A stretch of 39,313 nt of DNA from a virus. The DNA lies in the IMG/VR virus record IMGVR_UViG_3300045594_000200. One strand, given 5' to 3'. This document shows, one piece after another, positions 1-39,313 of this stretch (positions are counted from its first letter, which is position 1; each line of letters opens with the position of its first letter). A model generated the notes under the pieces. It did not search any database, was not told where the DNA came from, and was given only the letters and a program-made list of their open reading frames with translations. The translations under genes and the position numbers were made by a program.

Positions 1-90
1 AAGTTTTCTAAACCGTCAGTGCAGGAACTAGAAGACTATGCAAAATCAATCGAATTTCAGAATTTCAGTGCAAGCAGTTTTCTTGACTAT
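1..90. repeat. Terminal direct repeat. Bases 1-90 are identical to 39224-39313 (circular closure or terminal redundancy). Unique genome length is 39223 bp.
   Basis: Both ends were compared base by base and match exactly. The ORF leaving the 3' end continues in frame from base 1. Confidence 0.95.
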
Positions 91-324
91 TACGAATCTA
101 ACGGTTGGAAGGTTGGCCTGAACCAGATGAAAGACTGGAAGGCAACAGTACGGTACTGGAAACGGAATGACAGTCAGAGAAAGCCACAGCATACCAAGAT
201 TGAAATGCCGAAGTACATGCAAGAGATGAAACAGAATGGAGTGCATGAGACACAGGCTAGTAAAGAGCAGATCGAAGCACTTCAAAAAATGCAGCAGAAA
301 ATCAAAGAAAAGAGGAAACCATGA
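1..324 (+). CDS. Replisome organizer / DnaD-like replication protein, C-terminal part. It continues 38777..39313 across the circular junction, giving about 256 aa in total.
   Basis: Base 1 is in frame with the open ORF that starts at 38777. The C-terminal sequence FSKPSVQELEDYAKSIEF...FLDYYESNGWKVG...DWKATVRYW is typical of the C-terminal domain of phage replisome organizers. Confidence 0.75.
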   Translation, partial: KFSKPSVQELEDYAKSIEFQNFSASSFLDYYESNGWKVGLNQMKDWKATVRYWKRNDSQRKPQHTKIEMPKYMQEMKQNGVHETQASKEQIEALQKMQQKIKEKRKP

Positions 325-497
325 AATATCTAACAGATGCAGTAAACAGCAAAAGCTATAACGTACAAGTCAGTGATTCAGGAATGGTGTTTATCTATCA
401 CGACCATAAGTCAGTCGCAATCAAAGATGCAGACATGGCAGAGATCGTACATGATTGGGAGAATGCTCATGTCAGTACCATTGCCAATGAAAAGTGA
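321..497 (+). CDS. Hypothetical protein (58 aa)
   Basis: The ATG overlaps the upstream stop (ATGA). It is below the ORF-track size cutoff and was translated by hand (MKYLTDAVNSKSYNV...TIANEK). Confidence 0.45.
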   Translation: MKYLTDAVNSKSYNVQVSDSGMVFIYHDHKSVAIKDADMAEIVHDWENAHVSTIANEK

Positions 498-708
498 CGG
501 TTGGGTAATCAGGAACATGAGAGACCTGTATAACTCCCTAGTACCGGAAGAATGCGTAAAAATACTTGGTGGCATGGAGAACACCAGGAGAACTATTGCC
601 TATGCCGGGGGGTGGCCAGAAGAAAACATAACTATCAGGCAGGGGAGCGAGAGTACGTGGGGAGCTGCGGAAGCTAAGCACGTATTCATTGCAGAAAGGA
701 CCAGATGA
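487..708 (+). CDS. Hypothetical protein (73 aa)
   Basis: Internal ATG of ORF 373..708, overlapping the previous ORF by 11 nt. The part of the ORF upstream of this ATG overlaps 321..497. Confidence 0.45.
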   Translation: MKSDGWVIRNMRDLYNSLVPEECVKILGGMENTRRTIAYAGGWPEENITIRQGSESTWGAAEAKHVFIAERTR

Positions 709-971
709 AAAATCTAAGAATATCCACACAGCTATTGTTCCGGTCGCCGGACAATCCACCGCTTGAAAGTGGAAAGTACCTGATTATCTATCATGAGCAT
801 GGTGTGTATACGTTTGGCTACATGCCATATGATGCAACAAGAAACCTGTGGAACGCTTACGAAGGAAGCACGGACTTGTTCTCGAATGAAATGATGCCGT
901 ATGCATGGGCGACAGTACCAAAGGAATTTCTGAAGCGGCTGCATAGAGCAGAGAAAAATTCAGAGAAATAA
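705..971 (+). CDS. Hypothetical protein (88 aa)
   Basis: ATGA overlap with the upstream stop, in the same-strand gene chain. Confidence 0.55.
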   Translation: MKNLRISTQLLFRSPDNPPLESGKYLIIYHEHGVYTFGYMPYDATRNLWNAYEGSTDLFSNEMMPYAWATVPKEFLKRLHRAEKNSEK

Positions 972-1104
972 AATATGCCGTTTATTTTCCGTTTAAGAGC
1001 CATTGAGCCATTAAAGGCATAAACACCGGAGCAACTTAAAAACGTTACGTGTGGCTAACAGAATTAAGCGACAGTGGCATTTGAAGAAAAGACGAGGAAG
1101 AAAT

Positions 1105-1326
1105 ATGAAAGAATTATCAAAAACAGAGGAATATTGGAAAAACGAAGCGTTTCGGAATGAAACAAAAAGCGAATATTCAGAATGGAATGACACAGTAAGA
1201 AACAGGCAATCAATTTTCGATTCTTGCAATGGGAAGTACATGCAGGATCTTGTTGACAAGTACGGATATGAATATGTCGCAAAGAGATTCCGTATGGAAA
1301 AAGAACTGGGAAACAAGGAAAAATAA
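1105..1326 (+). CDS. Hypothetical protein (73 aa)
   Basis: ATG preceded by GAGGAAG, internal to ORF 1051..1326. Confidence 0.5.
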   Translation: MKELSKTEEYWKNEAFRNETKSEYSEWNDTVRNRQSIFDSCNGKYMQDLVDKYGYEYVAKRFRMEKELGNKEK

Positions 1327-1327
1327 A

Positions 1328-1498
1328 ATGTATAAATGCCTGAACTGCGGGGAGATATTTGAAGACACGGAGACCGAAACAGTAAATGCAGCAGATTATT
1401 ACGGCGTTGATCGTAACGGTCATGAAGGCTATCTAACAATCGAAATATGCCCTTACTGCGGAGCAGAGGAAATCGAGGAAATTGACGATGAAGGTTAA
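1328..1498 (+). CDS. Small zinc-ribbon protein (56 aa; CLNCG ... CPYCG)
   Basis: The ATG lies 2 nt after the upstream stop. Two CxxC pairs are present. Confidence 0.55.
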   Translation: MYKCLNCGEIFEDTETETVNAADYYGVDRNGHEGYLTIEICPYCGAEEIEEIDDEG

Positions 1499-1727
1499 AG
1501 ACCTGAAGACAAAATATAACACGCTGGAAATACTTGAATGCAGTTATGGACATTATCTTCCGGAGAGATGTTATTACGGCAAATTGGATGGATTAAAAAA
1601 ACTGCATCCGGAATGGTATGTTTACTCTATTGCAGACATGGACGACACTACATCAGTCATTATCGGTCGGGAAGGAATAGGAGAAGGACCTACTCATTAT
1701 CTGCGGGTTCCGCAAGATAAAAAATGA
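1488..1727 (+). CDS. Hypothetical protein (79 aa)
   Basis: ATG within ORF 1482..1727, overlapping the upstream gene by 11 nt. Confidence 0.5.
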   Translation: MKVKDLKTKYNTLEILECSYGHYLPERCYYGKLDGLKKLHPEWYVYSIADMDDTTSVIIGREGIGEGPTHYLRVPQDKK

Positions 1728-1939
1728 GGTACGGATGCAAAGTAAAGGCACTGGACATAGAGACAAAACAGGTAGTCACCTATGACTGTGCACCTTGCCC
1801 TGTATGCGGCCGCTGGATCGTATTGAGCAGTCAGACAAGGTACTGCGAATACTGCGGAGCAAGAATATCAGCAGACTTCAAAACGCTAGAGTTCAAGAAA
1901 GGGGAAGGAAGTGTTGAGCAGTTGTCAATGCTGAAATAA
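1724..1939 (+). CDS. Small zinc-ribbon protein (71 aa; CPVCG ... CEYCG)
   Basis: ATGA start/stop overlap and two CxxC pairs. Confidence 0.55.
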   Translation: MRYGCKVKALDIETKQVVTYDCAPCPVCGRWIVLSSQTRYCEYCGARISADFKTLEFKKGEGSVEQLSMLK

Positions 1940-1941
1940 TT

Positions 1942-2067
1942 ATGGAATTATCAGTTCTTCAAATAATTGTATGTTCAATACTTCTTGTATTGACCGGAGT
2001 ATTTATTGGAATTGTAATCATGGCACTTATGGTGGCTAGTGAACAAGATGAAAGGAACAGAAGATGA
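1942..2067 (+). CDS. Small single-pass membrane protein (41 aa)
   Basis: Hand translation gives MELSVLQIIVCSILLVLTGVFIGIVIMALMVASEQDERNRR. Its stop overlaps the next ATG (ATGA). Confidence 0.45.
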   Translation: MELSVLQIIVCSILLVLTGVFIGIVIMALMVASEQDERNRR

Positions 2068-2285
2068 AACAGGAATCATTTTTCGGAGACGAAAGCGTAG
2101 TTGATATAGACCATTCAAAGAAATTCAGAGCTGCATCAGCAAGCCAGTTAAATTACATTCACGAATTATACAATCAGCGGGAACGTGATGAACTGTGTGC
2201 CGAATATAGCGTAAGAACATTGAACGGTTTGAGTATGAAAGAAGCTAGTGAAATTATCCAAAGAAAGGTGGATGAAATCAGATGA
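2064..2285 (+). CDS. Hypothetical protein (73 aa)
   Basis: ORF coupled to its neighbours by ATGA overlaps. Confidence 0.55.
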   Translation: MKQESFFGDESVVDIDHSKKFRAASASQLNYIHELYNQRERDELCAEYSVRTLNGLSMKEASEIIQRKVDEIR

Positions 2286-2863
2286 AGAATAAAGAGAAAT
2301 ATGATCTTACAAAGATCATCACGCAAAAGACGGAAGAACAAGGACGCAAAGTAATTAAAATCTATGATTGTTCAGATGAAGAAAACAAGATATTGATTGA
2401 TACAGTTGATCGTGGAGCAGGAGTTCCTAGAAATCAGATTTTCGCAAAGTGGGCGGAGAAAGAATACAAAGAACCGGAAAAGCCTAAGCTGAAGTTCAAG
2501 GTTGGAGATTATGCCATAAATAATTTTAACGAGGTCGTTAAAATCACTGAGGTTGATAATCGTGCAATGATGTATCTCGCTGAAAACAAAATGGGAAGAC
2601 TATTCTACTATGAAAGCGAATTAAGGTTATCACCTCTGAACGAAGCAGAGCATGATTTCTTGCAGTACATGGTCGACCATATCAAGCCGAAGATTGAAAG
2701 GTTTAAAAAATGCATTACTGTAAATCACGGAGAAAAATATTTAGCATTTAATGGTGGCCGTTTTCCTACTTTTTCAGATAGCGAAATGTACGAAGGCATG
2801 GAGCTAGGAATAACCTACACACTAGCCGAGCTTGGACTAGAAAAGGAGAAGAAAAATGACTAG
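2282..2863 (+). CDS. Hypothetical protein (193 aa)
   Basis: ORF with an ATGA overlap. No motif recognised. Confidence 0.6.
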   Translation: MKNKEKYDLTKIITQKTEEQGRKVIKIYDCSDEENKILIDTVDRGAGVPRNQIFAKWAEKEYKEPEKPKLKFKVGDYAINNFNEVVKITEVDNRAMMYLAENKMGRLFYYESELRLSPLNEAEHDFLQYMVDHIKPKIERFKKCITVNHGEKYLAFNGGRFPTFSDSEMYEGMELGITYTLAELGLEKEKKND

Positions 2864-2906
2864 ATATATTGATGCAGAGTTAGAAAGGGATGGTATGCAC
2901 AGATGA
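2856..2906 (+). pseudogene. 16-codon ORF (MTRYIDAELERDGMHR). It looks like an N-terminal relic of the zinc-ribbon paralog family found downstream.
   Basis: AGGAGA lies 6 nt upstream. The MTRYIDA N-terminus matches MTKYIDA (3279) and MRLIDAD (4298). It is coupled by overlaps on both sides. Confidence 0.3.
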
Positions 2907-3205
2907 ATGATGAAAATGAAAAGCTATTTAGCATAGAACAAATTTTGCAGTTAACTGTTGGCAGTCTTGAATGGTATGGAGAAGCAAACCATGATAATCA
3001 AGTTTTAGAGAATATGAAAAATTGTGGAGATTACGCACTGTATTATCTTCTTGACCATTATTGTGAATTAACAAAAAATGCTAGAACAAATTCTGGATAT
3101 GGCAGTGCTGTCATGCTTGGAAAGTATGCATATGACGTTCTGAAAGAAGTACAAGATATGGTTAATCATGCCGTTTACAATTATGAAAGAAAAGGAACGG
3201 TATGA
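2903..3205 (+). CDS. Hypothetical protein (100 aa)
   Basis: ORF with an ATGA overlap. Confidence 0.55.
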   Translation: MNDENEKLFSIEQILQLTVGSLEWYGEANHDNQVLENMKNCGDYALYYLLDHYCELTKNARTNSGYGSAVMLGKYAYDVLKEVQDMVNHAVYNYERKGTV

Positions 3206-3278
3206 AGCATGAATGATGATAATTGGCATAATGGTATATTGATTGGTTTGTGTAGAAAGGTATGTGGCGAAGAAAATC

Positions 3279-3620
3279 ATGACTAAATACATTGATGCCA
3301 ATAAATTTAGAGATTATCTTGTAACAGCAAGAGATAGAAGAATTGATAATCCATTGTATGAAGAAGAATTAAATAATCTAAATTATGCAATAACTCAACT
3401 TGATAATCAGCCAACCGCCGATGTTCAACCAATAGTTCATGCAAAATGGATATACGACAGAGACGGAATGGACTGGAATCTAGGAGCGTGGAAATGCAGT
3501 AAATGCAAACAAAGAAACATAAATATTGCAGGTCAAGAAAACATAAATCCATTAGCGTTTGTTGGAAGCAAATTTTGTCCTCATTGCGGAGCAAGAATGG
3601 ATGGTGATGAACATGAGTGA
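3279..3620 (+). CDS. Zinc-ribbon paralog 1 (113 aa; C-terminal FCPHCGARMDGDEHE)
   Basis: Internal ATG of ORF 3243..3620 giving MTKYIDAN. Contains CSKC ... CPHCG and shares its N- and C-termini with paralog 4. Confidence 0.6.
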   Translation: MTKYIDANKFRDYLVTARDRRIDNPLYEEELNNLNYAITQLDNQPTADVQPIVHAKWIYDRDGMDWNLGAWKCSKCKQRNINIAGQENINPLAFVGSKFCPHCGARMDGDEHE

Positions 3621-3885
3621 TACTTTTAAACCAGTAGTCGAAGGTATGGAATTCCATACTATTGATGGTACAGGATTCCAAGAATCAGTATTAGTTTCAA
3701 ACGGTGGAAAAGTAACAGATGGAACATACAGGGACAAGTATTATTATCCATTGATTCATGCTTATTGGAAATATGATAAAAATGGTTTGTTCTGGTGTTC
3801 AAGATGTGAATGTGTTCCAGCCACAAAATCAAAATTCTGTCCTAGTTGTGGAGCAAAGATGGATGGTGATGAACACGAAAGATAA
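3613..3885 (+). CDS. Zinc-ribbon paralog 2 (90 aa; C-terminal FCPSCGAKMDGDEHER)
   Basis: The ATG overlaps the paralog 1 stop (ATGAGTGA). Contains CSRC ... CPSCG. Confidence 0.6.
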   Translation: MSDTFKPVVEGMEFHTIDGTGFQESVLVSNGGKVTDGTYRDKYYYPLIHAYWKYDKNGLFWCSRCECVPATKSKFCPSCGAKMDGDEHER

Positions 3886-4045
3886 AGTCTATACGGTCCG
3901 GTTGACCAGACATCAGATGCAAGCGTTGCATGGCGTTCTTGAATCACAGCCACATCTTAGTCCCGAGCTGAGAGAAATTGATGACAGGCTGTTTAACCAT
4001 CTATATGTGCTAGAAAGGTACGGTGATACGCATGACAACGGATGA
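3869..4045 (+). CDS. Hypothetical protein (58 aa)
   Basis: The ATG lies inside the 3' end of paralog 2. The start could instead be 3863. Confidence 0.45.
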   Translation: MNTKDKVYTVRLTRHQMQALHGVLESQPHLSPELREIDDRLFNHLYVLERYGDTHDNG

Positions 4046-4301
4046 AGCCATAAGTGTTTTAAAAAATATAAATGATTTATTCGGTGCAGAGTATGAGAAC
4101 ACGAATCCTATGATTGCTATTGATATGGCTATTAAAGCATTAAAAGATCAGCCAAAGACAACGTATTTGATAAGAAAAGAAGATGGACACCAAGTTTATT
4201 GGCAATGTGCTAATTGTAAAAATTACCATTCTGAAGCTTCTGATTATTGTTCAAATTGTGGAGCAAAGATGGATAAAAAAACAGAGGACTTAGGACTATG
4301 A
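4023..4301 (+). CDS. Zinc-ribbon paralog 3 (about 90 aa; C-terminal YCSNCGAKMD)
   Basis: Contains CANC ... CSNCG. The start is GTG 4023 or ATG 4032. Confidence 0.55.
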   Translation: MIRMTTDEAISVLKNINDLFGAEYENTNPMIAIDMAIKALKDQPKTTYLIRKEDGHQVYWQCANCKNYHSEASDYCSNCGAKMDKKTEDLGL

Positions 4302-4621
4302 GATTGATTGATGCAGATGAGCTGTTAGTTACAAACGATCTAGCTGACAAGAATAAGTATGGCAGAGGCCGCCATCTTAACCGTGATGCAATGAATACGA
4401 TGATGCTGTACGAGTTTAAGGGAATGGTGGATGATGCACCAACCGCTGATGCGAAAATAATTAGGCACGCTTATTGGGAAACACCAACAAAAACAAGTGC
4501 ACACATGACAAGATGTTCTCATTGTAAAAATTCAGTTGGTGTAGTTAGCCCTAATTCAAATTATTTATATTGCCCTTGGTGTGGGGCGAAGATGGATGAA
4601 AGGACAGAGGAGAAAAAATAA
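4298..4621 (+). CDS. Zinc-ribbon paralog 4 (107 aa; C-terminal YCPWCGAKMD)
   Basis: ATGA overlap. MRLIDADELL ... APTADA..IRHAYW ... CSHC ... CPWCG parallels paralog 1. Confidence 0.6.
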   Translation: MRLIDADELLVTNDLADKNKYGRGRHLNRDAMNTMMLYEFKGMVDDAPTADAKIIRHAYWETPTKTSAHMTRCSHCKNSVGVVSPNSNYLYCPWCGAKMDERTEEKK

Positions 4622-5013
4622 TGGATACAGAAAATCCAGAAGTGAAAAACCTACTTAACAGTATTGAAAGAGTACGCAATGAAGCTCAAAAAAAATTTGA
4701 ACAAAACAAGATAATTGATGGTGAAAAAGCAAGAGCACGAATGCAGACATATGGATGGATACGCAACCAGCTAGATCAAATATTAGAGGGTATCAAACCA
4801 GTTTCAAAAAAGGTAAAAAGATTATCGATCAATTCAAAGGACGAAATTAAGCTGATTGAAAGCCATGATAGAATAAACCATAAATCTCCAAACCCAAAAT
4901 GTAGGCACTATACAACCTTCGCCGGAGATCACTATTGCGGCATTGAAGCTGATATGAAATTCTGCACTCATTACTGCGCGTTTGCAGATGAGTATGGTGA
5001 TCATCGTGGTTAA
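4621..5013 (+). CDS. Hypothetical Cys/His-rich protein (130 aa)
   Basis: TAATG overlap. The C-terminus reads CRHY..HYC..C.HYC. Confidence 0.55.
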   Translation: MDTENPEVKNLLNSIERVRNEAQKKFEQNKIIDGEKARARMQTYGWIRNQLDQILEGIKPVSKKVKRLSINSKDEIKLIESHDRINHKSPNPKCRHYTTFAGDHYCGIEADMKFCTHYCAFADEYGDHRG

Positions 5014-5124
5014 GAACATTTCGCTATTGATGAAGACAAAGGAGATGGTTGGTTGCTTCAAAAAGGATGGGTAATATTTGCAACCAAGGAGGTCAATGAT
5101 GGAATGGCGGGAGGTAGATGACGA

Positions 5125-5328
5125 TTGACGATTGAAGAACTTGAAAATTTTAAAGGTCTTGGCTCTGAGGTGTTGGCAATCCAAAACGAGATAGATAGCC
5201 TTTACAGCCCTGTTTGTTGTCCTAATGGTCAGACGGGTGGCGGACATTCGAGCACACCATCAATTGAACTGTCCCACCATACAGGCAGAGTATACAAGTT
5301 TATATTCAAGGAAGAAGGGGAAGGATGA
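5125..5328 (+). CDS. Hypothetical protein (67 aa). Its N-terminal half resembles that of the next gene.
   Basis: TTG start 10 nt after GGGAGG. A coiled segment is followed by SP..G..GGGHSSTPS, as seen in small phage late-regulator families. Confidence 0.4.
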   Translation: MTIEELENFKGLGSEVLAIQNEIDSLYSPVCCPNGQTGGGHSSTPSIELSHHTGRVYKFIFKEEGEG

Positions 5329-5759
5329 ACAATGAAAACAGAAAGAGAGTAAGGTGGTTCAAAAATGAATTATCTTCTATTGATTACAGTGATTCTATTA
5401 TTGCAGACTTGGAAGAAAAGTTGGTTGTATTAGACAATCGTTTTGAAGCTCATTCGCCAAAGACAAACGGAATACATAATACGTCTGCTTCTGATCGTGA
5501 CCAGCAATTATTAGACTATACAGAGAAAAGGAATGATATATTGGCTCAGCTTCAAAAGGAAAAGACAAAGAAAAATCAAGTTGAAGGAATACTTAGCCTT
5601 ATACCGTCCGAATATGTAAAAATGATAACCGATACATCAGCTCAAAAGGTTACGTGGGAATGTGAAGCAATGAGAAAAGGGCTAAGCAGAAAGGCATTGT
5701 GCTGTAAAATTGATCGTGCAATCCTTGAAGCAATGAATATTTATTTCAATAAATTATAA
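5325..5759 (+). CDS. Putative phage transcriptional regulator (144 aa; sigma-70 region-4-like / RinA-ArpU-DUF1492-like architecture)
   Basis: ATGA overlap. A coiled N-terminal part is followed by a C-terminal HTH-like segment (WECEAMRKGLSRKALCCKIDRAILEA). The family assignment is from memory only. Confidence 0.35.
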   Translation: MNNENRKRVRWFKNELSSIDYSDSIIADLEEKLVVLDNRFEAHSPKTNGIHNTSASDRDQQLLDYTEKRNDILAQLQKEKTKKNQVEGILSLIPSEYVKMITDTSAQKVTWECEAMRKGLSRKALCCKIDRAILEAMNIYFNKL

Positions 5760-5773
5760 ATTCTTATATAAGG

Positions 5774-5797
5774 GCAGGGATAATTCCCTGCTTTTAT
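5774..5797 (+). terminator. Rho-independent terminator ending the + strand early operon
   Basis: GCAGGGA-taat-TCCCTGC followed by TTTTAT. Confidence 0.75.
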
Positions 5798-5798
5798 A

Positions 5799-5822
5799 TA
5801 AAAATGCGGTATTATTCCGCAT
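5799..5822 (-). terminator. Rho-independent terminator ending the reverse-strand island
   Basis: On the minus strand, ATGCGG-aataata-CCGCAT is followed by TTTTT. It overlaps the stop codon of 5812..6069. Confidence 0.6.
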
Positions 5823-6069
5823 CTTTATGATTTCCATCATAGCCTTCAAGAAATTCCGAAATATCTTTGAAACCATTTGTCTTATTGCAAATATATAGGG
5901 CTTTTTTGATAAACTGTGTCTTGTTGCTAAGAGCTTTCCAATAATCTATATATTCTTGATCTGTGGCCTTATTAAACCGAACAGAAACAGTCATGGTATT
6001 ATCTAAATTATACTGTGTTTGATACTTCAGCTTATGTTTAGCCCAATTAGGCAATTCTTTCTCTTTCAT
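5812..6069 (-). CDS. Putative ribbon-helix-helix-like small DNA-binding protein (85 aa), paralog A
   Basis: PNW..YQTQYN...TVSVRFNKATDQEYIDYWKALSNKTQFIKKAL is paralogous to the adjacent gene. The RHH assignment is inferred from the pattern. Confidence 0.5.
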   Translation of the reverse strand: MKEKELPNWAKHKLKYQTQYNLDNTMTVSVRFNKATDQEYIDYWKALSNKTQFIKKALYICNKTNGFKDISEFLEGYDGNHKDAE

Positions 6070-6290
6070 ATATTTCTCTTTATCTCCATTCCTAGTTCTT
6101 CCTTAGCGTATCTGATAACGCAATCCTTCAAGAACTTATTCTTGTTTGGTATGATCTTCCATATTTCGATGATTTCTGAATCAGTGAACTTGTTGAACCG
6201 GCAGCTAACACCAACAGTATACTTTTTGTTGTATTCTCTCTGCCGTTCCATCTGATTTTCATACCAGGTTGGAACCTTTTTTCTTGGCAT
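6066..6290 (-). CDS. Putative ribbon-helix-helix-like small DNA-binding protein (74 aa), paralog B
   Basis: ATG at 6290 is preceded by AGGAGG. PTW..RQREYN..YTVGVSCRFNKFTDSEIIEIWKIIPNKNKFLKD parallels paralog A. Confidence 0.5.
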   Translation of the reverse strand: MPRKKVPTWYENQMERQREYNKKYTVGVSCRFNKFTDSEIIEIWKIIPNKNKFLKDCVIRYAKEELGMEIKRNI

Positions 6291-6334
6291 ATATATTCCT
6301 CCTAACAAATTGTATTTCAATTCAAGACTTTGTG

Positions 6335-6670
6335 TCAAATGGTAATGTAATCAAGTTCTGAAAAGTTGTCTATAACATAGTCCGCCATAGCATACCGAAT
6401 AGCACTGTTTTTAAGCATCAGTTCCAAGTCGTCTTTATCAAAGTAAATATAGCGGCCATTCACACGTCTAAGAAGCTCACTTACTGTATCGGGGTAATCT
6501 TCAATACAATTACATTCAAAATACTGCGAAAGGATCCTGGCGCATCCATCAGGATTCTTTAACATATATTCAAGGTCTTCAATTCCTTCTTCCTTGGAAG
6601 AATAAAAATCTTCCCAATTCATACCAACCAATTCATTCCAAATCTTAGTTACAAGGTTTTCGTTATTCAT
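6335..6670 (-). CDS. Hypothetical acidic protein (111 aa)
   Basis: ORF with GGAGGG upstream and an ATGA-type overlap. D/E-rich. Confidence 0.6.
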   Translation of the reverse strand: MNNENLVTKIWNELVGMNWEDFYSSKEEGIEDLEYMLKNPDGCARILSQYFECNCIEDYPDTVSELLRRVNGRYIYFDKDDLELMLKNSAIRYAMADYVIDNFSELDYITI

Positions 6671-7041
6671 TTTGCCCTCCTAATGTCTTCTATGACATAT
6701 TCTTCTTTCTTCCATGGCATACTATTATCCTGTTCTGATAGCTTAATTACAAAATTCTGATCCTGTGACAATACATCAGCCAATATTTCATTAGCTGCTT
6801 GAATTGCTATCTGTTCCATATGGGCATTTGACCGATTACAAGTAACAAGCAATTCAGGCGGGTACTTTAAAGAATTGAATACTGCTATGCTTTCTCTGCC
6901 ATTGCTTCTAGTGACCGGCATTGTTTCGAGATAATAGCCATGTGACTTCTTACGTATGACCGTTACCCTCATATAGTTGGCATCAGCCATATTCTCATTC
7001 TTCTTACCCAAAATTCTGAAGTATCTGATATATCTTGCCAT
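6667..7041 (-). CDS. Hypothetical protein (124 aa)
   Basis: ORF with a TGATG overlap with the upstream gene. Confidence 0.6.
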   Translation of the reverse strand: MARYIRYFRILGKKNENMADANYMRVTVIRKKSHGYYLETMPVTRSNGRESIAVFNSLKYPPELLVTCNRSNAHMEQIAIQAANEILADVLSQDQNFVIKLSEQDNSMPWKKEEYVIEDIRRAK

Positions 7042-7250
7042 CAGTAATCAACTCCTTCATTTTCACAATTCATCTGTCTTATTGTTTCGTCTATTTCATC
7101 AATCAATTCATCTACATAATCGTATACATAGTTATCTTTATCATGATAAAAGTTTTCTGAAATGTCCTGTATTCTCTTTGCATACCTCTTGATCTGTTCC
7201 ATCTGCTTGAATGATTCTTTATTGAAACTCAGCCTGCGCATAAAATTCAT
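7041..7250 (-). CDS. Hypothetical acidic protein (about 66-69 aa)
   Basis: The ORF overlaps the 3' end of the ArdC-like gene. The start is 7250 or 7241. Confidence 0.5.
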   Translation of the reverse strand: MNFMRRLSFNKESFKQMEQIKRYAKRIQDISENFYHDKDNYVYDYVDELIDEIDETIRQMNCENEGVDY

Positions 7251-8805
7251 CCTTTCTGCTGCTCATTGCAGCTGATTGTTGCTTGTAGAAATTTGTTTTA
7301 CGTGATTCTTTGACCTGTTTAATGAAATCCGGATCCTTTGCCTTTTTAATTAAGCATTCTTTTTCTGCAATGGTTTTTGCATAGAACGTATGAGCTGAAA
7401 GACCGGTCATAATATCAATGACTTTGTATAGCTTTTCCACTTTGTCCCTTACAATGGCTAGACCATTGCCTAAATCATTTCCTTTTGCCTCTCTGTAGTA
7501 GCAATCCAAACCTGTTTTTTCGCTTTTTATTGCCAACTTATACGTGACCGGCTTTTCTTTTTTCTCGCCATCAACGATCACCAGTAATTTCTTGCGTTCG
7601 TTTGCTTCAGCTTCCCATTTTTTGGATGTATAGTATTCGATATCCTGTTTTATCGGTTCTCTTACCCATGTTTTGAATGCTTCAACGCTTTCCGGCGTGC
7701 AGTATTTCTCAGCCCGAACCATGAATGACTTGAACAATGCCACTGTATGCGTCTTGTAGAAATCACCATAGATCGTGTAATAGCCTTCTGCATCCTTGAA
7801 TGGAAGTTTAAAGTTCGGCGCATCATCAATTCTTTCCGGTTTCTCTGCTTCAGCTGGTTCCTCTGCTGGTTTCTCAATCGGCAGCAATTCCATATTTTCG
7901 TTCAAAAGCCCATCAGCGATCATCTTAACGGCCTTTTCTGCAAGAGTGCAAGCCGAAACTAAATCATCCGGATTCTGTGTAAGGTGCTTTTTCCAACTTT
8001 CGATATAGGCGGCGCTATTGTCGAATGACTTTTCATTTGAAATTCCTGTAATTCCCGACAAAATGCAAGCGCCAAACTCAGCAACCAGTTCTTCTTTTGA
8101 GTATGTTTGCGTTCCAAAACCGTTATATCCCGAAACACCTGTACGGTTCAATCTGCTTTTTGCGCCGGTCGAGTGTGTCAATTCATGGAAACATGTACTG
8201 TAGTATTCCGATAATTCTTTGTACTGTTCAATAGTAGGAACGTGTACTTCATCCGTAACAGGGCTATAGTATGCCTTTTCCGATTCTGTCTTATTGAAGA
8301 AATGCAATTCTGATCCTGCTTTTGACAGATAATTAGCAATAACCATTTCAGCGTTTTCATCTGCATCATCTTCTGTAAAATGCTTGACTTCTTTTTCGGG
8401 AATATCGTTACCGTTGGCATCCTTGAAAAGAGAGATTGAAAAGATAGGGTAGTACTTCAGCGTGTAGTGAACGAACTTCTCAGCTTTACCGTTATCATCC
8501 AATACCGGCGTACCATCTGCGTTTTTACGTTCAAAAGTTGTGCCAAAAAACTGATAGCAACGTTCACCAGTCCCTTTCATTTCTCCTTTTGGTTTCCATC
8601 CAAGCTCAGCGGCCTTTTTCCATGTAATATATCCACCTTTGCCGCCCAGGAATAACTGGTTCATGAAAGAGTAAGCCCTGCCTGTAGTGTAGTTATATGA
8701 TCCGCTAATAGCACTCCACGGTCTATGCCATGGAATAATGCCTTCATCCAATTTTGCAATCATGCGATCAGTTATGATCTGCGATACTGTTTTCTTGTTT
8801 TCCAT
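7219..8805 (-). CDS. ardC: ArdC-like antirestriction protein (528 aa). It has an N-terminal ssDNA-binding domain (DUF1738 type), a zincin-like metallopeptidase domain, and a C-terminal extension of about 230 aa that I could not assign.
   Basis: The N-terminus has GIIPWHRPW ... TGRAYSFMNQLFL ... ITWKKAAELGW.PKGE. The central part has YYSP..DEVHVP....F....EYYSTCFHELTHSTG...RLNR ... YSKEELVAEFGA (HExxH at about 8174-8188). Confidence 0.8.
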   Translation of the reverse strand: MENKKTVSQIITDRMIAKLDEGIIPWHRPWSAISGSYNYTTGRAYSFMNQLFLGGKGGYITWKKAAELGWKPKGEMKGTGERCYQFFGTTFERKNADGTPVLDDNGKAEKFVHYTLKYYPIFSISLFKDANGNDIPEKEVKHFTEDDADENAEMVIANYLSKAGSELHFFNKTESEKAYYSPVTDEVHVPTIEQYKELSEYYSTCFHELTHSTGAKSRLNRTGVSGYNGFGTQTYSKEELVAEFGACILSGITGISNEKSFDNSAAYIESWKKHLTQNPDDLVSACTLAEKAVKMIADGLLNENMELLPIEKPAEEPAEAEKPERIDDAPNFKLPFKDAEGYYTIYGDFYKTHTVALFKSFMVRAEKYCTPESVEAFKTWVREPIKQDIEYYTSKKWEAEANERKKLLVIVDGEKKEKPVTYKLAIKSEKTGLDCYYREAKGNDLGNGLAIVRDKVEKLYKVIDIMTGLSAHTFYAKTIAEKECLIKKAKDPDFIKQVKESRKTNFYKQQSAAMSSRKDEFYAQAEFQ

Positions 8806-8806
8806 G

Positions 8807-9208
8807 TTAGTTTTCTCCTTTTTGTTTTTTCGACAATGGCGTTATTTTGCGCCAATCTATGTCTAACACCATCCTTGAACTGTCTCTATTTGCGTAAGTC
8901 CAAACGTTTTTATCTTTGCTTTTACCATCTACTAGATAATAAGGGCGGCCTCCATAAAGCACGGCATCTGTATATACACCTGGGTACCTCAGCAAATGAC
9001 CGCAATATTCAGCCTTATATATGTCCTCATAATCTGTTACTATCGTATAAATCTTATTGCAGTATCGTGTGGTCTCCGATGTGTGCTGATACTGATATGT
9101 GCCATATCCGTAATGCCCAATATAAGGGCGTGGATCGGTTGTGTACTCATTTACTGATACGTAACCGTTGTGTTCTCTTGTGAGTGACACTATCCTATAG
9201 CTTTTCAT
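8807..9208 (-). CDS. Hypothetical Tyr-rich protein (133 aa)
   Basis: ATG at 9208 is preceded by GGAGGGAG, internal to ORF 8807..9256. Confidence 0.55.
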   Translation of the reverse strand: MKSYRIVSLTREHNGYVSVNEYTTDPRPYIGHYGYGTYQYQHTSETTRYCNKIYTIVTDYEDIYKAEYCGHLLRYPGVYTDAVLYGGRPYYLVDGKSKDKNVWTYANRDSSRMVLDIDWRKITPLSKKQKGEN

Positions 9209-9371
9209 ATAGACTCCCTCCATTATTGTGATGTGCTGCATCAATAAATTCCTCAAAAGTATCCTGCTTGTTTGCGTTGTTATCGGCTGAATCGTCCCAT
9301 TCTTCCCATAGCTGCCTTAACTCATTTTCTGTATATTCCGTATCGGTATCTGCATCAATATATATTTTCAT
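9195..9371 (-). CDS. Hypothetical very acidic protein (58 aa)
   Basis: Hand translation gives MKIYIDADTDTEYTENELRQLWEEWDDSADNNANKQDTFEEFIDAAHHNNGGSLYEKL. GGAGGA lies upstream. It is below the ORF-track cutoff. Confidence 0.5.
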   Translation of the reverse strand: MKIYIDADTDTEYTENELRQLWEEWDDSADNNANKQDTFEEFIDAAHHNNGGSLYEKL

Positions 9372-9410
9372 ATATCCTCCATGCCGGTATTAAGGCAACC
9401 GGCTAGCCTA

Positions 9411-9437
9411 TACTGCATACTCATTCAAGATTTTGAA
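9411..9437 (-). promoter_or_regulatory. Conserved leader motif, copy A (plus-strand reading TACTGCATACTCATTCAAGATTTTGAA). On the minus strand it is followed by the hairpin 9383-9403 and then the RBS of 9195..9371.
   Basis: Near-identical to copy B at 10440-10465, with the same order of motif, hairpin, RBS and ATG. Confidence 0.45.
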
Positions 9438-9440
9438 TAA

Positions 9441-9521
9441 TTAAAGTAAATAAGATACAACAAACATGACCAGTTCACTGATAATAGCTGTCATTACGAT
9501 AATGAATGTTCTGTTATCCAT
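9441..9521 (-). CDS. Possible 26-aa hydrophobic peptide (MDNRTFIIVMTAIISELVMFVVSYLL)
   Basis: The ATG lies 1 nt after the upstream stop, and GGAGGA sits inside the upstream gene's 3' end. Confidence 0.3.
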   Translation of the reverse strand: MDNRTFIIVMTAIISELVMFVVSYLL

Positions 9522-9522
9522 G

Positions 9523-9720
9523 TTAAAAATCCTCCAATCTTTCGATACTCTTAATAGTCCATCTGTGGGCTGATTTCCATCCATAATTCATACTTAACTG
9601 TGCCATGCAATCATCCTTGATTGCTTTACTGCCGTTTCTGTAGATTGACGAAAACTTAAAATCACTATGATCATGTCCATCATCCAAAAACGCTATATAA
9701 TCTCTCAATTTTCTACCCAT
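9523..9720 (-). CDS. Hypothetical protein (65 aa)
   Basis: ORF in the same-strand chain with a weak RBS. Confidence 0.45.
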   Translation of the reverse strand: MGRKLRDYIAFLDDGHDHSDFKFSSIYRNGSKAIKDDCMAQLSMNYGWKSAHRWTIKSIERLEDF

Positions 9721-9733
9721 TTCGTATCAATTC

Positions 9734-10141
9734 TCAGATACTCTTCAGAGTGACTTTATACATCGCTTGTACTAGGGTGTCAGCTACTAACCCAAACGCC
9801 TGGCGTAATGCCCTAGCCTGCACATCCAGCCACGTTTTATTCCTGTTAGGCGCCCAGCTGCCGCCATTGCATCTCTTCAAGCCGGACGGAGAACAAAGCC
9901 TTTCTGCGATGTCACCGTCATAGATTAGACTGCATCCACCATATGAATATTCCTGCCAAGTGTCAGCCCCATTCAATAATAACTTCCTTAATGATACCCT
10001 AGATGCACACTCTTCTAATTGCTTGTCAGTGACATCGTTCAATAGCTCCAATGCATACTCTTTGACTCCCTTGTCCCATGCACTCCTTGCCGGCTGATTC
10101 TGTACTGCTTGCCTTAGTTCTGTTACAGTGATTGATTTCAT
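9734..10141 (-). CDS. Hypothetical protein (135 aa) of unknown function
   Basis: ATG at 10141 with GGAGGA upstream. Contains SAWDKGVKEYALELL ... LLNGADTWQEYSYGGCSLIYDGDIAERLC ... WLDVQARALRQA. No family could be named confidently. Confidence 0.6.
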   Translation of the reverse strand: MKSITVTELRQAVQNQPARSAWDKGVKEYALELLNDVTDKQLEECASRVSLRKLLLNGADTWQEYSYGGCSLIYDGDIAERLCSPSGLKRCNGGSWAPNRNKTWLDVQARALRQAFGLVADTLVQAMYKVTLKSI

Positions 10142-10145
10142 TATG

Positions 10146-10379
10146 CTATCTATCCTCCGCAAGCATCCTTTTCGCTTGCTTTTCCGTGAGATCGTAATGC
10201 CCGCCGTTTAGACCGTGAAACAATGAGAAACTAGACCAATAAATGAACTTTTTTCCGTTTGTAGCAATGACAGAATATAGCCAACTGTCCTCGACTGCCG
10301 AATACTGCCGGATATCATACAGATGGTACCCAGGTAATGCCGCTGAAATCCGTGATTCTGCTGCTTGTTTGATTGTCAT
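10146..10379 (-). CDS. Hypothetical protein (77 aa), first gene of the reverse-strand island
   Basis: AGGAGG lies 5 nt upstream of the ATG. Confidence 0.6.
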   Translation of the reverse strand: MTIKQAAESRISAALPGYHLYDIRQYSAVEDSWLYSVIATNGKKFIYWSSFSLFHGLNGGHYDLTEKQAKRMLAEDR

Positions 10380-10439
10380 GTGTTCCTCCTATTTTTGGCG
10401 CCGTTTCCGGCATAAGTTAGGCGGTTTCCCGCCTGGCAA

Positions 10440-10465
10440 TACTGTATACTCATTCAAGATTTGAA
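10440..10465 (-). promoter_or_regulatory. Conserved leader motif, copy B (TACTGTATACTCATTCAAGATTTGAA). On the minus strand it is followed by two GAAA-tetraloop hairpins (10419-10434 and 10400-10411) and then the RBS of 10146..10379.
   Basis: It differs from copy A by one substitution and one single-base gap. The minus-strand hairpins read AGGCGG-GAAA-CCGCCU and GCCG-GAAA-CGGC. Confidence 0.45.
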
Positions 10466-11210
10466 GATAAAAGAAATAAAGTTACCAGCACGTTCCTTAC
10501 AGTTATATATATGGTTATCGTTTTAGTTACGGTATATAGCGCCGTACCGCTTTTATATATGTCCTGCCGCTTGCGTGTTTGTCCTCTAGGGGCTTTCCTG
10601 TACGTGGTAGCATTTCTCACCTGTTTCAGTCTTGCGACTTCCCTATAGGCACTCTTTCCTTTTGCCCTTTATTAGGTACTTTGATGGTCTGCCGTTGCCT
10701 TGTGATTGGCTATAGATTGTCCCCAGCTATTTAGCTATTCAGTTTTCAAAGATCGGCGCCGTTGCCCCTTACTGATGCTAACGACTTGCACATATGGATT
10801 GCTTTATATGCTTATATATAGGCTTTTGTTTGCCTGTCCTTCTTTGGACACCTTCACTATGCCACTGAAAATCCGGATTGCAATAGAAAAAATTTACTCA
10901 ATGCTCAAAAATGGCTTAACAGAGCCAAAAATAGGCACAAAAATATTTTTGAAATGGCATGGCTGGCAAGGGGAAAAGTAATATATAACGTACCTTATAC
11001 GGAAAATCAAAAAAGATAATCAACGATTGTCTATTATCTCAGTTCAAATGTCTATACGGATTCTTACAAACGCCTAGATCTAGGGATATTCATCGGTTTT
11101 TATTCAAAATTATTCAATCAATCAGCGGCAGCGGCAGGGGCAGGGGCTATAGGGTAGCGCATCAGATGGGGCGGCGCAGCGTGACGGTCGTATAGTATCA
11201 TGGTTTTCTG

Positions 11211-11283
11211 TCTCTCCTGTATGTGTCTCTCCTGTATGTGTCTCTCCTGTATGTGTCTCTCCTGTACGTGTCTCCTGTATACT
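11211..11283. repeat. Tandem repeat of a 15-bp unit, TCTCTCCTGTATGTG. Three copies are perfect, one has a single substitution and one is a shortened copy.
   Basis: Read directly. Units start at 11211, 11226, 11241, 11256 and 11271. Confidence 0.95.
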
Positions 11284-11522
11284 GCATAATAAATCAGTAG
11301 TGGTATCAAAATATACGGGGGTTATATCAAAATCAAACGTTAAAATACTGAAATATTAAGATTTATAGGGGGAGTGGCACCTGTGTGCGGCATTTTGATC
11401 GTGGAAATGTTCAGCATAGGCAAAAAAATAAAAATTCCGTGGGAAAAATTCGGAATAAAAATATTATGCGAAGTCGCAATGTTCCAAATAAAATCAGTTA
11501 ATATGTAGGTGAGGAAATAAAG

Positions 11523-11747
11523 ATGAAATTCTATAAGATAGGCAGTTATTATATTCCTGAGAACTCAATAAATTATATTTTGGAGCTCATTGAAGGGACA
11601 AGAAAGACGTATGTAATAAACTTTGGCAATGATAGCCATATCAATGTGTCGGCTGGTGTAGCAAAGGATATCGGCATAGGAGGATATGATGGGGAAACTA
11701 ACAGAGTATCAAAAGAGAGACAGAACAAAGGCAAGAAAGCTCAGTGA
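11523..11747 (+). CDS. Hypothetical protein (74 aa) upstream of terS
   Basis: GGTGAGGA RBS. It overlaps the terS start by about 60 nt, so it is uncertain. Confidence 0.4.
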   Translation: MKFYKIGSYYIPENSINYILELIEGTRKTYVINFGNDSHINVSAGVAKDIGIGGYDGETNRVSKERQNKGKKAQ

Positions 11748-12096
11748 GAAGTGGTTCAATCTAACGCAGTCACCGAAAGTCACCGAAGCGCTTGTGCAGA
11801 AATATTTTGATGAAGAAGAAAGCCCGACAAAAGCAGGGCTTTTATTGTATCTGCATATAGGCAAAGGAAAGTGGCAGCAAATGAGGAGCGATCCGAAGTT
11901 CAAAGATTCCGTTGATTATGCGGACTTGAGGATTGAGGATCTGTATGAACAAAGATTGACCACACCGTCCATGACTACAGGAGCTATCTTTGGGCTGAAG
12001 AATTGCGGATGGTCGGACAGGAACGATATTAAGGCCACCTTGGATGGCCATATATCGGTAGAACAGCTTCTTAAAGGAACCAAGAAGAAAGCATGA
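11686..12096 (+). CDS. terS: Terminase small subunit (136 aa)
   Basis: AGGAGG RBS. PTKAGLLLYL ... TGAIFGLKNCGWSD is typical of gp3-type small terminases. It sits immediately upstream of terL with an ATGA overlap. Confidence 0.75.
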   Translation: MMGKLTEYQKRDRTKARKLSEKWFNLTQSPKVTEALVQKYFDEEESPTKAGLLLYLHIGKGKWQQMRSDPKFKDSVDYADLRIEDLYEQRLTTPSMTTGAIFGLKNCGWSDRNDIKATLDGHISVEQLLKGTKKKA

Positions 12097-13724
12097 AAGA
12101 CGAAGAATTGTCTATAACGATTCGGGAGTATATCGAGGAATATCTGAAGATAAAGACAAAGGATGGCCAACTGGTCAACCTGTCAATGAATTATGCGCAG
12201 AATCGTTTGTATGACATATTCAGGGATGCCTATAACGAGGATAGGCCGTGCAAGATCATAGTGCTTAAAGCTAGACAGTTGGGTATTTCGACCGTCACTG
12301 AAGCAATCATATCTTCCCTGGTAATGACTACTTATTATGTTTCGGCATTGATCGTAGCTCATATATCGGATGCATCGCAGAATATCTATAACATGTCAAA
12401 GAGATATTATGATGAACTTCCACCTGCATTGAAACCAATGATCAAGTATTCCAATGCGAGGGAATTGGTGTTTCAGAATCCGGATGATAAGGCTGCTGAA
12501 GATAATAAAGGGCTCAGGAGCTCGATCAGAGTGGCAACTGCCGGACAGTCGGGCGTTGGCCGAAGCCAAACGTTTAACTATATGCACCTGTCAGAGGTGG
12601 CATTCTGGAAAGAGGAAGATGGAAAGACAGTTCAATCGCAGCTTACCGGACTTCTTCAGACACTTCCGCAGCATGGTTTCTCATTTCTTGTTATTGAGAG
12701 CACCGCTAATGGCTGGAATTACTTTAAATCTCTTTGGGATAAGGCAGTGGCCGGAGAGAATGACTATGTACCGCTGTTCATACCGTGGTTTGAAATGGAA
12801 GATTATAGGCTTCCTTACCACGGAGAGAAACTTTCACCGGAAGAAACAGAGCTCTGTTCAAAGTATGAGATTGATGAAGAACAGATCATGTGGCGCCGGT
12901 ATGCTATTGCTAACCTTTGCGGCGGCGATATAGACCAGTTCCGCCAGGAGTACCCAAGTACACCTGAAGAAGCATTTATCATGACTGGATCGCCTGTCTT
13001 TAATACAGACAAGGTGCTTCAGAGAATGAGTGAAGTACAGCCAGCAGATTCAACCGGTATGTTTACGGATTCCGGTACATATTATGAAGATTCCAGAGGA
13101 TATATCTCAATCTGGAAGATGCCGGAGCCAAATCATGTCTATGTTATCGGCGCTGATACAGCTGGTGAAGGATCCGATTACTTCAATGCTTATGTCATTG
13201 ATAAGAATACCGGAGTACAGGTGGCAAGATACCGTGCACAATCTGATGAAGGACTGTTCGTAAAACAGATTTATTATCTTGGATATTTCTATAACATTGC
13301 AATGATCGCACCGGAAGTGAACTTTTCTTCCTATCCGACTGCAAAATTGCAGGAAATGAACTATCCAAATATGTATGTCCGTGAACAGGTCGATACATAT
13401 AAATATAAGACACAATCCTCCTTCGGTTTCCGTACTACTTCCCGAACACGTCCGCTGATTATTGATAATCTTGTGGATTTGGTTCGGGAGGAAGCCGAAA
13501 AGATCAATGATATCGAATTTTTGAGAGAATGCCTTTCATTCGTGAAGAACCCGAATACCGGAAAGCCGGAAGCTACAGAGGGTACTCATGATGATTGCGT
13601 TATGTCTATGGCAATCGCCTACTTTGTGCTTCCACAGGCTCAGCAGGTATACGTTGATACAACGGAAGCTGAAAAAGATGAATATTCTGATGATATTTCT
13701 TCTTTTCTCGGCTATGGAGAGTGA
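12093..13724 (+). CDS. terL: Terminase large subunit (543 aa)
   Basis: Deviant Walker A (VLKARQLGISTV), appropriate size and position, and a C-terminal nuclease-like region (THDDCVMS). Confidence 0.85.
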   Translation: MKDEELSITIREYIEEYLKIKTKDGQLVNLSMNYAQNRLYDIFRDAYNEDRPCKIIVLKARQLGISTVTEAIISSLVMTTYYVSALIVAHISDASQNIYNMSKRYYDELPPALKPMIKYSNARELVFQNPDDKAAEDNKGLRSSIRVATAGQSGVGRSQTFNYMHLSEVAFWKEEDGKTVQSQLTGLLQTLPQHGFSFLVIESTANGWNYFKSLWDKAVAGENDYVPLFIPWFEMEDYRLPYHGEKLSPEETELCSKYEIDEEQIMWRRYAIANLCGGDIDQFRQEYPSTPEEAFIMTGSPVFNTDKVLQRMSEVQPADSTGMFTDSGTYYEDSRGYISIWKMPEPNHVYVIGADTAGEGSDYFNAYVIDKNTGVQVARYRAQSDEGLFVKQIYYLGYFYNIAMIAPEVNFSSYPTAKLQEMNYPNMYVREQVDTYKYKTQSSFGFRTTSRTRPLIIDNLVDLVREEAEKINDIEFLRECLSFVKNPNTGKPEATEGTHDDCVMSMAIAYFVLPQAQQVYVDTTEAEKDEYSDDISSFLGYGE

Positions 13725-13888
13725 TGATGGAAATTTTTATCTTGATTGCTGCATGTGCAGCCTTTTATTTTATCGGCTATAAGGTCGGCGTGAAGAAAGA
13801 ATCTAAAAATTCACTCACCAAAGAGGAAAAACAGGGCATTCAGGAAGTTCTTAACCTGCTTAATTATGATGGGAGCAAACAGAAATGA
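13724..13888 (+). CDS. Small membrane protein (54 aa) between terL and portal
   Basis: Hand translation gives MMEIFILIAACAAFYFIGYKVG...EVLNLLNYDGSKQK. It is coupled to both neighbours by overlaps. Confidence 0.5.
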   Translation: MMEIFILIAACAAFYFIGYKVGVKKESKNSLTKEEKQGIQEVLNLLNYDGSKQK

Positions 13889-15786
13889 AGATCAAATTAA
13901 AACCGGAAGATATATTTGACGAATATTCCACCGGCAGAACATATAACGAATCTCATGATCTTTACGAAAACGTGGAGAAAAATGAGAATTTTTATGTTGG
14001 TGAACAGTGGAAGGGCGTAAATGCAGATAATCTCATGAAGCCGGTCTTTAATATCGTCAAGAGAGTTGTCTCTTATTATATTTCACAGATTGCTTCTGAT
14101 GATATCGGAGTACATGTGCAGCCTTTTGATGCTACTGAAGCAAATGAAGCCTATTGCGATATGGTGTCTGATCTTATCAATAACGTTATTGAAAGGACAG
14201 ATATTAAGGCAAAGGCTAGGACAAACGTACGAAATTGCGCCGTGGATGGCGATACGGCCATGGTTTTGACGTTTGATCCTGATGTTGAGACCAATGATGA
14301 TGTTAAGGGAGACATCAAGGCAGAGCTGATTGATAATACGAATATCATTTTCGGCAATCCATACTCTGATGATCTGCAATCTCAGCCGTATATTCTTGTT
14401 GTGCAGAGACTTTTTACCGAACAGGTAAAGGATATGGCAGAGGAATATGGCGCAAAGAAGGATGATGTTGAAAAGATCGTCTCTGATTCTGAAGATATTC
14501 GCCTTGATGATGCTGATGATGAATTGACCACCGTTATTACGAAATTCTGGAAAGAAAAGAAGATGGTCGATATTGACGTTGATCCATTGACCGGCGTTAC
14601 CAGACAGAAAACAGTAAATTCAGTTCATTTCATGAAGGTTACTTCCAATGTTGTTATCAAAGATGATACGGACTTGGAATATAACATGTACCCAATCGCT
14701 TATATGACGTGGGAACATACAAAAAATTCCTATCATGGCCGGTCTCCTATTACCGGACTGATCCCGAACCAGATTTTCATAAATAAGACGTTTGCTATGT
14801 GCATGGTCTATATGACAAATCAGGGATTCCCGAAAGTATTTTACGATAACACGAAATTATCGAAGCTCAGTAATGACGTAACAAAAAATATTGCCCTGCC
14901 GAACATGGATATGGCAGGAAAATTGATTGATGCAGTCAAGGCACCGGACTTTTCCAATCAGATTACCCAGTTGATTGACACAACGATCACGTATACCAAG
15001 GAATTTATGGGCGCTTCTGATGCTGCTTTAGGTGAATTGGCAAATCCAAATAACACTTCTGCAATCGTAGCCGTTCAGGAGGCTTCTACTGCACCTTTGG
15101 AATTGCAGAAATTGGCTTTTCATGATTTCTATGAGCAGGTAGTGAGAATAATCATTGATATTATCGGATGCCAGTATGGAAACCGCATGATTAAGCTCAC
15201 AGAATCACAGGCAAAACAGCTTAATTTGGTGGATCATGTCGAATATATTGACAAAATGACCAATCTTCCAGCACAGCCGATCATGGTAAATGGTCAGCTT
15301 ATGGAACCGCAGAATAACCCGAATGTTTCGGTAAAGATTGTCTATAAGACTTCTACAAGGTTTGATTTTTCAGCTTTGAAGAATATGAATTATGACATTT
15401 CTGTCGATATTGGCCAGTCAACCTATTGGTCAGAACAGACACAGGTCACAACAATCAGCAATCTGTTTGATAAGGGAATTATTACTGATCCAGTTACATT
15501 CCTTGAATGTATGCCGGATAAGTATATCCCGAATAAGCAGAAGCTCATTGATAAGCTCAAAGGTTCCCAGGATAACACCAATATTTCACTTCCGCAGCAG
15601 GAACAGCCGAGCTTGAACCCATATAACGATGCCGAAGCGCTTCAAGCTGATCCAGATATGAGAGCTTCCGCAGGACAGGTTGGAAGTGCCGCCCTTCAGC
15701 AGGTATACGCTACTGCAAAAGATAAATATGGAGGTAAAGACAATGTTATGTCCCAAATGCCACCGTCTAATGCACAGAAAAACTGA
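13885..15786 (+). CDS. Portal protein (633 aa)
   Basis: Size and position after terL and before the scaffold and capsid genes. N-terminal ENFYVGEQW motif. Confidence 0.8.
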   Translation: MKIKLKPEDIFDEYSTGRTYNESHDLYENVEKNENFYVGEQWKGVNADNLMKPVFNIVKRVVSYYISQIASDDIGVHVQPFDATEANEAYCDMVSDLINNVIERTDIKAKARTNVRNCAVDGDTAMVLTFDPDVETNDDVKGDIKAELIDNTNIIFGNPYSDDLQSQPYILVVQRLFTEQVKDMAEEYGAKKDDVEKIVSDSEDIRLDDADDELTTVITKFWKEKKMVDIDVDPLTGVTRQKTVNSVHFMKVTSNVVIKDDTDLEYNMYPIAYMTWEHTKNSYHGRSPITGLIPNQIFINKTFAMCMVYMTNQGFPKVFYDNTKLSKLSNDVTKNIALPNMDMAGKLIDAVKAPDFSNQITQLIDTTITYTKEFMGASDAALGELANPNNTSAIVAVQEASTAPLELQKLAFHDFYEQVVRIIIDIIGCQYGNRMIKLTESQAKQLNLVDHVEYIDKMTNLPAQPIMVNGQLMEPQNNPNVSVKIVYKTSTRFDFSALKNMNYDISVDIGQSTYWSEQTQVTTISNLFDKGIITDPVTFLECMPDKYIPNKQKLIDKLKGSQDNTNISLPQQEQPSLNPYNDAEALQADPDMRASAGQVGSAALQQVYATAKDKYGGKDNVMSQMPPSNAQKN

Positions 15787-15883
15787 TGACGGAAGTATTT
15801 ATTATTACGAATGTGCAGCATGTGGCACAACGATCGGAAAGCCGGTCGAGAAAACTGAATCAAATAAAACGGCAGATGAATAG
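15743..15883 (+). CDS. Small zinc-ribbon protein (46 aa; CPKC ... CAACG) overlapping the portal 3' end
   Basis: GGAGG lies 8 nt upstream of the ATG. It overlaps the portal gene by 44 nt in another frame. Confidence 0.5.
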   Translation: MLCPKCHRLMHRKTDDGSIYYYECAACGTTIGKPVEKTESNKTADE

Positions 15884-15928
15884 TCTGCCTTTTACATGCG
15901 CCAACCATAGCGCAGAGGAGAAGAACAA

Positions 15929-16780
15929 ATGGATGAAGAAGTGACAAACCAGTCGCCCGAAACCACAGAAGCAAGTGTTCCAACAAGCACAAATGAAACA
16001 GGCACTAAAGACACAGCCGATACAGAAGCTCCAGAAATTGATTTTGGCGAGGATGAACAGACCAGTGAAGAATCTGCCGAAACAAATGAAGAAGCCACTG
16101 ATACTGACCAGAATAAGCCCACAGAGGAACCTGATGAAGACTTCTTAGATATCACCTATAACGGCGAAGCAAAAAAGCTGTCTAAGAAGGATGCAATCAC
16201 CTTTGCTCAGAAGGGCATGAATTATGACAAGCAGACACAGAAATTAAATGCACTTCAGAACGATCCAGTCATGAAGGCATTCAAGGCACAGGCCGATAGT
16301 GTCGGGCTTTCTCTGAATGACTATGCACAGAGATTGTCACAGTTCCAAGAGCAGTCACAGATCAAACAGATTGCCGATAACTTCATTGCGGAAAATCCGG
16401 ATGTTTCCGAAGAAGTGGCCAAGAAGTACGCCGAAGCAGAGTTTAAAAATCAAAAGATTACTCAGGCTTCCCAGCAGCTTCAGCAGAGCAAGGAACAGGC
16501 AAAATCTGAAAACGATCATTTAATTAGCGAAGTCAAATCATTCTCTCAAAGATACCCAAGTGTTGAGATTGAAAAATTACCGGTCGAGGTAATTGACGAG
16601 ATCAATTCAGGCGCTTCTTTGGAAACTGCTTATTTGCGCTATCAGAACACACAGCTAAACACACGATTGAAGAATGACAGTCTGAATAAGGCAAATAAAC
16701 AAAAGAATGTTGGCTCAATCACATCGGATGTTTCAGGCACCGGAAAGGATCCATTCCTTGAAGGTCTATTTGGAAAATAA
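15929..16780 (+). CDS. Scaffolding protein (283 aa)
   Basis: Acidic N-terminus and helical Q/K/E-rich body. It lies directly upstream of the major capsid gene. Confidence 0.65.
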   Translation: MDEEVTNQSPETTEASVPTSTNETGTKDTADTEAPEIDFGEDEQTSEESAETNEEATDTDQNKPTEEPDEDFLDITYNGEAKKLSKKDAITFAQKGMNYDKQTQKLNALQNDPVMKAFKAQADSVGLSLNDYAQRLSQFQEQSQIKQIADNFIAENPDVSEEVAKKYAEAEFKNQKITQASQQLQQSKEQAKSENDHLISEVKSFSQRYPSVEIEKLPVEVIDEINSGASLETAYLRYQNTQLNTRLKNDSLNKANKQKNVGSITSDVSGTGKDPFLEGLFGK

Positions 16781-16793
16781 AAGGAGAAATTAA

Positions 16794-17663
16794 ATGGCAA
16801 ATTCTACAGAAAACTATGCTTCAAAATATGAGAGCCAGTTGAACCAGGCGTTCACACTTGCTTCCGTTATCGCAGGAAAGACTAACACAGAATATTCGTT
16901 TGACGGAGTGAGAACAATTCACATTCAGTCCGCAGTCACACAGCCGCTTAAAGATTATAAGAGAACCGGCACTTGGAGATATGGCGATCCAGATGAACTG
17001 AAGACTGATCTTCAGGATGTAACACTGAGTTTGGATAAATCCTTCTCTCTGACGATTGATAAGGGCAACTATAAGGATTCTGCTCTGGCACGCAAAAAGG
17101 GCGCTGTTATTAAGGCAGAAATTGGAGAACAGGTAACACCGTTCTTTGATAAGAACGCTCTGACAAAGTGGGCTACAGCAGGTGTTGTACTTGCAGCGCC
17201 GACTACTTTGGATAAGACAACGATTCTTGATCCGTTTGTTGATGCACGCAAAATGTTCGTTAATTCCAACATTCCTATGACGGATTCCTGCTTTGCTTAT
17301 GTTAAATCATCTGCATATAGCTTGCTGCTGAGAAATCCAGAGTTTATCTCTGTTGAGAAGCTGGGCGAGAAGCACTTGGTCAATGGTCTTGTCGGTAAGG
17401 TCATGAACTGGCAGATCATCGAAGTACCGGATGCATACCTGCCTGAAAAGACAAACGTTCTGTTTACTCATAAGTCTAAGGTTATGGCACCTTCTAAGAT
17501 TGCCGAACTGAAGACATATGAAGATGTTCCTGGTATTTCCGGCACTTTAATTGAAGGCCGCTATTATGGCGACGCCTTTGCATTAAAGACACTGGTAAAT
17601 GACACAACTACTGAGGGTGGCGTTTTCTCCACAGTGGGTATTATCAACTGCGCTAATGCGTAA
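16794..17663 (+). CDS. Major capsid protein (289 aa)
   Basis: AAGGAG RBS and position after the scaffold gene. The pattern YASKYESQLNQAF...YSFDGVRTIHIQS...LKDYKRTG...RYGDP resembles the coat family common in Firmicutes phages. Confidence 0.8.
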   Translation: MANSTENYASKYESQLNQAFTLASVIAGKTNTEYSFDGVRTIHIQSAVTQPLKDYKRTGTWRYGDPDELKTDLQDVTLSLDKSFSLTIDKGNYKDSALARKKGAVIKAEIGEQVTPFFDKNALTKWATAGVVLAAPTTLDKTTILDPFVDARKMFVNSNIPMTDSCFAYVKSSAYSLLLRNPEFISVEKLGEKHLVNGLVGKVMNWQIIEVPDAYLPEKTNVLFTHKSKVMAPSKIAELKTYEDVPGISGTLIEGRYYGDAFALKTLVNDTTTEGGVFSTVGIINCANA

Positions 17664-17671
17664 TTGAGTAC

Positions 17672-17690
17672 GAGAGGCTTCAAGCCTCTC
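17672..17690 (+). terminator. Stem-loop after the capsid gene (GAGAGGCT-tca-AGCCTCTC) with no U-tract. It may be a partial terminator or an mRNA stabiliser.
   Basis: Perfect 8-bp stem read directly. Confidence 0.45.
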
Positions 17691-17705
17691 TGAAAGGAGT
17701 GGATC

Positions 17706-18083
17706 ATGACAGCAAAAGAACTATATGAGAGCGCAAAAGCGCTTATGTTCGAGAAGAAATCTTCCAGAGATTACGATAATTACTATATCCCATGGATCAA
17801 TGCACTTCTTTCAGAGACGTTTGAAATAAATAATCAGTTAAGAGTGTTCAATGGGAAAGAAAAATTGGCTGAAATTCCTTCTGTTTCCACAGAAAAGGAT
17901 GAACTTACTTACGAAGATAAAATGCTCCGTGAGGTTCTTCCTTATGGTCTGGCGGCGAACTTCTTTATTGATGATGATGTATCTAAATATGATATTCTGC
18001 ATACTTATTATCAGAACTCATTGTTCGGCTGCATCAGAGGTATCGAAACAGATAGTGAAAATGTATGGGGTGATGCCGAATGA
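17706..18083 (+). CDS. Virion-module protein of unknown function (125 aa), possibly a head-tail adaptor
   Basis: Position only. GAAAGGAG RBS. Confidence 0.55.
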   Translation: MTAKELYESAKALMFEKKSSRDYDNYYIPWINALLSETFEINNQLRVFNGKEKLAEIPSVSTEKDELTYEDKMLREVLPYGLAANFFIDDDVSKYDILHTYYQNSLFGCIRGIETDSENVWGDAE

Positions 18084-19993
18084 TCCAGCAGAAAACACAC
18101 GCTGCTGCTAAATACTCCATGCTGAATATCGGTTCGCCTGGAATCGGCGGCCTGAATATTGAGGACTTGGACTATACACTCCCTCTGGCACAGTCTCCGA
18201 AGATGCTGAATATGATGTATAAGAATGGTGTCTTTGGCAAGAGATACGGCCAAGAAAATATCAGCGTTTCCGGTATCAGCGGTACGATCTTGGCCATGTA
18301 CCTGTATGGAAGCTATATTTACGTTCAGTGCTCTGGAAAGATAGTGCGGTTTGCAGTTGAGTCAACCACATCTTCTACAGTCTACACAAGCGAAAATTTA
18401 AGTGTTGCGGGGCTGTTCTTTGTCATGAATACAAAACTGTATTTCATGAATAAGAATATCTATCTTGAAATGAAGAAAAGCGATAGCAGCATGGTTGCCG
18501 TCACTCCGTATGCACCGGATGTAAAGATAAACATGAAGCCGAATAACAAGGACAGCGGCGATATTATTGAATCGTATAACCGGCTTGGCGGTAACTTTAA
18601 GAATTCTTTCAATGGAGACGGAACAAATACAAAATATATTCTTTCTGCCAGCCCATTGAAATCTATTGTTTCTGTAACCGTAGGGAATTCAAAGACCACA
18701 GCTTATTCTGCTGATCTTACGAATGGTTTTATTACGTTAAATTCTGCACCTGGATCAGGGCAGAACAATGTTGTTATCGAAGCAATCTCGAATGAGGATG
18801 GCGTTGATACCGATGCAGCCGAATTGAGAACCTGCAAATACTCTGTATCGTATGGCGGCAATAACGCTTCCCATCTGTTCTTGGCCGGAAATGGAACTTC
18901 AAAATATTATTGGAGCTCAATAGCCGGAGGGAATGATTCGGAAGATGATACGATCTTTGATGCTAATTATTTCCCAGTTGAGAATTATGCAATCGTAGGA
19001 AATACAGAAGAAGATATTACCGGTTTCGGGCTTCAGTATAATTCATTGATTGTGTTTAAGCCGAATGAAGTATTCCATATCGGATATACCTTCAGCACAG
19101 ATACGAACAGTGAGACCAAAGTAATATTCACATCAGCTCTTGTAAATAATGAGATTGGGTGTGACTGCCCGAATACGATCAGATATATCGACAATAGATT
19201 GACTTGGATTTCATCTACCAGGGGAGTATGTACTTTATGCTCAACTGTAATTACAGATGAAAGAAATGTCATGGTTGTGTCCAGAAATATCAATGGTGGC
19301 GGCAGAGAGCAAGGGCTTGTAAATAATACAGGTCTGAAAGGATGCACTGCCGTTGACTATGACGGAAAATATATCATTTTCTTAGAGAAATCTCATGAAT
19401 GCTATGTTTGGGACTATGAAAACGCACCGTATTCAGAATCGACAAAATATACGCCGGAAGAATTAGCAAAGGCTACAGCATGGTATAAGTGGGATTCTAT
19501 TTTATATGGGAATAACAGTACGACTTCACCAGCGATTGCGTTGGCCTTTGACGACAAAATCTATTTCACCAGTGGGAGCAATCTTTATACATTCAATTCT
19601 GAATTGGATGATAACGGAAAGCCAATCAGTGCATGTTATCAAACACCTATGCTTGACTTCAACAGATACGACATGCTGAAGACGATCAAGAAAGTATATT
19701 TTGAAGTTCGTGGAGACATGCCAGGCAATATAAAAATTACTTACATCACGGATGAAACACCAGAAGGTGAGATTGATCCAGAAAATATCATGGTTCCTAC
19801 AAAGCTATGGAAAGGTTTTTCATGGCATAAGTGGGGATGGTTGGTAATTAACTTTGCAAAAACGTTTGCCAGAAAGTGCTCAATCAAAAAGGTTACATTG
19901 TTCGGCATTCTGCTGGAAAATAGCGAGCTTGATAAGGACTTGTCCGTCAGTGCAATCAAAGCAGAGTACACAACAGTAAAGGAGATAAAATAA
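18080..19993 (+). CDS. Large structural protein (637 aa), putative tail or nozzle component
   Basis: Position between the capsid and fiber genes. No motif could be named confidently. Confidence 0.55.
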   Translation: MIQQKTHAAAKYSMLNIGSPGIGGLNIEDLDYTLPLAQSPKMLNMMYKNGVFGKRYGQENISVSGISGTILAMYLYGSYIYVQCSGKIVRFAVESTTSSTVYTSENLSVAGLFFVMNTKLYFMNKNIYLEMKKSDSSMVAVTPYAPDVKINMKPNNKDSGDIIESYNRLGGNFKNSFNGDGTNTKYILSASPLKSIVSVTVGNSKTTAYSADLTNGFITLNSAPGSGQNNVVIEAISNEDGVDTDAAELRTCKYSVSYGGNNASHLFLAGNGTSKYYWSSIAGGNDSEDDTIFDANYFPVENYAIVGNTEEDITGFGLQYNSLIVFKPNEVFHIGYTFSTDTNSETKVIFTSALVNNEIGCDCPNTIRYIDNRLTWISSTRGVCTLCSTVITDERNVMVVSRNINGGGREQGLVNNTGLKGCTAVDYDGKYIIFLEKSHECYVWDYENAPYSESTKYTPEELAKATAWYKWDSILYGNNSTTSPAIALAFDDKIYFTSGSNLYTFNSELDDNGKPISACYQTPMLDFNRYDMLKTIKKVYFEVRGDMPGNIKITYITDETPEGEIDPENIMVPTKLWKGFSWHKWGWLVINFAKTFARKCSIKKVTLFGILLENSELDKDLSVSAIKAEYTTVKEIK

Positions 19994-21337
19994 ATGGCAC
20001 TAGATAAGTTTTCATTTACTCCGTCAGACGGTTTCAATGATACTTCTTCTTATCCTGATCCTGCATCGGAAGCAGAGACGAGAACACAGCTTCAATCTCT
20101 GCATACGCAGACTAGGGATTTTATCAATAATCTTGTAGATCATATAAATACAAGCGATACATCACTTGCAAAGAAGGTAACGTCAGACGATATTAAAGCA
20201 TTTAGAATAAATGCCGATAACTCCATTGAGTATTCTTTGGATGGGACAAATTGGCAGTCTTCAGCTTCATCCGGTCATATCATTATCAATCAGTACGGCG
20301 ACCAGTTCCCGCAGCGATCCAGAATGAAATTTCTGAATACCACAATCACAGATGATGGAACGCAGACGATCATTGAAGGCATTAAAGGTGAAAAGGGAGA
20401 TCAGGGCATCAAGGGCGACCAGGGAAGCCCAGGTATTCAAGGTATTCAAGGTGTAGCAGGAGCCAAGGGAGCCCAAGGTATTCAAGGTGTTAAGGGAGAC
20501 CAGGGAGAAAAAGGAGATCCAGGCGCAGATGGAAACTCATTTGTCGTCAAAGGATTATATCCAACTTACGCAGACCTTCTTGTAGCGCATCCTTCCGGTG
20601 TTGCCGGTGATGCATACATGGTCGGTACTTCCGCAGATAATATTATCTATTTGTGGAATGCAGATACGTCACAGTGGACTAATGTAGGATCGCTTCAAGG
20701 ACCGGCGGGGCCACAGGGCATCCAGGGTGATGTAGGACCACAGGGAGAGCAAGGCGTTCAAGGTATTCAAGGTTCTCAGGGAATTCAGGGAATCCAGGGA
20801 GAACGAGGAGAAAAAGGCGAGCAAGGTGTTCAGGGACAGGCTGGTGAAGGTGTTCCGATTGGTGGCAATCTTGGAGATGTGCTGGTCAAAAAGACCAATA
20901 CATCTTATGACACTGAATGGATACAGATAAACGATAAGATATATCCAGTTGGAGCAATTTACCTGTCTGTAAATAGCACAAGCCCGGCTTCTATTTTTGG
21001 TGGAACATGGAAACAGATAAAAGACAGGTTCATGTTGGCGTGTGGCGATACCTATTCCGCAGGAAGCACAGGCGGTGAGGCACAACACAAGCTGACGGTC
21101 AATGAAATGCCGAATCACGTGCATCAGTATGCGGCAGACTATACCGATGGCGGTGGGGCATCGAACACAAAAGGTGAAGTGTGGGCGCTTAAACAGACAT
21201 CAGCGCAAGGCGACGGTATCGGGTCATGGGCTTTTGGGACTGACACAGCTGACCGATTTGGATATACAGGTGGAAATTTGCCTCATAACAACATGCCACC
21301 ATATCTGGCAGTGTACATGTGGAAACGAATTGCATAA
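19994..21337 (+). CDS. Tail fiber / receptor-binding protein (447 aa) with two collagen-like Gly-X-Y blocks and a C-terminal tail-collar-like domain
   Basis: GXY runs at about aa 129-180 and 235-286. The C-terminus reads YPVGAIY...GGTW...GGEAQHKLTVNEMPNHVH...GGNLPHNNMPPYLAVYMWKR. Confidence 0.8.
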   Translation: MALDKFSFTPSDGFNDTSSYPDPASEAETRTQLQSLHTQTRDFINNLVDHINTSDTSLAKKVTSDDIKAFRINADNSIEYSLDGTNWQSSASSGHIIINQYGDQFPQRSRMKFLNTTITDDGTQTIIEGIKGEKGDQGIKGDQGSPGIQGIQGVAGAKGAQGIQGVKGDQGEKGDPGADGNSFVVKGLYPTYADLLVAHPSGVAGDAYMVGTSADNIIYLWNADTSQWTNVGSLQGPAGPQGIQGDVGPQGEQGVQGIQGSQGIQGIQGERGEKGEQGVQGQAGEGVPIGGNLGDVLVKKTNTSYDTEWIQINDKIYPVGAIYLSVNSTSPASIFGGTWKQIKDRFMLACGDTYSAGSTGGEAQHKLTVNEMPNHVHQYAADYTDGGGASNTKGEVWALKQTSAQGDGIGSWAFGTDTADRFGYTGGNLPHNNMPPYLAVYMWKRIA

Positions 21338-21348
21338 AGGGGGAAAAC

Positions 21349-21738
21349 ATGAGAATTTTAGACAAAGACAATAACGAAATTACAAGCCCAGACCTTGAAA
21401 AAGGCTATTTGAAGATTGAAACAATTGTAATTAAGCATCATGATGCAGTTGAAGCGAAAGCAGGAAAATCACATGCTGAAGTTGTAAAGGAATACCTGAA
21501 CGGCGGAAAAGATGTAATTACGGTATGGGACGAGAAACCAACAGAAGCCAAAGCCGCTTATGATGAGACTGAAGAAATCCAGAGGTATCATGCTTATACT
21601 GAGGATGAATTGAAGGCCATTGCCGATGCAAAAGCAGAAGCGGAACGGATTGCATCATTGCCAACAGTCGAAGAACGTCTGAAAGCTACAGAGGATGCAA
21701 TCATGGCAATGGCACTAGGAGACACTTCAAATGTTTGA
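21349..21738 (+). CDS. Fiber-associated protein (129 aa), in the position XkdW occupies relative to XkdX
   Basis: GGGGGA RBS. Position between the fiber gene and the XkdX-like gene. Confidence 0.5.
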   Translation: MRILDKDNNEITSPDLEKGYLKIETIVIKHHDAVEAKAGKSHAEVVKEYLNGGKDVITVWDEKPTEAKAAYDETEEIQRYHAYTEDELKAIADAKAEAERIASLPTVEERLKATEDAIMAMALGDTSNV

Positions 21739-21862
21739 TTTTTGGAATAATATGTTCAAACTTGGCCGCATCACGGCAGATAAGTTGAAAGAGGCAGTAG
21801 TAAAGAAGTATATCACTGCTGAACAGTATAAGCGAATCACAGGTGAAGAGTATCAAGCATAA
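21731..21862 (+). CDS. XkdX-family small protein (43 aa)
   Basis: Hand translation gives MFDFWNNMFKLGRITADKLKEAVVKKYITAEQYKRITGEEYQA, which has the characteristic IT.EQY..ITGE.Y C-terminus. Confidence 0.6.
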   Translation: MFDFWNNMFKLGRITADKLKEAVVKKYITAEQYKRITGEEYQA

Positions 21863-21984
21863 AGCAGAGCAGATGCCCCGCTTTTCATATGCAAAAAGAA
21901 AGAAGAGGAATAAAAAATGAATGATTTATGCATTGAAGAACTTAACAACGGAAAAGGTGAAGATACGCCGGAGGGGGTACGCTA

Positions 21985-22923
21985 ATGTATTCAAGTCTAA
22001 CTAATAACGTTATCTTAACGGATAAGAGCAACAGTAGAAACGGCAATCCTGTTTGCAAAATCACTCCTCATCACATGGCCGGCGTGATGTCTGGTGCTGA
22101 ATGTGCGACATATCTAAAAAACACAGCTAGAGATTGCTCCGTCAATTATTGCATCGGGGTAGACGGAGACATCGCCTGCAACGTTGAGGAGGAGAATAGA
22201 GCTTGGACATCTAGCTCATGGGACAACGACAAAAACGCAATCACTATCGAGGTTTCAGATAGTGACGCGAACTGGAACATCAGCGATGCATCATGGCAGG
22301 CACTAGTTAATCTATGCGTAGATATCTGCAAACGGTATGGCTTTAGCCTTAACTACACAGGTGATGCTAATGGTAGCCTTACAGAGCATCGCATGTTTGC
22401 AAACACGGCATGTCCAGGCGAACCACTGCACAATCGCATGGCTGAACTAGCACAGACAGTCAATGCACAGCTTAACGGTGAGCCACAGCCTGCACCACAG
22501 CCAACAAAAAGCATTGATGAAATTGCACAGGAAGTCATTGCCGGAGCCTATGGAAATGGTAGTGACCGTATGAACGCATTGACCAACGCCGGATATGATG
22601 CAAACGCAGTCCAGGCTAGAGTTAATGAGATCATGGCCAACGGCAGCAACGATGCTCAGCCGGTTGATATTGAGGCTTTGGCGCAGGCAGTTATTGCAGG
22701 TCAGTATGGTACAGGCGATGACCGCCGGAATGCTCTTGGTGACAACTACGAGGCAGTTCAGGCACGAGTCAACGAGCTGATGGCACAGTCTCAGCCTGCA
22801 GCAGATATTGATGATTTAGCACGCAGAGCAATTGCCGGTGAGTTTGGCAACGGTGATGATCGCCGGGCGGCGCTTGGTGAGCTGTATGATCAGGTCCAGG
22901 CAAGAGTCAATGAGATGATGTAA
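21985..22923 (+). CDS. Endolysin (312 aa): N-acetylmuramoyl-L-alanine amidase (Amidase_2/PGRP type) plus three CW_7 cell-wall-binding repeats
   Basis: ITPHHMAG...NYCIG...AW...ITIEV...EHRMF..TACPG. Three repeats of the form IAGxxGNGxDRxxALG..Y..VQARVNExM lie at about 22507-22920. Confidence 0.85.
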   Translation: MYSSLTNNVILTDKSNSRNGNPVCKITPHHMAGVMSGAECATYLKNTARDCSVNYCIGVDGDIACNVEEENRAWTSSSWDNDKNAITIEVSDSDANWNISDASWQALVNLCVDICKRYGFSLNYTGDANGSLTEHRMFANTACPGEPLHNRMAELAQTVNAQLNGEPQPAPQPTKSIDEIAQEVIAGAYGNGSDRMNALTNAGYDANAVQARVNEIMANGSNDAQPVDIEALAQAVIAGQYGTGDDRRNALGDNYEAVQARVNELMAQSQPAADIDDLARRAIAGEFGNGDDRRAALGELYDQVQARVNEMM

Positions 22924-22945
22924 AAGAAAGGCGAGGGAAGAAGAT

Positions 22946-23194
22946 ATGTTAAAACTGAAATTATCAAATGACTTGTATGATTTATTTAAGTTTATTGCTC
23001 AGATTGTATTACCTGCATTAGGAGCTTTCTACGCAGCATTGGCCGGTATTTGGGGGTTGCCATATGCAGTAGAAATCACTGGCACGCTTGCGGCCGTAGA
23101 TACATTTTTAGGAGCTTTGCTACAGATTTCTACGTCAAATTATAATAAGGTAGATGACACTGAGGTTAAGTCGAATGACTCCTCAAATGACTGA
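22946..23194 (+). CDS. Holin (82 aa, Dp-1-like)
   Basis: Hydrophobic helices (IAQIVLPALGAFYAALAGIWGLPY...AAVDTFLGALL). It lies next to the endolysin gene. Confidence 0.7.
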   Translation: MLKLKLSNDLYDLFKFIAQIVLPALGAFYAALAGIWGLPYAVEITGTLAAVDTFLGALLQISTSNYNKVDDTEVKSNDSSND

Positions 23195-23579
23195 TCTTGA
23201 GGCATGGGCCTTATTTGGTAAATGGATTCTAGCTGCCGGAGGTATTGCCGGAGCCGTGCTATCAATAGTCAAACTTATTGGATGGATAAGGTCAAAGACT
23301 TCAGTTGCAAAGCTGGAAGCAGATAGTAAGCAACATGCGGTATGGTTAAACAACGACCATGACCAAATCAAGCAATTAAACTGTCACGTTGAGCAAATAG
23401 ATCAGCGCATTGATGAAATTGAGGATAAGCGCCTTACTGAGAGCGTAAAAATCAATCAGTCATTGCAGATGTTAGGCACCAGCCTATGTGCCATTCTCAA
23501 TCACCTAATAGACGGTGAAGGAAAAGAAGAAATGAAGCAGAAGCGGGATGAACTAACCAATTTCTTTATTAAAAAATAA
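23175..23579 (+). CDS. Membrane-anchored coiled-coil protein (about 134 aa), a lysis-cassette accessory
   Basis: N-terminal TM segment (WILAAGGIAGAVLSIVKLIGWI). It overlaps the holin stop. The start is 23175 or 23187. Confidence 0.5.
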   Translation: MTPQMTDLEAWALFGKWILAAGGIAGAVLSIVKLIGWIRSKTSVAKLEADSKQHAVWLNNDHDQIKQLNCHVEQIDQRIDEIEDKRLTESVKINQSLQMLGTSLCAILNHLIDGEGKEEMKQKRDELTNFFIKK

Positions 23580-23592
23580 AAGGAGAAATAAC

Positions 23593-23661
23593 ATGGCGTG
23601 CAAAACAAAGAAGAAAAGTAATTCTACTAAGACTAAGAAGAAAGGTGGGAGAGGGTGCTGA
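23593..23661 (+). CDS. Possible 22-aa highly basic peptide (MACKTKKKSNSTKTKKKGGRGC)
   Basis: AAGGAGA RBS lies 7 nt upstream. Confidence 0.25.
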   Translation: MACKTKKKSNSTKTKKKGGRGC

Positions 23662-23768
23662 TGGAAGATAAAAAGCAGAATCCGGAAACAGTTGTCCCAA
23701 CTACTAGATACAGTAAATTACTAGCCATTCATAATGCATTAAAGAAGATCAAAGCAGGAGGTAAGTAA
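23661..23768 (+). CDS. Possible 35-aa protein
   Basis: The ATG overlaps the previous stop (TGATG). The ORF ends 1 nt before the next gene. Confidence 0.25.
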   Translation: MEDKKQNPETVVPTTRYSKLLAIHNALKKIKAGGK

Positions 23769-23769
23769 T

Positions 23770-24693
23770 ATGGGAATGATTAGACACACAGAGGATGATT
23801 ACGGTGCTCAGTCAAGTGGAAGCGGACATGTTAATGTTCCAGTAGACGATGCGCCAACACCTTTAGAAGATCAACAGGCTTACGAACGGCAACAGGCAGA
23901 AGAAGCACAGGCGGCTGCCGATGCACGGGCGCAAGCAGAAGCAGAACAACAGGCACGGTATGCGGCACAGCAAGCTGCTCAACAGCAAGCTGAAGCGGAA
24001 GCCGAAGCAGAGCGACAGGCAGCAGAAGAAGCGGCTCGTCAGGAAGCACAGAGAAAAGCTGAAGCGGAAGCGGCGGCGTTAAGAGCGCAGATTCAAGCCA
24101 GAAAAGATGCAATCAATGCGGCGAATACTGCTATTGACCAATCAGCGAAAACACAGGTAGACAGATACAACAATTCAAAGACGGATATAAATAACGATTA
24201 TCAGAAATTGCTTAATCAGAACTCAGTACGGCAGTATAAGAGCAGGATCAATCAGAGAGAATCGTTAGCTAACCGTGGTAATTTAGATTCCGGTTTAGGG
24301 CGTATGGAGAATTTGCAACTGAATACTATCTATGGCAATAATGAGAATGACATTTTAAATAAGCGTCAGTCAGAGCTTGATAATGTTGCAAATGCAATCA
24401 ATAACGTTTTTTCTACTGCATCAAAGCAGAAGGCAGATAACCAGACAAATGGATTGAACGATTTTAATTCTGCACTTCAGAATGTAATTTCCTCAACCTA
24501 TTCCGGATATACTCCTGCAAGCTCAGACTATTACCAATCGGCTTTAGCCAGCTTGAACGATAATAATGAGCTTGGATCATACACTTCATCTGATTCAACT
24601 TCTAGTGAATCCGCATTAGCGGCGGCATTGAAGAAACAGCAGGATGAAAACGCATATACAAAATTGCTGAAGGCTTATTACAGCTCAAAATAA
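23770..24693 (+). CDS. Ala/Gln/Glu-rich coiled-coil protein (307 aa), probably a virion or ejection protein
   Basis: GGAGG RBS. Long AEAEAQQ-type low-complexity helix. It lies directly upstream of the giant gene. Confidence 0.55.
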   Translation: MGMIRHTEDDYGAQSSGSGHVNVPVDDAPTPLEDQQAYERQQAEEAQAAADARAQAEAEQQARYAAQQAAQQQAEAEAEAERQAAEEAARQEAQRKAEAEAAALRAQIQARKDAINAANTAIDQSAKTQVDRYNNSKTDINNDYQKLLNQNSVRQYKSRINQRESLANRGNLDSGLGRMENLQLNTIYGNNENDILNKRQSELDNVANAINNVFSTASKQKADNQTNGLNDFNSALQNVISSTYSGYTPASSDYYQSALASLNDNNELGSYTSSDSTSSESALAAALKKQQDENAYTKLLKAYYSSK

Positions 24694-24705
24694 GGAGGCT
24701 TTATT

Positions 24706-27700
24706 ATGAGTTTTTGGGATGATATTACAAATTGGTTTAGTGAGGTAGGAAAGAGAGCGCAAGAAAACGCCGACAAGGTGGATCAGGTAAGCTCAAATGT
24801 TGCTTCTTCTATCAGCCAGCCAACTGCTTATGTGCCAAAGACAGACACTTCAAGTCTGCCGCAGTCAATTACTAATGTAACGACTACTTCAACCGGCGAT
24901 CATCCCTATCAGAATGATTTGTATAGCGCAGAAGCACCTGCATATACGGCGCAGAGAGAAAAGGCAAAGAACGTTTATGACAGTACGCTAGATGCGATCC
25001 ATAACGCCGTAAATGCGGTTGGCAATACTGCCAGCAATATCGGAAATGATTTTGTACGCAATGCAAAGAAGAATGTTCAGGACACAGACAATGCTATATC
25101 TTCCTCTGTGAAGTATTCTGATACTCCTAACAATGCACCATATGTCACGACTACCACTACAGGCGATCATTCTACAGATGATACATATAAAGCGGTAGGA
25201 GCCGGTCTAAAGGCAATTTCACAGGGGAAGAATGTGTCTGAAGCAATGCAGAAGGAAACCGCTGAAACGCTTCCGGAAACATTGACAAGAGCGCAGGAAA
25301 AAATAAATAAAGCTAATCTCGAAAATGCACAGTACACTGAAACCGTAAATAACAATACGATCACAAAGGGAGCTTCTGATCTGTTAAGAAGCAATCTTGC
25401 CGGTGTGTCGAGCGCAGTAAACGGAACAGTTGCCGGTGTTGCAAACGCAGGACGTACTGTATCTCATGTTCTAGGAAATGATGAATTAGCTGATAAGTTC
25501 GGCGGTATTGCTTCAGATGCGGACGATACAGACGTTCAAACAGGGCTTAACCAGAATAACCAGTTCGCCGGTACAGTTGTAGGAGACCTTGCTTCCACGA
25601 TTGGTCAGATGTTGCCACAAACGATCTTAGGTGTTGCTACAGGCGGCACAGCGGCGGCAGGAAAGATTGGCCTTGGACTTATGGGTGCTTCTGTATACGG
25701 CAATGAATCAAATAAGGCGTTCAATCAGTTAGGAGCAGACGGTAATTTATCAAACGAAGATTATCTCAGAGCTAACCTGTATGCAGGTGCAAAAGCCGGT
25801 ACAGAGGTAGCAACAGAAAATATTGATAATGTTCTTCCTGGTATGAAAATGGGGCTTAATCAATTCTTGGAAGAAGGCCTTGAAGAAGGTGTAGGAGCAT
25901 TGGTTGATCCATTGACCGACCAGATTCTTGATGCCAAGAACCTAAAGGATGCCGCAACAAACGTAGCCAATTCCTATTCTTCAATGTCTTACTGGAAGGA
26001 CTTAGCAAAACAAGCCGGTCTTGGTACACTTTCCGCAGTAGTATCTTCTGCACCTCATTTATTAGATAAGAATTACCGTAATGCATTGATTGAAGAAACA
26101 GAAAATGCAGGTGCGGTATTATCACAGAAAATAGAATTAAAGACTATTCAGGCAACAATCTCTGCCAATAAAGCAGGGCTTGTCAGCAATGGTCAGAAAG
26201 CGGCCGCCGTAGATAATTTACGGCAGATTGCGTATGGTGAGAACGGATCACAAGGACTATTTACTTCATTGGATGATGAAGGTAATATTGCCAATCCATT
26301 AAAATCTGAAAATGGTGATATTAAAACACTTGCACAGCAGACGAACTATACGCTGATTCAGTCAGAGCTTGAAGGGAAACTTGGTTCTGATGCAGCAAAA
26401 ACTATTGCGAAGATTGCGAATAAGATGGAAACACCTATCATCTTTGACGATTCTCCGTTTACCCTTAATGATGGTACCGAAGTTGACGGATGCGTAAACA
26501 CTAATGGTGTTATATGCATCAATAAAAACGCCAGCGATCCAGTGTCATCAATTTTTGAGCATGAACTCGCCCACATGACAGAGAACTCTGAAAATCACGG
26601 AGACTATGTGGCACAGATTACGGAAATGTTCAAAAATGGAGAAATTAAAGACGAAAATAATTTGATTGGTAAGATTCAGTCAGATAATTCTCTCAGCGCA
26701 GATGCAAAGAAGAATGAGAGCGTTGCTATTCTTACACAGTCATTGCTCAATGATCAAGAATCTTTAAAGACGTTGGCCGGCAATTCTTCATCTGTAGCAA
26801 AGTATCTTATTGATTCCATGAAGAACTATGCGACAGGAAAAAGTAATACGTTGAATATCGCCATAAATACGCTCAGAAAATCATTGAATACAGCATCAGC
26901 ACCGAATGAAACAGAAGCATATACTAACCTAAGTAGACAGATGCTAGATGCAAGATTATACAGGATGGATAAAAATGTCGAACAAGTAAAAGTATCGAAA
27001 AATATTTTATCTAAATATGATGATTACCAGGATGCGCTTAAGTCAGGCGCTTCAAAGAAGGAAATAAAGTCAAAGCATGATGCTCTGTATGATGCAATCG
27101 GGAAAGCCGTATCAGGATCGGATAAGCCGATGGAAGAAACAAGCAAAGAAATTATGGACTTCTTGGCAAAACGATACGCAAAAGATAATGATGCAGAAGC
27201 AATCGTAGAACAGAAAAAGAAAAAGAGAACGGTTAAGAAGACAACGGAAGCGGTGCAGGAAACCACAGAAAATACTTCTGCCGATACCGTAAATAAACTG
27301 TCAGATTATCTTACACAGGCAGGAATCAAGAAATCTGCTGCATCAGAATATGCGCAGAATTTAGTTGAGCAGTACCCTATATTCCAGAATGATGTTCAGA
27401 GCAAGACTAAGAATCCAAAGAATACGTTCATGAAAGAAATGGCACAGGTGCGTGCTTTTGCGGAAAGAAAGAATCTTAACTTTTCTGATATTTCAAAGAA
27501 TGTATTCAGTATTATCAAGGATCAGCAGAATACAGATGTTGCACCAGCAAAGGTGGAAACGCAGCCGGAACCAGTAAAACAAACAGGCATATTTGATGAA
27601 CCTGCAAATGTGCAGGAAGTAAAAACGGAAGCAGTAAAGGCAGAAGTAAAGCCTATTACACCAGATGTAAAAGAGCCGGTGCAGGAAATCAAGACTGTAG

Positions 27701-30700
27701 AAGAAGAAAAACCTGTCATTGATGAAGCTCTTAAATCTGCTATTGATACAAAAGGAAATATCATTCAGCAGAACAACCGTACAGAGCAGGAGACTAACAG
27801 GGCTATTGCACAGAAGATCAGTGATGGTGCAAAAGCAGAAGTAAAGAAGTCTATTGAATATCAAGTGTTTAAGACAGCAGAAGAAGCAGTTACAAAAGAC
27901 GTTAAAGAAACTGTTTCTGATACTGCAAAAGAAGATATGGCTGCCGAAGTAAAGAACACAGTAAAGGCGGCCAAGAAGAAAGTGAAAAAGTCCGTTAAAT
28001 CTTCCATGGCAGATGATCTTACAAAGAATATCTCTGAAAGCATGAAGGAACATAATAATTCAAAGCTAACAGAGAACGATTCTAAGATTATTGATGATTC
28101 GGTTGATACCAACAGTAAAGTAATTGAAGATGAAGTGAACAAGCAGAGAGAAGCCGATACCAAGACAGAGAATCATAAGGTTGACCTTACGAATATCAAG
28201 TACGATCAGACAGACGGAAGATCAAAGCTGAATCATCAGTTCGCTACATTGAAGAATCTTGAAAAGTTGGATATTACACCAGAATTAAGGAAGAAATTAC
28301 AGGCAGATTTTGAATCAGGGCAGCCGAATACATATGCAAGTACACAGACAAACGAAATGAAGCTGCGTACTGCCGGTGAGAAGCTGAAAAAGAACGGTCT
28401 GAATTATTGGTATAACTATCTCACAAATAAGTGTGATGTTACGGATAAGGGAACCTATAGCCTTCATGATGTAAATGAAGGTGATCTTATTATGGCGCAG
28501 GAAGTAAATAAATCTGTAAGCAACAAGGTATCTGATTATGGAAATAGTCTTGTTACCTTAACGCAGGATGCTATCCGGAACGTTCAGAAAGACGGAAAAC
28601 TGGATAAAATTGATGCCGATAAGATTACTACAGTGAAGAAGGCAGAAGATTTCCTTGATAATCATACCGAAGTCACAAATGGAAATATTCAGGCTACTAG
28701 ATCAATGCTCAATGATAACCGTTATCTTCACCAGAATGTTACGCAGATGGTCCTTTCTATGCGGTCGTTTGCAGGATCCATGCTGCATGATGCACAGGTG
28801 TATAAGAATAATGCCTGGGAGAGCATGACCGGTGATGAAAAGGCCGATTATATGAGACAAACTCTTGATGATGTGAACGATTATATCGTCACCAAAACAA
28901 GAGAGGGAAAGAAATTTCTTCAAACGCATTCTGATTCTGATTATTTAGCTTCACTTCATACCGGCGCAGATAAAGATATTTATGAGAATCTTATATCTGC
29001 TATGGCAGATGCTACAGATGCACATGACAGTGAAACCTATGCAGAAAAGTATGAGGAATTTAAGAAGCTCGTACAGCATGATGCGCCTAGAAGTGCTACA
29101 GAAAAATTACGGTCATGGAGATATTTGAATATGCTGGTAGCACCAGTCACTCATGAGCGCAACATTCTTGGCAATGCTTTAATGTCGGCCATGAACGCTT
29201 CCAAAAATGCCAATCAGTTTTTGGTTGAATCAATGGTCAAGCATGGCGGCCTTGTTATGACACATAATATCAATCATCTAAAGGATGATACAGAATATAT
29301 GTCGTCAAAGGATCAGAAGAAATATCTTGATGCAATGGAGAAAGCGGGAATTACAGAAGAAGATATTACCGATCATCACGGATATTTTGATAACCGCAAT
29401 AATGCAATGTCTAAGGCGTTTGAAAAATATTTAAGTTCTCATACAGGCAAGGCAGATACATCAATAGCCAGAAAGAAATACTTCTCTGATCTTGGATATA
29501 CCGGCGAAGCGCTTGATTCTTTGGTAAGCAATAAATCAAGAAAGTTTGCAATCAATGATCGTAACATGGTGTATCTTAGAAACAGGACGCATACATCTTA
29601 TGAAAACGCATTGCTCAACGGCATTGCAGATGGCTCAGTATCGGGGAAATTTAAAAAGAATAATAACAGTAATGTATTGACCGGGTTTACCTATTCTAAT
29701 GAGAATGATTTTGCCAATAAAGTATTCAATGATGCAAGCAAACAGTTCATTGATGAATCTGCATTGCGTATGTCAAAGGCAAACAGAGCTCAGAAGAAAC
29801 AGGCGAAAGAATACATCCAATACCTTGAAGAAACTGGAAGTATGAAGATGGGCGAAAAGTATGGTGATGAAAACGTACAGGAGATTCTTCAGGGAAGAAC
29901 GCCTTTTGCAGGAGATAACATTGTTTCAAAGGCTATCAATTCTCTGTATAACTTCAACTCATACGGTTTTAAGTCTGCTAAGAATGTTCCGGTGGTTAAA
30001 TATCTCGGCCTTGAAAACGAAGATAAAGGCTTCTATGAGAGCAATGCCGCTACTGCACTTGCCATGGACTTGAATAACAAGGGATATTCTCTGGAAAAGA
30101 CAGAGGACGGTTCGTGGAGATTAAGCGGACTATCTAAAGAAAAGTCTGATTCTGTATTGAATGATCTTGTGGCAAACGCAAAACAGGTGGGTGAAGAATC
30201 TGTATACCGTGATTCAAATGCGTTTGTTACGCAGCTTAACAAAATGAGAAAGAACAGTAAAATTGCTAACCTTGTTTTGGAAGCATCAGTGCCATTTATT
30301 AAGACACCATCAAATATTATTCGCAGAGGTATTGAATATTCTCCTGTATCGTTTATATCAGCAAAGGCGTTAAAGAGCAAAGTCATTCATGGAGATATTT
30401 CAGGTGATGCCTATATTTCAAGAATTTCTAAGGGCATGTCTGGATCAGAGATTGCTATGGCCGGTCTTGGCTTGGCAATGGCAGGTGTTCTGAAAGGCAA
30501 AGATAGAGACGATGATTACAATGCGCAGAACTATAAGAGCTCAACTTTTGGCAACCAAGACTATGCTTTAAATATTGGCGGACATCAGATTGATCTGTCT
30601 TGGGGTGCTCCAGTTACTTCTGTATTATTGACCGGTGCAGCCGTGGCAGATGCCTTGAAGGATAAAGGAGATTTCTTCACCAATGGCGAATGGGCTAGTG

Positions 30701-32619
30701 TTGGCGCAGATGTACTTGATTCCTATTGGTCTGTAATTGAAGATACTTCTATGCTTTCCGGTCTTAAAAACACCTTAAAGACGTTTGCTGGTACTTCAAG
30801 CAAGAACGGAAAGGCATCAGATGTAGCCGTGTCATTGCTTGGAAACATTGTATCTCAGGCATTGCCTGTAGCCGGAAAACAGATTGGAAATATTATTGAT
30901 GACACTCAAAGAGTGACTTATTCCAGTGATTTGGTCGAAGAAATGAAGATCAAAGCACTTCAGACTTTGGCACAGTCTTATAAACTTCAGCCAAAACTTG
31001 ATTCCCATGGCAATGAGATCAAGAAAGATGACCTGGGAATGGGCGCTTTTGGCAGGGCAGTAAATACTCTTGCCAATCCTATTAAGGTAACAGAAGACAA
31101 TCACACTAGGCAAGACGAAGAAATACTTAAACTGTATAACACTACCAAAGATGATAGCTTGTTAGGCAGAACGATTGATACGCTAAATATCAATGGATCG
31201 GATGTTAGCTTAAAGGCCACAGATAAGACTACAACTGATGTGAATAAAGCGTATAAGAGCGTTCTGTATAATGAGCTTGGCAATTACCTTAGCTCTGATT
31301 CCTATAAGACTGCAGATGATGATACCAAAAACACTGTAGTCAGTGCGATCAAGTCATACGCAATGGCTCAGGCTAAGAAGGCATACTTCTCTGCAACCGG
31401 AATTACGCCAGATGATACTGTGCTTACCACACGTCAACAGGAAGCAGAAACACTATCAAAAGCCAACATCATGACACCGTACCAATACTTTACGTATGGC
31501 AGTATTCAGGGAATCAAAGATGTATATGGTTCTAAAGGCTTGCTGGTACGTGAAGCCATGGAAAATGGCGGCACATATGATGCATATGTTGATGCATACG
31601 CAAAAGGCAGGATCAGCCAAATGTCCCTGCTTAGTTCTACTGCCGCTAAAATGACGGAAGAAGATTTCCAGTATGAGTACAATAAGCTGGTAAGCGGTCA
31701 GACACAGGCAACCGAAGAAAAGTCAGAAGATGCTGCACGGCAGAGCTTCCTTGATAGTCTTCAGACAAACACGGACGCATTGAATACAGCTAACTCTGCC
31801 GGAATTTCAGGCGATCAATTGTATTCTGTCCTCGATACCGATTCTGATAAGGATGATAATGGCAAAGCAATCACCTATACACAGGATATCAAGGCAAGAC
31901 AAAAGGCCATTGATAATGGATCATGGGGAAATATCGTAACGGCCGTTCTGAATGGAACCGTAACAGAGGACCAGGCAATTTCTCTGCTTGGTATCAGCCA
32001 AAACGTATTTGAATTGAGTGAGGAGGCCTTTAATACCAACGTAAACGCCATGAATGACGGTACATTCTCTGGTAAATTGGCAGATAATACATCACGTTGG
32101 TATCATGTAGCAACGCAGAAATACTCAACTGCATTGGAACAGAGAAATAAACTGGTGCAGAATGGCAAGTGGGCGAAGCTCATGGAACAGGTAAATAATG
32201 GAACGCTTACCGAAAAACAGGCTATTTCATTGTCAGGAGTAAACAAGAAGGTATTTGAGCTTAGTGATGATGCATTCAACGTAAACTATTCTGCACTTCA
32301 GGAAGGAAGCTATAACGGAAGTCTTGCAGGAAGCACAGGATCCTCAAGTTCAAAATCTTCCAGTTCCTCGACCAGTTCGGCATCAAAGAAAAAGATTGCA
32401 GCAATCAACAAGGAAACGAAGTCAATCGAGGCCGCTGCCAAAAAGCAGCAGTCAGCGCAGAATGCATTATTCAGCAAATATGTTACATCTTCAAATTCAT
32501 CCAGTAAAAAGATCAAATCATCCGCAGCAGTCAGTGATAGCGATTTAGCACTTTATAATTCAATTATGAACACTCATAATAAGAATATAAATTCACTGAA
32601 ATCCAAGTATAAGATATAA
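24706..32619 (+). CDS. Giant multidomain protein (2637 aa) with an HExxH metallopeptidase-like motif. It is a candidate polyvalent virion or ejection protein.
   Basis: Uninterrupted 7.9-kb ORF with an AAGGAGG RBS. HELAH lies at 26560-26574 in an IFEHELAHM context. A Gly-rich hydrophobic segment, three C-terminal repeats of about 60 aa and a Ser-rich tail are present. Confidence 0.85.
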   Translation: MSFWDDITNWFSEVGKRAQENADKVDQVSSNVASSISQPTAYVPKTDTSSLPQSITNVTTTSTGDHPYQNDLYSAEAPAYTAQREKAKNVYDSTLDAIHNAVNAVGNTASNIGNDFVRNAKKNVQDTDNAISSSVKYSDTPNNAPYVTTTTTGDHSTDDTYKAVGAGLKAISQGKNVSEAMQKETAETLPETLTRAQEKINKANLENAQYTETVNNNTITKGASDLLRSNLAGVSSAVNGTVAGVANAGRTVSHVLGNDELADKFGGIASDADDTDVQTGLNQNNQFAGTVVGDLASTIGQMLPQTILGVATGGTAAAGKIGLGLMGASVYGNESNKAFNQLGADGNLSNEDYLRANLYAGAKAGTEVATENIDNVLPGMKMGLNQFLEEGLEEGVGALVDPLTDQILDAKNLKDAATNVANSYSSMSYWKDLAKQAGLGTLSAVVSSAPHLLDKNYRNALIEETENAGAVLSQKIELKTIQATISANKAGLVSNGQKAAAVDNLRQIAYGENGSQGLFTSLDDEGNIANPLKSENGDIKTLAQQTNYTLIQSELEGKLGSDAAKTIAKIANKMETPIIFDDSPFTLNDGTEVDGCVNTNGVICINKNASDPVSSIFEHELAHMTENSENHGDYVAQITEMFKNGEIKDENNLIGKIQSDNSLSADAKKNESVAILTQSLLNDQESLKTLAGNSSSVAKYLIDSMKNYATGKSNTLNIAINTLRKSLNTASAPNETEAYTNLSRQMLDARLYRMDKNVEQVKVSKNILSKYDDYQDALKSGASKKEIKSKHDALYDAIGKAVSGSDKPMEETSKEIMDFLAKRYAKDNDAEAIVEQKKKKRTVKKTTEAVQETTENTSADTVNKLSDYLTQAGIKKSAASEYAQNLVEQYPIFQNDVQSKTKNPKNTFMKEMAQVRAFAERKNLNFSDISKNVFSIIKDQQNTDVAPAKVETQPEPVKQTGIFDEPANVQEVKTEAVKAEVKPITPDVKEPVQEIKTVEEEKPVIDEALKSAIDTKGNIIQQNNRTEQETNRAIAQKISDGAKAEVKKSIEYQVFKTAEEAVTKDVKETVSDTAKEDMAAEVKNTVKAAKKKVKKSVKSSMADDLTKNISESMKEHNNSKLTENDSKIIDDSVDTNSKVIEDEVNKQREADTKTENHKVDLTNIKYDQTDGRSKLNHQFATLKNLEKLDITPELRKKLQADFESGQPNTYASTQTNEMKLRTAGEKLKKNGLNYWYNYLTNKCDVTDKGTYSLHDVNEGDLIMAQEVNKSVSNKVSDYGNSLVTLTQDAIRNVQKDGKLDKIDADKITTVKKAEDFLDNHTEVTNGNIQATRSMLNDNRYLHQNVTQMVLSMRSFAGSMLHDAQVYKNNAWESMTGDEKADYMRQTLDDVNDYIVTKTREGKKFLQTHSDSDYLASLHTGADKDIYENLISAMADATDAHDSETYAEKYEEFKKLVQHDAPRSATEKLRSWRYLNMLVAPVTHERNILGNALMSAMNASKNANQFLVESMVKHGGLVMTHNINHLKDDTEYMSSKDQKKYLDAMEKAGITEEDITDHHGYFDNRNNAMSKAFEKYLSSHTGKADTSIARKKYFSDLGYTGEALDSLVSNKSRKFAINDRNMVYLRNRTHTSYENALLNGIADGSVSGKFKKNNNSNVLTGFTYSNENDFANKVFNDASKQFIDESALRMSKANRAQKKQAKEYIQYLEETGSMKMGEKYGDENVQEILQGRTPFAGDNIVSKAINSLYNFNSYGFKSAKNVPVVKYLGLENEDKGFYESNAATALAMDLNNKGYSLEKTEDGSWRLSGLSKEKSDSVLNDLVANAKQVGEESVYRDSNAFVTQLNKMRKNSKIANLVLEASVPFIKTPSNIIRRGIEYSPVSFISAKALKSKVIHGDISGDAYISRISKGMSGSEIAMAGLGLAMAGVLKGKDRDDDYNAQNYKSSTFGNQDYALNIGGHQIDLSWGAPVTSVLLTGAAVADALKDKGDFFTNGEWASVGADVLDSYWSVIEDTSMLSGLKNTLKTFAGTSSKNGKASDVAVSLLGNIVSQALPVAGKQIGNIIDDTQRVTYSSDLVEEMKIKALQTLAQSYKLQPKLDSHGNEIKKDDLGMGAFGRAVNTLANPIKVTEDNHTRQDEEILKLYNTTKDDSLLGRTIDTLNINGSDVSLKATDKTTTDVNKAYKSVLYNELGNYLSSDSYKTADDDTKNTVVSAIKSYAMAQAKKAYFSATGITPDDTVLTTRQQEAETLSKANIMTPYQYFTYGSIQGIKDVYGSKGLLVREAMENGGTYDAYVDAYAKGRISQMSLLSSTAAKMTEEDFQYEYNKLVSGQTQATEEKSEDAARQSFLDSLQTNTDALNTANSAGISGDQLYSVLDTDSDKDDNGKAITYTQDIKARQKAIDNGSWGNIVTAVLNGTVTEDQAISLLGISQNVFELSEEAFNTNVNAMNDGTFSGKLADNTSRWYHVATQKYSTALEQRNKLVQNGKWAKLMEQVNNGTLTEKQAISLSGVNKKVFELSDDAFNVNYSALQEGSYNGSLAGSTGSSSSKSSSSSTSSASKKKIAAINKETKSIEAAAKKQQSAQNALFSKYVTSSNSSSKKIKSSAAVSDSDLALYNSIMNTHNKNINSLKSKYKI

Positions 32620-32624
32620 GAAGA

Positions 32625-32653
32625 CCGTACCTGTAAAAGGGTACGGCTTTTTT
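32625..32653 (+). terminator. Rho-independent terminator of the late operon
   Basis: CCGTACC-tgtaaaag-GGTACGG followed by C and TTTTTT. Confidence 0.8.
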
Positions 32654-32675
32654 ATTCAAAATTATTCTAGCGGCT

Positions 32676-32750
32676 AATGCTATATTGTGCTATGGAGTGC
32701 TGTTAAATGCCTGAATATATTGAAATATGCTATGTGATGCTATAAAATGC
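32676..32750. promoter_or_regulatory. attP-like array: (A/G)TGC(TAT) motifs phased every 10 bp next to the integrase gene
   Basis: TGC occurs at 32678, 32688, 32698, 32708, 32728, 32738 and 32748. Four of these copies read TGCTAT. Confidence 0.4.
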
Positions 32751-32825
32751 AGTAAGTCATTTTCATAATGGATTCTCCTTTTCTCTTTGTTATAGCCATA
32801 AAATACACTTTTTATTCAATTTTAT

Positions 32826-33953
32826 TCAATTCTTTAGTAAATTTACTGCATTCTTTTTCTTCTCGTTATCGCTCCTTGCGTATTTTATTGTCATTGACGG
32901 TTCTGCATGTCCCATAAGCTCCATGGTAGTACGAACGTCTACATTGTTTGTAATCATATTGGTAGAGAACCTATGGCGCAATGCGTAAAGGTGAAACGAT
33001 ATGCCTAATCTTGAAGATATGCGGTTTATCAGCCATGATACCGAATTGCTGCTTAGATATTTATTATTGATATCTGCAAATAGATTGTCTGTTTTAGCAT
33101 ATCCTAGAACGATCTGAAACACCTTTATTCCTTCATTATTAAGCGGTATGTCTCTTACAGATGATTCTGTTTTAGTGGCCACAACTGCACAATCAGAATA
33201 TTCGTTTGATCCGATACTGTGGCATATATGGATATAGCCTTCTTCTATATGCACGTCTTCTCTCGTCAGTGCATAGCATTCTGCCGGTCTTATTCCGGTC
33301 TCCCTGATTGTCATGATTGCATATGCTAAAATGTGATAATAGTATATTTGTTCTTCACCAATACCTTGTGTCAAAAAATAATTTATCATTTTATCAATAT
33401 CTACATCTTTTACCTTTTGACTGCGAGGTTCTGTAACGTGTTTGCTCTTAGCTGGTACAATTACCCGATCCATTGGATTTATGGTAATGAGGTTTAGCAT
33501 TATAGCGGTCTTACATATTTTCTTCCAGACAATAGCAATACGTTTTATCATATTTAGCGAAACATCATATACCAAGCTGTTAAGAAAGCTCTGAATATCC
33601 AACGGGCGTATATCATCTATGTTCTTGTTTCCATATGTGGCTTTGATACGGCAAAAATCAGAACGCAATGTTTTTCTGTTCCCTTGTGATTCATGGTAAA
33701 GATCAAGTCCTTCGTTGAATACCTGTTCTACCGTTCTGTGTACGCCGCTTGGAAGACCGTTAAGAAGCAATTCTGCTCTCTTTATATCCCTGTGATTGCA
33801 CGCTTCAATCATGCACTGATTGAATGATGTATATTCGGCAGGATTGAATGTCTTGGAGTACACCTTCCTTATGCCATCTGAATCATAATAGAACTTGACG
33901 GTAATATATTTGTTACCATTATGTTGCTGAATTGTAATATATTTTTCTTTCAT
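32826..33953 (-). CDS. int: Tyrosine-recombinase integrase (375 aa)
   Basis: ETGIRPAE (box I Arg), HLYALRHRFST (HxxR) and LMGHAEPSMTIKYAR (His and catalytic Tyr). Confidence 0.9.
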   Translation of the reverse strand: MKEKYITIQQHNGNKYITVKFYYDSDGIRKVYSKTFNPAEYTSFNQCMIEACNHRDIKRAELLLNGLPSGVHRTVEQVFNEGLDLYHESQGNRKTLRSDFCRIKATYGNKNIDDIRPLDIQSFLNSLVYDVSLNMIKRIAIVWKKICKTAIMLNLITINPMDRVIVPAKSKHVTEPRSQKVKDVDIDKMINYFLTQGIGEEQIYYYHILAYAIMTIRETGIRPAECYALTREDVHIEEGYIHICHSIGSNEYSDCAVVATKTESSVRDIPLNNEGIKVFQIVLGYAKTDNLFADINNKYLSSNSVSWLINRISSRLGISFHLYALRHRFSTNMITNNVDVRTTMELMGHAEPSMTIKYARSDNEKKKNAVNLLKN

Positions 33954-34010
33954 GATATAATCTGTTTACCCTCTTTCTTTCATTTGTTGTGTAGGTTAGT
34001 GGGGTGTTAA

Positions 34011-34046
34011 GCGTGCCATGCTCCAACATGGTGCGCATTTTTATTT
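34011..34046 (+). terminator. Hairpin plus T-tract oriented on the + strand, between the integrase gene and the membrane-protein gene
   Basis: GCGTGCCATG-ctccaa-CATGGTGCGC followed by ATTTTTATTT. As + strand RNA the stem is 10 bp including two G-U pairs. On the minus strand it has two mismatches and no U-tract. Confidence 0.45.
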
Positions 34047-34430
34047 GCTTTCTTCAGGCCTGTAAAACACCTTCTTTTTAGCAAAGTAATAAAAAATGAT
34101 AGCGATAGGAACTAAAACATTGAACGATATCATGCTGCCGCCGTCAGTGGACAGCTTAACAACATAGAATACAAATATCACAAATAACTGAAAGCTGATG
34201 TTTACACCCCAGCCGAATGGATCAATGCGGTATGACGATTTGCGGAGAAACAGCATGAATACAATAGCTAACACTTCTAACGCTAGCACTCCATATAATT
34301 TGCTTGTACCATATGCCGCAAAATCATTGAATGTAGAAACAACTAAGCCAATAAGCTGAAAGAAGATAATAACTCCTGTGTAGAAATAGTGGAACGTAAG
34401 CTCTTTGTTATCCTTTTCTATGCGTTTCAT
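34041..34430 (-). CDS. Multi-pass membrane protein (about 129 aa) co-transcribed with the repressor
   Basis: About four hydrophobic segments. GGAAAGGA lies upstream of the ATG at 34430. Every candidate start overlaps the repressor 3' end. Confidence 0.6.
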   Translation of the reverse strand: MKRIEKDNKELTFHYFYTGVIIFFQLIGLVVSTFNDFAAYGTSKLYGVLALEVLAIVFMLFLRKSSYRIDPFGWGVNISFQLFVIFVFYVVKLSTDGGSMISFNVLVPIAIIFYYFAKKKVFYRPEESK

Positions 34431-34671
34431 TTCTTTTCCTTTCCGGTTTTTCAACCATTTCATCAACTTCTAAGAAAAACCTTTTCTTATCATATCCAAT
34501 AGCATCTAAGTAACGGTACATGTCTCCCGCATTCATAAATGTTTTTCCTAATTCCCAATTAGCTACAGAAGGCCGGCTTAGCCCTAGTTGGTCTGCTACA
34601 AATTGTTGCGTTTTCTTTGAATGTAATCTTGCATTTTTAAGACAAGTTGCAACAGCTATGTCATATTCCAT
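34408..34671 (-). CDS. XRE-family HTH repressor (cI-like, 87 aa)
   Basis: KKTQQFVADQLGLSRPSVANWELGK. It is divergent from a cro-like gene across an operator-rich intergenic region. Confidence 0.8.
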   Translation of the reverse strand: MEYDIAVATCLKNARLHSKKTQQFVADQLGLSRPSVANWELGKTFMNAGDMYRYLDAIGYDKKRFFLEVDEMVEKPERKRNETHRKG

Positions 34672-34693
34672 GGGTACCTCTCTTTCTATATGA

Positions 34694-34722
34694 ATAGTAG
34701 CGCATAGCTACAAATATTTCAA
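34694..34722 (-). promoter_or_regulatory. Putative repressor promoter (minus strand TTGAAA-17 nt-TACTAT) overlapping operator 1
   Basis: Hexamers and spacing were counted directly. Confidence 0.55.
34697..34711. promoter_or_regulatory. Operator 1: GTAGC-GCATA-GCTAC
   Basis: One of four copies of the GTAGC-N5-GCTAC palindrome. Confidence 0.7.
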
Positions 34723-34737
34723 TCCGAAATTTTCTTA

Positions 34738-34766
34738 TTGACACTAAGGTAGCTATAGGCTACTAT
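34738..34766 (+). promoter_or_regulatory. Putative early lytic promoter (TTGACA-17 nt-TACTAT) overlapping operator 2
   Basis: Consensus -35 hexamer with 17-nt spacing, 37 nt upstream of the cro-like ATG. Confidence 0.65.
34749..34763. promoter_or_regulatory. Operator 2: GTAGC-TATAG-GCTAC
   Basis: Palindrome family member. Confidence 0.7.
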
Positions 34767-34773
34767 ATTCAAT

Positions 34774-34788
34774 GTAGCGATACGCTAC
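34774..34788. promoter_or_regulatory. Operator 3: GTAGC-GATAC-GCTAC
   Basis: Palindrome family member. Confidence 0.7.
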
Positions 34789-34802
34789 TAGAAAGGAATG
34801 TC

Positions 34803-35009
34803 ATGAAAAGATACACCATTAAGGAAGCAAGGGAAAAGTCCGGTCTTAGCAAGGCTGAAGTGAGTAAGCGAATGGGTATTAAAAGCGTTTGCACATGGTA
34901 CAACAAAGAGAGCTATAGGCGGTCTTTGTCTGGTGGCGAGTTGCTGAGCTTCGCAAAGATTGTCGGTATTTCTCCTGATAGCATCATTCGTAAAGATGAA
35001 AGATCATAA
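34803..35009 (+). CDS. XRE-family HTH protein (cro-like, 68 aa)
   Basis: GLSKAEVSKRMGIKSVCTWYNKE. It is the first gene of the rightward operon. GAAAGGA RBS. Confidence 0.75.
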   Translation: MKRYTIKEAREKSGLSKAEVSKRMGIKSVCTWYNKESYRRSLSGGELLSFAKIVGISPDSIIRKDERS

Positions 35010-35026
35010 TTTTTTTACAAACGATG

Positions 35027-35041
35027 GTAGCTATACGCTAC
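35027..35041. promoter_or_regulatory. Operator 4: GTAGC-TATAC-GCTAC, downstream of the cro-like gene
   Basis: Same palindrome family, lying between cro and the next gene. Confidence 0.6.
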
Positions 35042-35054
35042 AGAGGGACTGACT

Positions 35055-35279
35055 ATGCTAACCTACACAACAAATGAACTAGCAAAAGAATTACACGTTT
35101 CCCGCAATCATATAGACATGATGCGAAAAATCGGTCTGATTGAGGGAATCAAAAGCGGAAGGGCTTACAGGTTTGATACACGGTCTATTCTTGAATTTTT
35201 GGATGAAGTGAAAGGAAAAGACATATCAAATGAGAACACTTGCCGCCTGATCCTATTAGAAAGAGGAAGAAAGAAATGA
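35055..35279 (+). CDS. Excisionase-type / MerR-like HTH DNA-binding protein (74 aa)
   Basis: YTTNELAKELHVSRNHIDMMRKIGLIEGIKSGRAYRF. Confidence 0.6.
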   Translation: MLTYTTNELAKELHVSRNHIDMMRKIGLIEGIKSGRAYRFDTRSILEFLDEVKGKDISNENTCRLILLERGRKK

Positions 35280-35566
35280 TTAAAGCAGATGGAATTAGGG
35301 TTGAAATTTCAGGAACCGGCGCTGAACTTGGATGCGAGTTATTAGCCGTGGTAAATGATATTTTTTCAAGCCTTAAAAAGATCGGTATGCCAGCAGACAT
35401 TTCAAGAGAATTTGTTTTGCATTGCGTAAACACAGCGCTTCTCAGCGAAGAGGAAGCGAAAGTAAAGAGCTATGAGTTGCTAGGACTTAAAGCAAATGCA
35501 AGTGAAGAAGAGTTTATGGAAGCGGCCAAAAGAGAAATAGAGGAGATTGGGAAACATGCCAACTAA
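35276..35566 (+). CDS. Hypothetical protein (96 aa)
   Basis: ATGA overlap, with an internal ATG in ORF 35240..35566. Confidence 0.5.
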   Translation: MIKADGIRVEISGTGAELGCELLAVVNDIFSSLKKIGMPADISREFVLHCVNTALLSEEEAKVKSYELLGLKANASEEEFMEAAKREIEEIGKHAN

Positions 35567-36281
35567 GGATGAAACAGCAATAGCTGAAATTGAAGGCGCC
35601 CCTGCTAAGAGCAAATATGCATATCTGAATATCTATCAGAAATTACAGTTGGCCAAGGTTCGCATTCAGAAAAGTGTTTTAGGAAAATCTGGTGAAAACG
35701 GATTCTCACATTATTCCTATCTTAATCTGGTTGACTTCATGCCTCTTACAAATGAGGTATTCAACGAACTAGGGCTATATTCCAAGTTCAACATGGATCA
35801 TTTAATCAGAGACGATGGAGTGACAGACGAAACAGCCACATTAGTAATTATCAATATGGATGATACAAATACAAATTCTCTCATTTTCAAGCAGCAGACA
35901 GCGGATGCCAAGGTGGCGGGAGCATCACCTACACAGAATGCAGGAGCCAAGGCAACATACTTCAGACGGTACCTGTATATTCAAGCGCTTGATCTAGCAA
36001 TCCCTGATAAGCTGGACGACAATTCCGGCGGCACAAACAAGCAGGGGGAATACGTTAAAGGAAATGTTGTTCCTGATGACGGAAAGAGAATGATTAGCAA
36101 GACACAGACAGATAAGCTCAGCAAGCTATGTTTGGATGAACCGGAAATTGCAGAAAAGATGCTGAAAGCGTACCAAGTAAATTCAATTTCGGAAATGACC
36201 GAAACTATTGCAAGCTCGGCAATCAAGAGAATGATCGCAAGCATTAAGAAAGAAAGAGAGAGCACAGATGGAAAACAATGA
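35556..36281 (+). CDS. erf: ERF-family single-strand annealing protein (241 aa)
   Basis: YLNIYQKLQLAKVRI..SVLGKSGENGFSHYSYLNLVDFMPLTNEVFNELGL is typical of the ERF N-terminal core. GAGGAG RBS. Confidence 0.7.
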   Translation: MPTKDETAIAEIEGAPAKSKYAYLNIYQKLQLAKVRIQKSVLGKSGENGFSHYSYLNLVDFMPLTNEVFNELGLYSKFNMDHLIRDDGVTDETATLVIINMDDTNTNSLIFKQQTADAKVAGASPTQNAGAKATYFRRYLYIQALDLAIPDKLDDNSGGTNKQGEYVKGNVVPDDGKRMISKTQTDKLSKLCLDEPEIAEKMLKAYQVNSISEMTETIASSAIKRMIASIKKERESTDGKQ

Positions 36282-36606
36282 AATCAAGGTAGTAGAAGGG
36301 CAGATTGTCACAAGCGCCAAGTTCAATAAGGCAATGAAATCACTACAGGCATTTCAGATCAGAAAGCAGGAAATGGATAATCGAGAAAAGGAAGCTAAAC
36401 AGGCATTGCAGGATGCCATGGAAGCGTGCAACATTACTCATTTCGAGAATGAAATGTTCTCAATTTCCATTGTACCGGCCGGAACAAGAGTATCTGCTGA
36501 TTCTGCAAAGCTGAAAAAGGATGGATTGTTTGAGAAGTATTCCAAGGAAACACAGGTAAAGGCAAGCACAAGAATTACATGGAAAGATAGCGATGCCACA
36601 GATTGA
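36268..36606 (+). CDS. Recombination-module protein (112 aa), possibly Gp157-like
   Basis: Coiled N-terminus followed by FENEMFSISIVPAGTRVSADSAKLKKDGLFEKY. The family call is tentative. Confidence 0.4.
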   Translation: MENNEIKVVEGQIVTSAKFNKAMKSLQAFQIRKQEMDNREKEAKQALQDAMEACNITHFENEMFSISIVPAGTRVSADSAKLKKDGLFEKYSKETQVKASTRITWKDSDATD

Positions 36607-37207
36607 GTTTCATGAAGACACTCACACCTACCTTGTAGATGGAATGATTACTCCATCCGTCACTCACTACATATCAGAAATATGGATGCCGAATAAATAT
36701 GCCAATGTTTCACGTAAAACGCTGAATCATGCGGCGGGATATGGAACAAAGGTACACAGGCTGATTGAGTATTGGAATGATCACCATGAAACGCCGGAAG
36801 ACTATGAGAAGAAATCATATGAAGGTATTGCCTTACGCCGATATAAACAGTTGGAAGAAAAATATCAGATCATATCTGAAAAGCAGGAAGTACCAGTCTG
36901 CTATATCGAAGAAGGAATACCTCTGTTTGCTGGAACATTTGACTTTCTAGGAACGGTTGGCGGGGTGCATACATTAGCCGATTACAAGACCACGGCTGCA
37001 TATGACGGTGATTACCTTGGCTATCAGGAAACACTGTATAAACTGGCGATTGAGCAGACATTAGGCATTACAGATATTAAAAAAACGGTCTGTATATGGC
37101 TTCCTAAACGGGACTTAGGAAATGTGATTGATGTGACATTAAAGGATCCATTATCACTGATCGAGGATATTAAAAAATATGAAGAACAGCATAATTCAGA
37201 AGGATGA
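36593..37207 (+). CDS. PD-(D/E)XK-superfamily nuclease (204 aa)
   Basis: N-terminal FHEDTHTYLVDG...PSVTHYI, then GTFDFLG......LADYKTT and YQETLYK. Confidence 0.7.
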   Translation: MPQIEFHEDTHTYLVDGMITPSVTHYISEIWMPNKYANVSRKTLNHAAGYGTKVHRLIEYWNDHHETPEDYEKKSYEGIALRRYKQLEEKYQIISEKQEVPVCYIEEGIPLFAGTFDFLGTVGGVHTLADYKTTAAYDGDYLGYQETLYKLAIEQTLGITDIKKTVCIWLPKRDLGNVIDVTLKDPLSLIEDIKKYEEQHNSEG

Positions 37208-37457
37208 AAGCAGGTGCTATCTAACAGGTAGCACTCTGCACCTCGATAAACACCACTGTATGAATGGAGCCTTCCGCAAGAAAGCGGAACAGGATGGATT
37301 GTTTGTTTATCTCAACCATGAAGTGCATATGTATCTGCATAACACAGGTGAAGGCAGACAGAAGATGAATGAATTAAAGGCCATTGCACAGAAGAAGTAT
37401 GAAGAAAATCATACTCACGAAGAATGGATGGAAAGGTACAAGAAAAACTATGTTTGA
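37179..37457 (+). CDS. Small His-Me-finger / HNH-like protein (92 aa)
   Basis: CYLTGS...LDKHHCMNGAFRKKAEQDGLFVYLNHEVHMYLH. Confidence 0.5.
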   Translation: MKNSIIQKDESRCYLTGSTLHLDKHHCMNGAFRKKAEQDGLFVYLNHEVHMYLHNTGEGRQKMNELKAIAQKKYEENHTHEEWMERYKKNYV

Positions 37458-37797
37458 AGGAAACCTTATTTCCGAAATGGAAAGATTGTCGGGAACACTT
37501 GACACGACTATTGATAGTTTTGAGCAAGCTGGATTTGATCTAGCCGAAGCAGAAGCAAATTATATGAAACTTCTGAATAAGAGAGCGCTAGAGGAAAAGG
37601 CAAAAGGAACACCTTCAACATTCATTTCTTCATTTCTGAAAGGGGAAGATGAAATTGCGGAATTACGGCTCAAAAGGGACATTGCGGAAGCTAAAAAGAA
37701 CACACTCAACGAGAAAATCAATTCAATCAAATTACAACTCCGAATTATTGATTCTCAGGCCACAAGAGAATGGAGCACTCGACAAGATAATTATTAA
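37450..37797 (+). CDS. Hypothetical coiled-coil protein (115 aa)
   Basis: ATGTTTGA overlap with the upstream stop, with an internal ATG in ORF 37384..37797. Confidence 0.5.
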   Translation: MFEGNLISEMERLSGTLDTTIDSFEQAGFDLAEAEANYMKLLNKRALEEKAKGTPSTFISSFLKGEDEIAELRLKRDIAEAKKNTLNEKINSIKLQLRIIDSQATREWSTRQDNY

Positions 37798-38164
37798 AGG
37801 CCGTATGATCGGACTGAATGACTATATCTCAGCAGAGAGAACCAACCGTTTCAAGGCGGCCAAGATCAAGGCAGATATGGAAACACAGGTGCATGCCGGA
37901 TTGAAGGATGCAGCTAAGAAAGGCACTCTGCATAGTCATAAAGAACCTTGTGAGCTATGGATATGCTTCGTTGAGCCAAACCGCAGGAGAGATTTAGACA
38001 ATATCAGTTTCGCTACAAAGGCCATACAGGATGCAATGGTCAAGGTAGGAGTATTTCCGGATGATTCAGCAAAATTCATTCAGCTTCTTCATTACACCGT
38101 GGCTTATGATCCAGAGGATCCAAGAATTGTCATAACAATCAGAGAAAGAGGAAATCATGAATAA
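37649..38164 (+). CDS. rusA: RusA-family Holliday-junction resolvase (maximal ORF; start uncertain)
   Basis: IIIKGRMIGLNDYISAERTNRFKAAKIK ... RRDLDNISFATKAIQDAMVKVGVFPDDS. Candidate starts are ATG 37649, TTG 37748 and ATG 37805. Confidence 0.7.
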   Translation: MKLRNYGSKGTLRKLKRTHSTRKSIQSNYNSELLILRPQENGALDKIIIKGRMIGLNDYISAERTNRFKAAKIKADMETQVHAGLKDAAKKGTLHSHKEPCELWICFVEPNRRRDLDNISFATKAIQDAMVKVGVFPDDSAKFIQLLHYTVAYDPEDPRIVITIRERGNHE

Positions 38165-38558
38165 ATTTACAGCAAGCGGATATTTAGGCCGTGATCCAGA
38201 AATCAAAATGACCTCGAATGGAAAGCATACAACAGCAATCAATCTAGGGGTTTCAGGAAACAAAGACCATGAAGAATGGTTATATATCACGGCATACGAC
38301 AAGACAGCAGACTTGATCTGCCAGTATCAGAAGAAGGGAAATTTTGTAATCGTTGACGGTCATATTCATGTCAGTAAGAATACTACACAAGACGGTCAGA
38401 AGATTTCTAAGACATACCTCATTGCAGACCGTGTGGAGTTCGTTAATACACACAATGATAATTCTACCGTGAGAAACAATAATCCTTCTCAGAATGGCCA
38501 GAATCAAGCCACAGGCTATACCAGCCAAGGAATAACAGCAGACGATCTGCCGTTCTAG
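38157..38558 (+). CDS. ssb: Single-stranded DNA-binding protein (133 aa)
   Basis: OB-fold N-terminus (MNKFTASGYLGRDPEIKMTSNGK...) and an acidic C-terminal tip ending DDLPF. Confidence 0.9.
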   Translation: MNKFTASGYLGRDPEIKMTSNGKHTTAINLGVSGNKDHEEWLYITAYDKTADLICQYQKKGNFVIVDGHIHVSKNTTQDGQKISKTYLIADRVEFVNTHNDNSTVRNNNPSQNGQNQATGYTSQGITADDLPF

Positions 38559-38565
38559 GAAATTT

Positions 38566-38784
38566 ATGAAAACTACACAGCAAGAAATGGTATTGGAGTA
38601 CCTAAAGAATCACTGTGAAGGAATTACATCAAAACAGGCGTTCAATCTTTACGGAATTACAAGATTATCTGTTCTGATTTTCGAGCTGCGGCAGAAGGGA
38701 AACAAGATCAGCACAGCAGACGAAAAGTGCAAGACCAGGTTCGGCAACACGTCAGTATACGGAAGGTATTATTTGGATGAATGA
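38566..38784 (+). CDS. Small winged-helix/HTH DNA-binding protein (72 aa)
   Basis: QEMVLEYLKNHCEGITSKQAFNLYGITRLSVLIFELRQKGNKI. Confidence 0.55.
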   Translation: MKTTQQEMVLEYLKNHCEGITSKQAFNLYGITRLSVLIFELRQKGNKISTADEKCKTRFGNTSVYGRYYLDE

Positions 38785-39313
38785 TGATAGGTTCGAGGGG
38801 TTCATTGTTTTACAGCACAAAATAATGGATTGGCAGTATTTCGGATGCATGAACGCATTGGGAATATGGATGCACATTCTGATGAACGCAAATTGGCGAG
38901 ACGGATGGTTCATGGGAGACAAGATTGAGAGAGGATCATTTGCTACTTCAAACAAGAAATTAGCGAAGGAATGTGACCTCAGTGAGTCGACAATCAGAAG
39001 GTGGCTAAAACGGTTTGAAGAAGCAGGACAAATCAAGGCAATCGGAACAAACAGATATACCAAGATAATCGTTATAAATTACGGTAAATATCAAGATTAT
39101 ACGTCAGACGTGGACAACCAAGTGAACAACCAAGTGAACAACCAAGTGAACAATCAAGTGAACAACAATAGAACAAATAAACAAAGAAACAAAGAAACAA
39201 TAAAAGATAAATATATTGTGCAAAAGTTTTCTAAACCGTCAGTGCAGGAACTAGAAGACTATGCAAAATCAATCGAATTTCAGAATTTCAGTGCAAGCAG
39301 TTTTCTTGACTAT
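38777..39313 (+). CDS. Replisome organizer / DnaD-like protein, N-terminal part. It is open at the window end and continues at base 1.
   Basis: The ATG overlaps the upstream stop. N-terminal wHTH (SFATSNKKLAKECDLSESTIRRWLKRFEEAGQI). There is no stop before the window end, and the ORF is absent from the ORF track for that reason. Confidence 0.75.
   Translation, partial: MNDDRFEGFIVLQHKIMDWQYFGCMNALGIWMHILMNANWRDGWFMGDKIERGSFATSNKKLAKECDLSESTIRRWLKRFEEAGQIKAIGTNRYTKIIVINYGKYQDYTSDVDNQVNNQVNNQVNNQVNNNRTNKQRNKETIKDKYIVQKFSKPSVQELEDYAKSIEFQNFSASSFLDY
39110..39169. repeat. Five tandem 12-bp units (GTGRACAAYMAW) inside the replisome-organizer gene, encoding (V-[DN]-N-Q)n
   Basis: GTGGACAACCAA, GTGAACAACCAA x2, GTGAACAATCAA and GTGAACAACAAT were read directly. 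Confidence 0.9.
39224..39313. repeat. Second copy of the 90-bp terminal repeat
   Basis: Identical to bases 1-90. Confidence 0.95.

Follow-up and report, generated by a model that had tools for sequence, protein, structure and literature searches.

The minus-strand block at positions 5812-10379 of the window (the whole 39,313-nt stretch of DNA that was analysed) represents a plausible anti-defence island, though a largely unproven one, that carries a gene for an ArdC-like anti-restriction protein; plasmids and phages are already known to have islands of this type. The earlier note had proposed a candidate anti-defence cassette at this position; its ArdC anchor, its nature as an accessory unit and its place as a variable hotspot were all recovered, and matches of its small proteins to known anti-defence families were not.

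Organization and boundaries of the block

ORF calling gave 12 minus-strand ORFs, all co-oriented, and the gene calls of JGI and Logan for identical contigs concurred with them. Neighbouring genes touch or overlap by a few bases, the exceptions being two short gaps (6291-6334 and 9372-9440, the latter holding copy 2 of the cis element), most genes possess GGAGG-type ribosome-binding sites, and the sign of the GC skew is reversed exactly across 5.5-10.5 kb, in agreement with the 12-gene reverse block described earlier. The features of the region, in the direction of transcription of the block, are:

10467-11522, no strand: rest of the divergent region without ORFs, separating the block from the late/packaging operon
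10439-10466, minus strand: cis element copy 1, CTTCAAATCTTGAATGAGTATACAGTAT, putative promoter/operator of the block, containing the dyad TTCAA-ATC-TTGAA
10383-10438, minus strand: 5' leader holding two hairpins with GAAA loops, GGCGGGAAACCGCC and GCCGGAAACGGC, the second kept in L062
10146-10379, minus strand: g1, 77 aa, solo LPD24 (large polyvalent-protein-associated domain 24; Pfam), first operon gene
9734-10141, minus strand: g2, 135 aa, from a very large phage family that lacks annotation (clusters, AF2)
9523-9720, minus strand: g3, 65 aa, borderline likeness to residues 32-80 of BamHI/OkrAI-type endonucleases (Pfam, PDB)
9441-9521, minus strand: g4, 26-aa hydrophobic peptide MDNRTFIIVMTAIISELVMFVVSYLL, conserved in L062 and L076
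9410-9437, minus strand: cis element copy 2, CAAAATCTTGAATGAGTATGCAGTAT, putative internal promoter/operator, with a T-rich stretch before it and a 5'-UTR hairpin after it
9195-9371, minus strand: g5, 58 aa, very acidic (pI 4.05, net charge -12), orphan (composition)
8807-9208, minus strand: g6, 133 aa, orphan (composition, family searches)
7219-8805, minus strand: g7, ArdC-like anti-restriction protein, 528 aa (Pfam, PHROG and PDB matches)
7041-7250, minus strand: g8, 66-69 aa, mildly acidic orphan overlapping the end of ArdC (sub-threshold family matches only)
6667-7041, minus strand: g9, 124 aa, basic, a domain fused to the ArdC C-terminus in the closest relatives
6335-6670, minus strand: g10, 111 aa, acidic (pI 4.15, net charge -13), orphan cargo (composition)
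6066-6290, minus strand: g11, 74 aa, pI 9.6, putative RHH-type DNA-binding regulator (ArdC-linked homologues; weak RHH signals)
5812-6069, minus strand: g12, 85 aa, basic, paralog of g11, last operon gene, putative RHH-type autoregulator
5791-5820, minus strand: intrinsic terminator of the block, hairpin GCGGAATAATACCGC (5806-5820), then T-run ATTTTTATAT
5774-5799, plus strand: intrinsic terminator ending the converging early operon, hairpin GCAGGGATAATTCCCTGC (5774-5791), then TTTTATAT (sequence reading, palindromes)

The pair of terminators previously reported to bound the block on one side was confirmed as opposed hairpins and T-runs within 5774-5820. The minus-strand hairpin overlaps the stop codon of g12, and this 15-mer recurs in the 5' leader of the block of a relative. 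On the other side, the proposed 1.1-kb ORF-free border held, as 10380-11522 contained no supported gene among the ORF calls and no Rfam match, the Rfam search of the whole window being likewise negative; a 15-bp tandem repeat of 4.4 copies lies within it (11209-11274), and relatives carry an ORF-free region of 1.2-1.4 kb at the equivalent place. Family searches confirmed the flanking packaging genes as TerS (GP3_package) and TerL, which supports one half of the placement given in the earlier note, between a late regulator and the packaging genes; profile searches returned no family support for the "late regulator" label of 5325-5759. The block has the orientation of the integrase and repressor genes, and the phage was seen integrated within a host contig. 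A TerL scan of isolate genomes returned distant relatives only (29-36% identical). The block has its own terminator and two copies of a conserved cis element, and forms an accessory unit complete in itself. An origin by transposition or insertion was discarded, since flanking direct or inverted repeats are lacking, the GC content is genome-like and a relative has the same flanks.

ArdC and the g9 domain

In Pfam, g7 possessed an ArdC-N domain (DUF1738, PF08401; residues 7-122, E = 2.3e-14) followed by an MPTase-PolyVal domain (PF18818; residues 173-286, E = 2.6e-29). It also matched the anti-restriction family PHROG 7245 (E = 1.5e-49), and its residues 6-302 were collinear with the R388 ArdC structures 6SNA/6I89 (E = 7e-27). 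The peptidase motifs were HELTH at 207-211 and EELVAE at 238-243, with H207, E208, H211, E238 and E239 invariant in an alignment of 23 homologues. The initial ArdC-like call was thus well founded, and g7 is, as judged from its sequence, a genuine member of the ArdC family, with an N-domain of the ssDNA-binding type and an intact HExxH...E peptidase site.

Beyond a Pro/Glu-rich linker, g7 carried a unique C-terminal extension (about 303-528, ~220 aa) for which sequence and profile searches detected no homologue. The closest ArdC relatives bear the g9 domain where g7 has this tail; g9 matched the ArdC-fused domain of P0002 (E = 3e-12) and P0003 (E = 8e-10) by BLASTP, and in an exhaustive profile search its homologues were essentially confined to the lineage of the phage itself. 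The possibility that the g7 tail is a diverged g9 domain was rejected (hhalign probability 0.5%).

ArdC-N has been reported as rare in phage-type polyvalent proteins (PMC5512222); an alignment query nevertheless returned at least 589 ArdC-like stretches in IMG/VR. ArdC adjoined packaging genes at only a few of the 51 ArdC loci with enough upstream flank, and a general rule that ArdC always lies beside packaging genes was rejected.

Other products of the block

ArdC had been described as the only recognisable product, which does not hold, because g1 exceeded the curated Pfam cut-off for LPD24 (PF18839; E = 4.9e-7; score 30.4 bits, cut-off 27; aligned to positions 13-73 of the 73-position profile). 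Eight of the 11 non-ArdC products had no homologue or family, and sequence searches found no homologues of these orphan proteins outside their own phage.

The g2 family comprised no fewer than 2670 clusters (90% identity) and was strongly conserved, with 20 invariant columns over 72 sequences. Alone among the block products, g2 was matched in the searches of GenBank phages and PLSDB plasmids. Its predicted fold was all-alpha and confident (AF2 pLDDT 89, pTM 0.81), with no structural neighbour in PDB or BFVD and no Pfam or PDB sequence match. Elsewhere, g2-family genes lie upstream of LPD26 proteins, and in gut phages they typically head small-gene arrays after long ORF-free regions.

The similarity of g3 to Pfam BamHI was below the cut-off (E = 2.2e-4, 21.5 bits against 22.8), and its match to the OkrAI structure 3odh (E = 0.69) had the motif NG.K.IK..CM..L...GW. 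The 26-aa hydrophobic peptide (g4) proved to be real: in a relative it showed 56% amino acid identity with four synonymous changes and lay directly upstream of ArdC, and in L062 and L076 cis-element copy 2 and ArdC directly follow it. Considered as a type I toxin-like peptide, g4 had no detectable antisense RNA or Rfam family and was conserved. The Tyr-rich 133-aa protein was also found as announced (g6; 19 Tyr, 14%).

Among the three products called strikingly acidic, g5, the first gene after cis-element copy 2, and g10 (net charge per residue -0.21 and -0.12, respectively) surpassed each of the 30 small ORFs on the plus strand of the window in acidity per residue, whereas g8 (-0.09) was acidic to a modest degree only. 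No family or PDB match was obtained for g10, which was not found at about 90 other ArdC loci either. Searches of Pfam, PHROGs, NCBIfam, PADLOC and PDB sequences linked none of the small proteins to a known anti-restriction, Acr, DNA-mimic or defence family, and g5, g8 and g10 showed no similarity to a known mimic family (Ocr, ArdA) in Pfam, PHROG, NCBIfam or PDB sequences. Overall negative charge is necessary, and not sufficient, for DNA mimicry by these three proteins, and acidity by itself is weak evidence for it; the argument that small acidic genes beside an antirestriction gene are the usual signature of counter-defence was one by inference only. The block as a defence system was rejected, as no PADLOC match lay above threshold: no component model was satisfied, and the single match (LmuA; g8, E = 0.0055) was sub-threshold.

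Cis elements and putative regulators

A conserved 26-nt dyad-bearing cis element precedes g1 and g5, with two copies in the window compared to none in 100 shuffles. L062 contained two more copies at equivalent positions, one of them following the peptide gene. The element did not match the sigma-70 consensus. Downstream of copy 1, the second leader hairpin was preserved in L062 through a compensatory change (GCCC...GGGC).

The last two genes, g11 and g12, had been described as tandem RHH-like paralogs. Their paralogy was clear (41% identity over 58 aa), and their likeness to ribbon-helix-helix (RHH) proteins was weakly supported by profile matches and modelling. Pfam RHH_1 matched two of 13 g11-family members (best E = 0.008), the best PDB profile match of the family was 2q2k (E = 0.032), the RHH protein ParR of pSK41, and hhalign of g11/g12 against RHH sequences gave a probability below 1%. 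The AF2 model of g11, built from a two-sequence alignment, was of low confidence (pLDDT 58.6) and suggested a helix, a coil (26-36) and two further helices. Homologues of g12 at 66-69% were present in scaffolds L062 and L156 of a relative. In addition, seven more phage lineages (L062/L156, L099, L151, L137, L118/L119, L096 and L063) have a g11-like gene that follows ArdC in the same orientation, and in five of the seven (L099, L151, L137, L118 and L096) a strand switch comes next.

Conservation and cargo turnover in related phages

A block occurred at the same place in relatives with TerL 84% and 60% identical to that of the window. The closest relative (TerL 84%) kept the frame, namely the 26-aa peptide, the cis element, ArdC, the g9 domain fused to ArdC, and g11/g12 last, with a cargo wholly different from that of the window; eight of the 16 small proteins in its non-homologous cargo had a pI below 4.8. 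The contig of this relative breaks off within the opening codons of the L062 block, at 1.29 kb from terS. In L156 a converging gene homologous to window 5325-5759 (46% identity) came after the g11/g12 pair, so the flanks are identical. In L099 (TerL 60%), terS and a 1.2-kb ORF-free region preceded a block that had only ArdC and a terminal g11-like gene in common with that of the window.

At least two segments were swapped between L062 and L076/L156, themselves 97-99% identical. The small cargo genes therefore turn over fast around a conserved frame, and the block behaves as the variable hotspot that the earlier note had proposed to look for. That note had set core replication or morphogenesis homologues against its own proposal, and none was found for any gene of the block.

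Proposed function and alternative explanations

The block is read, with modest confidence, as an ArdC-centred establishment or anti-defence operon that would be expressed as a burst when the DNA enters and then shut off by g11/g12. The phage is temperate with P22-type packaging, and the block would be its counterpart of the establishment/anti-defence islands of plasmids. The cis elements would act as promoter-operators, with transcription beginning just upstream of the stabilising 5'-UTR hairpins, and the operon would fire at DNA entry, ahead of any repressor. ArdC and at least some of the cargo proteins would then blunt restriction and other defences, while the basic paralogs g11/g12, probably of the ribbon-helix-helix type, would build up last and switch both promoters off. 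In the most speculative step, the conserved position of the block next to the start of packaging, from which it points away, may mean that it is part of the first-entering DNA. Early expression is suggested by analogy, because the ArdC block of L063 continues straight into ERF and SSB. On plasmids, R388 ArdC is needed in the recipient cell and not in the donor (PMC7213743), and the RHH repressor Reg576 governs ardC and other establishment genes on p576 (PMC6294495, PMC8708921). R388 ArdC acts at conjugative ssDNA entry, whereas a phage injects dsDNA, a point that speaks against this explanation. The sigma-70 mismatch of the cis element, the hhalign result and low-confidence model for the RHH assignment, the eight products lacking a homologue or family, and the scarcity of ArdC beside packaging genes at other loci weigh against it as well.

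A more far-reaching form, tentative and on the whole doubtful, is that of a phage establishment regulon in which an entry-proximal burst operon with RHH shut-off carries interchangeable cargo including new anti-defence families. The g2 family, the g9 domain, g5, g10 and the BamHI-like fragment g3 would then be among these families, the g9 domain would be a partner of ArdC, and g3 could be a decoy for a restriction endonuclease.

It is rather improbable that the block is instead transcribed, divergently from the late operon, under the late control of that operon, with ArdC, the LPD24 protein and others packaged and injected like P1 Dar or polyvalent proteins. The block and the packaging/late operon do have a regulatory region in common, two products possess polyvalent-protein domains (ArdC-N/MPTase and LPD24), and such domains have been argued to travel with the DNA, the ArdC of pSa being reportedly transferred as a protein (PMC5512222). 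However, the cis element was confined to the block and had no copy ahead of the late genes, neither a capsid-targeting nor a MuF-like domain was detected, and both the L063 gene order and the requirement for R388 ArdC in recipients point the other way.

The orientation shared with the integrase and repressor genes makes expression from the prophage possible, and the block could then be a moron serving the host or prophage (superinfection exclusion, prophage protection, a membrane peptide) rather than the incoming DNA. The promoter-like elements and terminator of its own, the integration in a host contig and the hydrophobic 26-aa peptide fit this account, which is nonetheless quite unlikely: ArdC was an offensive entry-phase factor in all studied cases (PMC7213743, PMC8708921), constitutive anti-restriction, following the argument of PMC8708921, would leave the lysogen open to further invaders, and PADLOC gave no defence match.

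Finally, only ArdC might matter, the small ORFs being rapidly evolving passengers, for the most part neutral or unrelated, in a slot that permits recombination, and their acidity a matter of composition. Against the tight gene packing and strong ribosome-binding sites, the recurrence of acidic small proteins in the non-homologous cargo of the relative, the conservation of g2 and the fusion of the g9 domain to ArdC, this is an unlikely account, even though it would explain the orphans confined to their own phage, the wholesale replacement of cargo and the absence of anti-defence family matches. If the preferred model of an establishment operon fails, the block is just another accessory region of a phage, with one known gene for anti-restriction.

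Comparison with known systems

Like the ArdC of the IncW plasmids R388 and pSa, g7 combines an ArdC-N ssDNA-binding domain with a gluzincin peptidase, and it keeps the HExxH, the EE of the Glu-helix and the SAAY tyrosine of R388 ArdC. Unlike these, it is encoded by a phage and not by a conjugative plasmid, the entering DNA is double-stranded, and its 528 aa, with the linker and extension, compare to about 300 aa in R388 ArdC. The block also draws on the ArdC-N, MPTase-PolyVal and LPD24 vocabulary of polyvalent proteins (Iyer et al. 2017, PMC5512222), with the domains on separate small genes rather than in one giant fusion.

A comparable organization is that of the p576 Reg576 regulon and the anti-defence islands of the pLS20 family, which likewise join ardC to variable small genes of undescribed function, several promoters with a common operator (putative in the block), structured 5' UTRs, a small RHH-type repressor within the unit (again putative here) and a cargo highly variable between relatives (PMC6294495, PMC8708921). 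In contrast to p576, the putative operator differs in sequence from the dual TTATCCC motif, g11/g12 showed no sequence similarity to Reg576 in PDB profile searches, and two tandem paralogous putative regulators are carried by a phage, their repression being predicted only.

With the acr-aca operons of phages the block shares a short array of small genes closed by a putative DNA-binding autoregulator, a predicted burst and shut-off, and fast cargo turnover around a conserved regulator gene. It differs in having no known Acr or HTH-type Aca homologue, a putative regulator that is RHH-like and not HTH, and an anti-restriction instead of an anti-CRISPR anchor. If the establishment model is true, the frame of peptide, cis element, ArdC and g11-like gene would offer a "guilt by association" handle for anti-defence mining, as aca genes did for finding anti-CRISPRs, and the g2 family, with neither annotation nor structural neighbour, would be a widespread functional target.

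The leading regions of conjugative plasmids cluster anti-restriction genes with small undescribed genes, probably first-entering and oriented for immediate expression. Similarly, the block clusters such genes on DNA that may enter first, although it has no ssDNA promoter, none being needed or detected. If the model is true, the plasmid-style establishment logic of ArdC, variable effectors and a terminal autorepressor would extend to temperate phages of gut or rumen Firmicutes.

Genome context and boundaries of the block

The window comprises the complete genome of a temperate phage, in circularly permuted form. Once mapped onto a 62.8-kb JGI contig, its ends (1-90 and 39224-39313) overlapped by about 90 nt, which shows that the assembly had been circularised and is terminally redundant. 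The same host contig carried an integrated copy of the phage, neighboured by ABC-transporter, Ldh, LarC and ECF-transporter genes. A Firmicutes host is suggested by the strong GGAGG ribosome-binding sites and by a GC content of about 40%; no DNA-level relative was found among GenBank phages. The window also encoded ERF and SSB early genes and a P22-type portal. The late operon ended in a single 2637-aa ORF (24706-32619), presumably encoding a giant tail-fibre or host-recognition protein, which adjoins the integrase gene directly in the excised form.

Landmark features of the window
5774-5799, plus strand: intrinsic terminator of the incoming plus-strand operon
5806-5820 (hairpin) and T-run, minus strand: intrinsic terminator of the block
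11686-12096: TerS, gp3-like
12093-13724: TerL
32826-33953, minus strand: integrase

Gene calls confirmed the 12 minus-strand genes that the earlier note had placed at 5812-10379 (g1 to g12 in transcription order), and the sign of the GC skew was reversed exactly across them. The convergent terminators proposed at the 3' end of the block proved to be two back-to-back intrinsic terminators, while the ORF-free region proposed at its 5' end comprised 1.14 kb without a supported gene and without any Rfam match. The acidity and tyrosine content described for the products, the 26-aa hydrophobic peptide (g4) and the paralog pair (g11/g12) were all borne out. The name of late regulator given to the gene at 5325-5759 (144 aa) found no support in Pfam or PHROG. 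Even so, its homologue (46% identity) in the closest relative (L156 3084-3488), a phage whose TerL is 84% identical, occupied the equivalent convergent position. The terminator stem of the block, the 15-nt hairpin GCGGAATAATACCGC (5806-5820), occurred identically in contigs of this relative (L062 550-564; L001 27-41), there within the 5' leader of the first gene of the block.

ArdC and the g9 domain

Domain content and alignment identify g7 as a true ArdC. It combined ArdC-N and MPTase-PolyVal domains, matched the PHROG anti-restriction family, and was collinear over residues 6-302 with the solved R388 ArdC; its HExxH, Glu-helix and SAAY residues were intact, and invariant across 23 homologues. 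No homologue was found for its additional 220-aa C-terminal extension. Viral contigs frequently encode ArdC: IMG/VR contains at least 589 such stretches. The R388 protein works against type I restriction in the recipient cell, and its peptidase activity is dispensable for this role (PMC7213743).

The product of g9 is a rare domain: when 1.84 billion representatives were searched exhaustively with a profile, essentially only this lineage was returned. In the two closest ArdC relatives it is joined to the ArdC C-terminus, and this fusion argues for a functional link.

ArdC had been regarded as the only recognisable product of the block, a view that has to be amended since g1 was overlooked: it is a solo LPD24 domain scoring above the Pfam cut-off. 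ArdC-N, MPTase and LPD domains have been described as part of the early-invasion toolkit, and solo forms have been noted (PMC5512222).

A conserved frame with exchanged cargo

The equivalent region of the closest relative was reconstructed from IMG/VR binned scaffolds and the near-identical NCBI contig L062. Its terS-side scaffold contained a 1.29-kb ORF-free region and ended in the first codons of the first gene of the block; the ArdC scaffold carried the 26-aa peptide, the cis element described below and an ArdC-g9 fusion; and the third contained the g11/g12 pair followed by the converging homologue of 5325-5759. The position, flanks and frame of the block (the peptide, cis element, ArdC, g9 domain and g11/g12 pair) are therefore conserved. 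All the cargo, i.e. the remaining small genes between the frame genes, differed between the relative and the window. The block behaves as a variable hotspot, a point that the earlier note had proposed to check by synteny. Moreover, at least two internal segments had been replaced between contigs of the relative that were 97-99% identical, which is cassette exchange at the strain level. The replaced segments were L062 4467-5262 versus L156 736-1818, and L062 857-1306 versus L076 1201-1460; the swapped sequences were unrelated, and the contigs came from different samples.

In a lineage with 60% identical TerL (L099), terS was followed by a 1.2-kb ORF-free region and a divergent block that contained ArdC and a hydrophobic ORF of 48 aa and ended in a g11-like gene abutting a converging cI-like repressor. 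The divergent arrangement of packaging genes and ArdC was also present in two further lineages (L063 and L096). This arrangement is a trait of the lineage, and the idea that phage ArdC genes generally adjoin packaging genes was rejected.

Putative regulatory elements

A 26-nt element (TCAAAWCTTGAATGAGTATRCAGTAT) holding the dyad TTCAA-ATC-TTGAA occurred twice in the block and never in 100 shuffles.

Copies of the cis element
60-85 nt upstream of g1, coding strand
between the peptide gene and g5, coding strand

Its core was found twice in the relative, at equivalent places. A T-rich tract precedes each copy, and hairpins in the 5' UTR follow it; one of these hairpins was maintained by a compensatory change in the relative. 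The element does not fit the sigma-70 consensus; its position and conservation indicate a putative promoter-operator.

Within the ORF-free region, a 15-bp tandem repeat (TGTCTCTCCTGTATG) was present in 4.4 copies (11209-11274). The JGI copy of the phage had 15 more bases across it, which fits one extra repeat unit, and the repeat breaks assemblies, as three Logan contigs all ended within it at 11238. The repeat may provide an array of binding sites, either for the late promoter or for the pac site. Immediately upstream of the repeat, a stretch of 44 nt (11183-11226; L001 949-992) was 84% conserved in the closest relative, in which nothing else of the ORF-free region was conserved; short-period repeats followed this stretch in both phages, differing between the two.

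In several further phage lineages, members of the g11/g12 family, retrieved with a local HMM built from both genes and their relatives, lay on the ArdC strand and downstream of that gene, and a strand switch came after most of them. Close g11-like genes were restricted, in IMG/VR, to the two ArdC-block phages. Several indications converge, weakly, on a ribbon-helix-helix (RHH) fold: distant members had the textbook beta-alpha-alpha sequence pattern, two of 13 members touched Pfam RHH_1, and the best PDB profile match was 2q2k (E = 0.032). Against this fold, a profile-profile comparison with RHH sequences was negative, and the AF2 model of g11 was of low confidence.

The g2 family and the small products

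The g2 family is very large and unannotated (2670 clusters in a large protein collection), with members 47-51% identical in Eggerthella and Parabacteroides phages. Cultured phages with a family member include Eggerthella phage EL753P1 and Parabacteroides phage PF672P1. Its AlphaFold model, based on a 72-sequence alignment, was confident and all-alpha (pLDDT 89, pTM 0.81), with no significant Foldseek neighbour in PDB (best E = 0.9) or BFVD (best E = 0.2) and no sequence match in Pfam or PDB. In all contexts examined, g2-like genes were first or second in a run of small genes after a long ORF-free stretch, often with an LPD26-domain protein downstream. Stretches of 0.7-2.2 kb without called genes regularly lay upstream of them (L066, L067-L075). 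In a group of ~80-kb phages, a protein of 558-568 aa in which LPD26 was weakly recognised came after them, and DNA methyltransferase genes lay nearby on the opposite strand.

The 65-aa product of g3 (9523-9720) resembled, at borderline significance, the N-terminal third of the BamHI/OkrAI endonucleases (motif NG.K.IK..CM..L...GW), the aligned Glu of OkrAI being Ala in g3. The match may be due to chance, or g3 may represent a fragment of an endonuclease or a decoy. Searches of families, PDB, phages, plasmids and defence systems gave no match for g4, g5, g6, g8 and g10, and about 90 further ArdC-bearing phage loci lacked them. Charge is the one property of the small proteins that hints at DNA mimicry.

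Proposed function and comparison with known systems

The block is best explained as an ArdC-centred establishment or anti-defence operon. The anti-defence reading of the earlier note is partly supported: it agrees with ArdC as the anchor, with the behaviour of the block as a hotspot and with its architecture, and an anti-defence role of the small proteins is putative. Alternatively, the block could be expressed late, its products being delivered in the virion, or it could be a moron expressed from the prophage; finally, the cargo could be neutral. As an establishment operon, the block would fire upon DNA entry into a repressor-free cell, and its own last genes would then shut it off. Headful packaging begins near terS and ejection is last-in, first-out, which suggests that the block may be located on the first-injected DNA. 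Three leads stand out: the use of the conserved frame as a handle for mining, the link between ArdC and g9, and the g2 family, which is uncharacterised.

Variable 'anti-defence islands' have been reported in the pLS20 family (PMC8708921). On plasmid p576, the RHH repressor Reg576 has been shown experimentally to control ardC and other establishment genes (PMC6294495), and the fire-then-shut-off logic proposed for the block is the one demonstrated there, which acr-aca operons also share.

Follow-up and report, generated by a model that had tools for sequence, protein, structure and literature searches.

A candidate composite control region between the anti-restriction and packaging operons of an uncultivated phage

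The ORF-free region at positions 10380-11522 of this phage genome is, by our estimate with slightly better than even probability, a composite non-coding divergent control region, which would combine a leftward boxA leader with the upstream region of the packaging operon. The left part (10380-10883) looks like a leftward promoter followed by a leader of ~470 nt for an ArdC-type anti-restriction operon, and the right part (10884-11522) most likely serves late control and/or pac; the region is most likely neither one big structured RNA nor a replication origin. Its non-coding status, its conservation pattern, its motifs, its alleles and the compensatory changes in its hairpins are observed and are described below.

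The window, by which we mean the whole stretch of 39,313 nt that was analyzed, is a circular phage genome of 39.2 kb. The phage is temperate and podovirus-like, with a Gram-positive, probably clostridial, host. Leftward of the gap lie an LPD24 gene and ArdC/MPTase-PolyVal genes (Pfam), the first of them encoding a 77-aa protein with the LPD24 domain (10146-10379), and rightward lie a gp3-type terS (its product has 136 aa), terL and a P22-type portal gene; integrase and recombination genes are found at other loci, and the endolysin carries CW_7 repeats. The 77-aa protein matched only itself in a set of 5.8 billion proteins, the small flanking proteins retrieved no relatives when used as anchors in IMG/VR, and blastn found no relative of the window among GenBank phages. 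The terminase belongs to a headful-type family, with the closest TerL of a cultured phage less than 36% identical (tblastn). A 2637-aa ORF, considered as a virion RNA polymerase that would explain odd promoters, gave no Pfam, PHROG or PDB sequence match. The window's own lineage comprises 15 contigs that carry the region at 99.5-100% identity; further phages used for comparison are designated by L numbers.

An initial annotation had described the region as lacking credible ORFs and as the longest such stretch of the genome, and both descriptions hold: no credible ORF lies inside, and when ORFs of at least 100 aa are counted around the circle, the widest gap between them is 10163-11685, followed by one of 773 nt. 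The small ORFs over a conserved block at ~10912 use a different frame in each of the window, L001 and L236, and a 44-aa ORF (11374-11508) reads the conserved ATTATGCGAAGT in a frame other than that of its L001 counterpart; conserved small proteins were rejected because the reading frames differ between relatives. An alternative genetic code was also rejected, with all three stop codons present in five of the six frames and five stops of two kinds in the remaining one; no tRNAs were found. The uneven composition noted by eye was borne out, the plus strand being T-rich at 10500-10850, A-rich at 10870-11100 and G-rich at 11100-11200. The annotated positions were also correct for the three minus-strand hairpins (10419-10434, 10400-10411 and 10628-10639), for both GCCGTTGCC boxes (10691 and 10758) and for the palindrome (11073-11084), as well as for the G-rich patch and the 15-bp array.

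Leftward promoter, boxA-like signal and leader 3' end

The features of the left part, all on the minus strand, are as follows:
10856-10883, minus: predicted leftward sigma-A-type promoter (-35 TTGCAA at 10878-10883, 16-nt spacer, -10 CATAGT at 10861-10856)
10758-10766, minus: GGCAACGGC box, abutting the boxA-like signal
10737-10754, minus: boxA-like signal GATCTTTGAAAACTGAAT, matching GTTCTTTGAAAACTGAAT at 17 of 18 positions
10691-10699 and 10568-10573 (CAAGCG), minus: further boxes, by motif occurrence
10486-10736, minus: main part of the allele-like variable leader core, without an ORF
10439-10485, minus: block B with the 13-bp palindrome TTCAAGATTTGAA (10453-10465), repeated in the window and present in relatives
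10392-10434, minus: conserved leader 3' end with two hairpins and compensatory stems (fold z = -2.1)
10419-10434, minus: hairpin 1 of this 3' end, AGGCGG-GAAA-CCGCCU
10399-10412, minus: hairpin 2, UGCCG-GAAA-CGGCG, within the conserved AUGCCS-loop-SGGCGCCA
10386-10391, minus: Shine-Dalgarno sequence AGGAGG of the first leftward gene

The geometry of the predicted promoter, from which transcription would start at ~10849, is kept among relatives (TTGCAA-16-TATTAT in L001, TTGCAA-16-TATTCT in L236 and TTGCAA-16-CATAGT in the window), and the homology between L001 and L236 restarts exactly at the -10. At the equivalent place, L157 has a canonical TTGACG-17-TATATT. The window's promoter matches the consensus weakly (8/12) and is absent from the output of the consensus scan. 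Another possible -10 (TATATA, 10815-10820), homologous to the -10 of L001 and L236, is not accompanied by a -35.

The reference for the boxA-like signal, GTTCTTTGAAAACTGAAT, is an rRNA spacer primer sequence conserved in the 16S-23S spacer, which we take to be the Gram-positive boxA of the older literature. GATCTTTGAAAACTGAAT is the sole site of the window with three or fewer mismatches to this reference; the motif recurs in two further lineages, where the L157 leader has the identical 17-mer (17/18) and the L001 version matches at 16 of 18 positions, with two mismatches. Scored against GYTCTTTAANA, the window fits 8 of the 10 specified positions, with A in place of Y at consensus position 2, and L001 fits 9. 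The canonical promoter of L157 lies ~60 nt upstream of its boxA, and the weaker, predicted promoter of the window and L001 lies 46-96 nt upstream. CAAGCG/CAACGG boxes flank boxA in L001 and L157 as well. Together, the three leader alleles contain 11 copies of CAA[GC][GC]G where the density over the whole window predicts ~0.9 (about a tenfold enrichment), and six of CAAGCG (0.38 expected). The L236/L270 allele contains no boxA-like sequence, its best match having 7 mismatches, and no boxB or boxC partner was recognized adjoining boxA. The rRNA-type motif of the leader looks like a boxA antitermination signal.

At the other end of the leader, the stems vary between phages and pairing is kept (GCCC/GGGC and GGGCUA/UAGCCC in L001/L236; GCCCA/UGGGC in L157). 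Block B has a second copy within the leftward operon (9410-9455, 23/24 match), and the window has two exact 17-mers where 0.37 would be expected; two copies are present in L236/L270 and one in L271, each tens to ~140 nt upstream of a leftward gene, and the repeat precedes an internal gene in the window, L236/L270 and L271. We consider block B a candidate operator or processing signal. It was rejected as a sigma-A promoter, with no consistent -35/-10 pair across the six copies.

In the scheme that we propose, in which transcription, Nus binding, antitermination and pac function are predictions from sequence, host RNA polymerase would start at the conserved promoter (10856-10883) and run leftward through the ~470-nt untranslated leader to reach the ArdC-type anti-restriction operon. 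The rRNA-operon-type boxA, situated ~100 nt from the start of the leader and with the CAAGCG/CAACGG boxes around it, would recruit host NusB/NusE and render the polymerase termination-resistant, so that the 4-kb operon and the long untranslated RNA ahead of it could both be transcribed. The middle of the leader would be free to vary, as found in its unrelated alleles. At the 3' end, the palindromic element (repeated once in the operon) may act as an operator or processing site, and the one or two GC hairpins before the ribosome-binding site as 5' stabilizers. On the right, phased A-tracts, a G-quadruplex-type patch, a 26-nt block, the 15-bp array and a conserved promoter-like block would together form the upstream control of the packaging/late operon, that is, a late promoter and/or the pac site recognized by the small terminase. 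If the boxA reading is true, a phage that infects a Gram-positive gut or rumen bacterium copies a host rRNA antitermination signal for its anti-restriction operon and drives this operon without a lambda-N-type protein; to our knowledge, there is little documentation of such a role for the Nus system beyond proteobacterial phages.

Variable leader core and the structured-RNA question

We observed that the core of the leader (~400 nt) differs completely between phages whose flanking sequences are shared. L001 and L236 are 87-100% and 90% identical on the two sides of the core, L001 182-609 has no similarity to L236, and the window's core is unrelated to both. All three alleles are T-rich and A-poor on the plus strand, giving a purine-rich sense strand (A 36-40%, U 17-21%), and they are similar in length (380-460 nt). 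L236 and L270 are 98.9% identical, and the alleles are therefore stable. Neither a terminator-like hairpin (promoter/terminator scan) nor a U run of four or more (tract list) is listed for the core's sense strand.

The hairpins had been taken to argue for a minus-strand RNA, which is supported: the two adjoining the leftward gene recur in relatives with other stem sequences, and the minus strand of 10435-10860 is purine-rich, transcript-like, and also bears the conserved promoter-like site and the boxA-like signal. What this strand resembles, however, is an untranslated mRNA leader and not a large structured ncRNA. The third hairpin (10628-10639) and the long-range pairing suggested around it (10641-10649 with 10583-10591) fall within the variable core, and neither is conserved; RNAfold recovered the pairing, but it includes one A.G mismatch that had gone unmentioned and its z-score is -1.07.

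A large structured minus-strand ncRNA, ROOL/GOLLD-like or of a new class, that fills much of the region and works by means of its folded structure would account for the enrichment of GNRA-loop hairpins on this strand (three with at least four Watson-Crick pairs against 0.17 expected from shuffles, P ~5e-4, post hoc; 18 on both strands of the whole window), for the compensatory conservation of two of them, and for the L236 allele, which folds far better than shuffled sequence (z = -4.9, from 20 shuffles only). We nevertheless regard it as very improbable. Rfam, including the ROOL, GOLLD, HEARO and raiA models proposed in the annotation, gave no match in the window at gathering thresholds, only four chance-level matches to unrelated families in a permissive search (E up to 10), and nothing in eight relatives. 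Sliding 150-nt windows gave unremarkable z-scores between -2.6 and +2.3, whole leaders scored -1.2 (window) and -0.3 (L001), and the core is dissimilar even between phages with flanks 90-100% identical, with no hairpin pattern shared among the alleles. A rather different role for the core, modelled on P4 CI, P1/P7 c4 and N15 CB, in which an element is processed from the leader of the operon that it controls, would be that of a specificity-determining regulatory RNA (immunity or antisense), or of an anti-defense decoy, and its discrete alleles would define hetero-specific phage types. The unrelated yet stable alleles between conserved flanks, the maintained length and strand composition, the location in the leader of an early or anti-defense operon, and the recurrence of the conserved palindrome within that operon all fit this explanation. 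It is set back by the Rfam result, the database including a C4 antisense RNA family, by the weak fold z-scores, by the number of alleles known (three), and by the lack of significant complementarity internally or to the genome, block B excepted, and we judge it quite unlikely. Within the leader, the best inverted repeat that could serve as a P4 CI/P1 c4-type internal target is AT-rich, 15 nt long and 80% complementary; a P4/P1-type immunity RNA as such was rejected, with no Rfam match, repeats or fold in its support.

It is a speculative, rather unlikely extension that the leader is a modular RNA device, in which the rRNA-type boxA, mimicking the host's, loads Nus factors and an exchangeable, functional, allele-like segment of ~400 nt follows downstream. 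If so, this segment could be, for example, a processed immunity/antisense RNA or a decoy against host defense; it would set phage-type specificity and be swapped by recombination at the conserved flanks. Stable, unrelated alleles between near-identical flanks offer a comparative handle on what the long untranslated leaders of phages do. A single-strand promoter of the Frpo/ssi type, a long imperfect hairpin of ~300 nt, was rejected, with neither a long inverted repeat nor a strong fold signal in the region.

Packaging-operon upstream region and the origin question

The right part contains the following features:
10868-11040, no strand assigned: conserved blocks C and D, upstream of the leftward promoter, from alignments
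11027-11036, no strand assigned: TTGTCTATTA, inside blocks C/D
11073-11084, no strand assigned: perfect 12-bp palindrome CCTAGATCTAGG, unconserved in relatives
11097-11115, plus: 19-nt AT-rich motif TTTTTATTCAAAATTATTC, with an inverted copy at 11443-11461 (3 mismatches)
11120-11171, plus: G-rich patch with a G-quadruplex-type motif (11137-11171); the window has just one other motif of this type
11186-11211, plus: conserved block E, GGTCGTATAGTATCATGGTTTTCTGT, 26 nt, present in relatives
11209-11283, plus: 15-bp tandem array TGTCTCTCCTGTATG, four full units plus partial units (TRF)
11316-11330, plus: conserved block F, ACGGGGGTTATATCA, from alignments with relatives
11452-11501, plus: block G, GGAATAAAAATATTATGCGAAGT, upstream of a 74-aa ORF (11523-11747) and terS

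This architecture recurs in relatives whose TerL identity is 65-84%. A-tracts at 10868, 10887, 10907 and 10927 lie ~20 bp apart, with a periodicity of 10.5-11 bp, and a small hairpin (10912-10927) is followed by a minus-strand U-run, its stem varying as UGGCU/AGCCA, GUGG/CCAC and GUGG/CCAU. In the window, L001, L227, L155, L156 and L157, terL is preceded at a distance of 810-975 nt by a quadruplex-type motif on the G- or C-strand, which is conserved in position and not in strand. Block E, also found in L227, holds the sole blastn-detectable stretch common to the window and L001, and related sequence is present in L155, L156, L229 and L230. The array varies in copy number, with 5 units in the near-identical phages L221, L222 and L226, and the arrays of relatives consist of 2-3 repeats with a TTCCC/TCTCC core. 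Block G can be read as a possible -10 (TATTAT, 11462-11467) or, alternatively, as a conserved mini-ORF starting MRS (11466-11501); ATTATGCGAAGT is common to the window, L001, L227, L228, L155 and L154. A scan with the 14-mer ACGGGGGTTATATC gave chance matches only, apart from L001's own contig.

The 19-nt motif also occurs as direct copies at 32649 and 32809, adjoining the integrase gene (four matches against 0.06 expected). An invertible segment between its inverted copies (11097/11443) was rejected: no contig carries the other orientation, and contigs break in or beside repeats and the G-rich patch, not at the motif arms.

A pac function is plausible for the right part only. The array and conserved blocks precede the first gene of the terS operon by 240-400 nt, which corresponds to SPP1-type pac in placement and in the presence of direct repeats. 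Genome ends read from contig breaks were rejected: breaks fall at 10146, 11130, 11238 and 11380, the last three in or beside repeats or G-rich sequence, and they are uninformative on physical ends because they are scattered.

A phage replication origin would draw on the boxes, the AT-rich tracts and the 15-bp array, and the cumulative GC skew does have a local minimum near 10850-10950; this minimum is uninformative, however, because the genes change orientation at the same place. The 15-bp array, with its CT-rich units set head-to-tail, does not resemble spaced iterons, and the combination typical of iteron-type origins, spaced iterons plus an AT-rich unwinding element by or in an initiator gene, is absent from the region, which no initiator gene adjoins. 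The origin reading is weak because a better, more typical iteron array lies within a replication-organizer-like gene at 39110-39204, where a 12-bp array (4.8 copies) and then an A-rich 8-bp array fall in the linker of a winged-helix protein of 256 aa. This protein matches a phage family at its C-terminus, and its gene sits within an Erf/exonuclease/RusA/SSB module. We consider an origin in the present region highly unlikely. The region might instead be mostly functionless spacer or decayed genes, with one short promoter per side that matters, and the unconserved core sequence, the unconserved palindrome at 11073 and the unconserved third hairpin would agree with this. We hold that to be unlikely too, as an ORF-free stretch of 0.9-1.3 kb is retained upstream of the packaging operon in L001, L156 and L230, the three alleles are alike in length and strongly strand-biased, many short blocks have been kept between phages of 65-84% TerL identity, and all 15 contigs of the window's lineage carry the region nearly unchanged.

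Comparison with known systems

The likeness to the ROOL, GOLLD, HEARO and raiA RNAs is one of setting only, in that an extended stretch without ORFs occurs in a phage whose host is Gram-positive; the region differs in having no covariance-model match and a core without conserved sequence or fold. With the lambda nut sites it shares a phage early-operon leader with a boxA-like sequence, and short GC stems with GAAA/AAAAA loops elsewhere in the leader (GCCC-AAAAA-GGGC in L001) recall lambda boxB, which is GCCCU-GAAAA-AGGGC. The hairpins at 10399-10434, however, lie ~300 nt from boxA and not within ~10 nt, the boxA is of the rrn (Gram-positive) type, and no gene for an N-like protein was recognized.

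The closer parallel on the left is with the boxA of rRNA operons and Nus antitermination, where both the 16S leader and the 16S-23S spacer contain nut-like elements, which depend mainly on boxA (PMC8632103). Here too, a linear boxA-type sequence, nearly identical to a conserved rRNA spacer motif, is found tens of nt past a predicted promoter and would stand near the beginning of a long untranslated RNA. An rrn-type boxA is also reused outside rRNA in the E. coli suhB leader and in CRISPR array leaders. The present case differs in that the predicted site belongs to the mRNA leader of a phage with a Gram-positive host, CAAGCG/CAACGG boxes flank it, one allele has no boxA, and no boxB or boxC was recognized.

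On the right, the comparison is with pac of SPP1 and SF6. The pac of P22 lies inside the terS gene. That of SPP1 spans promoters and the start of the terS gene and holds sets of direct repeats (PMC4737164, PMC6316719). The region described here is much longer, has a head-to-tail 15-bp array beside a G-quadruplex-type patch, belongs to a phage with a TerL so far from those of cultured phages, and is a predicted site. It resembles SPP1/SF6 pac in being non-coding, immediately upstream of terS, overlapping the predicted operon promoters and containing sets of direct repeats, with a terminase of the headful-type family, and its right half constitutes a concrete pac/late-control candidate for an uncultivated phage clade.

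Genomic setting and non-coding status

The first and last 90 bases of the window are identical (1-90 and 39224-39313), so the contig is circularly closed, with a true length of 39,223 bp (G+C 40%). The phage is temperate and carries a recombination/replication module (Erf, Gam-like protein, exonuclease, RusA, SSB); further structural genes encode a P22-type portal, a capsid protein and a collagen-repeat tail fibre. A Gram-positive host is indicated by the endolysin, which combines an amidase domain with CW_7 repeats; by TerL, the best genome-collection match was a Eubacteriales MAG (43% identity), and no cultured phage had a TerL more than 36% identical. The last ORF of the late operon (2637 aa, 24706-32619, plus strand) had no Pfam, PHROG or PDB sequence match, and may specify an injected or virion protein. 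The region studied, 10380-11522, sits between a leftward operon and the rightward packaging/late operon.

Genes referred to in the text
10379 down to about 6335, minus strand: leftward operon (LPD24-domain protein, small proteins, 528-aa ArdC-N/MPTase-PolyVal protein)
9441-9521, minus strand: 26-aa hydrophobic peptide MDNRTFIIVMTAIISELVMFVVSYLL, with a good ribosome-binding site; conserved in the related contigs L236 and L271
11523, plus strand: 74-aa ORF, first gene of the rightward packaging/late operon
11686-12096: small terminase, gp3-type
12093-13724: large terminase
32826-33953: tyrosine integrase

The initial annotation had described a 1.1-kb ORF-free region, and this observation as such was confirmed: 10163-11685 is the largest gap among ORFs of at least 100 aa (runner-up, 773 nt), and all motifs quoted from the region were found in place. 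Small ORFs inside the region were ruled out as genes because their frames differ between relatives; those over the conserved motif TGGCTYAAC fall in three different frames in three relatives. No frame is compatible with a simple version of stop-codon reassignment, and the window encodes no tRNA genes.

The window's own lineage comprises at least 15 contigs, and the region was 99.5-100% identical to the window in the six that were fetched. Diverged relatives were located via TerL and ArdC: L001/L153 (TerL identity 84%), L227 and L228 (83-84%; right half only), and L155, L156, L157, L229 and L230 (65-70%), together with the near-twins L236 and L270, in which the left half of an L001-type phage is present. 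Several assemblies are broken within the region; the breakpoints are scattered, falling within or beside repeats or the G-rich patch, and are therefore uninformative on physical ends.

A probable allele-variable leader with a boxA-like signal

On balance, we lean towards reading the region as a composite divergent control region, the left half of which would be the boxA-bearing, allele-variable untranslated leader of the anti-restriction operon; this, like our other functional statements, draws on sequence and comparison.

Elements of the left part
10883 to 10856, minus strand: promoter-like site, TTGCAA-16 nt-CATAGT (TTGCAA-16 nt-TATTAT in L001, TTGCAA-16 nt-TATTCT in L236)
10754-10737, minus strand: boxA-like signal GATCTTTGAAAACTGAAT
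10453-10465: perfect palindrome TTCAAGATTTGAA, within conserved block B

Alignment of the window, L001 and L236 revealed conserved blocks around an unalignable core. Identity between L001 and L236 is 87-100% in the first 181 nt and 90% in 610-901, whereas L001 182-609 has no detectable similarity to the matching 460 nt of L236, and window 10486-10850 is unrelated to either counterpart. None of the three core alleles contains an ORF, and all share a strand bias (T 36-40%, A 17-21% on the plus strand), leaving the minus strand rich in purines and poor in U. Because L236 and L270 are 98.9% identical across the variable part despite their different sources, the core consists of stable alleles and is not a tract under hypermutation. 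L001 and L236 become homologous again exactly at the leftward promoter-like site, and L157 has a canonical TTGACG-17-TATATT at the equivalent place. Given these sites in relatives, 10849 (the predicted transcription start) down to 10380 can be read as an approximately 470-nt untranslated leader. L230 (TerL identity 68%) differs in layout over 2440-2960: its leftward gene has a short leader and a strong promoter (TTGACT-17-TATATT), and a long ORF-free, T-poor stretch comes after a rightward TTGACA-18-GATATT; the long leader therefore seems to have changed sides.

Within the window, only the boxA-like signal matches GTTCTTTGAAAACTGAAT with at most three mismatches. We take this 18-mer to be the Gram-positive form of rRNA boxA, as reportedly described by Berg, Squires and Squires (1989). 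In the leader of L157, the identical 17-mer is located about 60 nt past the canonical promoter, and in L001 GTTCTTTGAAAAGTGAAC stands 46 nt from the predicted start; the L236 allele contains no boxA-like sequence. GTTCTTTGAAAACTGAAT occurs in the 16S-23S rRNA spacer of mollicutes, where it is conserved enough for a universal PCR primer (PMC3019172). Against GYTCTTTAANA, a gammaproteobacterial consensus (PMC5725501), the window matches 8/10 and L001 9/10 specified positions. In rRNA operons, nut-like elements are found in the leader of 16S and in the 16S-23S spacer; they act mainly through boxA and confer resistance to Rho-dependent termination on RNA polymerase (PMC8632103). A long untranslated leader is the type of RNA that would need protection of this sort. 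The GCCGTTGCC boxes noted earlier (10691-10699 and 10758-10766) read GGCAACGGC on the sense strand and are members of a CAA[GC][GC]G motif that adjoins boxA in the window, L001 and L157, with 11 occurrences in the three alleles, where its density in the rest of the window predicts about 0.9.

At the 3' end of the leader, about 45 nt around the block B palindrome are repeated inside the operon at 9410-9455, directly after the 26-aa peptide gene and ahead of the next gene. L236 and L270 have two copies of block B and L271 one. Every copy precedes a leftward gene, at a distance of a few tens to about 140 nt, with a GC hairpin and a Shine-Dalgarno sequence coming after it. With low confidence, we suggest that block B may be an operator or processing signal. 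It was also considered as a sigma-A promoter and rejected, as no consistent register fits.

Structured RNA and replication origin as alternatives

The initial annotation had proposed a minus-strand RNA, possibly a large ncRNA, from hairpins with GNRA loops. Such hairpins (at least 4 Watson-Crick pairs) are indeed enriched on the minus strand (3 vs 0.17 in shuffles; a post hoc statistic). Hairpins 1 (10419-10434) and 2 (10399-10412), the two best of those noted initially, are real and lie in the 5' untranslated region before the ribosome-binding site; the third (10628-10639) has no counterpart in relatives. Hairpin 2 falls within AUGCCS-loop-SGGCGCCA, conserved in the window, L001/L236 and L157, and its loop-closing pair is exchanged between phages (G-C vs C-G); the hairpin 1 stem is wholly different in L001. 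Both might act as a 5' stabiliser or translational operator. The long-range pairing drawn around the third hairpin (10641-10649 with 10583-10591) contains one A.G mismatch; RNAfold recovered it, but it is no better than shuffles (z = -1.07). It lies in the variable core and lacks a counterpart in relatives. Rfam at gathering thresholds gave no match across the whole window, a permissive search of the window returned just four chance-level matches to eukaryotic families, and eight related loci yielded nothing. Fold z-scores in sliding 150-nt windows on both strands ranged from -2.6 to +2.3, the best being 10380-10529 on the minus strand, which holds the two hairpins; the whole predicted leader scored -1.2 in the window, -0.3 in L001 and -4.9 in L236 (just 20 shuffles for L236). 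A large conserved structured RNA would not be expected to give such scores. A minus-strand RNA is probably made; its reading as a large ncRNA finds no support from Rfam or folding.

A replication origin had been offered as another role for 10380-11522. Cumulative GC skew has a local minimum near 10900, which is uninformative on the origin because it coincides with the gene-orientation switch. At 39110-39204, a 12-bp unit (GTGAACAACCAA) is repeated 4.8 times and followed by an A-rich 8-bp array; both lie within the linker of a protein of 256 aa (38777 across the junction to 324) that has a winged-helix domain at its N terminus and matches a phage family at its C terminus. The gene is part of the recombination/replication module. 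As with lambda O, this would place a candidate origin inside a putative initiator gene. An origin at 10380-11522 is therefore not supported, 39110-39204 being the more conventional candidate.

The right part and a possible packaging role

Blocks C and D (10868-11040) are 70-90% conserved across the window, L001 and L236, with A-tracts spaced about 20 bp apart, a 10.5-11 bp periodicity, and a small hairpin that has compensatory changes in its stem and, on the minus strand, a U-run after it. The G-rich patch, which holds one of just two G-quadruplex-type motifs in the window, is followed by block E (26 nt) and the 15-bp array. Six loci have a motif of this type 810-975 nt upstream of terL (G strand in 4, C strand in 2).

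Elements of the right part
Window 11137-11171; L001 896, L227 243, L155 230, L156 1524, L157 3181: G-quadruplex-type motif
11209-11283: 15-bp array, four full units
Block F: ACGGGGGTTATATC
11097-11115, 11443-11461, 32649-32667, 32809-32827: 19-nt AT-rich motif TTTTTATTCAAAATTATTC

Five array units occur in L221, L222 and L226, otherwise near-identical contigs from other samples; relatives show two or three repeats, whose core is TTCCC/TCTCC. Between blocks F and G, terminator-like hairpins with U-runs were found in L001 (1140-1172) and L227 (474-507; z = -4.0 in L227), and window 11380-11420 has no canonical one after block F. Block G (ATTATGCGAAGT) is common to six loci and could be a -10 box or a mini-ORF starting MRS.

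The 19-nt motif has 4 copies in the window vs 0.06 expected. The first two are inverted relative to each other and bracket the G-patch and the repeat array; the others are direct copies flanking the presumed attP beside the integrase gene. There, between the late-operon terminator and the integrase gene 3' end, repeated ATGCTAT-type boxes (32668-32808) likely mark the attP region with arm-type sites.

The computed evidence for the right part gives no separation of a pac role from a late-promoter role. [quoted passage not shown] The layout of the right part (repeats, non-coding, upstream of terS) resembles that of SPP1, and by this analogy the right half may hold a packaging signal.
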